Part shown: one piece after another, positions 1-64,000 of the stretch
How positions within the stretch are numbered: the first letter of the stretch is position 1
Layout: the number at the start of each line of letters is the position of its first letter
DNA from: an uncultured Gemmatimonadales bacterium
GTDB lineage: Bacteria; Gemmatimonadota; Gemmatimonadetes; Gemmatimonadales; GWC2-71-9
Direction of reading: 5' to 3'
DNA length: 64,000 nucleotides
Assembly (NCBI GenBank): GCA_963798915.1
Contig: CAWCVB010000002.1
Span: 192,001-256,000, forward strand
Made by a program: the position numbers and the translations under genes
The notes under the pieces: generated by a model
Seen by the model: only the letters and a program-made list of their open reading frames with translations
What the model was told of the DNA's origin: nothing
The model's database searches: none

Positions 1-667
1 CGCCGTCATTGAACTGCACCAGGAATGGGTATCCCTGAGCGGAATTTGAACTTCGGGTGTACTCCGGCATCGAGACGAACTGGATGCCGTCGTAATCCTG
101 CCCGTAATACGAATGGGTGAAGTCGAGGTCGCGGAAGACCGCGGAGTCGCGACCGTTGATCAGCGTCATCCGGTCCACGCCGAGGCGAAGCCGCACCGGC
201 GAGGTGCAGGCAGCCGCGGCCACCACATAATCTCCGCGCCATTCGGCCTCCACCTGCTTGCCCTGCGCCCGCGCCTGGCTCGCGACCAGCAGCACCACGA
301 TGCCCAGACCCACCGACCGAACCCCCAGCGCTCCGTGGCCGACTTCGCCAGTCGTGGGCCGGCCGCCAAGCGATGCGACATACTGATTGAAGGTGGTCTC
401 GATGGTGGCCGCGTTCTTCCGCGAGCGCTTGAGCGCCCAGATCCCGAAGACAAGCAGCGGAATGCCGATGAACGCCATGATGATGAGCAGGCAGCAGAGG
501 GACCCGGTCACGATACCCCAGATGCCGAACCACTTGAGTGGCTTGTACGGCGCGGACAGCTGGTCCCTGGCCGCGAGCAGCACGTCCGGGTCGGTCGAGC
601 CGCTTGCCTTGAGGTGGCCGCGGACCTGCTCGGGCGTGATCAGGCTGAAGCGGGGCTGCGAGTACAT
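1..667 (-). CDS. Hypothetical membrane protein, 3' end runs off the window
   Basis: Hand translation from ATG 667 (GGAGG RBS upstream): MYSQPRFSLITPEQVRGHLKASG...WFGIWGIVTGSLCCLLIIMAFIGIPLLVFGIWAL...GIVVLLVASQARAQ... open to position 1. Absent from the ORF track because it has no stop in the window. Confidence 0.75.
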   Translation of the reverse strand, partial: MYSQPRFSLITPEQVRGHLKASGSTDPDVLLAARDQLSAPYKPLKWFGIWGIVTGSLCCLLIIMAFIGIPLLVFGIWALKRSRKNAATIETTFNQYVASLGGRPTTGEVGHGALGVRSVGLGIVVLLVASQARAQGKQVEAEWRGDYVVAAAACTSPVRLRLGVDRMTLINGRDSAVFRDLDFTHSYYGQDYDGIQFVSMPEYTRSSNSAQGYPFLVQFNDG

Positions 668-726
668 GGGACCTCCGGAAGGCGGGTGGCCTGGCCAGCT
701 GTCGACCAGGAAGGTGTCATCCGCCT

Positions 727-753
727 TGCGCGAAAAGCGACCCGGAGCTATCA
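727..753 (-). promoter_or_regulatory. Candidate ECF-type promoter for the divergent gene at 667
   Basis: TGATAgctccgggtcgcTTTTCGCGCA in the short divergent spacer between the ECF gene and the membrane protein gene; assignment rests on position only. Confidence 0.25.
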
Positions 754-759
754 GGAGTT

Positions 760-1311
760 GTGGACACGCCCCCTGATGAGGTACGCCGGGCGGAGCTGGA
801 CCGGGTGTTCAGCGCTGCCTACGAGGAACTGCGCCGCCTCGCGTCGGCCGTGCGGCGTGACGACCCGTCGGCGACGCTGACGCCGACCGCGCTCGTCAAT
901 GAGGCATGGCTCAAGCTCTCCGCTACTCCCGCCGCCGCCGACACCTCACCGCTTCATTTTCGGCGCATTGCAGCCCGGGCCATGCGCCAGGTGCTGGTCG
1001 AGGCAGCGCGGCGCCGCAACGCGGCGAAGCGCGGCGGCGGCGAGGCGGCCGTGACGCTTGAGGAGTCGCTCGATGGCAGCGCCCCCGCCAGCATCGACCT
1101 GCTGGCGCTGGATGAGGCGCTGTGCCGGCTCTCGGCCCTGAGCCCCAGGCAGGCGGCGCTGGTCGAGCGGCGGTTTTTCGGGGGGTTCGAGATGGATGAG
1201 GTCGCCCAATCTCTGGAAATCTCGGTCGCGACGGCGTTTCGCGAATGGCGGGCTGCGCGTGCCTGGCTCAGCCGGGAACTGGGACGCGATGGCCAAGGCT
1301 GCCAGCCATGA
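760..1311 (+). CDS. ECF RNA polymerase sigma factor, TIGR02999/ECF43-like (kinase-associated)
   Basis: GTG start after AGGAG; motifs YEELRRLA, TLTPTALVNEAWLKL, ARAMRQVLVEAARRRNAAKRGGG and region 4 HTH; ATGA overlap with the downstream kinase. Confidence 0.92.
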   Translation: MDTPPDEVRRAELDRVFSAAYEELRRLASAVRRDDPSATLTPTALVNEAWLKLSATPAAADTSPLHFRRIAARAMRQVLVEAARRRNAAKRGGGEAAVTLEESLDGSAPASIDLLALDEALCRLSALSPRQAALVERRFFGGFEMDEVAQSLEISVATAFREWRAARAWLSRELGRDGQGCQP

Positions 1312-3947
1312 ACCCGGCGCAATGGGCACGGGTCCAGGCACTGTTCCACGAAGCTCTGCACCTGCCGGCGGAGCAGCGCGAGCCCTTCATTGCCCGCATG
1401 GTCGGCAATGATCCCGAGCTGGCCGGCGAGCTGCGGACCATGCTCGATGCCGACGGCGACCATTCGCTGCTGGATGCCGGCCTCGGTGCGGTCGCGGGCC
1501 AGTTCCTGGCTCCGCGCGACGATGGTATTCCCGGAGACGCCTTTGGTCCCTACCGGCTGGAGAGCGTTCTTGGCGAGGGCGGCATGGGCGTGGTCTATCT
1601 CGCGACGAGGGCGGACATCGGCGGGCGGGCGGCGATCAAGATCCTGCGAGATGCCTGGCTTTCGCCGGCTCGCCGGGAGCGGTTTGCCGAGGAGCAGCGG
1701 ACCCTGGCGCAGCTGACTCACCCCGGCATCGCCAGGCTCTATGACGCAGGCGTGCTGGCGGACGGCACGCCCTGGTTCGCGATGGAGCATGTGGAGGGTG
1801 AGACGATTGCCGAATGGTGCCGCCGACGGCAGCCCTCCCTCGCCGATCGCCTCCGTTTGTTCCGATCGATCTGCGAGGCGGTCCAGGATGCGCATCGCCA
1901 CGCCATCATCCATCGCGACCTGAAGCCGTCCAACGTGCTGGTCACCCAGGACGGTGGCATCAAGCTGCTCGATTTTGGTATCGCCAAGCATATCGAAGAA
2001 AGCGGCGACGCGGCCGAACGCACCCGAACCGGCCTCCGGGCGATGACCCCGGCGTACGCGGCCCCGGAGCAGGTCACCGGCCGTCAGGTCGGGCTGCACA
2101 CGGACGTCTATTCGCTCGGCGTCATGCTGTACGAGTTGCTCACCGGGCGGCTCCCGTTTGAACTGGCTGGCCGCACCCCGTCAGAGGCGGTGCGGATCGT
2201 CGCCGAGCATGAGGCAGTGCGACCCTCGGCGGTTGCGCGTGCCGTGGCCTCCCGGGCGGGGAACCGGACGGCCGGCGCCAGCCGGGCGGCGTGGGCTGAT
2301 CTGGACGTACTCTGTCTCACCGCAATGCACCGTGATCCCGAACGCCGCTACCCGTCGGCCGAGGCGCTGATCCGGGATGTGGATCACTATCTGGCCGGGG
2401 AGCCGCTGGAGGCGCGGCCCGATTCGTTCGGTTACCGGGCCGGGAAGTTCATCGGTCGCCATCGCGGAGTCGTGACTGCGGCTTCGCTTGCCGTCGCCGC
2501 CCTGTCCGCGCTCTCCGCAGTCTACACCACAGGCCTGGCACGGGCCCGCGATACTGCGGTGAGCGAGGCAAGGAGAACCCAGCGGATCCAGCAATTCACA
2601 CTGAGTCTTTTCCGGGGAGGCGATGATGCGACCGAGCCGGCAGAAAGCCTGCGGGTGGTGACGCTGGTGGATCGGGGCCTCGAGGAAGCCCGGATGCTGG
2701 ACGGAGAACCCGCCGTTCAGGCCGAGCTGTTCCAGACGCTGGGCGGTCTGTACCAGCAGCTGGGTGATCTGCCGCGCGCGGACTCGCTGCTGAGCCTTGC
2801 GCTGTCGCGGAGGCAATCGCTGCCTGGCAGTGAAGCCGATGCGGCCCGGAGTCTCGTGACGCTTGGCCTGCTGCGGGCCGACCAGGCGCGGCTGGTCGAG
2901 GCGGAATCGCTCGTGCGGGCTGGCCAGCGCCTGACGGAGCGGTACACGAAGCTTGGCGATCCGGCCCGGATCCGGACGGCGGCGGCGCTGGGCCGGGTGC
3001 TGCAGGACAAGGGCGACTACGAGGCCGCCATTGCTGTCCTGAAAGAGGTGGCAACGCTCGACTCGGCTGGGAGCGAGGCGGCCAGCTACGCTGCCTCATT
3101 GAGCGCGCTTGCCAGCGCGCACTTCTATGCGGGACACTATGCCGAGGCGGACTCGCTCAACCTCCTGGTGCTGGCAATGCGGCGGCGTCTCTACGGGGCG
3201 AGGCACCCGGCGGTTGCGGAAGACCTGGTCAACCTGGGTGCGACCCAGTTCGAGCGGGGGAACTATGCCGCGGCGGAGCGGTACTATCGCGAGGCACTGG
3301 CTATCACCGAGGGGTGGTCTGGTCCGGAGCATCCCCGGACGGCAGCGCAGCTCACCATGCTGGCGCGCGCGCTCGTGTATCAGCAACGCACGGCGGAAGC
3401 CGTCCCGTTGCTGCAGCGCGCGCTCGCAATTCGAGAACGGGTATTCGGTCCGCGGCACCCCCAGGTGGCCTCCACACTGAACGACCTGGGTGCCGCCGCC
3501 TTGCAGGAGGAGCGGCCGCGCGAGGCGGAGGGTTACTTCAGGCGCATCGTTGCCATCTATCAGAAGACCTACCAGGGCAGGCACTGGCTCATCGGCACGG
3601 CGCAATCGAACCTGGCCAGCTCGCTTGCAGTCCAGGGCGACCTCCCCGGCGCCGAGACGCTGTATCGTGAGGCACTGGCAGAGTTCTCCGCGAGCCAGGG
3701 GCCGACCCACACCAATACGGGCATTGCGCATGTCAAGCTGGGCCGGGCATTGCTGCGCCAGGGGCGTGTGCGGGAGGCCGTCGTCGAGACGCGAACCGGC
3801 TATGACGTCCTGACGCCGCAGACGGAGGCCAACACCAGTTTCCTGCGGGCGGCCCGCCTGGACCTGGCGGCCGAGCACGAGGCCCTCGGTCAGCTCAGCG
3901 AGGCGGCCCGCTTCAGGGACGAGCAGGCACGAGTGGAAAAACAATAG
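1308..3947 (+). CDS. Ser/Thr protein kinase with TM helix and C-terminal TPR repeats (cognate of the ECF)
   Basis: ATG 1308 overlaps the sigma stop; GEGGMGVVY, AIK, HRDLKPSN, DFG, YAAPEQ; hydrophobic helix VVTAASLAVAALSALSAVY; HPxVA-type TPR repeats. Confidence 0.93.
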   Translation: MNPAQWARVQALFHEALHLPAEQREPFIARMVGNDPELAGELRTMLDADGDHSLLDAGLGAVAGQFLAPRDDGIPGDAFGPYRLESVLGEGGMGVVYLATRADIGGRAAIKILRDAWLSPARRERFAEEQRTLAQLTHPGIARLYDAGVLADGTPWFAMEHVEGETIAEWCRRRQPSLADRLRLFRSICEAVQDAHRHAIIHRDLKPSNVLVTQDGGIKLLDFGIAKHIEESGDAAERTRTGLRAMTPAYAAPEQVTGRQVGLHTDVYSLGVMLYELLTGRLPFELAGRTPSEAVRIVAEHEAVRPSAVARAVASRAGNRTAGASRAAWADLDVLCLTAMHRDPERRYPSAEALIRDVDHYLAGEPLEARPDSFGYRAGKFIGRHRGVVTAASLAVAALSALSAVYTTGLARARDTAVSEARRTQRIQQFTLSLFRGGDDATEPAESLRVVTLVDRGLEEARMLDGEPAVQAELFQTLGGLYQQLGDLPRADSLLSLALSRRQSLPGSEADAARSLVTLGLLRADQARLVEAESLVRAGQRLTERYTKLGDPARIRTAAALGRVLQDKGDYEAAIAVLKEVATLDSAGSEAASYAASLSALASAHFYAGHYAEADSLNLLVLAMRRRLYGARHPAVAEDLVNLGATQFERGNYAAAERYYREALAITEGWSGPEHPRTAAQLTMLARALVYQQRTAEAVPLLQRALAIRERVFGPRHPQVASTLNDLGAAALQEERPREAEGYFRRIVAIYQKTYQGRHWLIGTAQSNLASSLAVQGDLPGAETLYREALAEFSASQGPTHTNTGIAHVKLGRALLRQGRVREAVVETRTGYDVLTPQTEANTSFLRAARLDLAAEHEALGQLSEAARFRDEQARVEKQ

Positions 3948-3977
3948 GGCTGACCGCGCTTTCCATCGGAGAAGATT

Positions 3978-4613
3978 GTGCTCGCCAACTGGATCACCCT
4001 TTCCCGCCTGCCGCTGCTGCTGGTGATTGTGCTGATCATCTATCTTGGGCCGCCCGGTCTCCAGCTTGCCGGCGTGGTGCTGCTCTTTGTCGGCCTCATG
4101 CTTGATACCGTGGACGGGCTGGTCGCTCGACGCCGGCAGGAGACCAGTCTCTTTGGCAGCGTCCTCGACATCGCCGCCGACCGAACCTACGAGCTGGTGC
4201 TCTGGGTGGTGTTCGCCGAGCTGGGCATGATCGCCGCGGCGGTGCCGCTGATCGTAATTGCCCGCACCACGCTTACCGATGCGTTCCGCAGCATTGGCGT
4301 GGGGCAGGGAATCGCGCCCTTTGCGCAGCACCGCACCAGGCTGGGCCGCTTCCTCGTAGGATCGTCTTTCATGCGGACGGGCTACGCCGTGACCAAGGTC
4401 GTGGCGTTCTGCGGGCTGGCACTCACGCATGCGCTGGCTGGCTTCGGGCTGGAGACCGGCGCGCCAGCGGCGGTCCCCACGCTGCTGAAAATATTTCAGG
4501 CGGTCAGCTGGGTCGCGGTTTTCTTCTGCGTCTTCCGCGGCCTGCCCGTCATCATTCGGACGCTCAAGGATTACTGGGGACTAGGGATTGAGGGGATAGG
4601 GAATAGGGGTTAG
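3978..4613 (+). CDS. CDP-alcohol phosphatidyltransferase (PgsA-like family)
   Basis: ANWITLSR start and signature DTVDGLVARRRQETSLFGSVLDIAAD; several TM helices. Confidence 0.9.
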   Translation: MLANWITLSRLPLLLVIVLIIYLGPPGLQLAGVVLLFVGLMLDTVDGLVARRRQETSLFGSVLDIAADRTYELVLWVVFAELGMIAAAVPLIVIARTTLTDAFRSIGVGQGIAPFAQHRTRLGRFLVGSSFMRTGYAVTKVVAFCGLALTHALAGFGLETGAPAAVPTLLKIFQAVSWVAVFFCVFRGLPVIIRTLKDYWGLGIEGIGNRG

Positions 4614-4700
4614 GGGATGGGGCATAGGCGATAGGGAATAGAGGTGCGACTCCGGCCTTCATTCCCAATCCCGAATCCCTAATCCCGAATCCCTATCCCC
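4576..4700. repeat. Inverted pair of degenerate heptamer tandem repeats (GGGAATA-like / AATCCCG-like) between convergent genes
   Basis: G-tract arm ~4576-4644 (ggggactagggattgaggggatagggaataggggttaggggatgggg...) and C-tract arm ~4661-4700 (attcccaatcccgaatccctaatcccgaatccctatcccc). Confidence 0.85.
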
Positions 4701-5757
4701 ACCAGAACGCCGTGGCGATGATGGCGTAGACCGCGATGAGCGTGGCGCCCTCGAGCCAGTCGGATTCGCCATCAAAGGTGATGAACGCCGAGAGGATCAC
4801 CGCCAGCGAGACGGAGAGGATCAGCATCGGGGAAAACACCAGCGTGAGCGGCGCGAGGCCAAAGAGCTGGGAGATGATCACCAGCAGGGGCGCGAGCACC
4901 AGTGCAATCTGCAGCGGCGAGTTGATGACCACGGCAAAGGCAAATTCCGCCTGGTTTCTGGCCGCGAGCTGGATGCCCACGAAATTCTCCACGGCGTTGC
5001 CCGCGATGGCCACGATGACCAGCCCGGCAAATGCCTCGGAAATGCCCAGGGCATGCATGGACGGTTCGAGCGCGTGGACAAACCAGTTGGAGACGAAACC
5101 CGCCAACGTGCCGGCCATGCCCAGGACGATGAGTGCCGACGCGGTGCTCCAGCGCGGAGTTCTTCCCTTGGGCGGCTGGGGACCGCCGGACTGCTTCTTC
5201 CGCAGCGAATGCGGCAGGATCAGCAGGAAGAGGGTGAGCAGGATGCACGAAACCACCAGCGAAAGCGCCTTTTCATGTTCGGCGGCGGGGGTGTGGGTGT
5301 AGTGCGCCAGCGAGGGCAGCACCAGCCCGGCCACGGACAGTACCATCAGCACGGTGATGTGGCGGGCGCGCTCCGATCCGAGTTGCTGGCGACCGTGCCG
5401 CAGGCCACCGACCAGGAAGCAGATGCCCAGGATGAAGAGCAGGTTGGCGAGGATGGAGCCGATCAGGGCGGCCTGCACCACGGCCACCAGGCCGGCGCGC
5501 AGGGCAAAGATCGCGATAAAGAGTTCCGGCAGGTTACCGAGCGCGGTCTGCAGGATGCTGGTGGCCCCCGGCCCGAAGCGCTCGCCCAGCTGCTCCACCG
5601 CTCGGCCCACCAGCATGGCCAGCATGGCAATGGCGACGGCGGAACAGGCCAGCGCCAGCACCGACCCGCCGAGCCCAACGCGGGTAATGCCCGCCAGGAC
5701 CACCGCCACCGCTCCGCCGGCCATGATGGCGCGGTCGGAGCGGCTGAGGCTGCTCAC
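4693..5757 (-). CDS. chaA: Ca2+/H+ antiporter (CAX/ChaA family)
   Basis: Alpha-repeat motifs GNLPE and GNAVE, many TM helices, [12 protein letters not shown] 5757 overlaps the gdh stop (GTGA). Confidence 0.88.
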
Positions 5758-7172
5758 GGAAAGATGCCGAGCTGCTCGTAACTCATGGCCACCTTGTTGA
5801 TCGCCACGATCATGGCCGCGGTGCGCTGGTTGATGTTGCCGTGCTGCTTCCACAGCTCGCGGATGGGGTGGTAGGCACCGATCATGGTTTCTTCCAGACC
5901 GGAATTAACCAGATCTTCCTCGCTGGCGCCGTGGGTGAGCCGGGCGCTCTCCTCATCGGTAAATTCCCGGCCGGCGACGTTTTCCACGGCGGAAAGCAGT
6001 CGTTCGAACGCTCCCTCCTCGAACCGCTTCTGCATGCGACCGAAGCGGACGTGCCCCAGGTTCTTGACCCACTCGAAGTAGGAGACGGTCACGCCGCCTG
6101 CATTGATATAGGTATCCGGCACGACCATGACGCCGCGCTGGTACAGGATATCAGCCGCCTCCGATGTGGTTGGACCGTTGGCCGCCTCGATGACGATCCT
6201 GGCCTTGACCCGGGGCGCATTCTCTTCGGTGATCTGCCGCTCGAGCGCTGCCGGAATGAGGATGTCGCAATCGAGTTCCAGCGCGTCCTCGCGCCGGGCC
6301 AGGTTGGTGGCACCAGGGAAGTTGCTCACGCCGCCGGTGGCGCGGCGATGTTCCATGACCTTGTCGATGTCGAACCCTTTCGGGTTGCTGATCGCGCCCT
6401 CCGACTCGGCGACCCCGACGATGATGGCCCCGCCTTCCTGGAAGAATTTGGCCGCGTAGTAGCCGACGTTGCCCAAGCCCTGCACCACGATCCGCTTGCC
6501 CTCGAGCCCGGTGCTGAGGCCGAGGGGCTTCATGTCCTCGGTGATCCGGCAGAGTTCCCGGGTACCGAAGAACACGCCGCGTCCCGTGGCTTCGGTTCGG
6601 CCGCGGATGCCACCGGAGCTGACCGGCTTGGCGGTGACGCACGCCAGCGCATCGAGTTCGCCGCTCTTGAGCTGGCTGTAGGTGTCGGCAATCCAGGCCA
6701 TTTCCCGTGCGCCGGTGCCCACATCGGGCGCCGGCACATCCAGACCGGGACCCATGAAGTTCTTGCGCACCAGCTCGAAGACATAGCGCCGGGTGATGCG
6801 CTCGAGCTCGCCTTCGGAGTAGGTCTTGGGCTTGAGCCGGATGCCACCCTTGGCGCCGCCAAAGGGGACGTCCACGAGGGCGCACTTGTAGGTCATGAGC
6901 GCGGCCAGCGCCTGGACCTCGTCGGCGTCCACGCTCTCCGCATACCGGATGCCGCCCTTGCAGGGAAGCTTGTGGTGGCTATGCTCGGCGCGCCACGCGT
7001 GCATCACCTCGATCCGGCCGTCATCGCGCTTGATGGGGAAGCTGGAGTAGAACAGGTTCTTGCAGGCCTTGATGTTGGCCAGCAGCGTCGGATCGTGCGA
7101 GGTGAAGCTGGCGGCATGATCGAAGGCGCGGTTGACCTGCTCGAGGAAGCTGGCACCCACGGACACGGGCAT
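5754..7172 (-). CDS. gdhA: Glutamate dehydrogenase (Glu/Leu/Phe/Val dehydrogenase family)
   Basis: [63 protein letters not shown] 7172 after AGGAG. Confidence 0.95.
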
Positions 7173-7215
7173 TCTCCTGTTCAAGGAACGGAAGGGCAGA
7201 GACGGGACTGACAGG

Positions 7216-10200
7216 TCAGGAATGTTGCTTGGCGGCGGGCTTGGCGTCCAGCGCTTCGCGAATCTTCACCGCCAGGGTCCCGAGCTCAAATGGCTTGGCC
7301 AGCACGTCAGTGTCGGGGTCCACGATCCCGCGGGCCACGAGGTCGTCAAAGGCGTAGCCACTCACCAGGACCACCGGCAGCGACGGCCGGTCGCCCCGGA
7401 GGCGGGCGCGCAGACTCACGCCATCCAGCCGCGGCATGGTGATGTCGCTCAGCAGCAGCCCGATACCAGTGCCCCTGTCACGAGCCAGCTCCAGTGCATG
7501 CGCGCCGTCCTCGGCTTCCAGCACCGTGTAGCCCAGCCCTCGGAGCGAGCGCGCCATCCAGCGGCGCACCGGTTCCTCGTCCTCGGCCACCAGGATGGTT
7601 TCCGATCCGTGGGGCGGCTCCAGCGCAGGCGCGGGATGCTGGATCGCCGCGCGCTCGGCCACTTGAGGGAGGTCGATCCTAAACGTGGTCCCCTTGCCAG
7701 GCTCGCTGTCCACCCAGATGAAGCCGCCGCCCTGCTTCACCGTGCCGTAGACGCTGGCGAGCCCGAGCCCGGTGCCCTGGCCGCTTGCCTTGGTGGTGAA
7801 GAATGGCTCGAAGATCCGCTCGAGTGTCGGCGAGTCCATGCCGCTGCCGGTGTCGCGCACGATCAGCCTGCTGTAGGTGCCGGCCGGGACATGCACCGCC
7901 GGAGCCGGCGGTGCCATCGGGTCGGTGACATGAACTCTGGCGGTCTCGATCTCGAGGTGGTCGCCCACCGTCATCGCATCGCGGGCATTGAGCACCAGGT
8001 TGATCAGGACCTGCTCGAACTGGGCTTCGTCCACCCGCACCGCGCCAACATCCTGTCCCAGGTGAATGTCCAGGGAGATGTCAGCGGGCAGCAGCCGCCG
8101 CAGGGTCCGTTCCCGGCTGCCCACCAACGCGTTGAGTTCGATCACGGAGAAGGTGGCCGGCGCCCGCCGGCTGAAGGCCAGCAGCTGGCGGGTAATGACC
8201 GCTGAGCGTTCGGCGGCGGAGATGATCTGGGTAACGTCGGACCGGTCGCTCTCGGAGAGCTGCTTCGACTGCGCCAGGAAATTGGCAAAGCCGAGCACCG
8301 CCGTCATCTGGTTATTGATCTCATGGGCGACGCCACCGGCCAGCTTGGCGGTGGCCTGGATCCGTCCCGCCTCCACCAGCTGCTGCTGCAGACGCTGGTG
8401 GTGTGTCACATCCTCAAATGCAACCAGGATGCTTCCCTCGGGAATCCCGGCGCGCTGGATCCGGCGGGCATTGATGAGGAAGGTTCGCCGCTCCCCCGCG
8501 ACCGGGATGGTGGTGATCTCGTGGCTCTCGATGCTGGCATTGCTGCGGGAGACCGCCGTCAGCAGGCGGGCGAGTTCGTTGCTACCCCACTCGCCTGCGC
8601 CCAGTTCCCAGAGCGGCTGTCCGTCTGGCTGCGTCCCACTTGGGACGAATGACCGCCGGAATGCCTCGTTGGTGGTGACGACGCGCATGTTGCCGTCGAG
8701 CACCAGCAATGGCTCGCGGACCGTCGCGAGGATGGCGTCGCTCAGTCGGCGCTCCTCCTTGGCCTGGTCCACCTCCTGCTTGAGCCAGTTGATGTCCAGG
8801 ATGACTGCGAGGACGCTGTTCGGTTTCCCGGCATGGGCAATGGGCCAGACCCGCAGCGAATGCCAGCCACCATCGGGGTACTGCACGTCCTGGGTCTGCA
8901 GGTTTCCTTCGGCCAGGGCGCGTTCCGCGAGCGAGCGAAAGGTTTCCGACCGGCACCGGCAACTTCATCTCGTTCAGGCTCTGGCCCAGGATCGGACGCT
9001 TCAGCCTGAAGGCTGCGACCGCGGCGGTATTGACCGCCTGCAGCTGCTGATTCTGGCCCAGCAACAGGATCGGGAAATCCATCGCTTCCAGCAGGCTGGT
9101 AATTTCCGCATTGCGGGTGAGCAGCTCCGTGTTGTTCTCCTGGATCTGCTCGTTGACGGTGCTCAGTTCTTCCTTGGTTGACTCCAGCTCTTCGTTGGTG
9201 CTCTGGAACTCTTCGTTGGCCGAGAGGCTGGCTTCATAGGCCGCCTGCAGCTCGGCATGGATCTCGTCCTGCTGGTCGATGACAGACTGCAGGTACTCCT
9301 TGGTGTCCGCCAGCTCCTGTTCCAGCTCCACGGTGTGCTGGTCTTCGGATGGGGCCGCCGAATTCCTGCGCGCCGGCTTCCGGTCAGGCGGGGCTACCTG
9401 GAAGGTGACCAGGACGTAGTCATCCTCTCCGTCATCCGCCGGCAGAGGGAAGACCCGCACCGAGACAAAGATGACTCGCTTCCCGACATGGACCGGCAGG
9501 TCATAGCGACTGGCTTCGCGCTTTTCCTTCCGGGCCTTTCGCACCAGCCGGCCCAGCGCCACTTGCAGATCGGGATGAGACAGCTTCAGGAGATTGGTGG
9601 TCGGCCCGCCGACAGGCGCCTCCAGCAATCCCCGTGTCGAACCTTGAAAGTGACGGATTTCCATCGCCGAGTTTACGATCACGCTGCCGGTCGGGAGCTG
9701 GGAGAACAGGGTGTGCTCGGCGATGCGCCGGAGCTCCGCGTCCGTCCGGGTCGCATCCGCGGTTGCCTGGGCGCGGCCCGGGACCGGACGTCCGCCACTC
9801 CAGCTGCGGCTCAGTTCCAGGTGACTGGGCACCGTGCGCCGCAGGAACACCTTGTGCTTCCGGTCCAGGGGCGAGAACAGCTGGCCCAGGCCCGCCACCG
9901 ACTCGGCCGAGCCCACGGCCAGGAACCCGCCCGGCTTGAGGGCGTAGTGCAGGGTGTGCAGCACCCGCTGCTGCAGCACCGGCTCGAGATAGATCAGCAG
10001 ATTCCGGCAAATGACCAGATCCAGCTGCGCAAATGGCGGATCCTGGGTCACGTCCTGGCGGGCAAAGATGCACGTGTCACGCAGCTGCTGGATGATCTGG
10101 TAGCCGTTTTCCACCGGCACGAAGTAGCGCTGGAGCCGCTCGGCGGAAACGTGCGTGGTGATGTCGCGACTGTAGCGCCCCTTCCGCGCGGCGAGGATAG

Positions 10201-11302
10201 CCGTTTCGCTCAGGTCGCTGGCGAAGATCTTGACTTGAATATTGGACGTCAGCTCCTCGAGGCCCTCGGCGAAAACGATCGCGGTGGAGTATACCTCCTC
10301 ACCGGTGGCGCACCCGACCACCCAGATGCGCAGCGGGACGCCGGCCGGTCGGTGTGCAATCAAGGCTGGCAGCACCGTCTGGCGCAGGACGTCGAACGTG
10401 GCCGGCTCCCGGAAGAAGTCGGTCACGTGAATCAATACCTTCTTGAACAGCGCCTTGGTTTCCGAGGGTGTCTTCTGCAGGTATGAGAGGTAGGTCGTGA
10501 GATTGGGCAGCCCCAGCTCCGACGCACGGCGCACCACCCGGCGGGCCATGGTTGCCCGCTTGTAGTGCTGAAAGTTGGTGCCTTCGGCTTCCTGGAGCCT
10601 GGCCACGATGGTTGTAAGCGCGTCGGTGTCGTCGCTGGTCATCTCCAGTGCGGGCTCGGGCGTGGCCAGCGCGGCCTCCGCGGCCGGTGCCGGCCGATCG
10701 TCCGGCGAGGTGCGGGCCAGCCCGGCGACATGGTGCGCGATGGCCACGGGCGGCAGGGTGTGGTCCACACCTCCGGCCTCGACCGCCGCGCGAGGCATGC
10801 CGTCGTAGGTGGCGGAGCCGAAGTCCTGCGCATACGTCACTCCGCCATGTTCCTTGATGGCCTTGAGGCCCGCCGCCCCATCCGACCCGGTGCCAGAGAG
10901 CACGATCCCCACGGCCGCGGCGCCCCATTGGTCTGCCAGCGACTTGAAGCACTCGTCGATGACCGTGGGCATGCCGTCACGCTCGGGTCGGGGCTCGAGC
11001 CGCACTGTACCATCATGAATCAGCATGCGCCGGTCAGGTGGCAGCACGTGTACGCGGTCGGGAAGCAACGGCATTTCGTCGCGTGCCTCCACCACGGGCA
11101 TCTCGGTGACCCGCATCATCAGGTCGGTCAGCCGGCTGGGATGGGTGGGCGAAAGGTGCGGAATCAGGAGGAAGGCGCAGCCGGTGTCGGTGGGGAGCGC
11201 GCCGAGCAGCGCGGAGAACGCATCAAGCCCGCCGGCGGACGCGCCGATTCCGACCACACGCGTCGGGTGTAGCGTCTGCGCAGGCCGCGCCTTAGCCGAC
11301 AT
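7216..11302 (-). CDS. CheB-CheR-PAS hybrid histidine kinase with C-terminal receiver; split by an apparent frameshift near 8930-8940
   Basis: CheB GASAGG/PHL/GTGSDG, Che[23 protein letters not shown] and coiled coil [13 protein letters not shown] in ORF 8582-11371; [33 protein letters not shown] and REC domain in ORF 7216-8886. Confidence 0.88.
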
Positions 11303-11591
11303 GAGGCCAGGCGATGCACGCACGCGCCGAACGCGCAGGCGCGGGCCGCTGCGAAGTGGAATCCTGGGCATGGATCCGGCCCTGTCTGAGGGCCGGGCAG
11401 CATATCACTGCATCAACGTCCGTGAACGGACGCAAAGTCATGGTCATTCCCGGAAGGGAGTACAACGCCATCTTGAACGTAGAGGCCGGCGCGACCGCCG
11501 TCAAACGGGATGGCATTGCGCCCGATGTGAATGATCCGGAACCCTCCCGCGTGATCATCGGCGGGTCGGGCACTCTGCAACGTCGGGCTGG

Positions 11592-11924
11592 TCAGGTACG
11601 CTGGCGGTGGCGGAGCAGGTCCGCACCCAGTATCAGGCCCAGCACCGTGACGCCACCTCCCAGGAACTGAAGCAGCTCCATGGCGGAGGCAGCGTAGCCG
11701 TTCTGCGAGATGGCCAGTTCCGTCAGCGTCGTCACCTGCATGGCCGACGGCGTGCGGGTGCCTGCTTCCACCTCGGTTGCATATTGGCGCCACTTGGCAA
11801 TGGTGCTGGCGTCGAGTGCATCACGGCGGGCCAGCCGCCCGCCGATGACGGTGCCGGCTCCCAGCAGAACGAGGCAGGCGGCGATGACCAGCCAACCGGT
11901 GACGGCCTTGCGCATGGACGACAC
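11592..11924 (-). CDS. Small hypothetical membrane protein (2 TM)
   Basis: GTG start after GAAGGGAG; two hydrophobic helices flanking a short polar loop. Confidence 0.7.
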   Translation of the reverse strand: MSSMRKAVTGWLVIAACLVLLGAGTVIGGRLARRDALDASTIAKWRQYATEVEAGTRTPSAMQVTTLTELAISQNGYAASAMELLQFLGGGVTVLGLILGADLLRHRQRT

Positions 11925-11977
11925 GCTCCCTTCAGTAATGTGATTGGTTCGGCGCGAAGCCGGCGGTCGCCGCGAAG

Positions 11978-14218
11978 TTAGTCCAGCAGCATCCGCTGCA
12001 GCCAGCCGTCAAATCGGGGATCACTCCGCAACGGATCGAGCAGCGGGTCCACCCGGAGGTAGGCCAGCCAGCCGCGGCGCTCGGCGTACGCCTCCTCCAT
12101 CCACGCGAACGCGGCGTCCGCGTTGCCCAACCCGATATGCAGGCGGACGAAATCCACGGGCGAGACGTACTGCTCCCGCGCGATCTGCTCCAACTGGTGG
12201 AGGCGGGCTTCGGCCTCGTGACGCCTCCCACGCCGGACCGCGAGGCGGCCCAGGGTGGCAAAGGCGTGGAAGTTGGCCGTCGCCATGGCCTCGGCATCGC
12301 GCAGCACCCGCTCGGCTTCGTCGAGGTCGCCCAGTTCCATGAGGGACACGCCTAGCGCCCAGACGTTCTCGTCGTTGCCGGGATTGCGCGTCACTGCCCG
12401 CCGGAGGCGGAGCGCCGACTCCTCCCAGAACCGGGCATACTGGTACAGCCAGCCCAGCGAACCATGGATGGGCAGACTGGCGGGATCCAGCTGCTCCGCC
12501 AGGCGTCCTTCCGCCAGCGCCTCGTCTGCTCGCCCCATCGCCATCAGGAACCAGGAATGCCACTGGCGGGCCGTGGCGTAGCGCGGATTGAGCTCGATGG
12601 CCCGCCCGAAGTGGCGGGCCGCCTCATCCCACCTCCAGTCGTGGATGAATAGCACCCAGGCCAGCGACGTGTGAGCCTCGGCAAGTGACTCGTCCAGGGC
12701 GAGGGCACGCTGGGCCTCCTCGCGGGCTCGGCGCAGGCCCTTTCCCACCGGCGCGCCGCGATAGTCGACCTGCAGGGCATGGGCATCGGAGAGCCCGGTA
12801 TAGGCCAACGCGTAACCCGGATCTTCGGCGATCGCGGCCTCGAAATAGCGAATCGCTTCCCGCACCGCGGCCTGGCCTCGCTGATTCCAGGCGTGCCGCC
12901 CTTTCAGGTAGAGGTTGTAAGCCTCCACGTTCTCGGTATAGCGTCGCGCCACCGGCTCGGCGATGTCTCCGAGGAACCGAGTCCGGAGGACCGACACGAT
13001 GGTGCGCGCCAGTTCCTCCTCGAGGGCGAAGATGTCACCGGCCTTCCGGTCAAATCGCTCCGACCAGAGCAGGCGCCCCTCCGCCACGTCCATGAGCTGC
13101 ACCGTGATCCGGATGCGGTCGCCGGCACTCCGTACGGTGCCTTCGAGTACGGTCGACACCCCCAGCTGATCTCCCAGGTCGCGGGCGCTCTCGTGGGATC
13201 CCTTGAAGCGGAAGACATCACTTCGCGAGGGCACCCGTAGCTCCTCGAGCTGGGCCAGGGCGTTGATCAGCTCCTCCGTGATGCCGTCGCTCAGGTATTC
13301 CATGCCCGCATCACCGCTGGTGTTGGTGAAGGGAAGCACGGCCAGGCGCCGCTCGCCACGGTCCATGGTCACAGAGACCGACATGCGCGACGAGAGGGCG
13401 GCGGCGAATTCCGCGGCAGCACGGAACCGGGCGTCCGGATCCTTGGCAAGCGCCCGCATCACCGCCTGCTCGACCACCGCGGGCACCGTGGGGTGACTGG
13501 CATGAAGCGCGGGGACAGGGTCCGAGAGATGACGCAGCAGGACCGGGCGCGTGCCGGGGCCGGTGAAGGGCGGCCCGCCGGCCAGCATCTCATACGTCAC
13601 GCAGCCGAGGGCGTAGATGTCGGTTCGGCCATCCAGGCTGCGATCAGCCCCGATCTGTTCCGGGCTCATGTAGGACGGAGTGCCGATGGCGAGCCCGCGT
13701 TCGGTCACGTTCTCTTCGGCCGCCGCGGTGATGGCCCGGGCAATCCCGAAGTCCGCCACCACCGCCTGTCCCTCATACAGCAGGATGTTCTCTGGCTTGA
13801 TGTCGCGGTGGACCACGTTCTGCCGGTGGGCATAATCAAGCGCCAGCGCCACCGAGCGCGCGATGTCGATTGCTTCCTCCAGCGGCAGCCGGCCTTCCCG
13901 CGTCAGGCGCTGGCGCAGCGACTCACCGCGCACGAACGGCATCACGAACCAGAGAAGACCGGCCGCCTCACCGGAGTCGTGCAATGGCAGGATGGCGGGG
14001 TGGCTGAGCTGAGCCGCGATGTGGATTTCACGAAGGAAGCGCGCGAACTCACTGCCGGAGCGAAGCATCTCGGGGCGCAGGATCTTGATGGCCACGGTCC
14101 GGTCATGACGAACGTCATGCGCCCGGTAGACGGTGGCCATGCCGCCCTGGCCAATGGCGTGCTCCAGGCGATAGCGGGTGGCAAGACTGTCAGCGAGGGT
14201 AGCGAGCGCGTCGGTCAG
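11978..14218 (-). CDS. Ser/Thr kinase + TolB-like domain + TPR, no obvious TM; start uncertain (CTG 14218 proposed)
   Basis: GQGGMATVY, HRDIKPEN, DFG, GTPSYMSPEQ; LAVLPFTN..EYLSDGITEELI; AYNLYLKG TPR; DPLRSDPRF terminus. In-frame CTG follows a GGAG and matches paralog start positions. Confidence 0.88.
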   Translation of the reverse strand: MTDALATLADSLATRYRLEHAIGQGGMATVYRAHDVRHDRTVAIKILRPEMLRSGSEFARFLREIHIAAQLSHPAILPLHDSGEAAGLLWFVMPFVRGESLRQRLTREGRLPLEEAIDIARSVALALDYAHRQNVVHRDIKPENILLYEGQAVVADFGIARAITAAAEENVTERGLAIGTPSYMSPEQIGADRSLDGRTDIYALGCVTYEMLAGGPPFTGPGTRPVLLRHLSDPVPALHASHPTVPAVVEQAVMRALAKDPDARFRAAAEFAAALSSRMSVSVTMDRGERRLAVLPFTNTSGDAGMEYLSDGITEELINALAQLEELRVPSRSDVFRFKGSHESARDLGDQLGVSTVLEGTVRSAGDRIRITVQLMDVAEGRLLWSERFDRKAGDIFALEEELARTIVSVLRTRFLGDIAEPVARRYTENVEAYNLYLKGRHAWNQRGQAAVREAIRYFEAAIAEDPGYALAYTGLSDAHALQVDYRGAPVGKGLRRAREEAQRALALDESLAEAHTSLAWVLFIHDWRWDEAARHFGRAIELNPRYATARQWHSWFLMAMGRADEALAEGRLAEQLDPASLPIHGSLGWLYQYARFWEESALRLRRAVTRNPGNDENVWALGVSLMELGDLDEAERVLRDAEAMATANFHAFATLGRLAVRRGRRHEAEARLHQLEQIAREQYVSPVDFVRLHIGLGNADAAFAWMEEAYAERRGWLAYLRVDPLLDPLRSDPRFDGWLQRMLLD

Positions 14219-14294
14219 GGAGTCTCCAGGTCCAGGGCCACCGGCAGCGACCTTAACGGTACATCCCGCGCGCCGGAGCGAAAGCCGAAGGGGC

Positions 14295-14337
14295 AGAAAC
14301 GAAGGCCGGGCCCCGGCAGTATCGCCAGGGCCCGGCC
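14295..14337 (-). terminator. Rho-independent terminator after the HYR lipoprotein gene
   Basis: Minus-strand stem GGCCGGGCCCTGGC-GATACT-GCCGGGGCCCGGCC followed by TTCGTTTCT. Confidence 0.7.
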
Positions 14338-14360
14338 CGAACTGCGCTGGGAGGACGAGG

Positions 14361-15806
14361 TCAGCGCCGCAGGGTGAACTGGGTCGTCGCGAGCACAATG
14401 CCCTTGAACGATACGGTGGTCTGCCAGCTGCCCTCGTTCCAGGGGCTGGCGGTGCCGGTCTTCAGGTTAAAGATGTATTGACCCCCATCGGTATCGTAGC
14501 GCCAAGTAGTGGACCCGGCCGAGAAGTCGTTCGCCTCGATGGCGTCCGCGCCAGGATCGGAGGTAATCTGCTTCACCACCAGGCGAAGGTCCGCCGCCAG
14601 GTCCGTCGCCAGGGTGCCGTCGGCGTAGGTCGGCGGCAGGAACTTGTGCGGAATGGTGCTGCCGCGCTTGTGGGCGCTGTAGGGCGCCTCCGTCCGGAGT
14701 GGCGGCAGGAAACCGCTGGCCCCGATGTTCAGTCCCACGAACACATCGAAGGAGCTGATTCCACTCGTGTTGCCGACGGCGTCGGTGGCGGTGCAGTCCA
14801 CCTCGGTGGTGCTGCCGATGGCCAGCACGGTGCCCGTCACATAGTCACAGTTGAAGGTGGATAGTTCGGAGACGCCACCCACATCGGCCACGGTGATGCC
14901 CAGGGCATCGACATCCAGCACGGCGCCGTTGATGTTGGCGGCGATGAGATTGACCGTGCCCGACGGGAACGAGGTAAAGATCGGCGGGGTAGTGTCCACC
15001 ACGGTAACCGTGAAGTCAGCCGTGACCGTCTCGCCGTCGGAGTCGGTCACGGAGCAGTGCACCGTGGTGGGACCGAGCGGAAAGACGGTGCCGCTGGCCG
15101 GGGCGCAGGAGACCGAGCTGGTCAGGTCGCCGTCCTCGAGGTCATTCGCCGTCACCAGTGCGGAGTAGTCCACCGTGGCGCCGGCGCTGCTGGTGGCCTC
15201 GACGGAGTAGTCGTTCGGGACGATCAGCGTGGGCGCGGTGTTCGACGACTCACAGGGAGCAAAGGCAACATAGATCGTCACGTCGGCACCGCTGACTGTG
15301 AGCTTTCCCCCCTGACCTGTCGTACTCAGGTTGTAGGGCGCGATCGAAAAAGTGGAGCTTCCGGATCCGACCGTGCTCGCGTTGACGACCGTGACGTTCA
15401 CTTGGTAAGTGTCGGAGCCCGGCTGTGCTGGAGCCCTTGCCGCCACATTGACCGTAACCGGTAGCGAACCTGTCCAGCTGGACCCATCGTACTCCCAATG
15501 AGTTTTTACCTGAAAACTCGCTGGGTTCACCTGCGCACCAGTAACTGTGTACGTGATTGTGACTTGCCGTCCCGCACTGCACGTCTGCGGCTGCAGGCTC
15601 AGCGGTGTCGATACCGAACCACCGAGGTTCGCCGCCGCTGCCGCCGTCGAGAAGCTGGGCTTGATATGCGGCGCGCTGACCGGCGCCGCCGCACCTTCCG
15701 TAATCACCAATTCGCCCGAGAGCATGTCGGGACTGTTCGTGCTGTCGGCGCACGCCGACAGCATGGCGAGCGTCGCCAGCGAGAGCAACACCGTGGACCT
15801 GGACAT
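14361..15806 (-). CDS. Lipoprotein with two HYR-like domains and a C-terminal PxKF-like domain
   Basis: ATG 15806 after GGAGAG; lipobox LSAC; HYR pattern SCAPASGTVFPLGPTTVHCSVTD..FTVTVVDTTPP; GFLPP..KRGSTIPHKF. Confidence 0.82.
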   Translation of the reverse strand: MSRSTVLLSLATLAMLSACADSTNSPDMLSGELVITEGAAAPVSAPHIKPSFSTAAAAANLGGSVSTPLSLQPQTCSAGRQVTITYTVTGAQVNPASFQVKTHWEYDGSSWTGSLPVTVNVAARAPAQPGSDTYQVNVTVVNASTVGSGSSTFSIAPYNLSTTGQGGKLTVSGADVTIYVAFAPCESSNTAPTLIVPNDYSVEATSSAGATVDYSALVTANDLEDGDLTSSVSCAPASGTVFPLGPTTVHCSVTDSDGETVTADFTVTVVDTTPPIFTSFPSGTVNLIAANINGAVLDVDALGITVADVGGVSELSTFNCDYVTGTVLAIGSTTEVDCTATDAVGNTSGISSFDVFVGLNIGASGFLPPLRTEAPYSAHKRGSTIPHKFLPPTYADGTLATDLAADLRLVVKQITSDPGADAIEANDFSAGSTTWRYDTDGGQYIFNLKTGTASPWNEGSWQTTVSFKGIVLATTQFTLRR

Positions 15807-15976
15807 GACTGGACTCTCCACCTTCAGATGGCCGGCAATGCGCGTACCGGCGCGCCCCCGGCATTGACGGGGTCACGTGAATGCTGATGTCGGTCGCCAC
15901 GCATGTCGCAGCGCGGCCCGGGGCTTACTGGACGGGAAGTCGGTCGTTCGTGGTACGGCGTGAGGCTGTCATGAAG

Positions 15977-15993
15977 TGCATGCGATGTGCCAA
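15977..15993 (-). promoter_or_regulatory. Candidate sigma-54 (-24/-12) promoter for the HYR lipoprotein
   Basis: TTGGCACATCGCATGCA: GG-N10-GC spacing with the TGGCAC core, in an intergenic region oriented toward 15806. Confidence 0.5.
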
Positions 15994-16170
15994 CGAGGGG
16001 CGTGCGCCTGGCGGATATGGGCGGAGCGAGTCAAGCAACGGCACCGGGCCATCTTGCGCCGTGGCCGCGGAGGTCACTGGGCCCGCCGCCCGAGGCGGTG
16101 GTGCTGTGGTCAAGGCGCCACGACTCGCCCGTTCGTTGGGGCGGCGCCACGGCACCGGCGCCCCGGGTGG

Positions 16171-17801
16171 TCAGCCCGGCGTGAGGTCAGCCGTCGGAGC
16201 AAGGTCGGTGGCTTTCGCGCCTTCGAGGCCTGCTCGTACGCATAGGCCAGACTGATGAGCTGTCCCTCCGTCCATGCCGCTCCGATAAAGCTGAGGCCCA
16301 CGGGAAGCCCGAAGACCTGACCCATCGGGACGGTGATGCTGGGATAGCCGGAGACCGCCGCCGGGGTCGATGAGCTGCCGGCAAAATGATCGCCATTGAC
16401 CAGGTCGGTGGTCCAGGGCGGACCGCCAGTCGGTGCGACCAGGGCATCGAGCCGGTGCTTCGCGATGACGGCATCGAGTCCTTCGGTGCGGGCCAGCCGC
16501 CGGCAGTGGGCCAGCGCCTCGATATACTTGTCGTCCGTCAGGGATCCCGCCGCCTCCGCCTGCGCGAACGTCTCCTGGCCAAAGTAGGGCATCTCCTGAT
16601 CGGCATGCGCCACGTTGAAGGCGATGAGGTCGGCGAGTGACCGGGGAGCGCCGGCGCCCAGACCGGCCAGGTACCGGTTGATGCCGGCCTTGAACTCATA
16701 GAGCAGGACGGTGAATTCCGCGCTGCCGTAGTCGTCGGCATGGGGAATGTCAGCGGGGTCCACCACTTCCGCGCCGCTGGACTTGAGCAGCGCGATCGCC
16801 TCCTCAGCCAGCTTGTCCGTCTCGGCGCTGTAGCCAAAGAATCCCTCGCGGGCCACGCCGATCCGGGCGCCCTTGAGCGCATCGGCGTTGAGGAAGCGGG
16901 TGTAGTCGGCTTCGATATGGCCGGCCGAGCGGCTGGTGGCGGCGTCGGCCGCATCCGCGCCGGCCATGACGCCGAGCAGGATCGCCGCATCCGTCACGCT
17001 GCGGCACATGGGACCGGCCGTGTCCTGCGTCTCGGAGATGGGGATGATGCCGCTTCGTGAGACCAGCCCGACGGTCGGCTTGATGCCGACCAGTGCATTG
17101 TGGCTGGAGGGGCAGACGATGGATCCATCCGTCTCCGTACCGATGCCGATGGCACTCAGGTTGGCGGCGACAGCGACGCCAGTACCGGAACTGGAACCAC
17201 AGGGGTTGCGGTCGAGCGCGTAGGGACTCCGGGTCTGTCCGCCGCGCCCGCTCCAGCCGCTGGTGGAATGCGAGGAGCGGAAGTTGGCCCACTCGGAGAG
17301 GTTGGTCTTCCCCAGGATGATGGCGCCGGCCGCACGGAGGCGGCGAACGATGAATGCGTCGGCTGGTGGGACGGCGCCTACCAGTGCGAGCGAGCCCGCC
17401 GTCGTCTGCATCCGGTCCCGGGTGGCGATGTTGTCCTTGATCACGATGGGAATCCCATGCAACGGGCCGCGCACCTTGCCGGCTTTGCGTGCTGCATCAG
17501 CCGCGCGGGCCAGCGCTTCGGCCTCGGGATTGATTTCGATGACCGACCGGAGCGCCGGCCCCTTCCGGTCGAGCGACGCGATGCGATCCAGATAGAACCG
17601 GCAGATTTGCAGCGAGGTGTAGCGGCCGCTTGCCATGGCCGCCTGAAATTGGGGAACAGACCACTCCAGGACGGGCAGGGCGGGCAAGGCGGGCGGGGCG
17701 GGCAGGACACGATGAAGGGGCCCCATGACGAGACCCGTGGCGACGATGGAGGCGCCGGTTTCGACAAACTGGCGTCGGGAGAAGTCGTGGTTGCGGGTCA
17801 T
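16171..17801 (-). CDS. Amidase (amidase signature family) with Tat signal; apparent 1-nt frameshift near 16201
   Basis: ATG 17801 after GGAGG; SRRQFV; IKDN, GKTNLSEWAN, GSSSG, GTETDGSI. Adding one base gives ..RKPPTFAPTADLTPG* ending at 16171; as read it runs to 16110. Confidence 0.9.
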
Positions 17802-17868
17802 GCTACCTCCATGCTGGCGGGGAGCCTGCGTGATGTTCTGCCGCCCTCTCGACTCGCCGGACCCATCG

Positions 17869-18731
17869 TCACCCGGCCGGCAGCGGCGCGCGTGCCGCAA
17901 TCAGGGTGACGTTGTCGGTGCCGCTCCGCGCTGAAGCGCCAGCTCGAGCAGCGACCGGCAGAGCTGCTCGGACGAGGTCATCTGCTCGATCTGCTGCTTG
18001 ATCTCGGCGTTACTCACATGCTTGGTGAGGCCATCGGTGGCCAGCAGGATGACGCAGCCGCGGGGAATCTCGATCCGGCTCACCACCGGCACCGCCTCGT
18101 CCCCGCCGATGGCGCTCGCGAGGATATGGCTGAAGGGTGACTTCTCGAGACGGTCGGCCGGCATGACGCCCTGGTCCACCAGCCCCTGGGCAATGGTCTG
18201 ATCGCGGGTCATCTGGGTGAGCTCGCCATCCCAGTACCGGTAGCAGCGGCTGTCGCCCACCTGGGTGACATACATCCACGGGAAGACCGCGACGGCGAGC
18301 GTCAACGTCGTGGCCATTCTGGCACCGGGGTCCCCCGCCTGCTTCTCCCGCACCGCCGCATGCGCCTCCAGCGCCGCAGCTGTCAACGCCTCGTAGAACT
18401 CCGTGTCGGACGCGGCGCCGGCGGCGTGGTAGGATCGCAGCGACGAAGCGACATAATGCGTGACGGTAGCCAGGGCGAGCCGGCTGGCCTCGCCGCCTCC
18501 TGCGCCGCTGCCAACACCATCAGCCACCAGCATGTAAGTGGCGATGCGTTCGCCGCGGAGCGGGAGGGCATCTGCATCCGGCAGGCTGGTGCCGTGCACC
18601 ACCACCTGGGGATGGACGGTGCACACCATGAAGTGGTCGTGGTTGGCCTTGCGGACCAGACCGACGTGCGTAATGCCGAACAGGTCCAGCTCCACATCCT
18701 TCGGCCGAACCCACTGCAACTCAGATGACAT
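17869..18731 (-). CDS. PP2C/PPM-family Ser/Thr phosphatase; apparent frameshift near 17924
   Basis: ATG 18731 after GGAGG; VADGVG, VGDSRCY, TRDQT, LATDGL. The final GTDNVTLI motif lies in the adjacent frame and ends at TGA 17869. Confidence 0.9.
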
Positions 18732-21480
18732 GGTCGCATCCTCCAGTCCGTACGGCATCCTGCGCTGACTCAGTCCTTCGTTCGGGGCCCTGCCGGGAAC
18801 GATGTGCTCCCTGAGGACGAGGTGCATCGGCGTCTCCCCTCGCCGCTGCGCGGATGCGCCGCATCAGCAGGAAGCCCTTGCCGTCGGGGGTGAGGGCGTA
18901 CTGGCGGGTGTCATCGTTCTGCCAGTACTCGTCGGGCGCCCCCCGCCAGACAACCGATCGGCCACTGGCCGGGAAGGAGCCGCCGGTGTCCATCGTGGCG
19001 CCGATGATCGCTCCCTGGCCGGCCTGACGATAGTAGAGCGTCCGGCCGTCACGGCTCCAGAGCGGTTCCTGGCCCCCGCCGTTGGAGACCTGCACCCGGC
19101 CATCACCGACTTTCGGGAACGGCCGCACGATGATCTCCTTGGCTGAGCCGATCTTCTCGGCATAGGCCACCCAGTGTCCATCCGGTGACACCGCCGGCGA
19201 CGTTTCCTCGGCCTCGGTGGTCGCGATCGGGATCGTCGTGGTGTCGCCGCCGGTGCGGCGGGCGTAGATGTCACCGTTGCCGATGGCCACGTCGTCGGTG
19301 CGGTACAGCAGCCACTGTCCGTCGGGACTGAAGCTGATCTCGTAGACGCCGCGCGGCTCGTCGACGAGGATCGACGGGCTGCCGGAGCCATCGGCGGCCT
19401 GCTGCCAGACGGCGGCATGGCTGGCCGAGTCGACCGAGACCCAGGCGAGCCGCCGGCCATCGGGCGACCACACAGCGCGGGAACTCTGCGTCCCCATCAT
19501 GTTGAACAGGGTCGCCGGTCCGTCGGGATACGGCTTGGTGTACAGGCCGTAGGAGATGCCGTCACCCTCGACCTGGGAGAGGAGCAGGCGATGTCCATCC
19601 GGGGAAAGTTCGATTCGGCTGTTGTTGGCGAAGGCGCCGGTCCAGGCGGAATCCACCACGCGGGTGCTCCCATCGAACCCGGCCGCCACGAGTTGCGTCC
19701 TGCTGGTGAAGGTCTCCCCACCGCCGACTCCCGTGACCATCACCCCGTCGACGCCGATGCTCACTTCCGGGCCGAGGGCCGTCACCGCGATGCCGCGGGC
19801 GACGAGCGTGCCTTCGCCGATCGTCCCCGCGGTCGCGTCGAAGCTGGCGAGGAAGAGGGTGCCATCGGGGAGGAGGTTGAGGATGCGATTGCCTCGCAGC
19901 GGCCACGCGCCAGCCGAGCCGGGGATGATCCGGCGTCTGGAGAGCGAGTCGAGCCGGACCAGGGAGATGACCGGGGTGGCACAGCCGCCGATGTCACAGG
20001 CCGAGATGACGACGGCGTTCTGGCCCGGCACGGGAGCGACGGAGGCGGCCCAGCCGAGTAGCTGGTCCGCCGTGGCGACGCGGCGCACCACCCCGCCGGT
20101 GTCCGGCACCGTGTAGAGGATGCTGCTCGATCCGCCCAGAAAGACGATGGTGCCGTTCTCGAGCCAGGCGCTCCGGATGGAGACTGGACCGAGTACGGCC
20201 GAATCCGAGAGGAGCCTGGAGGCGCCACCGGCGAGGGGGATCCGGCGCAGCTGGTGGCCGACCGTGAATGCGACGGAGCGTCCATCGGGCGAGATCCCCG
20301 GGCCCGACCCTCCCTGCGTGCCGGGAATCGGGCGTGCCTCGGCGTCACCGCGCGCCTTGAGCCAGAGCTGCCGGGTGCCGCCCACGGTGTCGCTGTAGAC
20401 GATCAGCTCGCCGTCGGCGCTCACGGCCAGCTGGTTCGCGACGAACCCGACGTCCGATTCCGACGGGGTGAGGTGGATCTGGTAGGTGAGCGGGCTGCCA
20501 CCGCCGGCATCGCCAGCGCCCTTGCGGGTCCAGCCCACGATCGCGACCACCGCCAGCACGGCGGCGAGGACGCCGAGCGCCAGGAGGGCACGGCGGTCGG
20601 TGCGGACGGCGCGCCGGGTACCGGTGGTGCGTCGGGTCACCGTGCCGGTTCCCTCGAGCGCCGCCGCGAACTCGGCGGCGGTGGCGAAGCGGTCGGCGGG
20701 CAGCTTGGCGAGGGCCGTGAGCACCGCATCCTCGACCGTCTCCGGGACCGTGTCACGGATGTTCGACGGGGGCGCCGGCTTCTCGGTCATCACCTTGGCG
20801 ACGATCGCCTGCGCGGAGGAGGCATTGAACGGGGGGTCGCCGGTGAGCATCTCGTAGAGCACGCATCCGAGGGCATAGATGTCGGTCCGCGCATCGAGGT
20901 TGCGCTCGCCCATGGCCTGCTCGGGGCTCATGTAGTGCGGCGTGCCGAGTGACATGCCGGTCTCGGTCATCCGGGTGCCGCCGTCGGAGCGGCTGGCCGC
21001 GAGGGCGATCCCGAAGTCGGCGACCAGGGCACGGCCGTCGTGCAGCAGGATGTTCTCGGGCTTGATGTCGCGATGGATCACGCCGTGGCGGTGGGCGTAG
21101 TCGAGCGCGCCGGCGATCTCGGTGGCGATCCGCACCGCGTCGCTGATCGGCAGCTGCGTCTCGCGGTCGAGGCGGTCGCGGAGCGATTCGCCCTCGATGA
21201 ACGGCATCACGTAGAACACGGTACCGTTGACGGTGCCGGAATCATGCAGCGGCAGGATGTGCGGGTGCTGCAGGTTGGCCGTGGTCTTGATCTCCGAGAG
21301 GAACCGCTCGGCACCGATCACGGCGGCGAGTTCCGGCCGCAGCACCTTGATGGCAACCTGGCGATCGTGCTTGAGGTCTTCGGCGAGGTACACCGTGGCC
21401 ATCCCGCCCGCGCCGAGCTCGCGCTCGATGGTGTAGCGGTCGGCAAGGGCGGCGGTGAGGCGCGCGAATGGGGCGGTCAT
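18721..21480 (-). CDS. K17: Ser/Thr kinase-TM-PD40/TolB beta-propeller (3' end uncertain, possible frameshift ~18840)
   Basis: GAGGMATVY, HRDIKPEN, DFG, RMTETGMSLGTPHYMSPEQ; TM helix; repeated SPDG blades. Confidence 0.92.
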   Translation of the reverse strand: MTAPFARLTAALADRYTIERELGAGGMATVYLAEDLKHDRQVAIKVLRPELAAVIGAERFLSEIKTTANLQHPHILPLHDSGTVNGTVFYVMPFIEGESLRDRLDRETQLPISDAVRIATEIAGALDYAHRHGVIHRDIKPENILLHDGRALVADFGIALAASRSDGGTRMTETGMSLGTPHYMSPEQAMGERNLDARTDIYALGCVLYEMLTGDPPFNASSAQAIVAKVMTEKPAPPSNIRDTVPETVEDAVLTALAKLPADRFATAAEFAAALEGTGTVTRRTTGTRRAVRTDRRALLALGVLAAVLAVVAIVGWTRKGAGDAGGGSPLTYQIHLTPSESDVGFVANQLAVSADGELIVYSDTVGGTRQLWLKARGDAEARPIPGTQGGSGPGISPDGRSVAFTVGHQLRRIPLAGGASRLLSDSAVLGPVSIRSAWLENGTIVFLGGSSSILYTVPDTGGVVRRVATADQLLGWAASVAPVPGQNAVVISACDIGGCATPVISLVRLDSLSRRRIIPGSAGAWPLRGNRILNLLPDGTLFLASFDATAGTIGEGTLVARGIAVTALGPEVSIGVDGVMVTGVGGGETFTSRTQLVAAGFDGSTRVVDSAWTGAFANNSRIELSPDGHRLLLSQVEGDGISYGLYTKPYPDGPATLFNMMGTQSSRAVWSPDGRRLAWVSVDSASHAAVWQQAADGSGSPSILVDEPRGVYEISFSPDGQWLLYRTDDVAIGNGDIYARRTGGDTTTIPIATTEAEETSPAVSPDGHWVAYAEKIGSAKEIIVRPFPKVGDGRVQVSNGGGQEPLWSRDGRTLYYRQAGQGAIIGATMDTGGSFPASGRSVVWRGAPDEYWQNDDTRQYALTPDGKGFLLMRRIRAAARGDADAPRPQGAHRSRQGPERRTESAQDAVRTGGCDHVI

Positions 21481-24152
21481 GGCTTCACCTTCGCCACCAA
21501 TTCGGGAAACCAGTTCTCTGCGTACGTCAGGTCGCCGTGCACTCCGGACAACTCACGGATCATCACGAAACGCTGATCATCTGGGGTCACGTCATATTCC
21601 TGCCGGTTCGAGGCGACGCGATACGAATTCAGGCGGAAGAGCGGACGCGGGTCCGCCGCGACGAGCCCGGCGCCCGGTGCGAACGCCGCGACCATCATCT
21701 GGTCACCGCTCTTGTAGAAGAGCTCGCGGCCGCTGTGTGCCCATCGCGGCTCGGCACCGCCGTTGCGGGAAACAAGCTGCCGTGATGTCGCCTGGGGAAA
21801 GGGCGACACGTAGATCTCATCCCGACCGGTCGCGTCGCCGGTGTAGGCGATCCAGCGTCCGTCCGGAGAGAGCGCGATCTCCGTCGTGAGGCTCGGATCC
21901 ACCAGGATCGGCACCAGCGCCGTGTCGCCGTCGAGGCGGCGCGCGCGGATGTTCGAGTCATCGTTGCCGTTCTCGTCCGATCGCACGATGAGCCACCTGC
22001 CATCGTGGGAATACTCCGCCTCCCAGATGCCCCAGGTGTGGTGCATCACGAGATGCGGCTCGGCGCTCCCGTTGACGGGGACCTGGTAGAGGTCGAAATC
22101 ATCCTGGCTCTGACCGCCCTGCCGATTGGTGGAAAAGATCACGGACTTCCCGTCGGGCGTCCACGCCGGCCGCCAGTTGACGGTGCCCGCGTCGGTCAGC
22201 TTCTGGCGGGTGCCGTCGGCATGCCGGATCCAGAGTTGCGTCGTCGCGTCGGTCACGCTGACGGCCAGCATGGTACCGTCTGGGGAGAGCGCCGGATACT
22301 GAAAATCGCTGTGCCACGTTGAATCGATCGGCACTGCACTTCCACTCCGGCTGACCCACGTCAGTTCCGAGTGCTCGCTACCCTCCGGTGAGGTGGTATA
22401 GAGGATCGTCCCCGTGCGTGACGTCGCGAAGTCGCCGGGAACGACGTCCGCAATCACGGGAGTCGGACCGGTCGTGGGGGTAAGCTTGTCGAGGTCGAAC
22501 CCCATGGCGTAGAGGCCGCCCGCCCGATCGGTGTAGAGGAGATGGCCGGTGGGGGAATACCATGCGCCGACGGCCTGTCGCACCAGCGTCCGCTCACTCA
22601 TCGTCCGAAGATCGAAGACCCGGACGGTCGATTCGATGGCGGGATTGCCGGGGCAGTCGGTGAACAGGAATCCCCGGCTGTCCGGGAGTGGAGCGATGGT
22701 CACGATCGAGCGGCCCGCCGACATCTCGCTGGGCGTGATCGGTCTGGCGACCCCGCCAGCATCGGCGATCTGGCCGAGCCATGCGCCCTGGATCGAGTAG
22801 ATGATGGTGCCGTTGTCGAGCCAGGCGGCCGCAGTGTACTGCAGGTCGCCGTTGTCGGCGAGCGTGACTGAGCCGCCGCCGTCGATCGGTACCTTCTTGA
22901 GCTTTCCATCGGCGGTGCGATAGCCGACCCAGCGCCCGTCCGGGGAAAAGAACGGCGACAACGCGCCGTCGGTCCCGGCGATGGGCATCGGCGCTGCCTC
23001 GCTCCGGAGCTTGCGCATGAGGTGAAATGCGCCGCGGCTGGAATCGGAATAGACGATACTCGAACCGTCCGGTGCGATCGCCGCCTGGGTGGCCGAGTAG
23101 GTACCACCAGCCCCGAGCAGGGGGGCAAGCGGGTTTTGCCAGAGCGAGACCCGCTGGCGACTGAGCGCCACTTTCGGTGCCGGTCGGAGCCAGCCCACCG
23201 CCGCGGCGACCATGGCCACCGCCGCGAATGCCACGGTCGCCCACCAGGTTCGACGGGACAGGCCACCGCGGCCCGCCGTCCCAGCGGTGGCAGCCGTGCT
23301 GTCCACCGTCGTGAACGCCGGGTTGGCCAGTGCCTCGGCGAACGCCTTGGCGCTCCCGAAGCGGTCGGCGGGCAACTTCTCCAGCGACTTCGCCAGCGCG
23401 GCCGCCACGTTCGGCGGCACCGACTTCCGGTACTTTGTCACCGGCTCGGCCGGCTCGGCGATGATCTTCATAATGATCTGCTGCGCCGAGTGCCCGATGT
23501 GCGGTGGCTCGCCAGCGAGCATCTCGTAGAGCACGCTGCCGAGCGAGTAGATGTCGCTCCGGCCGGTGATCTCCTTGTCGGCGGTCGCCTGCTCGGGACT
23601 CATGTAATGCGGCGTGCCGAGCGAGAGGCCGGTCTCGGTCATCCGCCCGCCGGCGGCGGCCGAGACGGCCAGCGCAATCCCGAAGTCCATTACCATCGGC
23701 CGGCCGTCGTGCAGCAGGATGTTCTCGGGCTTGATGTCCCGATGGATCACGCCGTGGCGATGGGCGTAGTCGAGCGCGTCCGCCACCTCGGTGGTGATCT
23801 TGACCGCCTCCTCGATGCCGAGCTGGGTCTCGCGGTTGAGCTTCCCCCGGATGGTTTCGCCCTCGATGTAGGGCATGACGTAGTACAGCTGGCCGCCGGC
23901 TTCGCCAGAGTCGAAGAGGGGCAGGATATGCGGATGACTGAGCGCCGCGGTGGTCTTGATTTCCTGGACGAAGCGTTCGGCGCCGAGGACGGCGGCGAGC
24001 TCCGGCCGCAGCACCTTGATGGCGACCCGGCGCTCGTGCTTGAGGTCCTCGGCGAGGTAGACCGTGGCCATGCCGCCGGCGCCGAGCTCGCGCTCGATGA
24101 CATACCGCTCGCGCAGGCTGGCCCTGAGTGCGTCCATGCCCACCTCGCTCAT
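21477..24152 (-). CDS. K16: Ser/Thr kinase-TM-beta-propeller
   Basis: Intact kinase motifs, TM, SPDG/TPDG repeats, YDVTPDDQRF..NW end; ATGA overlaps on both sides. Confidence 0.95.
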   Translation of the reverse strand: MSEVGMDALRASLRERYVIERELGAGGMATVYLAEDLKHERRVAIKVLRPELAAVLGAERFVQEIKTTAALSHPHILPLFDSGEAGGQLYYVMPYIEGETIRGKLNRETQLGIEEAVKITTEVADALDYAHRHGVIHRDIKPENILLHDGRPMVMDFGIALAVSAAAGGRMTETGLSLGTPHYMSPEQATADKEITGRSDIYSLGSVLYEMLAGEPPHIGHSAQQIIMKIIAEPAEPVTKYRKSVPPNVAAALAKSLEKLPADRFGSAKAFAEALANPAFTTVDSTAATAGTAGRGGLSRRTWWATVAFAAVAMVAAAVGWLRPAPKVALSRQRVSLWQNPLAPLLGAGGTYSATQAAIAPDGSSIVYSDSSRGAFHLMRKLRSEAAPMPIAGTDGALSPFFSPDGRWVGYRTADGKLKKVPIDGGGSVTLADNGDLQYTAAAWLDNGTIIYSIQGAWLGQIADAGGVARPITPSEMSAGRSIVTIAPLPDSRGFLFTDCPGNPAIESTVRVFDLRTMSERTLVRQAVGAWYSPTGHLLYTDRAGGLYAMGFDLDKLTPTTGPTPVIADVVPGDFATSRTGTILYTTSPEGSEHSELTWVSRSGSAVPIDSTWHSDFQYPALSPDGTMLAVSVTDATTQLWIRHADGTRQKLTDAGTVNWRPAWTPDGKSVIFSTNRQGGQSQDDFDLYQVPVNGSAEPHLVMHHTWGIWEAEYSHDGRWLIVRSDENGNDDSNIRARRLDGDTALVPILVDPSLTTEIALSPDGRWIAYTGDATGRDEIYVSPFPQATSRQLVSRNGGAEPRWAHSGRELFYKSGDQMMVAAFAPGAGLVAADPRPLFRLNSYRVASNRQEYDVTPDDQRFVMIRELSGVHGDLTYAENWFPELVAKVKP

Positions 24153-26806
24153 TGGGCAGCTCCCTCGCGGCGGATCCGCGCCCGAACCTCATTCGCGAAT
24201 CCGTAGAACACCTGCAATTGCGGGGCCTCGGCGCTCTTGACCATCAGGAACCGGCTTCCGTCGAGAGAGACGTCGTAATTGGCATGCGGGGCCTGGGCAA
24301 ACATGTACTCGTCCGTGAAGAGTGGCGAGCGGCTTGTGACGGCGATACCCGCACTGGTCGTCACGGTGGCTGCCATGAGATTGCGCCCGTCGCGGTAGAA
24401 GATCCGTCGGCCATCGCGGGACCAGACCGGTTCGGCGCCGCGACCCGACGAGATCTGCACAAGTGGCCCGGGGCCAGGGAAGGGTTGCACGAACACCTGA
24501 TCGAAGCCCGAGGCATCACTGACGAAGGCGATCCACTTGCCGTCGGGAGAGAAGCGCGGCTGGGCCTCGATGAACCCGGACGCGGCGAACGGCCGGGAGG
24601 TCGTGTCGCCCACCAGCCCCCGGACCATGATGTCAGCCTGATGCTCCCCGCCATCGTCAACCTGATAGGCAAGCGCCTTCCCATCGGGCGCGATGACGCC
24701 CTCGTAGTACTGGTGTCGACTATCGGTCTGGAGTGGCGTCGCCGCACTGCTCATGTCCACCGGCTGCCACCAGATGCTGGTACGGGACCCTCGCGTCGAC
24801 CGGAACAGGACCCGCTGCCCATCGGGAGTCCACTCGGGACGGTCGTTGAGTGCATCGGTGTTGGTGAGGCGTGTCTGCGTGGCTGAGGCGATGTCGTAGA
24901 GCCAGATGTCGGAACGGCCGCCTCCACCGATCGCCATGGCGAAGCGGCGCCCGTCGGGTGAGAGCCGCGGGAAGGCGTAGACCTGCGAATCGGGGAGGAT
25001 CGGCGCGAACCTTCCCTCCAGGTCGACCCACCCGACCCAGGCGGCGGTGTGTGCCTTCTGGAAGACCAGTGTTCCACCTGGCGAGAGCGCCGCCTCACTT
25101 GCCCCGGCGACGCTGGTCAGCACGTCGGCGCCGAGGGGCACCGGACTGGAGGTCAGATTGCCGCCGGCCACGTCGAGCCGGACCGCCGAGAGGGCGCCGG
25201 CCGGGTTCACGTAGACCAGGACGTCGTCAATCATCCCGAGTACGTCGCGAATGAGGAGATCGACCCGCTGCACCTCGTTGGTCTTGAGCGAGAGGATGCC
25301 GAGGGTCACCTGGGTCACACCGCCCACTGGCTGGATCCCGAAAAGGACGTGTTCCCCATCGGGGAGGGCGCGCGGTTGCTCGAAGTAGACATCTCCCCTG
25401 GCCGTATCGGGCACCGCGATCAGCCGGGCGGTGCCGCCTGCCGCGGGCAGCGTCATCACGCCGGGAGTCGAGGCGGTCACGATGCTGCCGTTGGAAGCCC
25501 AGCTGAGGCCGATCGAACCGGGGCCGACGGTGCCGACCATGATCGGTGTGCCGCCGCTCAGCTCCACTCTCCAGACCACGTTGCGGACGAGGTACGCCAC
25601 CGACTTCCCGTCGGGCGAGAAGCCCGGTTGCTGGGCGCCATCCGTGCCGGCCATGATCCGGGCTTCGGCCTCACCGATCGGACGGATGGCGAGACGCACC
25701 GTGCCATCGCGATCGACCACCGAGTAGGCGATGGTCCCGCCGTCGGGAGAGACGGCCACGTTGGTTCCCGCCGCCGCGTTGTTGACCAGGATGGAGGCGG
25801 AGCGGGGGATGGCAAACCGGATCATCGGCTCCGGCCGGTCGCGATGCGCGGCCCGCCACTGCACAGCGGCGAGGGCGAGTGCGGCCACGAGCGCGAGGCC
25901 CATGACCGCCATCGCGCGCTGGCTCGTCCCGCGAGCGATGGCACCGAAGCCCGTCGCGCTGGTGGTCCCGGTGGTGAACCCCGGATCGGCCAGCGCGTCG
26001 GCAAACTCCTTCGCGGTGGCGAAGCGATCGGCGGGCAGCTTCTCCAGCCCCTTGGCGAGCGCAGCCGCGACATTGGCCGGCACGCTCTTGCGATACCTGG
26101 TGACCGGCTGGGCCTCCTCGGCCACGATCTTCATGATGATCTGCTGCGCCGAGCTTCCGGTGTGGGGCGGATTGCCGGTGAGCATCTCGTAGCAGACGCT
26201 CGCGATCGAGTAGATGTCGCTCCGGCCGGTGATCTCCTTGTCCGCCGTGGCCTGCTCGGGGCTCATGTAATGCGGGGTACCGAGCGAGAGCCCGGTTTCG
26301 GTCATCCGGCCGCCCGCGGCGGCTGAGACCGCCAGGGCGATGCCGAAGTCGGCGACCATCGGCCGACCATCATGCAGCAGGATGTTCTCTGGCTTGATGT
26401 CACGGTGGACCACGCCGTGGCGGTGGGCGTAGTCGAGGGCGTCGGCGACCTCGCGGGTGATCCGGACCGCCTCGTCCACGCCCAGCTGGGTCTCGCGGTT
26501 CAGCTTGTCGCGAAGGGTTTCCCCTTCGATGTACGGCATGGCATACCACAGCAATCCGCCGGACTCGCCGCTGTCAAAGAGCGGCAGGATGTGCGGGTGC
26601 TGGAGCTGGGCGGTGGTGGTGATCTCCTGGACGAATCGCTCGGCGCCGAGGACGGCGGCGAGTTCGGGCTTGAGGACCTTGATCGCCACCTGCCGCTTGT
26701 GCTTGAGGTCCTCGGCCAGGTAGACCGTGGCCATGCCGCCCTGCCCGAGCTCGCGCTCGATGCGGTAGCGGTCGGACAACGCCGCCGTGAGTCGATCCAT
26801 GCTCAC
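24149..26806 (-). CDS. K15: Ser/Thr kinase-TM-beta-propeller
   Basis: Intact kinase motifs, TM, SPDG repeats; GTGA overlap with K14. Confidence 0.95.
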   Translation of the reverse strand: MSMDRLTAALSDRYRIERELGQGGMATVYLAEDLKHKRQVAIKVLKPELAAVLGAERFVQEITTTAQLQHPHILPLFDSGESGGLLWYAMPYIEGETLRDKLNRETQLGVDEAVRITREVADALDYAHRHGVVHRDIKPENILLHDGRPMVADFGIALAVSAAAGGRMTETGLSLGTPHYMSPEQATADKEITGRSDIYSIASVCYEMLTGNPPHTGSSAQQIIMKIVAEEAQPVTRYRKSVPANVAAALAKGLEKLPADRFATAKEFADALADPGFTTGTTSATGFGAIARGTSQRAMAVMGLALVAALALAAVQWRAAHRDRPEPMIRFAIPRSASILVNNAAAGTNVAVSPDGGTIAYSVVDRDGTVRLAIRPIGEAEARIMAGTDGAQQPGFSPDGKSVAYLVRNVVWRVELSGGTPIMVGTVGPGSIGLSWASNGSIVTASTPGVMTLPAAGGTARLIAVPDTARGDVYFEQPRALPDGEHVLFGIQPVGGVTQVTLGILSLKTNEVQRVDLLIRDVLGMIDDVLVYVNPAGALSAVRLDVAGGNLTSSPVPLGADVLTSVAGASEAALSPGGTLVFQKAHTAAWVGWVDLEGRFAPILPDSQVYAFPRLSPDGRRFAMAIGGGGRSDIWLYDIASATQTRLTNTDALNDRPEWTPDGQRVLFRSTRGSRTSIWWQPVDMSSAATPLQTDSRHQYYEGVIAPDGKALAYQVDDGGEHQADIMVRGLVGDTTSRPFAASGFIEAQPRFSPDGKWIAFVSDASGFDQVFVQPFPGPGPLVQISSGRGAEPVWSRDGRRIFYRDGRNLMAATVTTSAGIAVTSRSPLFTDEYMFAQAPHANYDVSLDGSRFLMVKSAEAPQLQVFYGFANEVRARIRREGAAQ

Positions 26807-29433
26807 TGGGCTACCTTCCGCCGGAGCGTGGACGTCCAGTTGATGATCACGTGCATCGGGAGTGCCTCCGGCCTGGCAATGGGAGTCACCAGCAGGAATC
26901 GGGAGCCATCCGGGGTAACGTCGTACCCGGCCGTGCGATGATCGAGCTGGCCTGCATCGGGCTTCTGGAACAGAACAGCCGGCGACCCGACCTTGGGAGT
27001 GGCCGGGTCGAAGGGCACGGCCAGCATCGCGCTCCCCTGCCGATAGACGATCTCGCGGCCGCCCCTGGTCCAGCGCGGCTGGTTGCCACCATCCGCGGAG
27101 ACCAGGAGGCGGCCGGCATGACCGTCCAGGGCCCGGACGTACACCTGCGCATTGCCGTTCTGGTCCGACTGGTCGTAGGCCAGCCAGCGTCCATCCGGCG
27201 AGATCGCGGCATCGCGCTGAGGTCCCGGCTGATCATCGAAGACCCGGGGCGTGCCCCCCGCAAGATCGAGCAGCATGATCCGGTCGCGGTCCACCACCTC
27301 CGAATAGGCCAGTGTCCGGCCGTCCGGGGAAATCGCCTGGGCACGCTTGTCGTACGGCGTGGCCACGACAGCGGTGTCGGGAGCGGAGGCGTCGATGGCC
27401 ATCCGGTGCAGGTCGTACACCGGGTCTTCGAATGTGTAGATGATCGAGCGGCTGTCGGGCATCCAGACCGCGTTGAAGGCAGCGCCCTGCGCATGCGTGA
27501 GCTGCGACAGGACCCCTCGCGTGCGATCGAAGAGCCAGACATCACGCTTCGGTTCCGTCTGGCTCAGTGCGATCCACCGGCCATCAGGTGACAGCCTCGG
27601 TTCTGCCCAGGATCCCGCCTGCGGCAGGGCCGCCTGCTCATTCCCGGCGCGATCCGACCAGATAACGCGGCGATCGACCTTCCACTCCGAACCCTTCAGG
27701 TAGACGAGGGTGCCATTGTCGGACACCGCAAATCCTGCCAGGCCATCCTGCGGCTGCCAGGCGAGATCCTCGATCACCGGCGTCGCCGTGCCGCTCACCT
27801 TGAGCGTTGCCGGATCGAACCGCACGGCAAACACTGCCCCGCTGCGCGCGTACAGGAGGTAGCCGCCGGTCACGTAGCGGCCGAAGACGGCGCCCTGGAC
27901 CAGGGTGGTGCGCCGGCCGGTGGCAAGATCGACTGCCTCGACTCGTGCACGATCGAGGGGCGTCGCATAGCTCGTGAAGATGGCGGCCTTGTCGCCGGGC
28001 AGGACCTGGGGCCACCAGTGGTTGAATTCCCGGCGCGCGGTGTCGAGGGAGGTCACCCGGACAGCTGTGCCGCCCGAGGACGAAACCCGCCAGAGCCCGC
28101 CATTCGACTTGGCATAGAACACGAAACCGTCATCCATGCTCCAGCCGGAGCCGCCCGCGCTGTTCGAATCAGAGAGTTCGGTCGCCGGGCCTCCCTCAGC
28201 AGGAATCTTGTACATGTTCCCACGTCGCGTGAAGGCGATCCACTTGCCGTCGTGAGAAATCGTGGGGTCCTCGATATCGTCCGCGCCCGGAATCTGCGTG
28301 ATGGTCGTTGATCCGAGGTCCCGACGGGCCAGGCGACTGACACCTAAAGAATCTTCCACCTCCTGAAGGATCCACCGGCCATCAGGGGAGATGTCGACAA
28401 ACGCGCGGTCCCGCCCGCCATCCCCGAGTCGCAGTGCGAACTCCACCGGCATCGTGGTGGCCGGCTTCGTGGTGACGCCTCGCATCAGCCAGCCCGCGGC
28501 CACCGCCAGGATCCCCAGCGCGGCGGCAGCGAGCACGGCGGTACGGCGCGACCCGAATGGAGGGTTCCGGACGGCCCGTGTCCGCGTCGGGCTGCTGATT
28601 CCCTCCGTCCTGCCATTCAGTGCTGCGGCAAACTCGGCGGCCGACGCGAAGCGGTCGGCGGGGAGCTTCTCCAGTGCCGTGAAGACCGCGGCCTCGACGT
28701 GGGGCGGTACGCTCTTCCGCTGGATGGTGAGTGGCCGCGGCTCCTCGGTCATCACCCGGGCGATGATCGCCTGTGCCGTGGGCCCGCTGAAGGGCGGCTC
28801 GCCCACCAGCATCTCATAGGTCACACAGCCCAGCGCATAGACATCGCTCCGCGCCGTGATCTCCCGCTCGCCCATCGCCTGCTCGGGGCTCATGTAGTGG
28901 GGCGTACCCAGCGACATCCCCGTTTCGGTCATCCGGGTGCCGGCCCCGCTGCTCGCGGCCAGGGCAATACCGAAGTCGGCCACGAGGGCACTGCCGTCGT
29001 GCAGCAGGATGTTCTCGGGCTTGATGTCGCGGTGGATCACGTCGTGGCGGTGGGCATAGTCGAGCGCGCCGGCCACCTCGGTGGCGATCCGCACCGCGTC
29101 GCCCACCGGCAGCTGCTTCTCCCGCACCAGCCGGTCGCGGAGCGACTCGCCCTCGACGTAGGGCATGACGTACCAGAGCATGCCGCCGCTGTCCCCCGAG
29201 TCGATCAGGGCCAGGATGTGCGGGTGCTGCAGGTTGGCGGTGGTGCGGATCTCGGCGAGGAAGCGCTCGGCGCCAATCACGGCGGCGAGCTCGGGCTTCA
29301 GGACCTTGATCGCCACCTTGCGCTGGTGCTTGAGGTCTTCGGCCAGGTACACCGTGGCCATGCCACCGGCGCCGAGCTCGCGCTCGATCCGGTAGCGGTC
29401 GGCGAGTGATGCCCTGAGCGACTCGATGCTCAT
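26803..29433 (-). CDS. K14: Ser/Thr kinase-TM-beta-propeller
   Basis: ATG 29433 after GGAGGAGGAG (MSIESLRASLADRY); intact kinase motifs, TM, SPDG repeats. Confidence 0.95.
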   Translation of the reverse strand: MSIESLRASLADRYRIERELGAGGMATVYLAEDLKHQRKVAIKVLKPELAAVIGAERFLAEIRTTANLQHPHILALIDSGDSGGMLWYVMPYVEGESLRDRLVREKQLPVGDAVRIATEVAGALDYAHRHDVIHRDIKPENILLHDGSALVADFGIALAASSGAGTRMTETGMSLGTPHYMSPEQAMGEREITARSDVYALGCVTYEMLVGEPPFSGPTAQAIIARVMTEEPRPLTIQRKSVPPHVEAAVFTALEKLPADRFASAAEFAAALNGRTEGISSPTRTRAVRNPPFGSRRTAVLAAAALGILAVAAGWLMRGVTTKPATTMPVEFALRLGDGGRDRAFVDISPDGRWILQEVEDSLGVSRLARRDLGSTTITQIPGADDIEDPTISHDGKWIAFTRRGNMYKIPAEGGPATELSDSNSAGGSGWSMDDGFVFYAKSNGGLWRVSSSGGTAVRVTSLDTARREFNHWWPQVLPGDKAAIFTSYATPLDRARVEAVDLATGRRTTLVQGAVFGRYVTGGYLLYARSGAVFAVRFDPATLKVSGTATPVIEDLAWQPQDGLAGFAVSDNGTLVYLKGSEWKVDRRVIWSDRAGNEQAALPQAGSWAEPRLSPDGRWIALSQTEPKRDVWLFDRTRGVLSQLTHAQGAAFNAVWMPDSRSIIYTFEDPVYDLHRMAIDASAPDTAVVATPYDKRAQAISPDGRTLAYSEVVDRDRIMLLDLAGGTPRVFDDQPGPQRDAAISPDGRWLAYDQSDQNGNAQVYVRALDGHAGRLLVSADGGNQPRWTRGGREIVYRQGSAMLAVPFDPATPKVGSPAVLFQKPDAGQLDHRTAGYDVTPDGSRFLLVTPIARPEALPMHVIINWTSTLRRKVAQ

Positions 29434-29474
29434 GACGCTCCTCCTCCAGGAAGAGAGTCGTAACGTGACCTCAT
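29430..29474 (-). CDS. Bridging mini-ORF MRSRYDSLPGGGAS (14 aa)
   Basis: ATGA overlap with the K13 stop and ATGA overlap with the K14 start. Confidence 0.35.
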   Translation of the reverse strand: MRSRYDSLPGGGAS

Positions 29475-32165
29475 CGAGGTGCTCCGCGTCCCGATGCACC
29501 ATCGAGAATCAGCCGGATCGATCGCGCCGAGTGTTCCGATGAGGGGATCTTGATGAGGAACCGCTGTTCATCCGGCGAGACCGCGTAGGGCCGCCCGGAA
29601 TAATTCGCGAAGCGCTGGGTCGCGATCAGCTGCGGCGGCTCGAAGCGCGGCGGTGAACCGGGGTGAACCCGGACCATATACATCTGGGAATTGGACGGGA
29701 AGAAGATCTCGTCGCCCTTCGCGGACCAGTACGGAACATCCCCGTCGAGGCTGGCCGGAGATCCGGTAGATCTCGCCGGTGGGAGGATACGGTTCGACAA
29801 GGACACCCCCAGCCCGGCCCAGGTACGCCACCCACCGGTCGTCGGGGGAGAACGTCGGACCATAGGCGCCCCCGGCCTGCCCACCCAGCGCGACAACCTC
29901 CGGCGGGGAACTGCCATCGAGGGCAACCCGATAGTTGCTGAGCTGGTCTTCGCCTGCCAGCGACTGATCCGCCGGCGAGCCGAGCAGGAAGCGATCGTCG
30001 TGCGTGAGGCCGAATGGGTAGATGCTCGACCGGGCCAGCGTATCCACTTGCCCCGGGCGACGGGGATCCATTCGGACCAGCACTCCTCCGGGGAGCCCGG
30101 CAATGACATACCTGCCGTCGCGGGTCCAGCGACTCTGCGAGGCCCTGAGATGGGTGAGGAGCCGGGTTCGATTCCCGCTTCGGAGATCGTAGAGCCAGAG
30201 TTCGAGCGCCCCGGACACCGCAGGGATCGCGACGACCACGCGCGTGCCGTCCGGGGAGACGTCGGTCCCCATCGAGTTGGCGGCGGGGAAGGGCAGCGTG
30301 TCCACTCGGCCACGGCGATCGAGCCAGGCCAGCACGCCGAGATGCGCATCGGTCCCGGCGATATAGGCGATCGTCCCGTTGGCCGCAGAGGCGACCTGGG
30401 ACTGCTGGGTCCACGACTCCTGCCTGACGCCGGTGGCGACGAGGACGGGTTCACCCGACGTCGCCAGGCGATCGGGGTCGAAGCGGATCGACAGCAGGGT
30501 GCCGTCGGGGCTGGTGTAGATGAGGTGTCCATCGTCGCGATACAAGGGTGTGTTGCCGATCAGCGCATCGTCCGGGATCGGATGACCAACCTGCCACACC
30601 CGGGCCTCGCCGGACCGGACCAGCACCCGATGCTCCCCGGTCGCCAGCTCGTAGGCGAGCAGGAAGGTGAATCCCTGGTCCGAGACGCCGGTGCACAGGA
30701 TCCTGCCGTCGTCGGGCAGGAGACTCATCGTCTTGGTGCATTCCTGACGGGCGTCGCCATTCAGGCGGACCGCCTGCCCTCCCGAGGCCGACACGCGCAA
30801 CAGGGCCGACTGCGAGAGATCGGAAGTGAAGAGGATGTCGCCAGTCCGGGTCCAGACGCCGCCGGTCGTCTGGCTTGCCTCGGCCAGGGTGGTGACCGGG
30901 CCTCCGGTCGTCGCCACCTTGCGCAACTGGTTGTCGGCGAAGAACCCGATCCAGGCCCCGTCCGGGGAGAAGAAGGGATGGAAGGCGCCCTCGGTGCCAG
31001 CGAGCGGCGTCGCCTCGAAACGATCGAGCGGTCGGACGTAGATCCGGGGACGGCTGCCGCCTCCGCCGACGTAGGCGAGTGTCTTCCCATCATTGGAGAG
31101 CGCAATCGCGGTCTGTCCCACTCCGATCGTCGCTTCTCCGATGAACTCGACCGGCGCTGAATCCGGGAGCACGATGTCGGCCCTGGTCGTGCCTGAGGTT
31201 CCGGTGATCTCCCGGGGCCGCAGCCAGCCCCAGGCGGCGAGAGCGAGGGCCAGCAGAGCGGCGGCAGGCCAGACCAGACGCAGGGCCGTCGGTCGGGCGG
31301 CACGCCGGGTTCCAGTGGTGTGCCGCGTCGCGGTGCCGCTCCCCTCCAGCGCGGCCGCAAACTCGGCGGCGGTGGCGAAGCGGTCGGCGGGGAGCTTGGC
31401 GAGGGCCGTGAGCACCGCGTCCTCGACCGCCTGGGGCACCGTGTCGCGGACGTTGGACGGCGGAGCCGGCTTCTCGGTCACCACCTTGGCGACGATCGCC
31501 TGCGCGGTGCTGCCGGTGAACGGCGGATCGCCGGTCAGCATCTCGTAGAGCACGCAGCCCAGCGCATAGACGTCGCTCCGGGCGGTGATCTCGCGCTCGC
31601 CCATCGCCTGCTCCGGGCTCATGTAGTGCGGCGTGCCGAGACTCATGCCCGTCTCGGTCATCCGGGTGCCGGCGGTGCTGGCGGCCAGCGCGATGCCGAA
31701 ATCGGCCACGAGCGCGCTGCCGTCGTGCAGCAGGATGTTCTCCGGTTTGATGTCGCGATGGATCACCCCGTGGCGGTGGGCATAGTCGAGCGCACTCGCC
31801 ACCTCGCCGGTGATACGCAGCGCGTCCGGGATCGGCAGCTGCTTCTCGCGCGTCAGCCGGTCGCGGAGTGATTCGCCCTCGATGAACGGCATCGCATACC
31901 AGAGCAGTCCGCCGGCATCACCCGAGTCGATCAGCCCCAGGATGTGCGGATGCTGCAGGTTCGCGGTGGTCTTGATCTCCTTGAGGAAGCGATCGGCGCC
32001 GATCACGGCGGCGAGCTCGGGGCGGAGGACTTTGATGGCGACTTGGCGGTCGTGTTTCAGGTCGTGGGCGAGGTAGACGGTGGCCATGCCGCCGTGACCC
32101 AGTTCATGCTCAATGCGGTAGCGGCCGGCCAGCGCGGTGGTGAGGCGGTCGAGATCGGCGCTCAT
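29471..32165 (-). CDS. K13: Ser/Thr kinase-TM-beta-propeller; apparent 1-nt frameshift near 29754
   Basis: ATG 32165 (MSADLDRLTTALAGRY); the last blade VPYWSAKGDEIFF..YAVSPDEQRFLI is in the frame ending at 29471. Confidence 0.9.
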
Positions 32166-34882
32166 CGGGTCACCGTGGCGATTCGCGTGTCCCAGTTGCC
32201 GAGCAGACGCACCTCGCGCAGCGGAGGTTCGGTGGAGCGCTGCTTGAAAACGAAGCGATTGCCGCCCAGAGCCACGGCATAGTTGCGCCCGGGGAAGTCG
32301 GCGACGGCAGCGCTGAAGAGCCACTGCGGCTCTCCGAACGGGCTGTCCGCGTTCGCCGGGTCGTAACGGACGGCATAGAAGCCCTGAACCACCCGGCCGC
32401 GCGCCAGGTCACTTCGGTCACGGTCTCCCGCCGTCTTCACGAACGCGTTCCTGACATCCACCACGATGAATTCCTCACCGCCGGTGGCCCAGGCGGCCTG
32501 GGAAAAGCGCGAGCCTCCCGCGATGACCAGGCGGCGGCCACGACCATCCAGGCTCCGCGCGACAATCGCCGTCTCCGACGCCCCGACCTCCTCGGAGACG
32601 CGCCACTGCTCGTCCGGCGTGTAGCCACCAAGTGTGTTCTGGCCGATGAACGGCTCCATCGGGCGGCCGTCGGTGTGGAGGATCACCAGCTTGTCGTCCA
32701 GCCAGGCACGGTAGCTCGCGGTGTCTGCCAGGGCGCTCACCTCCCTCGCTCCCTCGGGCAGCGCGAGGGCCCGCGGCGGCGCACTGCTCTCCGGATCGGC
32801 GATGAATGTTCCGCTGTCGAGCGTGTACAGGACGTGTCGACCGTCGGGCATCCACTTCACTCCGGCGATGGTGGGCGCGCTGAACCATGGCGTCACCCGA
32901 CCCGAGGCGATGTCGATGACCTGCAGTGCCCTGGCGCCCGTCGCCATCCCGACACTCACGACGAGGCGCCGGCCGTCAGGCGTCATGTCGATCGAATTGT
33001 AGTTTGCCGCCGGCGCCGGAATCGTGTCGAGCTTTCCGGTGCGGTCGGCCGCCACGAGCACTCCTTCCCCCGGAACGCCGCCCTGCGCCCACGCGACGAC
33101 CCCGCTTCGGGACACCCCGAATTGGGCGGCCCCACGGCCGCTTTCCACGCGGACACCTTCCGTCACGCTGACCGATGCGCCGGTGACCATTCCTTGCTTC
33201 GCATCGAACGGTGCGGCGTACAGCTGCCCGCCCGGCCCGACGTACAGGAGATGCCCGTCGCCATCGAGTCGGGCCATCGTCCCGCGGATCGCGTCGGCGG
33301 AGGTGGTAGATTGCCAACGCCGCAGCGCCGCCCTCGCGCCGGTCGTCAGGTTCATCACGCTCAGGCCGGACCGACTGGTGACGATGGCTCGGCGGCCGTC
33401 GGGGAGCGGCTCCGGCAGGCTGCACAAGTCGCAAGTGAACGCAGCCAGCGAGTCTCCGTTGGCTCCGAGCACCATCAGCTGCGTGGCGCGGCGGTTTGAC
33501 ACGAGGAGCCGACCATCCGGCAACCAGGCGCCGCCGAATGGATCGCTCAAGGTGGAAGACAGTCTGCGCACCTGGCCGTCGGCGAACGTGACCCGCTTGA
33601 GGTTGTTCGCCGCGAAGAAGGCGACGGCGTCACTGGCCGGCGAGAAGAAGGGCGCGATGGCGCCCTCGGTCCCGTCGAGAGCCCGCACGGAGAAATCGGC
33701 AAGCTGACGCAGGTACAGTTGGGTGCGGTTTCCGTGCCGGGCCACGAACACCAGCTTCGACCCATCCGGCGAGAGTGCGATCGTCGGCATTCCCTCCGGA
33801 TTGTTGGAGAACGGATCGAGGGCGAGTGAGTCCGGCAGCGTGACGCTCGCACCCCACGACACGATTCCCGGGGAGGACCTCGCCGGGCGCAGCCAACCCC
33901 ACAGCGCCGCGACCGCGAGGACGGAGAAGGCGACGATCCGGACCGCGCCCGCACGTCTTCCCGTGGCGGCGGCATTGCGCGTTCTCAACCCGGCGGTGCG
34001 CCGCGGCCGCGAGGCGGAGACATCGCCGAGCGCCGCCGCGAACTCCGCGGCGCTGGTGAAGCGGTCGGCCGGGAGCTTGGCCAGCGCCGTCAGCACCGCA
34101 TCCTCGACGGATTCGGGCACGGTGTCGCGCATGCGGGTCGGTGGCACCGGCTTTTCGGTCATCACCTTGGCGACGATCGCCTGCGCGGTGCTGCCGGTGA
34201 ACGGCGGATCGCCCACCAGCATCTCGTAGGTCATCGCACCGAGGGCGTAGATGTCGCTGCGGGCGTCGAGGGTGCGCTCGCCCATCGCCTGTTCCGGCGA
34301 CATGTAGTGCGGGGTGCCGAGACTCATGCCGGTCTCGGTCATGCGGGAGCCACCACTGGTGGCGGCGAGTGCGATCCCGAAGTCGGCGACCAGAGCGCGG
34401 CCATCGTGCAGGAGGATGTTCTCGGGCTTGATGTCGCGATGGATCACGCCGTGGCGATGGGCGTAGTCGAGCGCGCCGGCGACTTCGGTGGCGATGCGGA
34501 TCGCGTCAGGGATGGGGAGCTGCTTCTCGCGCGTCAGCCTGTCGCGCAGCGACTCGCCTTCGACGTAGGGCATGACGTAGTAGACGTGAGTCGTGGGTCG
34601 CGGGTCGCGAGAGTCGTCTGCGTACTCCACCTGTCCCGAATCGAACAGCGGGAGGATGTGGGGGTGCTGCAGGTTCGCGGTGGTCTGGATCTCCGACAGG
34701 AACCGCTCGGCGCCGATCACCGCGGCGAGTTCCGGACGCAGGACCTTGATCGCCACCCTGCGGTGGTGTTTCAGGTCCTCGGCGAGATAGACCGTGGCCA
34801 TTCCGCCCTGCCCCAGCTCGCGCTCGATGCGGTAGCGGTCGGCGAGGCCGGTCCGAAGCCCGGCCGACGGACCCTCGCTCAT
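32162..34882 (-). CDS. K12: Ser/Thr kinase-TM-beta-propeller, with an 11-aa insert in the kinase N-lobe
   Basis: ATG 34882 overlaps the K11 stop; intact kinase motifs; SPDG/TPDG repeats; ..LLGNW end. Confidence 0.93.
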   Translation of the reverse strand: MSEGPSAGLRTGLADRYRIERELGQGGMATVYLAEDLKHHRRVAIKVLRPELAAVIGAERFLSEIQTTANLQHPHILPLFDSGQVEYADDSRDPRPTTHVYYVMPYVEGESLRDRLTREKQLPIPDAIRIATEVAGALDYAHRHGVIHRDIKPENILLHDGRALVADFGIALAATSGGSRMTETGMSLGTPHYMSPEQAMGERTLDARSDIYALGAMTYEMLVGDPPFTGSTAQAIVAKVMTEKPVPPTRMRDTVPESVEDAVLTALAKLPADRFTSAAEFAAALGDVSASRPRRTAGLRTRNAAATGRRAGAVRIVAFSVLAVAALWGWLRPARSSPGIVSWGASVTLPDSLALDPFSNNPEGMPTIALSPDGSKLVFVARHGNRTQLYLRQLADFSVRALDGTEGAIAPFFSPASDAVAFFAANNLKRVTFADGQVRRLSSTLSDPFGGAWLPDGRLLVSNRRATQLMVLGANGDSLAAFTCDLCSLPEPLPDGRRAIVTSRSGLSVMNLTTGARAALRRWQSTTSADAIRGTMARLDGDGHLLYVGPGGQLYAAPFDAKQGMVTGASVSVTEGVRVESGRGAAQFGVSRSGVVAWAQGGVPGEGVLVAADRTGKLDTIPAPAANYNSIDMTPDGRRLVVSVGMATGARALQVIDIASGRVTPWFSAPTIAGVKWMPDGRHVLYTLDSGTFIADPESSAPPRALALPEGAREVSALADTASYRAWLDDKLVILHTDGRPMEPFIGQNTLGGYTPDEQWRVSEEVGASETAIVARSLDGRGRRLVIAGGSRFSQAAWATGGEEFIVVDVRNAFVKTAGDRDRSDLARGRVVQGFYAVRYDPANADSPFGEPQWLFSAAVADFPGRNYAVALGGNRFVFKQRSTEPPLREVRLLGNWDTRIATVTR
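34583..34619. repeat. Degenerate heptamer tandem repeat (GTCGYGR) inside the K12 kinase domain
   Basis: gacgtga gtcgtgg gtcgcgg gtcgcga ga gtcgtct. Confidence 0.65.
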
Positions 34883-37527
34883 GGTGCCGCCTTCGGCGCG
34901 AGCTTGGCGAACCAGTTGTCGACCCAGACCACGTCGGGCGCCGCACCACCGGCCGCCCGACGCTCCCGCGTGAAGAGAAACGCGCCGTCGGCCAGCGCGG
35001 CATACCCCTGATGCCAGGGATCGACCGAGAACGCCGATGCGTCGAACAGCGGACGCACCGACAGCGCCGAAAACGTGGGCTTCGTGGCGATCTGCGCGGC
35101 CTCCAGGCGCGTGTCGGCATCGAGGAAGTACAGCTCGCGCCCATTGGGAGACCACACCGGCGAAGTGCCGCCGCGGCTCGAGATCTGCCAGGGCCCCCCG
35201 CTGGCCTCTGGAAACGGCTGCACGTACACCTCGTTCCGGCCCGAGGTGTTCGACGTGTACGCCAGCCATCGGCCGTCGGGGGAAAGCGCCGGGTGCGCTT
35301 CGGTGGCCGCTGTGGCCACGACCCGTCTCATGGCGGTATCGCTCGTCAGGCGCCGAGCCAGGATGTCCCCCGCGCCGGGCGTGCCGTTGTCGGTCCGCAC
35401 CACCAGCCACTCGCCGTCCCGGGAGAGCTCCAGCTCCTGCAGCAGCAGGTCCGAGCCGGCGACGACGTGTTCGGGACTGCTGCCGTCCGCCGGGCGGCTC
35501 ATGACACTGGTCGCGTTGGCGCTGTCGCGGAGCCAGAAGACCGACCGCCCGTCGCCGGACCACGTCGGCCGCTTGTCCGACCCCCCGAAGCTGACCCGGG
35601 TCGGCGGGGCGCCATCGAGCGGGGCGATCCACATCCCGCCGTCGACGGCATCCTGGCCGGACCAGATCGCGAGGCGGCCGCCAGTGGGGGACAGGGCGAA
35701 CGAATAGGCGGGACCGTGCCAGGCCGTATCCGCCGGGTAGGCCGCGCCGTCCCGGTTGACCCGCACCAGCTCGAGGTCGGGATGGGCACCGGGGTCACGG
35801 ACATAGACGATCGTCCCCGACGGCGATACGGTGAGCTCGGCAAAGCCGGGGCTCACGAACACACCGTCGAACGCCGGCACCGCCGCGCCGCCGATGGTGA
35901 GATGCGCCAGGTCGAACGGCACGATCATCGCGACGCCATCGGGCCGCACGTAGAGCAGTCGCCCCCCAGGCAGATACCACGCCTGCTCCACGTTCTCCAG
36001 CAGCCGGTTCACGCGGTGGGTGCGCAGGTCGAGCGCGTAGATCGCGAGGGAGCTGCACCGTCGGGCGCAGGCCTGGAAGAGAATGCCGCGCCCGCCGGGA
36101 AGCGGCTGGGGAAAGCGCATGCCGGCGCCCGGATTCGGTGTGTGGGGCAGCACCACCTCCGCCCGGCCGCCAGCGTCGCTGACCCGGCGCAGCGACTGGG
36201 TGGTCGAGGACACGTAGATGATGGTGCCGTCGTCCAGCCACGCGGGGCCGCCCGGCTCGGTGGCCGCGCTGTCACCGATGGTGCTCACCGGCCCGCCCGT
36301 CACGCGGATCTTCCTGAGCTGCCCGTCGGCCACGAAGGCGATCCACTGACCGTCGGGCGAAAATACCGGCATGAGCGCGCGCTCGGTGCCGGGAAGCACG
36401 ATCGCAGAGAGCGCGGAGCGGCGCTTGAGCACCAGGCGTGCCGCGGGTGAGTCCTCCTGGTACGCGACGATTGAGCCGTCCGGCGAGAGCGCGAGGAGGG
36501 GGGACCTCGAACGCGCCACCCGACGCTGCATCTTCGGGAGCGTGACAACCTGCCAGGTGGCGGTGAGCGCGGGAGCCGGTGGGTGCCGCCAGCGCCAGAC
36601 CAGGATCGGCAACGCGACCAGCGCGAGGACCCAGCCGGCCGCCATCGGAACGAGCAGCCGGTGCGAACGGGATGCGCGCGCCGTCTGCAGGGACAGGGTC
36701 GGCGTCGGGTTGGCGAGCGCCGCCGCGAATTCGGCCGCCGTCGCGAAGCGGTCGGCCGGAAGCTTCTGGAGCGCGTAGAGCGTCGCCATCTCGATTCCCG
36801 CCGGCACCGTCTTCCGGAGCTGATGCGGCGGCACCGGCTCGGCAGTCATCACCTTCGCCACGATCGCCTGCGCCGTAGGGCCGGTGAATGGCGGCTCCCC
36901 CGTGAGCATCTCGTAGAGCACCGCGCCCAGCGCGTAGACGTCGCTCCGGGCGTCGAGGGTCCGCTCTCCCATCGCCTGCTCGGGACTCATGTAGGTCGGC
37001 GTGCCGAGCGACATCCCGGTCTCGGTCATCCGCGTCCCCGCGCTCGAGGCGGCTAGCGCGATTCCGAAATCGGCCACCAGCGCGTTGCCGTCGTGCAGGA
37101 GGATATTTTCCGGCTTGATGTCGCGGTGGATGACGCCGTGGCGGTGCGCGTAGTCGAGGGCGGCGGCCACCTCGGTGGCAATCCGCACGGCCTCGGCGAC
37201 GGCGAGCTGCTTTTCGCGGGTGAGCCGGTCGCGGAGTGATTCGCCCTCGATGAACGGCATCGCATACCAGAGCAGTCCGCCGGCATCGCCCGAGTCGATC
37301 AGCCCCAGGATGTGCGGATGCTGCAGGTTCGCGGTGGTCTTGATCTCCGAGAGGAACCGGTCGGCGCCGATCACGGCGGCGAGCTCGGGGCGGAGGACTT
37401 TGATGGCGACTTGGCGATCATGCTTGAGGTCGTGGGCGAGGTAGACCGTGGCCATGCCGCCGGCGCCGAGCTCGCGCTCGATGGTGTAGCGGTCAGCGAG
37501 TGCGGCCCGGAGCGAGTCGATACTCAC
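34879..37527 (-). CDS. K11: Ser/Thr kinase-TM-beta-propeller
   Basis: GTG start after GGAGGTG; intact kinase motifs, TM, SPDG repeats, VVWVDNW end. Confidence 0.95.
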   Translation of the reverse strand: MSIDSLRAALADRYTIERELGAGGMATVYLAHDLKHDRQVAIKVLRPELAAVIGADRFLSEIKTTANLQHPHILGLIDSGDAGGLLWYAMPFIEGESLRDRLTREKQLAVAEAVRIATEVAAALDYAHRHGVIHRDIKPENILLHDGNALVADFGIALAASSAGTRMTETGMSLGTPTYMSPEQAMGERTLDARSDVYALGAVLYEMLTGEPPFTGPTAQAIVAKVMTAEPVPPHQLRKTVPAGIEMATLYALQKLPADRFATAAEFAAALANPTPTLSLQTARASRSHRLLVPMAAGWVLALVALPILVWRWRHPPAPALTATWQVVTLPKMQRRVARSRSPLLALSPDGSIVAYQEDSPAARLVLKRRSALSAIVLPGTERALMPVFSPDGQWIAFVADGQLRKIRVTGGPVSTIGDSAATEPGGPAWLDDGTIIYVSSTTQSLRRVSDAGGRAEVVLPHTPNPGAGMRFPQPLPGGRGILFQACARRCSSLAIYALDLRTHRVNRLLENVEQAWYLPGGRLLYVRPDGVAMIVPFDLAHLTIGGAAVPAFDGVFVSPGFAELTVSPSGTIVYVRDPGAHPDLELVRVNRDGAAYPADTAWHGPAYSFALSPTGGRLAIWSGQDAVDGGMWIAPLDGAPPTRVSFGGSDKRPTWSGDGRSVFWLRDSANATSVMSRPADGSSPEHVVAGSDLLLQELELSRDGEWLVVRTDNGTPGAGDILARRLTSDTAMRRVVATAATEAHPALSPDGRWLAYTSNTSGRNEVYVQPFPEASGGPWQISSRGGTSPVWSPNGRELYFLDADTRLEAAQIATKPTFSALSVRPLFDASAFSVDPWHQGYAALADGAFLFTRERRAAGGAAPDVVWVDNWFAKLAPKAAP

Positions 37528-37586
37528 GTGCTCACCTCCACGGGGAGGCGGGCAGGGTGAGCTGGAAGGAACATGCCGGGACTCAT
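37524..37586 (-). CDS. Mini-ORF MSPGMFLPAHPARLPVEVST (20 aa)
   Basis: Own AAGGAG RBS just after the K10 stop; its stop overlaps the K11 start (GTGA). Confidence 0.4.
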   Translation of the reverse strand: MSPGMFLPAHPARLPVEVST

Positions 37587-37608
37587 GCGGACTTCTCCTT
37601 GTGGTGCC

Positions 37609-40245
37609 CTACCACTGGGCGACCCACACATCGAGGGTCGGCACGTTGGTGCGCACGGCCATGCGAAGGCCGTCGTTGGAGAATGACACCCCCGCGGCAA
37701 ACGGGATCGGGAAGTCGCTCCCCCGCCGCAAGGCACCGGTGGCCGGGTCGAGTCGATAGAATCCCGCCGAGGCGACGGTCTCGGAGATGACCAGCTCGAC
37801 CGAGCCGTCGGGCATCCAGTGCAATCCGGGAACGAAGTCGAACACGGCGCGGAGGACGGCCGTGCCTTCGGCGGCGCCGGGCGGGACGCGGAAGACCACC
37901 ACCGAGTCGCCGACCGGATAGTTGAATCCCCAGCCGATGAGGCCGAAGCCCCACGGGGAGTCCTCGACTTCGATGACCCGGAGCGGCGGAATGCGCACGG
38001 TCCGGATCTCCCCGGATGGTGGACGAATCGCGAGTGAGGCCGGAGCGTCGGCGAATTGCCAGGCGAGTCCACCATCGGCCATCACCTCGAGCCCGGTGAT
38101 GGGGGCGCTGTCGGGAAATGTCCCCTGGGCACGCCGGCTGCCGTCGGTCAGTTCCAGCGAGGAAATCCTGATATTCGCTCCGTCACGGTGCAGCAGGACC
38201 ATCGCAGATCCGTCGACCGTGCGCGAACGATCGACCACGTCGGGAACGGGTGCGCCAAGATTCCGCTCCGGGCCGCCGGCGAACGGCTGCACGGCGAACT
38301 GCACCACCGGCATCCCCTGGCCCGAGGCCGATGTGCGAATCAGGATCACCGATTCCCCGTCGCTGCCCATCAGGACCGAGAGCTGTCCGGTCGCGGCGGC
38401 CACCTGCCGGGCTACCACCCCGGCGTCGGCGATCGTCCGCCGGGAAACCGCAACCGCGCTCGCTTGGTAGGTCCCCGCGAGGTAGGCGATGCCGCCCGCG
38501 GAGATGGTCAGGAGCTCCATGGGGATCGACGAGAGGACCACTTGCCGTTCGCGGCTGAACCGGCCGGCATCGTCGAGCCGGTAGGCAGCGATCGTGAGCA
38601 GCCCGCTGCCGCCGGAATCGGCCGTGGCCACCACGAATTCATCGGGGCGCCGGAATCCCGCGGATCGCACGCGCGGGAGTGACATCGAATCCCTGGCCAC
38701 GCCGCGGCGATCGAAGACGATGAGCTGGCCCGGCGACCCGCTGGCACCGATCACGATCCAGCGACCATCCGGCGAGGACCTCCAGGCGAACGCCGACGCA
38801 CCCTGACGCTCGATGATGAGGGAATCACCCCGGCTCGGATCGATCGACGTCGTGGCACGAAACGCGAGCCGCCCCGGCGCCAGCTCATCGGCGATCAGCA
38901 GGGAGTCGCCGCCCGCGATCGAACTCACGGCGCTGCCGGGAATGAGGCGCGGGCTCGCGCCGCCCAGGGCAGGCACCAGGTAGTACCCGATCGAGCCGTG
39001 CTCGGGCAGGCCGACGAACAGCAGATTGCGACCGTCGACGGTCCAGGCAACGTCATAGACTGCCGCGAGGTTGCCCACCGTCCGCAGGGTGCCCGAGCCG
39101 ACGACGTCCTGCACCACCAGGGCATAGGTACAGCGGCCGTTCGCACCACACTCCCGGTTGGCGTAGGCCACGCGCTGGCCGTCGGGCGAGAGCGCCACGG
39201 CACCCTCGGCGGTCCCCGAGACGGTCACCTGTCGGCGAGGTGCATTGAGGATCACCGGCGCGCTCGACGGCCGCAGCACACGCCAACCGATCGCGGCCAC
39301 GGCGACCACGGCGACACCGGCGAGAGCTGGCACCAGCCACCGCCGCCGGCCGGGCGCCGCCCGCCAGCCCGCGATCGGCCGGGTGGCCGTCGGCGTGATG
39401 CCCGTGCTTGGCGTGGCCTGCCCCTCGAGCAGGTGGAGGAGTTCCTCGGCGTGCTGGTACCGATCGGCAGGACGCTTCGCGAGACAGCGCATCACGATCT
39501 GTTCGAGTGGCGGCGCGATGGCGCTTCGGCGTCGGGCAACCGGCTCCGGCGCCTCGGTGACCTGCGCGGCGAGTACCTGCTGTGGCGTGGCGGCCACGAA
39601 CGGCGGGCGTCCGGTGAGCATCTCGTACGCCACCACGCCAAGCGAATAGATGTCGGACCGATGATCTACGTGCGGATCGGCGGAGGCCTGTTCGGGCGAC
39701 ATGTAGGTGGGCGTGCCGACCGCCACGCCGAGTGTCGTGATGGTGTTCCGGCCGGTGGCTTCGGAGATGGCCTTGGCCACCCCGAAGTCGGTGACCAGCG
39801 CGTGGCGCCCCGACATCATGATGTTGTCCGGCTTCACGTCGCGATGGACCACCCCCATCTGATGGGCGTGGGCCAGCGCATCGGCCACCTCCACCAGGAG
39901 TCGCACGGCCTCGTGCACCGGCAACTCCCCCTCGCGCGCCAGCCGCTCACGGAGCGATTGCCCCGGCACGTAGGGCATGACGTAGTAGAGGAAGCCGTCG
40001 GCGGCGCCGGAATCGAGCAGTGGCAGGATATGGGGATGTTGGAGCTGGGCGGCGATCTCGATCTCGCGCAGGAACCGGGTCGATCCCATCGACGCGGCGA
40101 GGTCTTCACGCAGGACCTTGATCGCCACTTTGCGATGGTGCTTGAGGTCCTCCGCCAGGTAGACGGTGGCCATGCCGCCCTGCCCGAGTTCGCGCTCGAT
40201 GCGGTAGCGGTCGGCGAGGGCTCCCCTGAGCGAATCGATGCTCAT
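37609..40245 (-). CDS. K10: Ser/Thr kinase-TM-divergent beta-propeller
   Basis: HRDVKPDN, DFG, GTPTYMSPEQ; TM WLVPALAGVAVVAVAAIGW; SPDG-like blades. Confidence 0.93.
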   Translation of the reverse strand: MSIDSLRGALADRYRIERELGQGGMATVYLAEDLKHHRKVAIKVLREDLAASMGSTRFLREIEIAAQLQHPHILPLLDSGAADGFLYYVMPYVPGQSLRERLAREGELPVHEAVRLLVEVADALAHAHQMGVVHRDVKPDNIMMSGRHALVTDFGVAKAISEATGRNTITTLGVAVGTPTYMSPEQASADPHVDHRSDIYSLGVVAYEMLTGRPPFVAATPQQVLAAQVTEAPEPVARRRSAIAPPLEQIVMRCLAKRPADRYQHAEELLHLLEGQATPSTGITPTATRPIAGWRAAPGRRRWLVPALAGVAVVAVAAIGWRVLRPSSAPVILNAPRRQVTVSGTAEGAVALSPDGQRVAYANRECGANGRCTYALVVQDVVGSGTLRTVGNLAAVYDVAWTVDGRNLLFVGLPEHGSIGYYLVPALGGASPRLIPGSAVSSIAGGDSLLIADELAPGRLAFRATTSIDPSRGDSLIIERQGASAFAWRSSPDGRWIVIGASGSPGQLIVFDRRGVARDSMSLPRVRSAGFRRPDEFVVATADSGGSGLLTIAAYRLDDAGRFSRERQVVLSSIPMELLTISAGGIAYLAGTYQASAVAVSRRTIADAGVVARQVAAATGQLSVLMGSDGESVILIRTSASGQGMPVVQFAVQPFAGGPERNLGAPVPDVVDRSRTVDGSAMVLLHRDGANIRISSLELTDGSRRAQGTFPDSAPITGLEVMADGGLAWQFADAPASLAIRPPSGEIRTVRIPPLRVIEVEDSPWGFGLIGWGFNYPVGDSVVVFRVPPGAAEGTAVLRAVFDFVPGLHWMPDGSVELVISETVASAGFYRLDPATGALRRGSDFPIPFAAGVSFSNDGLRMAVRTNVPTLDVWVAQW

Positions 40246-40304
40246 GCGCCGACCCCGTCGGGAAACCGAGTCGAAGGGCTTGTCCTGAGCCGTTCCAGGC
40301 TCAT
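40242..40304 (-). pseudogene. Kinase-start relic mini-ORF MSLERLRTSPSTRFPDGVGA (20 aa)
   Basis: First 28 nt match the K9 start at 24 positions; ATGA overlaps at both ends. Confidence 0.55.
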
Positions 40305-40358
40305 CGCGAATGCCTGTCGCGCGGAAAAGCCGAAGGGGCGGTGTTGCGGCGGTCGAGC
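40277..40358. repeat. Degenerate 82-nt direct repeat, copy 2 (copy 1 at 42990-43071)
   Basis: Gapless minus-strand alignment: GCTCGACCG-N8-CCGCCCCTTCGGC ... ATGASCCTGGAMCGSCTCAGGRCAAGCC. Confidence 0.7.
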
Positions 40359-40393
40359 GCGACTGCCGTGAGCGCAGCGGAAGAGTCGTTCAC
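40301..40393 (-). CDS. Bridging mini-ORF MNDSSAALTAVALDRRNTAPSAFPRDRHSR (30 aa)
   Basis: GTGA overlap with the K9 stop; ATGA overlap with the next mini-ORF. Confidence 0.35.
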   Translation of the reverse strand: MNDSSAALTAVALDRRNTAPSAFPRDRHSR

Positions 40394-43017
40394 CGCTTTT
40401 CCCCGTGCGGTGCGGCGCGTGTCACCAGCCAGATATTCGCCTCGATCTGCTGGGCGCCATAGTAGATCGTGCGACCATCGGGCGCCGCCGCGATGTCGCC
40501 GTACTGGTCGGGCGGATGGGGAAGTGTCACGGCGATTTCGTGCCGCTCGAGCGTCATGATGTCCTGGATCATCAGCGCTCCGCTCTTGGTGAAGTACACC
40601 ACCCGCCGAAAGCCTGGCAGCCACGCGAGGTCGTAGCCCCGTGCGTCGGTGCTCAGCTGGCGCAGGTGACCGGTCGCCACTTCAAACAGGGCGCTGCCCC
40701 GCAATTCGCCCGACGGCATCACGATGGCGCCAGTCAACCAGCGTCCATCGTGCGACCAGTAGCTGGGCTGGAGGCTCCCGCCCCCGATGTTGAGATCCTT
40801 GATCTCCGTGCCAGTCCTCTCGGTGATCGGCCATGGTGCTGATCCGATTGTGGCACCTCGCTGGACATGGCCAATCACCAGGCGCTGGCCGTCCGGGGCG
40901 AACATCGGGAAGTAGCCCCCAGTGGGGATATCGGTGAGGCGCGTCCGGCCGCTGCCGTCGAGCCGAATCGACCAGCCGTCGTACTTCCCGCCGGAATTGG
41001 AAAAGAACGTGACCGCCTCGTTGTCCGGGGTGAAGCGCGGAAACCAGTCGCGCGCATCATCGTCGGTGAGGCGCGTCAGGCCACTCCCGTCGGGATGCAT
41101 GATGAAGATGTCCTGCTGCCGGTCCGGTGAGTTGAACAGCGCGATCCACTTTCCGTCCGGTGACACGTCGGTCGGGGTGAGAATGCCGGTGCGATGCTGA
41201 AGCAGCGTCACGGCCCCGGCCTTGCCCGTGACCGGGTCGAATGCGATGGCGGCCGGGTTCACCGATTCGATCTTGGCGCGAAACACGAGTGACATGCCGT
41301 CCGTCGACAGATGCGGCAGGTCCATGGCAACATCGACTCCGGACACGACGGGTTCGGGATTGCCGGTGGCGCGCCCCGACGCTTCGTTCATGGGAATCCG
41401 CCAGATGCCCATGGCGCCGCCGCGATCGCTCCCGAAATAGAGATACTTCCCGTCCGGTGACCAGACCGGTGCCCAGTCGACCGCTACATCATTCGTCACC
41501 TTGACGCGTGCGCCGCCGGCCGCGGGAATTGTCTGAAGATCGCGTTGCCCGTTGCTGCTCGTCCAGAAGGCAATCCGCGCTCCCGATGGCGACCACGCGG
41601 GCTGATACGCGTCGCCGGCCCCCAGGGAATCCAGTTGCTGCGGCGCGCCGCCAGACACGTCGACCGTCCACAAGCCCCCCGAATTCGACGTACTGTACGG
41701 CGAGTTTACTTCTTCGGAGCCGAACACGATGCGCCGGCCGTCGGGCGACCACGCCGGATTGGCGCCGAACGTGGTCAGCCGCCGAGCCGACTCGCCCGTG
41801 GCGCCCACCACGAAGATGCCGCCGCCCTGCTGATTGTAGGCGATCTGCTTTCCGTCGGGCGAGTACGCGGGCCAGACCTCGTCGTGCGTCGAATCACCCG
41901 CCACCAGCACCGGATTGCGCCCGCCGACCCGCTGCACGAAGATGTCCCAGGTGCCACGCGCATTGCTTGCGTACGCGAACGATTCGCCATCCGGGGAGAG
42001 ACTGGGACTGGTTTCCACGCCCGAGGCGTCGGTGAGTTGCGTAAAGGCCGACCATCGCGCTTCCGGCGTGCGAGTCAGGTGACCGAGCCACCAGCCGCCG
42101 ATGGCGGCGAGTGCTGCGACCATCGCGATTCCAGCGACGGGAATCGAGAAGCGGCGCCTCGCGTCTCGCGTCTCGGGTCTCGCCTCTCTCCCTTCCTGTT
42201 GCAGCGCCTCCGCAAACTTCGCGGCACTGGCAAACCGGTCGGCCGGCAACTTGGCGAGCGCCGTGAGCACCGCCGCTTCAATGTGAGATGGAACGGTGTC
42301 GCGCACCGTGCTGATGGGAGAAGGCTTCTCGGTCAGCACCTTCGCCACGATCGCCTGCACGCTGGATCCGCTGAACGGCGGATCGCCGGCGAGCATTTCA
42401 TAGGTGACGGCGCCCAGCGCGTAGATGTCGCTCCGCGCGTCGATAGCGCGTTCACCCATCGCCTGTTCGGGCGACATGTATTGCGGGGTGCCAAGGGACA
42501 GGCCGGTCTGCGTCATCCGCTGGCCGCCGGCGGTTGCCACGGCGAGCGCGATACCGAAGTCGGCGACCAGCGCATGGCCGCCCTGCAGCAAGATGTTCTC
42601 GGGCTTGATGTCGCGATGGACAATGCCGATGGAATGGGCGCTTCCCAGGGCATCGGCGACTTCGCGGGCGATGAGCACTGCATCGCCAATCGGCAACTGA
42701 CGCTCGCGCTCGAGACGGGTGCGAAGCGTCTCGCCGGTAACGTACGGCATGACATAGTAGAGCAGCCCGTTGGCCTCGCCCGAGTCCAGCAGCGGCAGGA
42801 TGTGCGGATGCTGCAGCTTCGCGGTCGTCCTGATCTCGGTCAGGAAGCGCTCGCCACCAAGTGCGGCGCCGAGATCGGGATGCAGCACCTTGACGGCCAC
42901 CTGGCGGTCGTGCTTGATGTCGTGCGCCAGGTACACCGTCGCCATCCCGCCCGCACCCAGTTCCCGCTCGATGCGGTAGCGGTCAGCCAGGCTTGCCCTG
43001 AGGCGGTCCAGGGTCAT
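40390..43017 (-). CDS. K9: Ser/Thr kinase-TM-PD40 beta-propeller (regular WSPDG repeats)
   Basis: Intact kinase motifs; TM; QLT..SPSLSPDG, PAYSPDG, PAWSPDG, PVWSPDG. Confidence 0.95.
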   Translation of the reverse strand: MTLDRLRASLADRYRIERELGAGGMATVYLAHDIKHDRQVAVKVLHPDLGAALGGERFLTEIRTTAKLQHPHILPLLDSGEANGLLYYVMPYVTGETLRTRLERERQLPIGDAVLIAREVADALGSAHSIGIVHRDIKPENILLQGGHALVADFGIALAVATAGGQRMTQTGLSLGTPQYMSPEQAMGERAIDARSDIYALGAVTYEMLAGDPPFSGSSVQAIVAKVLTEKPSPISTVRDTVPSHIEAAVLTALAKLPADRFASAAKFAEALQQEGREARPETRDARRRFSIPVAGIAMVAALAAIGGWWLGHLTRTPEARWSAFTQLTDASGVETSPSLSPDGESFAYASNARGTWDIFVQRVGGRNPVLVAGDSTHDEVWPAYSPDGKQIAYNQQGGGIFVVGATGESARRLTTFGANPAWSPDGRRIVFGSEEVNSPYSTSNSGGLWTVDVSGGAPQQLDSLGAGDAYQPAWSPSGARIAFWTSSNGQRDLQTIPAAGGARVKVTNDVAVDWAPVWSPDGKYLYFGSDRGGAMGIWRIPMNEASGRATGNPEPVVSGVDVAMDLPHLSTDGMSLVFRAKIESVNPAAIAFDPVTGKAGAVTLLQHRTGILTPTDVSPDGKWIALFNSPDRQQDIFIMHPDGSGLTRLTDDDARDWFPRFTPDNEAVTFFSNSGGKYDGWSIRLDGSGRTRLTDIPTGGYFPMFAPDGQRLVIGHVQRGATIGSAPWPITERTGTEIKDLNIGGGSLQPSYWSHDGRWLTGAIVMPSGELRGSALFEVATGHLRQLSTDARGYDLAWLPGFRRVVYFTKSGALMIQDIMTLERHEIAVTLPHPPDQYGDIAAAPDGRTIYYGAQQIEANIWLVTRAAPHGEKR
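42157..42191. repeat. Heptamer tandem repeat (TCTCGCG-like x5) in the K9 kinase-TM linker
   Basis: cctcgcg tctcgcg tctcggg tctcgcc tctctcc. Confidence 0.7.
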
Positions 43018-43071
43018 CAGGTCAATCTCCGAGACGCGTGTGCCGAAGGGGCGGCGGCAAGACGGTCGAGC
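42990..43071. repeat. Degenerate 82-nt direct repeat, copy 1 (K9 leader and start)
   Basis: Colinear with 40277-40358; GCCCCT begins 35 nt before the ATG in both copies. Confidence 0.7.
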
Positions 43072-43076
43072 CTCAT
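43017..43076 (-). CDS. Bridging mini-ORF MRLDRLAAAPSAHASRRLT (19 aa), resembles a kinase start
   Basis: ATGA overlap with the K8 stop; TGATG overlap with the K9 start; MRLDRLAAA resembles MTPDRLTAA (K1) and MSMDRLTAA (K15). Confidence 0.45.
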   Translation of the reverse strand: MRLDRLAAAPSAHASRRLT

Positions 43077-45762
43077 CTGGCTCCGCCGCTTTCGGCCACC
43101 CGGCGCCGGAACTCCGTGATCCAGTTGGGCGAAACTACCAGCTGGTAGTCGTTCTGCTCGGGAATCGCCGTCAGGAAGCGCCGGCCATCGCGGGTCGGCT
43201 GATAGAGGGCCGAAAAGAACTGTGCATCGAGCCCGGCGCTGGGAAAGGAGGCCATGAGCGTGTCGCGGCCGAGCAATGTGATGACGGGCCTGGTCGCCAG
43301 GCGCGCCTCGACGAGCGCCGAACCGCTCAGATAGTAGAGCCGGGTGCCATCGGCCGACCACATCGGGGCCACGCCACCGCCGACGGAAACCTGGAGCTTG
43401 GTGGAAGGATCGGGATAGGACCGGAGATAGATCTCGTCCTGCCCCGACTCGTCATCCACCAGGGCAACCCATTTTCCGTCGGGAGAGAACTCCGGCGCGT
43501 GGAAGCTGGCGTGGGACACAAGGTAGTCGTGCACCGCCGGGGTCGAGTCCAGTATCAGGCGCTGCAGGCTCCATACGTCCCCGGGAATCACCGAGAGCAG
43601 CACCGAGCGGCCGTCCGGCGACATGACTGCCCCCCCGGCAGCGAAGGGCAGGTCGACGAGCTTCTCCGGCGCAACCCCGCCGGATGCCCGCTGTCGCCAC
43701 AGCGTGTTCCCGGTTTCGCCGGTCGAGAAATAGAGAACGTCGGATCCGTCCGGAGTCCACGAAACGGAGGTGACGGTATTGACCGTCGTCAGCCGGGAAA
43801 AGGTGCCCAGTGACAGGTCTTCGATCCAGATATCGCTCTGACCATGGTCGCCAGTCACCACGGCGATGCGGCGTTCATCGGGGGAAAGCCGCAGGGCTTG
43901 GTACTGGCCGGCCGACGGCCCCACGGCACGGGGCGGACCGCCCGGGGCCACCCACGAGATCCTGCCGGTCGCGCTCCCGATCGAGGTTATCAGCGCGCCA
44001 CCGCGGGAAATGTAGATCTCCGAATTCCCGTTCAGACCGGGCACAACCGGAACGGGGTCGTGCACCGGAATCGGTGATCCGACCACCTTTCCGGCCCCGG
44101 CGTCCAACCGGACCGACATGACGGCGCCGTCGGCCTTGAGGTACACCAGCCACCCGTCGAGGATTGCCAGGGGCCGGATTGCCTTGATGCCAAGCCGGGT
44201 GACCGCCCCGTCCTTGAGGGAGGCGACTGCCAGCTGGGCCGAGGCGAGGCCACCGAACCAGACGGTAAAGACCGCGTAGCTGCCGTCCGGGGTACTGAGC
44301 GGCCAGAGATGATTCCGCTCTCCCGTGGTGGTGTCCACCTGCGTCAGGGCGGCCGGCGTTCCGCCGGCAGCACTCACCCGGGATAGCCCGGCATATGACC
44401 CCCATGTTCCCAACAGAATCTCGTTGTTGACGGTCCAGTCGGCACCGTTGTACGCGCCGGCATCCGCGATTGTCACCGGCGCGCTGCCGTCGAGCCTGAC
44501 CTTGCGCTCCTTGCCCTGCACTTCGAACCCCACCCACTGCCCGTCGGGCGAGAAGTACGGCTGGGCCGCCCCGATGGTACCGGGAATCTCACGCGCCTCC
44601 AGTTGGTTGGTGCGCAAGAAGTACAGCCGGGTCGTAAGGGAGGCGCCGCCGGAGTTGACGGGGGAGACGCTGTAGACCACGGTGCCGCCGTCGGGCGAGG
44701 TGGCGGCGGGCCATGGGTAGCTGCGAACCGGCCTGGTGCTGTCGGTGGTGGTCAGCACGTACTTGATGGGTGGGACCACCAGGGGGACCGGCCGCGGCCG
44801 GAGCAGCATCGCCACACCACCGAGCGCCAGCACCGCGATCGCCGCCACCCCGATGAACAGCGGGTCCCGCAGGCGCGAGCGCCCGGTGGGAGCTGCAAGC
44901 CCACCGGCCGGCATTGCTCTGCTCGCGGCAGGTGCCAGCTCCGGCCGGTTCAGCGCATCGCTGAACTCCGCCGCGCTGGCGAAACGGTCGGCCGGCAGCT
45001 TCTCAAGCGCCGTCAGCACCGCCGTCTCCACATGCGCGGGGATGGTGTGCCGCTGCGGCAGCATCGGCCGGGGCGACTCCGTCACCACCTTGGCCACGAT
45101 CGCCTGCGCCGTGCTTCCGGTGAACGGCGGATCCCCCACCAGCATCTCGTAGGTCATCGCCCCCAGGGCGTAGACGTCCGAGCGCGCCGTGATCTCCCGC
45201 TCCCCCATCGCCTGCTCCGGGCTCATGTAATGCGGCGTCCCCAGGCTCATCCCCGTCTCCGTCATCCGGGTCCCGCCCGCACTGCTCACCGCCAGCGCGA
45301 TCCCGAAATCGGCCACCAGCGCGCTGCCGTCATGCAGCATCACGTTCTCGGGCTTGATGTCCCGGTGGATGATCCCGTGCCGGTGGGCATAGTCCAGCGC
45401 CCCCGCCACTTCCGTCGCGATCCGCACCGCGTCGGCCACCGGCAACTGCTTCTCCCGGTTGAGCCGGTCGCGCAGCGACTCGCCCTCGACGTAGGGCATG
45501 ACGAAGAAGGCGGTGCCGGTGACCTCGCCCGAGTCAATCAGCCCCAGTATGTGCGGATGCTGCAGCGCCGCGATGGTGCGAATCTCCCGCACGAACCGCT
45601 CGGCCCCAATCACCGCCGCCAGCTCCGGCCGCAGCACCTTGATGGCCACGTTGCGGCCATGCTTCAGGTCCTCGGCCAGGTAGACGGTGGCCATGCCGCC
45701 CTGCCCGAGCTCCCGCTCGATGCGGTAGCGGTCAGCCAGGGCGGTGCGGAGACGCTCGACCG

Positions 45763-45766
<4 letters not shown>
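43073..45766 (-). CDS. K8: Ser/Thr kinase-TM-beta-propeller
   Basis: GTG 45766 overlaps the K7 stop; intact kinase motifs, TM, SPDG repeats, VSPNW end. Confidence 0.94.
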
Positions 45767-48048
<2,282 letters not shown>

Positions 48049-48049
48049 C

Positions 48050-50469
48050 CTACGCGCCCGATCGGGAAATTGACGCGCCCGGCTTGAGTCCCAGCCGCCG
48101 CACCAGCGCCTGGTACCGCGGCTCGCCGTGGAGGGGCCGGAACCTGGGATCCACACTCACCAAGCACATCCACACATTGCCGGAGGCATAGCCGCGTTCG
48201 AGCCAGTCCAGTGCCTTGGAGCGTTCGCCCAGGGCGAGAAAGGCGGACGCCAGCCGGTACTCGTCCACGTAATGCGTCCTGCCGTAGGCAATCACGGTAG
48301 CCAGTTCGTGGCTGGCCTCGGCGGTGTCACCTGCGAGCGCGAGCGCCTGCGCCAGGACCATGCGATCGCGCATCCTGCCGGGCAACGCTTGCACCAGTGC
48401 GCGCTGCTCGCGCACCGCCTCCCCGTAGTCCCCGCGCGCCAGCAGGAGATCGGCGTAACACCGCGACCCGGCGCCCAGTTCGCGGCGCCGACGGCAATAT
48501 GTTTCGGCCTCATCGGCGCCGCCGGCACCAAGCGCGATCTGCGTCGCGTGTTCCAGCACCAGCGGGGAGAGCGGATCGAAGCGTACTGCGCGGGCAACAT
48601 GCGCGCGGGCGGAGTCGGGTTGTCCCAGGCCCCACAGCTGCCAGGCATAGCCAATGTTCGCCTCCGCGTTGGTCGAGTCGAGAGAGAGCGCGATGCGGAA
48701 TTCGCGCTCCCCTGCCACACAGTCATTCTGATACGAACTCAAGAAGGTCCCGATCAGGCCATATGATTCCGCCGACTGCGGATCGAGTGCCGCGGCGCGC
48801 CGCGCCGCTGGCAGCATGTGCTGCAGCGCCTCGTGGGGCGCCACATAGTCGTCCGCCAGCGCATACCATGCCCGGGCCAGTGCATTCCATGCGCCGGCGT
48901 AGCTGGAATCGAGGGCGATCGCCTGCTCCGCGAGCGCCACAGCATGGCGCACGGCGCTCTCGCTCCCCGCCCGATCGCTGAGATAGAGTGAGCGCAGCAC
49001 GAGATCGTGCGCCGGCACGCTGCGCGTGCCCGGTGTGGCCAGCTGCTTGACGGTGGCGGGGGAGAGCGCGATATCGAGCGCCTTGGTAATACCGGTCGCG
49101 ATCGAATCGTGGAGCGAGAAGATGCTGGATTCGTCCTGGTCGTAGCTCGCCGACCAGAGCACTGCGTCATGCGCTGGATCGTCCAGCGCGACCGTAATTC
49201 GTAGCCGGCCATTGGCTCGCCCGATGGTGCCCTCGACGATACCCGACACGCCGAGCAGCTTCGCCGCGTCGCGCGCCGTCCTGCCGCGCAAGGCGAACGC
49301 CGAGGAGCGAGGCACCACCGCGAGTCCCGGAATGCGGGCAAGCGCGGAGGTGAGATCGGTCGCCATGCCGTCGGCGAGGTAAGCGTTGGCGCTGTCGCCG
49401 CCAAGCGATTCGAAGGGCAGCACCGCGAGATGACGAGTCGCGCCAGACGATGAGGTCAGTGTGTCGCCCGGGGTGCGGCCCAGGGGGAGCAGCCGCCAGG
49501 CAAGGAGCCCCAGTGCCACCAGGGCCGCAGCCCCGACCGCCAGCCGCCAGGTCGGGCGGCGGCGACCATGGTCGCGCGGCAGTTGATCCAGCGCCGCGAC
49601 CAGCTCAGCCGCTGATTGCGGACGGTCCGCCGGAGGCTTGGCGAGGCAGCGCATCACCAGCGCGGCGAGGCCGGCCGGAATGGCGGCGCGGGCACGGGTG
49701 ACCGATTCCGGCGGGGTCGTCAGCTGCGCGGCGATCAGCCGCTGCGCAGTCAGCCCGGTAAACGGTGGCCGGCCGGTCAGCATTTCATACCCGACGACCC
49801 CGAACGAATAGATGTCGGCGCGCGCATCAACCTGAGGGTCGGCGGCGGCCTGCTCTGGCGCCATGTAGGCCGGGGTGCCGAGGGACACTCCAGCTGGGTC
49901 AGCGCCGTTCCGGCTCCCGTCGCACTCGCGGCACCACTCGCCGCCTGCGCGATCCCGAAGTCCATCACCATCGCATGGCCGTCGCTGATGAGGATGTTTT
50001 CAGGCTTGATATCGCGATGAACAATGCCGCTCTGGTGCGCCTTGGCCAGCGCATCGGCGACTTCACGCAGGAGCCGGACTGCCACGTCGATCGGGAGTGC
50101 ACCTTCCCTCGCCAGCTTGTCACGGAGCGACTCGCCAGCGATGTAGGGCATAACGTAGTAGAGAACGGTCGAGGGTCGAGCGTCGAGCGCGTGACCCTCG
50201 ACCATCGACCCTTGACCCTCGACGCTTCCCGAATCAAACAGCGGCAGAATATGCGGGTGCTGCAGCCGGGCAGTCACTTCGATTTCCCGCAGGAACCGCT
50301 CGGCGCCAAGCACCGCGGCGAGCTCGGGCTTGAGGACCTTGATCGCCACCTTCCGGTTGTGTCGCAGGTCCTGGGCGAGGTAGACCGTGGCCATGCCACC
50401 CTGGCCCAGCTCGCGCTCGATGCGGTAGCGATCTGTAAGAGCGGCTTCCAGACGAGACAGCTCGGCCAT
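48050..50469 (-). CDS. K6: Ser/Thr kinase-TM-TolB-like-TPR; apparent 1-nt deletion near 49890
   Basis: ATG 50469 after AAGGAG; restoring one G gives LTQLGVSLGTPAYMAPEQ, joining ORFs 49777-50469 and 48050-49888; LAVLPF, TPR. Confidence 0.9.
50167..50223. repeat. Palindromic heptamer repeat cassette inserted in frame in the K6 kinase domain
   Basis: ggtcgag ggtcgag cgtcgag cgcgt gaccctc gaccatc gaccctt gaccctc gac; the two arms are reverse complements. Confidence 0.8.
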
Positions 50470-50485
50470 ATCGTGCTCCTTGCCT

Positions 50486-50512
50486 GGCGGTACGGCGGTA
50501 CGGCGGTACGGC
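50486..50512. repeat. Octamer tandem repeat (GGCGGTAC)x3 plus a partial unit, just upstream of the K6 RBS
   Basis: ggcggtac ggcggtac ggcggtac ggc. Confidence 0.85.
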
Positions 50513-50523
50513 CCGAAGATGAC

Positions 50524-50558
50524 GTCATTGCGAGGCGGCGCCAGCCGCCGTGGAGTCT
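50524..50558. repeat. Possible REP-like half element with GC hairpin after K5
   Basis: GTCATTGCGA-GGCGGCgccaGCCGCC-GTGGAGTCT; resembles GTCATTGCGAG-type palindromic elements recalled from other bacteria. Confidence 0.4.
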
Positions 50559-53193
50559 ACGGCGTTGGCTGAGACTGCCTTCCCAGCAGCTGCTGCCAGT
50601 TGAGCAGCAGGGTTGCCGACGAGCTGCCTTCCACCCGCTGCCGCACCAGAAATTGCCGGCCGTCCGCGCCCGCATCGTACGTGGTGGTGGCCTGGGCGCC
50701 TCCGCGTTGGTCCGCGAAGAGGCGCGCACTCCAGCGCGGTGAGCGGAAGAGCGCCTCCGGGTTTCCGACCTGAAGGCCAGGATCGGCCCTCACCGGCACT
50801 TGCATGATCGAACCGTCCGGCCCCTGAAAGAACAACGCGCGCCCGTCGCGACGCCAGCGCGGCAGCCCTCCTCCCGCAACCGAGACTCTGGTGACGGCGC
50901 CGGTCCGCCGGAACGGGCGTAGGTAGACCTCCAGCTCGCCGGTTTCATCGGAGACGTAGGCCAACCATTTCCCGTCAGGGGATACAGCGCCTGCCGATGC
51001 GGTTCCGCTCACGGACACCAGCGGTTCCAGTTTGCCGGTTGCGGTGTTCAAGGTCCAGAGAGCGCCATGCGGTGCGTTGCTCGGGGCCGCCAGCAGGATG
51101 AGATACCGGCCATCGGAGGTCCAATCGGTGGGCACAAACAGGTTCCCTTCGCCGGTCTGGTCCACGAGCGTACTATCCTTTCCGGTTTCGAGGTTCACCA
51201 GGATCGTCTTCCCGGTCTTCCCGTCAATCGTGGCGATCAGGGAATCGCCAGGCGCCCAGACCGGAAACCAGAAGCTGCCGTTCGGCCGCACCGGAATGGT
51301 CGTATGACGGCCGAGATCATAGACCCAGAGACCGAAACCGGCGAGCGCGATGGCGGGTCTGCTCCATGCCTCCCGCAGGGTCCAGGTTCCTTGCAGGGAG
51401 ATGCTGTCTCGAATGGCACCCCTGGAATCGACGATCAGCGGCCCCTCATCCAGCCGTGCCGTCTGGAGATAGACCAGCCCGGTCCGGGCCACGGCATACG
51501 ATGGGACCAGGCCGGCGGTCCGGATTCCTCTCGCCAGAGTGACCGCTTCTTCTCCTCGCGGAACCGCGTGTTTCAGGTCGATGTGCTGCGCGACGATATC
51601 AGCCCCTGTGCGGCCCTGGCGGCTGTACACTGCCACCCCCGGGGAGAGCAATTGGACGAATTGCGCCCCGGTGAGAAAGGTGCGCGGAGTGGCCCCCTTG
51701 GCATCGCTCCACACCAGATCGCCCGAGGTGTTCCCCGCGAACCGGCGCCCGTCGGGAAACCAGGCCGGCCAGGAGAGGGTCCGGGAGGAATCCTGCCATG
51801 CGCCACCGACAGGAATACAGTCCCCGCCGGAGACGGGCACGAGCATGGGATGACCGAGGTGGGTGAAAATGATCGTACCCTGGCTGCTCCAGGACCCTCC
51901 CAGGTCGGCCGCCGGGCAGAGGACCCGGGACACGCGGCCGCCGAGATCGAAACGCATGAGCGACCCCCGGGCAAAGAATCCGATCGCCCGGCCATCGGGT
52001 GCCCAGAAGGGCGCCTCGGCGCCGGCGGTGCCGGAGAGGGAGTCCACCTGCCCGGACCGCAGATCGCGCAGCCAGAGCTTCCGCTCCCCGGCCGCACCCA
52101 GGCCGACGAAAGCGAGCCGGGTGCCATCGGGAGACAGGGCGGCAAAGTGGAACTCCGCGAACTCCACACCTCGCGGCGGTTCCAGCTCGACTTGGAATAC
52201 CGTCGCCCTGCTCTCGCGCGGGTGCAAGATCCAGGATGCCGCCGCGATTACCAGGGCAAGGCCGGCGAGAAGCCAGGGCAGGCTGCGGAACACCTGAGCA
52301 GGAATGGGCCGCCCCTTTCCCGCCACGGAGCCCGGCATCGCTCCCGTGGCTGTGGGCAAGCGGTAGCTGGACTCGCTCAGCGCCGCCGCGAATTCCGCCG
52401 CGCTGGCAAAGCGATCCGCCGGCAGCTTCTCCAGCGCCGTGAGTACCGCGGCTTCCACGTGCGGGGGAATCGTATGCCGCTGCGGCAGCATCGGCCGGGG
52501 CGTCTCCGTCACCACCTTCGCCACGATGGCCTGCGCCGTGCTCCCGGTGAAGGGCGGATCGCCCACCAGCATCTCGTAGGTCATCGCCCCCAGCGCGTAC
52601 ACGTCGCTCCGCGCCGTGATCTCCCGCTCCCCCATCGCCTGCTCGGGGCTCATGTAGTGCGGCGTCCCCAGGCTCATCCCCGTCTCGGTCATCCGGGTTC
52701 CGCCGCCGCTGCTCACCGCCAGCGCGATGCCGAAATCGGCCACCAGCGCGCTGCCGTCGTGCAGCATCACGTTCTCGGGTTTGATGTCGCGGTGGATCAC
52801 ACCGTGCCGGTGAGCATAGTCCAGCGCCGAGGCAACCTCGGTCGCGATCCGCACCGCGTCGGCGATCGGCAGCTGCTTCTCCCGCAGCAGCCGGTCGCGC
52901 AATGACTCCCCCTCGACGAACGGCATCACGTAGTACGCCGTCCCCTGCACCTCGCCCGAGTCAATCAGCCCCAGGATATGGGGATGCTGCAGCGCCGCGA
53001 TGGTGCGGATCTCCCGCACGAACCGCTCCGCCCCGATCACCGCCGCCAGCTCCGGCCGCAGCACCTTGATGGCCACCTTGCGGGCGTGCTTCAGGTCCTC
53101 GGCCAGGTAGACCGTGGCCATCCCGCCCGCACCGAGTTCGTGCTCGATGGTATAGCGGTCACCCAGGGCAGACTTGAGCGTGTCGAGGGTCAC
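50557..53193 (-). CDS. K5: Ser/Thr kinase-TM-beta-propeller
   Basis: GTG start overlapping the K4 stop; intact kinase motifs, TM, SPDG repeats, LLLNW end. Confidence 0.95.
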   Translation of the reverse strand: MTLDTLKSALGDRYTIEHELGAGGMATVYLAEDLKHARKVAIKVLRPELAAVIGAERFVREIRTIAALQHPHILGLIDSGEVQGTAYYVMPFVEGESLRDRLLREKQLPIADAVRIATEVASALDYAHRHGVIHRDIKPENVMLHDGSALVADFGIALAVSSGGGTRMTETGMSLGTPHYMSPEQAMGEREITARSDVYALGAMTYEMLVGDPPFTGSTAQAIVAKVVTETPRPMLPQRHTIPPHVEAAVLTALEKLPADRFASAAEFAAALSESSYRLPTATGAMPGSVAGKGRPIPAQVFRSLPWLLAGLALVIAAASWILHPRESRATVFQVELEPPRGVEFAEFHFAALSPDGTRLAFVGLGAAGERKLWLRDLRSGQVDSLSGTAGAEAPFWAPDGRAIGFFARGSLMRFDLGGRVSRVLCPAADLGGSWSSQGTIIFTHLGHPMLVPVSGGDCIPVGGAWQDSSRTLSWPAWFPDGRRFAGNTSGDLVWSDAKGATPRTFLTGAQFVQLLSPGVAVYSRQGRTGADIVAQHIDLKHAVPRGEEAVTLARGIRTAGLVPSYAVARTGLVYLQTARLDEGPLIVDSRGAIRDSISLQGTWTLREAWSRPAIALAGFGLWVYDLGRHTTIPVRPNGSFWFPVWAPGDSLIATIDGKTGKTILVNLETGKDSTLVDQTGEGNLFVPTDWTSDGRYLILLAAPSNAPHGALWTLNTATGKLEPLVSVSGTASAGAVSPDGKWLAYVSDETGELEVYLRPFRRTGAVTRVSVAGGGLPRWRRDGRALFFQGPDGSIMQVPVRADPGLQVGNPEALFRSPRWSARLFADQRGGAQATTTYDAGADGRQFLVRQRVEGSSSATLLLNWQQLLGRQSQPTP

Positions 53194-56157
53194 GGGGCGA
53201 GTCCTTTTTTCGGGGCACTGTCGGCGCCGACCTGCTCCGACACCACACGCCTGGCCTCGGCGATGATCGCCTGCTGCCCGGTCGTTGACGGGTCAACCGT
53301 GGCCAGGAAGCGGGAGAGCTGCAACACAGCGTCCGCGTGATTGCCGGCCTCCTCCAGTGCCATGCCGCGCTCGAATTGCACCAGCGGGCCGAGCGCGAAC
53401 CGGAGGCCCCAGGTCCTGGGCGTGTTGAACTGCGCGTCGATCCACATCAGGTACCGCTCGACCTCGGCGGGCTGCCCACGATTGCGAAGGGCACGGGCAA
53501 TCACGAAACGATTGACGATCTCCGCTGCGAGGAGATACTTCCCCTCTCGCATCATGGCATCGCTGATCGCGCGAACGGAGTCGGCCGCGCCCTCGGCGCC
53601 CTCCTTGACGAGCCACTCGGCCCGGAGGGATGCTGCTGCATGGGCCGCGACCGGACTGGATTCCTTGCGCAGGGCCCCCCGCGCGCGGTCGACGCCCGAC
53701 GCATCGGCGGTCACGACCGCCAGCAGTCCCTCGAGCCACTGCAGTTCAATTCGGTCGGTGGCCTGCTTGTCGACGTCTGGCATGGCCCGGGCCCGATCAA
53801 GAGCCTCAGCGGCCATGGCGGGATCGACCATCCCGAGCCAGGCTCCGACGGTCGCGAGGCGCGCGGTGCTGAGTCGGTCGCTGACCGAACCGCTGGAGGC
53901 CTCGTACTGGCGCAGTGCCGCCAACCCGCCGGTCCAGTCTCCCCGGGCGATGCGCAGCACTCCCTCGCCAAACCGTGAACTGGTCAGGACCTCTCCCTGG
54001 TAGCGTCCGTCGCGCTGGGCTTCCTCGACCAGCGCCAGTCGCTCGGGAATCCGCCCATCGATGAAGGTCAACAGGCCGCTGAGCACCGGCTGGCGGCCTC
54101 CGGCAGGCAGGTCGGCATAGGTTCGGACCGCCGCGTCACCCCAACCATCGGGCATCGGCTGGCCGGGCGTGACGAGCGAGCGGCTGATCGCGGCCGTGAT
54201 CGCCAGCAACTCTCCGAAGAACCCGTGTGAGGCAGCTCGCTCCCCGCTGGAAGGACTGCGCCGCCTCTGCCGACTTCCCGAGTGCTTCCTCCACAGCGCC
54301 CTCGTGCATCCAGACGTCGGCATTGTCCGGCGTGAGTCGGGCCAGCCGGGTGAGCACCGGGAGCGCCCCGGCCAGGTCGATCCCATAGACCGGGCCGGAG
54401 TGCACGATGCCGTCCACGCCGGACATCAGGATGGGCGGATAGTCGGGGTAGCGCCGGATCAGCTCCTGCCAGCGGGCCACCTGCTCGGGCAGCGGCCCGG
54501 TCTGCTGGGTCGCCTCCAGCCAGAGCCGCTCGCGGTCCGGCAACCGGCTGGCGAGTGCCAGCAGGCGGGCATGGGCAGCAGAGTCGGGTTCCTGGAGACT
54601 CCAGGTCCGCGCGGCATCGTAGCGCAGATAAGCCTGCACAAACGTTGAGTCGAGCTCGAACGCGCGGCGATACTCGGCCATCGCCGCGTCCACGTCGAGT
54701 TCCTGGAAGTGTCGCTCCCCGTCGAGGAAGTGCCTGAGCGCCGCAAACGATGAAGTGGTGAGACCGGTGAGGACTGGCGACGGGGGTGCCCCGCCACGCC
54801 ACACCTGCCGCAGGACCTGCCACGTGAGGGAGTCCGTGAGCGCTGAGATATCCTCCGCCGGTGCCAGGGTGCTGGCCCGGGCGATCGCGGTGTCGTCTCC
54901 GACTCGATAGAGCGCTACCGCCGCCCGCACCTGTCCCGATTCGTGAATCAACGTTCCCGTGAGGACACTGCCGGCGCCGAGACGTGTCGCGATCGCGCGT
55001 GCCCGGTCGAGAGGGAGCGGCGAGGGGGCATTCCGGGTATTGAGCAGCAGGGTCGGCGCATCGACGGTGTGCAATTCGCCGACGCCGTCGAGGGTGGTGC
55101 TGAGGGTCACCACGAGGTCCTGGCCGAGCCGCGCCAGCGAACTGTCGGAGATCGCCGAGAGCGGCATGACCGCGATCGCGGAAGCGTCGCCGCTGATGGA
55201 TGTCGCTGAGGTGTCCTTGCGCCCCAGGACCCACCAGGCGCCGGCGGCCAGGAGCGCCACCGCGGCGCCCGTGAAAGCGATCAGGCGCCCCCGACCACCG
55301 GCGCGGGATGCAGCCGGGCCGCTGGACGTTGTGGCGGTCTTGAGCCGCTCGGCGACCACGGCGGCGGAGGGCCGGGCGGTCGGATCCTTGGCGAGGCAGG
55401 CGGTCACCAGGTCGGCGAGGGCGCGCGGAGTGTCGTCCCGGATGCTGGCGATCGCCGGCGCGGGGGTGGTGACATGGGCGGCGACAACCTGCTGGAGGTT
55501 GCTGCCGGTGAACGGCGGCTGACCGGCCAGCATCTCGAACAGCACGCAGCCCAGGGCGTAGATGTCCGCCTTCCCGTCGATCACCGAGGACGCCGTCGCC
55601 TGTTCGGGGCTCATGTACGCCGGCGTGCCCACGGCAAACCCCGCCTGCGTCATGGTGGTGCCACCGGCCGCGGTCAGGGCGCGGGCCACGCCGAAGTCGG
55701 CGAGGACGGCGTGCCCTTCCTGGAGCAGGATGTTCTCCGGCTTGATGTCGCGATGCACCACGCCCTCGCGATGCGAATAGGCGAGGGCATCGGCGATCTC
55801 GAGGGCCAGCGTCGCGGCGCGGTCCGGGGCGAGCCGGCCCTCCCTGGCCAGCAGCTCCCGCAAGGTCTCGCCGCGGACGTATGGGGCCACGTAGTAGAGC
55901 ATGCCGCCGGCGCTGTCGGAGTCGATCAGCGGCAGGATGTGCGGATGCTGCAGCCTGGCAATCGTGGTGATCTCCCGGACGAACCGCTCGCCCCCGATCG
56001 CGGCGGAGAGCTCCTCGTGCATCACCTTGATGGCGACCTGGCGATCGTGCTTGAGATCGTGGGCGAGGTAGACCGTGGCCATGCCACCCTGGCCCAGCTC
56101 CCGCTCGATGCGGTAGCGGTCGGCGAGGGCCGCCGTGAGGCGTTCGGTGATGGTCAT
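53190..56157 (-). CDS. K4: Ser/Thr kinase-TM-TolB-like-long helical/TPR tail; apparent frameshift near 54240
   Basis: Kinase, TM, IAVMPL and TPR in ORF 54136-56157; helical repeats continue in ORF 53190-54386, whose stop overlaps the K5 start. Confidence 0.85.
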
Positions 56158-58529
56158 GGCGTGGTTCGCCCTCCATCCGGCAACGTGAACCGGGCCACCT
56201 CGAGATGGAACGTCCGGAGCACCGATGCGAACCGTGGGTCCGACCGAATCGGATCGAACGCCTGGTTCACCATGTTCAAGGCGAGCAGCATCTGCGGCTC
56301 CCGAACCGCGGCGTCCTCAAGGGCGTTCAATGCTCCCGGCACGTCTTCCAGTCCGAGCCTGGCGAAGGTCAGGCCCGTCGCACGGCCGGGCGTCTCGGTC
56401 GGCAGGGCCTCCAACTGGCGCAGGATGGCCGTGGCTTCCGCGCGCGCGCCGGCACGCGCCAAGGACCACGCCGCGATGCCTTGCCGCAGGGGAATGAGGT
56501 TGATCGACAGGCTGGCGCGCGCCTCGGCCGCGGCTTCGTCCGATGCCCCGGCAAGGTCGAGCACCCATTGGTTGGTGAAGTGGGGCACGACGCTCTCGGG
56601 ATCAAGCGCCATGGCCTGCTGCATCGTGGCGCGGGCTTCCTCCGCCCGGCCGAGGAGCGCCAGGGCCCAGCCCTGGTAGGACAGCTGGATCGTGTACAAC
56701 GGATCGAGGCGTGCCCCCTCCGCGAATTGCTCGACCGCGTCCCGGACGCGGCCGGTCTGCAGGAACAGGTCACCGAAGCGGAAATGTCCGTCCTCAACCT
56801 GCGGATCGAGGGCGAGGGCGCGCCGGAACTCGCGCTCGGCATCCGCCCATTCCGCCGCGCGCATCTGCGCGAAGCCGAGGGCGACGTGGCCGGAGGCCAT
56901 CGAGTCATCGAGGGCGACGGCCCGCATTGCGGCCGCCCGCGCCGACTGCTGGACCTCCTCGGGGCGCACCGCGACATAGAATGGCTGCACGAGCAGCACC
57001 GACGCGAGCAGCGCGTGGGCTGCGGCATACCCCGGGTCGCGCGCGATTGCCTCGCGCAGATAGCGCTCCGCGTCGCGCACGCCCTGATTCCGCCCGCGAT
57101 ACGCCTGCAGGCCCCGCAGGTACAGGTCGTAGGCCGCCAGGTTGGTGGTCCCGCCGCGTGCCCTCCCCGGTTCGTCCACGCCGCTCGCCAGACGGACCTG
57201 CAGGGCGGCGACGATCGCCCGGGTGATCTCGTCCTGCACGGCGAAGACGTCCTCCAGGGCTCGTTCGTAGGTGTCGTTCCAGATCACCCGGCCGTCGGTG
57301 GTGCTCGTCAGCTCGGCGGTGACCCGGATCCGGTTGCCGGCACGTCGCACCGATCCGTCGAGCACGGCGCCCACATTGAGCGCGGCGCCGATCTCGACGG
57401 CCGCGTCTCCGCGCTCCTTGACCCGAGCCGCTGATGCGTGGCCGGCCAGGCGGAGCCCCGGGATGCGCGTCAGCGCGCTGCCCAGCTCATCGGCGATGCC
57501 GGCCGCGAAGTAGGCGTTGGCCGTGTCGCCACCGACCGAGGTGAACGGCAGCACGGCGAGCGAGCGCTCCGCTTCCACGGGGGCCGGGCCGCCGTCTGCC
57601 GACCGACGGGACTGGACCGCGTAGCCGAGCGCCGCCACCAGCGCCACGGCCGCGCCGACCACGACGAATCGCCGCACCGGCGACACGCGAGGGGCGTCGT
57701 GGGTGCCCGCCGTGAGGGCCGCCGCAAAGGCGCCGCAGCTGGCGAATCGATCGGCGGGCGCCTTGGCCAGCGCGCGCTGCACGGCCGACTCCACCTCCGC
57801 CGGCACCGCCGGCCGCACCGCCCGAATGCTGCGCGGCACCTCCGTCATCAGTCGGGCGATGATCGCCTGGGTGCTGGCGCCAGTGTGTGGCGGCTCGCCC
57901 ACCAGCATCTCATACGCCACCGCCGCGAGCGCGAACTGATCGGAGCGGGCATCCACGAGCTCGGTGCCCGACGCCTGCTCCGGGCTCATGTAGCTCGGGG
58001 TACCGAGGGAGAGCCCGGTCTCGGTGATCCGCTCGCCACCCGCGTGGGCCACCGCCAGCGCGATGCCGAAGTCGGCGATCACCGGCTGGCCGGCCTGGAG
58101 CAGGATGTTCTCCGGCTTGAGGTCGCGATGAATCACCCCGCGGGCGTGGGCGAAGTCGAGCGCCCCCGCCAGCAGCCCGACCAGGCGAACGACCTCCTCC
58201 ACCGGGAGCTGCCGCTCCGCCTCGAGGCGGCTGCGCAGGGTCTCGCCCTCGACGAATGGCATCACGTAGTACAGCAGACCATCCGCCGCCCCCGAGTCGA
58301 ACAGGGGGAGCAGGTTGGGATGTTGCAGGGTCGCCATCACCCGGATCTCCGACAGGAACCGCTCGCCACCCAGCGCCACGGCGAGCTCGGGCTTGAGCAC
58401 CTTGATGGCGACCTGACGATCGTGCTTGAGATCGTGGGCGAGGTAGACCGTGGCCATGCCACCCTGGCCCAGCTCCCGCTCGATGCGGTAGCGCTCGGCG
58501 AGGGCGGCCCGAAGGCGCTCCAGCGTCAT
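56154..58529 (-). CDS. K3: Ser/Thr kinase-TM-TolB-like-TPR
   Basis: ATG 58529 overlaps the K2 stop; HRDLKPEN, DFG; LAVLPFT..YFAAGIADEL; AYDLYLRG; DPIRSDPRF. Confidence 0.93.
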   Translation of the reverse strand: MTLERLRAALAERYRIERELGQGGMATVYLAHDLKHDRQVAIKVLKPELAVALGGERFLSEIRVMATLQHPNLLPLFDSGAADGLLYYVMPFVEGETLRSRLEAERQLPVEEVVRLVGLLAGALDFAHARGVIHRDLKPENILLQAGQPVIADFGIALAVAHAGGERITETGLSLGTPSYMSPEQASGTELVDARSDQFALAAVAYEMLVGEPPHTGASTQAIIARLMTEVPRSIRAVRPAVPAEVESAVQRALAKAPADRFASCGAFAAALTAGTHDAPRVSPVRRFVVVGAAVALVAALGYAVQSRRSADGGPAPVEAERSLAVLPFTSVGGDTANAYFAAGIADELGSALTRIPGLRLAGHASAARVKERGDAAVEIGAALNVGAVLDGSVRRAGNRIRVTAELTSTTDGRVIWNDTYERALEDVFAVQDEITRAIVAALQVRLASGVDEPGRARGGTTNLAAYDLYLRGLQAYRGRNQGVRDAERYLREAIARDPGYAAAHALLASVLLVQPFYVAVRPEEVQQSARAAAMRAVALDDSMASGHVALGFAQMRAAEWADAEREFRRALALDPQVEDGHFRFGDLFLQTGRVRDAVEQFAEGARLDPLYTIQLSYQGWALALLGRAEEARATMQQAMALDPESVVPHFTNQWVLDLAGASDEAAAEARASLSINLIPLRQGIAAWSLARAGARAEATAILRQLEALPTETPGRATGLTFARLGLEDVPGALNALEDAAVREPQMLLALNMVNQAFDPIRSDPRFASVLRTFHLEVARFTLPDGGRTTP

Positions 58530-61173
58530 CGGGCCACTCCTCTTGCCTTCGCCACCGCGTGCTTCATCTGGTCGACCCAGCCGGGGATCACGCGCAGGTA
58601 GCCGGGATCGGGCTGCTCGGGGCTCTCCACATAGATCACCCCGCCGGCATGGTCGGGACGATTCGACCAGCCGGAGGTGTCCGAGAACCTGGGATCCCGG
58701 CCCCAGAGCGTGGCGGCCCCCTGTGGCTCGCCGGTGGCGGGGTTCACCCGCACCAGGTACCAGCTCGCGCCGAAGCGGTAGACCAGCTCGGTGTCGGAGA
58801 GCCAGATCGGTTCGACGCCAAGTGTCGCGACCTGCCAGCGCCGGCCGGTCTCGGGGAAGGTGGTGACGACGATGCGGCTCTCGTCCACGGTCTGATAGGT
58901 GATCAGGTGACCGCCCGGCGCGACGCTCGGGAAGCGCGCGCCGGTCAGGACGGTGTCGAAGACCGGTGCCTTCAGTCGCGGGTCGAAGGCCGCCACGACG
59001 CCCGAGCCCCAGTCGAGTGCGATGGCGAGGGAATCGGAGGGGTAGCCGATCGGGTCGAGGGAGCCTTCTCCCGGACCCCATGTGGCCAGGGTGTCGACGG
59101 GTTGTCCCGATCCCGGAGCCCCACGGAGCAGGCCCCAGATCGAATCGTGCCGGGCCCCGATCAGGAGCCGGTCACCATCGGGGTTCCACATGGCGTGCCG
59201 AATCGTCTCGGCGTGGAGCCACGTCGAGCGCTGCCCGTTCTGCAGGTCGTAGATCCGGAGCTCGTTGGCATCGCCTGCCGGGACCACGGCAGCGAGCCAG
59301 CGGCCGTCGCCGCTGAGGTCGTAGCGCTCGAAGTTGGCGGGGTCGATCGGCAACGGTTCGATACCCCGATCGGGGTGGAACCGGACAAGACGACCGATGG
59401 TCGCGTCGAGCCCCGGGGCGTAGACGAGCGTCCCATCCGCCGCGACGTCGTATTGCCCCTCGCCGAGCGCCTCGCGCCGGATCCCGGCGATCAGGCGGGT
59501 CGGCGCTCCCGCCAGGTGCCGCTTCGGGTCGTAGGTGGCCCCGACGAGGTTGCCGTCGGTGGCCAGCCAGAGAAGATAGCGCCCCTCGATGATCCGGAAG
59601 GCGCTGCCAGCCGCGGGCGTGCCGGGTGAGCCGTCGAGATTGGCGATGCGGAGGGTCGTGACGGTGTTCGATTCCGGTTCGATGGTCTGGGCGATGCCGT
59701 TGAACGAGCAGAGCAGCTCACGGGATTCGGTCACCCACACCCCGAAGACGCAGCGGTCGATGATCGTCGACCGGGTGGAACCGGTGCTCGGATCGAAGCG
59801 GTTGAAGCGATAGCCGTCGTTGTCGACGGCAACGAACTGGCTGGTGGCCGTCCAGTCGATCATAGCGCCACTGTTGGCCATCATCAGCAGGCGCGACTCC
59901 GAGCCATCGATCGGGATGGCCATCATCCGGTCGTCATTGAAGTACGCGACCTGCGTCCCATCGGGGGAGATCCGTGGCCCGGTGCCACCCTCGGTCCCCG
60001 GCAACTCGCGCACCTCGGCGGTCTCAAGGCTGCGGATCCAGAGCGACGTCGAATCGCCGCGGCTCGCGGCGTAGACGACAAAGTTGCCCGCAGGGTCCAC
60101 CGAGAGATTGCGCACCTGCGCGCCGTACGGCCCGATGCGGGAGCGGCTGCTGACGAGGTTCATCTTGGCGGTGTCGGGGAGACCAACATCGTAGACCGTC
60201 GGCCCGGACACCATGGGGCGTCGAAGCAGCGCCCAGGCGGCGACTGCCGCGAGCGCGAGCGTGGCGGCGCCGAGGATCATGCTGACGCGCCGATACGGTC
60301 CCGGCGCCGCTGCGGCCGCGGTGCGACGGGCAGTGGTCCGCATGCCGGTTGCCTGGCCTGCGAGGGCCGCGGCGAACTCCGCCGCGCTCGCGAAGCGGTC
60401 CACCGGCAGCTTGGCGAGTGCGGTGAGCACCGCATCCTCAACCGCCTCCGGGACGGTGTCGCGAGTGGCCGAGGGCGCCGTCGGCTTTTCAGTCATCACC
60501 TTGGCGACGATCGCCTGGGCCGACGCCCCGCTGAACGGCGGCTCGCCGGTGAGCATCTCGTAGAGCACGCAGCCGAGGGCGTAGACGTCGGTGCGGGCGT
60601 CGAGGTCGCGCTCGCCCATGGCCTGTTCGGGACTCATGTAGTAGGGCGTGCCGAGCGACATGCCGGTCTCGGTCATCCGGGTGCCCCCGGTGTTCGAGAC
60701 CGCGAGCGCGATGCCGAAATCGGTCACCAGCGCCTGGCCATCATGCAGCATGATGTTCTCGGGCTTGATGTCGCGATGGATCACGCCGTGGCGATGGGCA
60801 TAGTCGAGCGCACCGGCCACCTCCGCGGCCAGCCGCAGCGACTCGGCGATCGGCAGCTGTTTCTCGCGGCTGAGCCGGTCGCGCAGCGACTCGCCTTCCA
60901 CGAACGGCATCACGTAGTAGGCGGTCCCGTCGACATCCCCCGAGTCGATGAGCCCGAGGATGTGCGGGTGCTGCAGATTGGCGATGGTCTTGATCTCGCG
61001 CAGGAACCGCTCGGCGCCGATCACCGCCGAGAGCTCGGGGCGCAGCACCTTGATGGCCACGTCCCGGTCATGGCGGAGGTCACGGGCCAGGTACACCGTG
61101 GCCATCCCGCCCTGGCCCAGCTCCCGCTCGATGCGGTAGCGATCGGCCAACGCCGACTTCAATCCCTCCACGC

Positions 61174-61177
<4 letters not shown>
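58526..61177 (-). CDS. K2: Ser/Thr kinase-TM-beta-propeller
   Basis: Intact kinase motifs, TM, divergent propeller blades; ATGA overlaps on both sides. Confidence 0.95.
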
Positions 61178-63830
<2,653 letters not shown>

Positions 63831-63834
<4 letters not shown>

Positions 63835-64000
63835 CGGGGATTCACCGGACCCAGGTACTTGTCAAGCCAGGCGAGCGTCTCGCCGATGAGGCGTGGGCGT
63901 GGTACATCGTGACCCCCCTCGTACACCACCCACTTCTTGTCGGCGGGTGCAGTACCCAGTCGCTCGTAGAAGGGACGCTGCGCAGTCTCCGTCGGGAAGA
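63831..64000 (-). CDS. 3' end of a protein with an alpha/beta-hydrolase-like C-terminus (5' part outside the window)
   Basis: Hand translation FPTETAQRPFYERLGTAPADKKWVVYEGGHDVPRPRLIGETLAWLDKYLGPVNPR*; GGH catalytic-His-like motif; ATGA overlap with K1. Confidence 0.7.

Follow-up and report, generated by a model that had tools for sequence, protein, structure and literature searches.

Decayed kinase-start units and a stop-to-start chain around one gene of a Gemmatimonadales kinase array

In the genome studied, some 30 Ser/Thr kinase genes, paralogs of one another (Pkinase + PD40), stand in tandem on a single strand, and the window, that is, the whole 64,000-nt stretch of DNA that was analysed, is located inside this array. 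The DNA has a G+C content of 67%, and its source is a Gemmatimonadaceae-like MAG of 17 contigs that is 84.8% complete. Identity among the paralogs ranges from 50% to 89% in the kinase domain and from just 11% to 40% in the C-terminal part, suggesting that the array is old, and the 5′ ends of the kinase genes show high mutual similarity. The kinase K9 is flanked by gaps of 59 nt and 144 nt, which contain three 59-nt units in all (U1, U2 and U3), as shown in Table 1. The kinase that follows the longer gap, K8, is the most divergent paralog of the window.

Table 1. Coordinates of K9, its neighbouring kinases and the elements found in the two gaps (positions in the window).
Feature	Coordinates	Strand	Description
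Upstream kinase (K11)	43073..45766	-	897 aa; Pkinase 2.5e-49, PD40 1.7e-14; stop TGA within the ATGA that begins U1
U1	43017..43076	-	59 nt, from ATG at 43076 to the K9 ATG at 43017; 19-codon mini-ORF
K9	40390..43017	-	intact kinase, 875 aa; Pkinase 3.1e-44, PD40 repeats 4.9e-36
Mini-ORF 2	40301..40393	-	30 codons; 27-nt spacer plus U2
X1-absent stretch	40337..40384	-	48 nt, part of the spacer plus the head of U2; in frame
U2	40305..40363	-	59 nt; GTC in place of a start codon; copy of U1 with a common 30-nt core
U3	40242..40304	-	59-nt unit, 20-codon mini-ORF; TGA within the ATGA of K8
K8	37609..40245	-	intact kinase, 878 aa; Pkinase 1.5e-53

All elements of the chain lie on the minus strand, and from the upstream kinase to K8 each junction is an NTGA or TGATG overlap. 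The frame of U1 reads MRLDRLAAAPSAHASRRLT, and its stop TGA (43019–43017) has one A in common with the ATG of K9 (TGATGA). The GTG of mini-ORF 2 at 40393 overlaps the stop of K9 (GTGA), and its TGA at 40301 lies within the ATGA of U3. In no frame does a kinase domain follow ahead of the next gene, the frames stopping after 19, 30 and 20 codons, and the offset from a relic to the next start was 2 mod 3 in all five cases of this array. Open frames of such length are nothing unusual at this base composition. Chains of overlapping frames are also partly expected by chance, because any base other than C followed by TGA yields a start codon, and U1, U2 and U3 do not represent independent events.

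A 27-nt start matrix was constructed from 11 other kinase starts, with K9 and K8 left out, and was scored at 6,612,382 positions of the 3.3-Mb genome. U3 ranked 14th and U1 16th; apart from these two units, the top 16 positions were 13 genuine kinase starts and one further relic located beyond the window, so that U1 and U3 are the best non-gene matches genome-wide. When the start codon was excluded from the matrix, U3 ranked 37th and U1 58th. U2 scored 9.9 bits, a value reached by a fraction of 1.3e-4 of the positions, and the positions scoring best within the gaps coincide precisely with where the units begin (43076, 40363 and 40304). The head of U3 matches the K9 start at 24/28 positions, with the other 29 kinases reaching at most 19/28, while the head of U1 has 21/28 identity to the starts of two other kinases. 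U1 occupies a canonical start site, with the ATGA overlap on the upstream kinase and a GGAG 4 nt before its ATG; U2 and U3 are preceded by mini-ORFs and not by genes. A search of 584 nt with an 87-nt nhmmer start profile, which lacks the sensitivity needed here, returned U1 at an E value of 0.14 (0.9 bits) and neither U2 nor U3, and these two were also not among the matches of the genome-wide start-profile search. The start of mini-ORF 2 (40393) was considered as a separate 'MND...' kinase-start relic and rejected, its matrix score lying between −0.6 and 2.4 bits and its rank between 6,000 and 16,000. At its head, each unit carries a degraded version of roughly the nine initial codons of a kinase gene from this array.

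The two gaps are further connected by a direct repeat. Positions 43071–42990 align without gaps to 40358–40277, with 54/82 nucleotides identical, distributed as 24/30 in the first block, 6/24 (chance level) in the middle block and 24/28 in the last block. Independently, a repeat finder recovered the 30-nt core 40329–40358 against 43042–43071 at 80% identity (family D5). When the 59-nt gap was locally aligned with the 144-nt gap, the score was 18, a value reached by none of 1000 dinucleotide shuffles (8.8 ± 1.5, maximum 15). Among 6.6 million positions, the only two occurrences of the 13-mer CCGCCCCTTCGGC are at these sites. The segment made of U2 and the U3 head corresponds, as a diverged duplicate, to the segment made of U1 and the first 28 nt of K9, although the 6/24 of the middle block is not predicted by simple duplication and uniform decay. 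The similarity between U1 and U3 alone was not significant (134–168 of 1000 shuffles reached the score), nor was that between U2 and U3 (40–60 of 1000), and the U2–U3 tandem was not detected by Tandem Repeats Finder. The first-pass annotation had described mini-ORFs chained around K9 by mutual stop/start overlaps, an 82-nt repeat with 24/28 identity over its start segment, and an origin of the mini-ORFs as kinase-start relics. The chain was found at its coordinates and the repeat was reproduced exactly and withstood shuffling, while the relic origin gains support from the matrix ranks given above together with relics found elsewhere in the array and in relatives.

A 312-nt contig from soil run X1, with ~91% identity, bridges the 3′ end of K9, U3 and the 5′ end of K8, and represents a related strain. 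It joins 40385–40521 straight to 40336–40172, and the chain is unbroken, with mini-ORFs of 14 and 20 codons. U3 in X1 carries four substitutions and no indel, three of the four altering the U3 peptide. Between 40246 and 40336, a stretch that no other contig covers, it differs at 4 of 91 nt, against 14/137 nt and 38/315 nt of K9 coding sequence. The U1 junction was spanned by none of the contigs.

Other relics were observed in this array and in its relatives. At C2:301521, a relic frame of 95 codons begins MTMSVDRLTAALADRYRIER, then diverges, and overlaps the following kinase by ATGA at its end. Another frame, of 21 codons, at C2:282757 terminates in the same kind of overlap. The survey of relatives by start-profile search covered 83 loci (1.10 Mb) and returned 224 matches, 27 of them without an in-frame catalytic loop. 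They include a 40-codon relic with an ATGA end on a true kinase (L038), a relic with an ATGA end on a transporter gene (L014) and a kinase with an internal deletion (L092). In two relatives (L043 and L076) the relic frame stops early. In L092 the deletion, which is in frame, has left the first 55 and the last ~70 codons with the overlaps kept at both ends, and therefore a mechanism of cassette deletion exists in the kinase family. The offset from relic to start was 2 mod 3 in 4/6 close match pairs of the relatives.

The origin of the unit tails was traced with less success. Comparison of the tails with kinase codons 8–29 or with kinase 3′ ends gave shuffle fractions of 0.95, 0.38, 0.78, 0.72, 0.42 and 0.07, the lowest being the U3 tail against the 3′ end of one paralog, and a family-wide matrix of the C-terminal NWFxEL motif scored negative. 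The tails have no further copies in the genome, where matches of 13–17 nt alone were obtained (E at least 0.047). Among 30 relatives and the metagenome contigs, no extra kinase or U unit was found at an orthologous site, and the search of the relatives recovered no such site; nearly all their DNA matches start at least ~27 nt into K9, and G014, which gave the best match (82%), has plain GTGA/ATGA junctions. A pattern scan of the metagenome for the U core gave one match, taken as chance, within an unrelated ORF that we take to be Sua5/TsaC-like. Joints lacking K9 in run X1 (e.g., 40221 to 43173) have sides of 22 nt with 88% likeness, are most likely paralogs of other organisms and were not counted. 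That a whole kinase cassette once lay between K9 and K8 and has since been lost is no more than plausible. Of the duplicated and then deleted cassettes proposed in the first-pass annotation, the duplication stands for one unit with the first 28 nt of K9, while a full cassette found no counterpart among the relatives searched, none of which showed an extra gene there. The term 'accordion-like' gain and loss, also used there, overstates the tempo, because the array is old, as the low C-terminal identity indicates.

Translation signals were compared along the chain, given that the 16S rRNA of the genome ends in CCTCC at its 3′ end. A GGAG is located 9 nt before the ATG of K9, within the U1 tail, while the ATG of K8 has a Shine-Dalgarno match of at most 3 nt. 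The matches are 6–8 nt in the relic-free gaps of the window (n = 3) and just 3 nt for mini-ORF 2, U3 and K8, a contrast that is weak in the relatives, where chained gaps have 0–4 nt and unchained gaps 0–5 nt. A role of the mini-ORFs as ribosome relays would fit the locus, because K8 is without a Shine-Dalgarno motif, the frames end on the next start and the X1 indel is in frame.

We consider it probable that the units are scars in an old kinase array that survive by keeping the stop-to-start chain, thereby allowing a ribosome relay. According to this explanation, rearrangements in the tandem array of Ser/Thr kinase paralogs would have left the scars by one of two routes. The segment of relic plus K9 may have been duplicated and the second gene body then almost wholly lost, or the start-like head of a relic and the head of a true gene may undergo unequal exchange, which would also account for the uniform 59-nt length. 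With a length of 3n − 1 nt and NTGA at both ends, a unit would let its relic frame terminate on the next start codon, so that the stop-to-start chain typical of this array would continue without a break between the upstream kinase and K8, K9 included. Scars would most likely survive only where this chain is kept. Ribosomes finishing K9 would reinitiate through two mini-ORFs onto K8, which lacks a Shine-Dalgarno motif of its own, and the mini-ORF peptides themselves would be functionless.

It is also possible that the units are real relics without any translational role, with the overlaps as an unselected by-product of ATGA descent and high G+C. Direct overlap was observed at 65/110 kinase-kinase junctions surveyed, and on this reading the ATGA ends are therefore inherited; frames of 20–30 codons easily stay open at 67% G+C, 12 of the 19 short gaps surveyed are unchained, the relic frames of L043 and L076 stop early, and most of the X1 substitutions in U3 change the peptide. 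However, all three units have exactly 59 nt despite nearly saturated divergence of their tails, and the sole indel seen between the strains has a length divisible by 3 (48 nt) and leaves the chain intact. The absence of a Shine-Dalgarno motif before K8, set against the longer matches of the relic-free gaps, also speaks against neutral descent, as do the offset of 2 mod 3 in every case of this array and in four of six pairs of the relatives, and the lower X1 divergence at 40246–40336 than in K9.

An unlikely origin of the units is the insertion of a small dispersed hairpin element a few codons into a kinase gene. From the orphaned start, a relay frame would then run across the decayed insert and terminate at the rebuilt start, and the U tails, perhaps with the U1/U2 core, would come from the element instead of a lost kinase body. 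A hairpin family does exist in the genome, built of TTGCTTCG, a variable GC hairpin and CCTCGCAATGAC, with 70 core matches (≤1 mismatch), 42 of which have the left arm. A partial copy at ~50523–50552, in another gap of the array, reached a Smith-Waterman score of 21 (0/200 shuffles), 14.2 bits with nhmmer and 12 bits with the covariance model. Against a long-form copy, U2 scored 16.5 (1/200 shuffles) and U1 14.0 (14/200 shuffles), the relic at C2:301521 holds a 29-nt piece that recurs at ~10 other sites, and the overall architecture of old start, insert and new start agrees with such an insertion. Yet the nhmmer profile of the element matched none of the three units, its covariance model R1, run unfiltered and with E values up to 10 allowed, matched neither gap, U3 bears no likeness to the element (141/200 shuffles reached the score) and the U tails are single-copy. 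The U3 head also matches the start of K8 at 19/28 positions against 24/28 for K9; being a copy of the K9 start, it misfits a target-site duplication at K8. U1–U3 were rejected as members of the dispersed family, as they do not combine both invariant arms with a paired inner stem. A hairpin origin is supported for the K14–K13 gap, only weakly for U2 and U1, and not for U3.

It is highly improbable that the conserved blocks represent a structured RNA or regulatory leader (attenuator, riboswitch-like) or functional micropeptides. The conserved-variable-conserved layout of the 82-nt repeat and a possible short hairpin in the core (GCCG-CCCCTT-CGGC) would suit this view, but Rfam matched nothing between 39900 and 43400 at E up to 1, the folding z-scores (−1.55, −0.02, −0.64 and −0.26) indicate no stability beyond that of shuffles, and no fold is common to U1 and U2. 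No promoter-like or terminator-like site was found in the gaps, the differences between the U1 and U2 cores are mainly non-synonymous, and homologous units are absent from the 30 relatives and the metagenome contigs. Chance similarity, or a misassembly of the fragmented and incomplete MAG across closely alike kinase 5′ ends, is scarcely credible, as the shuffle test and the uniqueness of the 13-mer oppose chance, the units differ from every other kinase start and the independent X1 contig spans the region.

The scars kept in the chain, as preferred above, might point to a wider rule, which we regard as doubtful at present: that in the kinase arrays of Gemmatimonadales only scars stopping on the next start persist under selection, as obligatory relays in a termination-reinitiation chain of dozens of genes. 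If this were true, the array would be a single translational unit with its stoichiometry set by coupling, and genes that, like K8, have no Shine-Dalgarno motif would be translated only by way of the chain. The locus would show in a concrete example how genes can be lost or rearranged in a long, operon-like row of paralogs with downstream translation intact. If the frame bias, seen in 3n − 1 lengths and in-frame indels, were general, non-coding relic frames would be selected for reading-frame geometry alone, a constraint currently ignored by gene callers and pseudogene models. The relics would, in addition, be traces of earlier rearrangements within a very large repertoire of sensor kinases, whose ~30 tandem genes combine conserved kinase domains with hypervariable outer domains.

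In tandem paralog arrays, deletion or unequal exchange leaves gene remnants, and the units resemble such remnants in being truncated 5′ fragments between intact members. They differ from the usual remnants in that ~9 recognisable codons remain, the fragments are duplicated, the length is a uniform 59 nt and the stop/start chain is kept. No printed description of relay frames derived from relics was found, and a search of the literature on Gemmatimonadetes kinase arrays gave nothing relevant. Like MIRU-type elements, the units measure tens of bases and carry an ORF that overlaps the flanking stop and start; a dispersed MIRU-like family was nevertheless rejected, the core 13-mer being confined to two sites and the tails having no further copies. 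Termination-reinitiation at stop and start codons that overlap (ATGA, TGATG) was studied by Huber et al. 2019 (PMC6728339), where, in the portion of the paper that treats these motifs, Shine-Dalgarno motifs are described as not essential for reinitiation. The junctions from the upstream kinase to K8 carry the same motif pair, and, unlike the gene partners treated in that portion, the partners here include three relic-derived mini-ORFs that are not genes, with the coupling being predicted. The intergenic units covered in the relevant part of a review (PMC12548453) are likewise tens of bases long, sometimes tandem and placed in a same-strand row of genes, with short frames that overlap the stop and start of their neighbours, and downstream translation need not suffer from them. 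Unlike the units as described there, U occurs in three copies at two sites, and its heads come from the flanking gene family.

On the minus strand, the source MAG (3.3 Mb, 17 contigs, 66% G+C) carries Ser/Thr kinase genes in series, each encoding ~880 aa in which PD40 beta-propeller repeats come after a Pkinase domain, and the relatives retrieved with the kinase K9 were all titled Gemmatimonadaceae, Gemmatimonadales or Gemmatimonadota. A motif scan detected 18 kinase genes in the window, which spans 192001-256000 of contig C2, and 30 between 206 kb and 315 kb of that contig, to which a profile search added two further kinases. The majority of neighbours meet in a 4-nt stop/start overlap, ATGA or GTGA. 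Because the paralogs share 50-89% identity in their kinase domains and only 11-40% in their C-terminal (sensor) parts, the array is old and diversified rather than freshly amplified, and the sequence comparison suggests a diversified sensor repertoire. One kinase, at 48050-50469, is split: a 230-codon frame (50469-49777) stops and the activation-loop region resumes in a different frame (ORF 48050-49888), so that the gene is a frameshifted pseudogene unless the assembly is wrong here. Behind a shorter kinase (673 aa, 54136-56157) comes a 398-aa ORF (53190-54386) without a Pfam match, which is linked to its neighbours via a 23-codon mini-ORF and GTGA overlaps. In K9, the linker that leads from the kinase domain to the transmembrane stretch carries GCGTCTC five times in tandem (7-nt repeat, plus strand, 42154-42188).

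Features of the kinase array, of the two gaps flanking K9 and of relics outside the window
Feature	Position	Strand	Description	Basis
Ser/Thr kinase paralog array	18721-63834; G000:C2:206000-315000	minus	~30 genes	motif scan
Upstream kinase	43073-45766	-	stop inside the ATGA opening U1 (19-codon frame)	
U1	43076-43018	-	exactly 59 nt, start codon to next start codon	
U1 frame end		-	TGA shares its last base with the K9 ATG at 43017	sequence
K9 end		-	TGA within the GTGA that opens a 30-codon frame (mini-ORF 2)	sequence
U2	40363-40305	-	exactly 59 nt; GTC replaces ATG	
30-codon frame end		-	inside the ATGA of U3's 20-codon frame	sequence
U3	40304-40246	-	exactly 59 nt, start codon to next start codon	
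U3 frame end		-	inside the ATGA of the kinase gene K8 at 40245	sequence
Relic frame, 95 codons	G000:C2:301237-301521		outside window; opens with MTMSVDRLTAALADRYRIER, then diverges; stops in ATGA of next kinase	
Relic frame, 21 codons	C2:282695-282757		outside window; obvious decayed kinase start; stops in next kinase's ATGA	

The chain of stop/start overlaps is continuous across both gaps flanking K9, and the mini-ORFs, the overlaps and the 82-nt degenerate direct repeat described in the first-pass annotation were all recovered at its coordinates. The ungapped alignment of 43071-42990 with 40358-40277 has 54 of 82 identical positions, distributed as 24/30, then 6/24, then 24/28; the middle 24-nt block is thus at chance-level identity, and no simple model accounts for it. 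The repeat between the two gaps exceeds chance by three tests. Local alignment of both gaps, excluding the K9 coding sequence, scored 18, a value attained by none of 1000 dinucleotide shuffles (8.8 +/- 1.5), so that the repeat withstood the proposed shuffling check; a repeat finder returned the same 30-nt core on its own (family D5); and the 13-mer CCGCCCCTTCGGC occurs at just the two gap sites in the whole genome.

The three 59-nt units in these gaps, U1, U2 and U3, were compared with kinase gene starts by means of a 27-nt start matrix, built from 11 other kinase starts with K9 and K8 left out and scored at every genome position (6,612,382). The U1 score is equalled or exceeded at only 16 positions and the U3 score at only 14; apart from the units themselves, these are the 13 true starts in that class plus one more relic outside the window. 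Without the start codon, U1 ranks 58 and U3 37. U2 reaches 9.9 bits, attained by a fraction of 1.3e-4 of positions, and when all kinases are used for the matrix, the top-scoring position of each gap coincides exactly with the start of a unit. An nhmmer start profile run on 584 nt found just U1 (E 0.14), with U2 and U3 not found, the method being too blunt for such short pieces. For the U1 head, the best matches are two other paralogs (21/28). Since the first 28 nt of U3 match the K9 start at 24/28, the next best among 30 kinases reaching 19/28, U2 plus the U3 head is a copy of U1 plus the K9 head, in agreement with the earlier proposal. An origin of the units as relics of kinase gene starts is well supported by these comparisons.

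Two more relics were observed in the array of the source genome, as shown in the table; the one that begins at C2:301521 carries a 29-nt piece that recurs at ~10 other sites. A survey of 83 loci (1.10 Mb) in relatives with the start profile yielded 224 matches, with an in-frame catalytic loop following 197 and absent after 27, several of the latter lying at contig ends and about ten being true 5' relics. The 40-codon relic of L038 has its stop in the ATGA with which a true kinase begins, and a relic frame in L014 ends likewise in a transporter gene's ATGA; L043 and L076 hold relic frames with an early stop, and L015, L052, L055, L071 and L084 have relics at array edges. A kinase in L092 (oriented coordinates 17521-17916), of which an in-frame deletion has left the first 55 and the last ~70 codons and which is joined to both neighbours by GTGA overlaps, is a clear deleted-cassette scar.

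The U tails (last 31 nt) had no convincing match, whether to codons 8-29 of the kinases or to their 3' ends, the nearest being the U3 tail against the NWFPEL-coding end of one paralog in the same frame (score attained by a fraction of 0.07 of shuffles); a family-wide C-terminal matrix gave them a negative score, and a genome-wide search with them found no other site. In U3, a K9-like head is followed by the U-like CCCTTCG signature in register. This layout and the equal 59-nt length of the three units would be explained if a relic, by its start-like head, had undergone unequal exchange with the head of a true gene.

A further proposal was that the units pass ribosomes along by termination-reinitiation. 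The 3' end of the 16S rRNA contains CCTCC, and Shine-Dalgarno matches span 6-8 nt in the window's three relic-free gaps as against only 3 nt at mini-ORF 2, U3 and K8; K9 has GGAG at 9 nt. In relatives, however, this Shine-Dalgarno contrast is weak. In soil run X1, a strain of ~91% identity is represented by a 312-nt contig that connects the K9 end to U3 and K8 with a spacer 48 nt shorter, in frame, keeping the chain as 14- and 20-codon frames; its U3 has four substitutions, three of which alter the peptide, and no indel. The offset from relic to next start is 2 mod 3 in 5/5 cases in the source genome and 4/6 close pairs in relatives, or 7/9 with U1-U3 counted as one event (binomial ~0.008 at an expected one third, a rough and post hoc value). 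Against this, 28 of 117 consecutive kinase pairs are unchained, the others being directly overlapping (65), chained via ORFs, several of them real genes (17), or having a broken upstream gene (7); where the gap is short (27-300 nt, 19 cases), 7 are chained and 12 are not. Overlapping starts are also cheap, because any non-C base before TGA gives a start. Weighing the chain, the offsets, the Shine-Dalgarno pattern and X1 against these points, the putative relay role is plausible, though we hold it only tentatively.

The gaps might instead derive from the insertion of small hairpin repeats a short way into genes. A family of this kind, TTGCTTCG-hairpin-CCTCGCAATGAC, is present in the genome (70 core matches), and a partial copy lies in the gap between kinase genes K14 and K13; U2 resembles a long-form copy (score attained by 1/200 shuffles) and U1 weakly resembles it too (14/200), but U3 does not (141/200), and nhmmer and a covariance model did not detect the element in the two K9-flanking gaps. 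The U3 head copies K9, not K8, which counts against target duplication at K8. Given these mixed tests and the K9-like U3 head, insertion is retained as an improbable rival. The dispersed element itself, found at ~70 sites across most contigs (e.g., C1:164670, C3:129104, C7:10236), resembles families of the REP/MITE type: invariant arms TTGCTTCG and CTCGCAATGAC enclose an inner hairpin that varies and shows compensatory changes, and short tandem repeats (7-10 nt) often come after it. In the K14-to-K13 gap (50470-50556), the partial element (CCTCGCAATGAC arm) precedes three copies of the 9-nt repeat CCGTACCGC and a strong Shine-Dalgarno motif, and similar pieces containing GGCCTCGCAATGACAAAAC occupy kinase-array gaps in relatives L065, L070 and L090. 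Misassembly is unlikely, as the independent X1 contig spans the K9 end to K8. A structured RNA or regulatory site has no support, with no Rfam match in the gap region, folding z-scores of -1.55 to -0.02, and no promoter or terminator found in the gaps.

The literature searched contained no account of relay frames derived from relics in a kinase array. The junctions are of the type examined by Huber et al. 2019 (PMC6728339), who studied termination-reinitiation coupling at ATGA/TGATG overlaps. A 2025 review (PMC12548453) covers short upstream ORFs that deliver ribosomes; on paper the U units would work in this way, but they do not form a dispersed mobile family, and it is the flanking gene family itself that their heads derive from. 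The finding combines known kinds, gene remnants and translational coupling, of which the relic-derived frames in this kinase array are a variant, the observation itself being confirmed.
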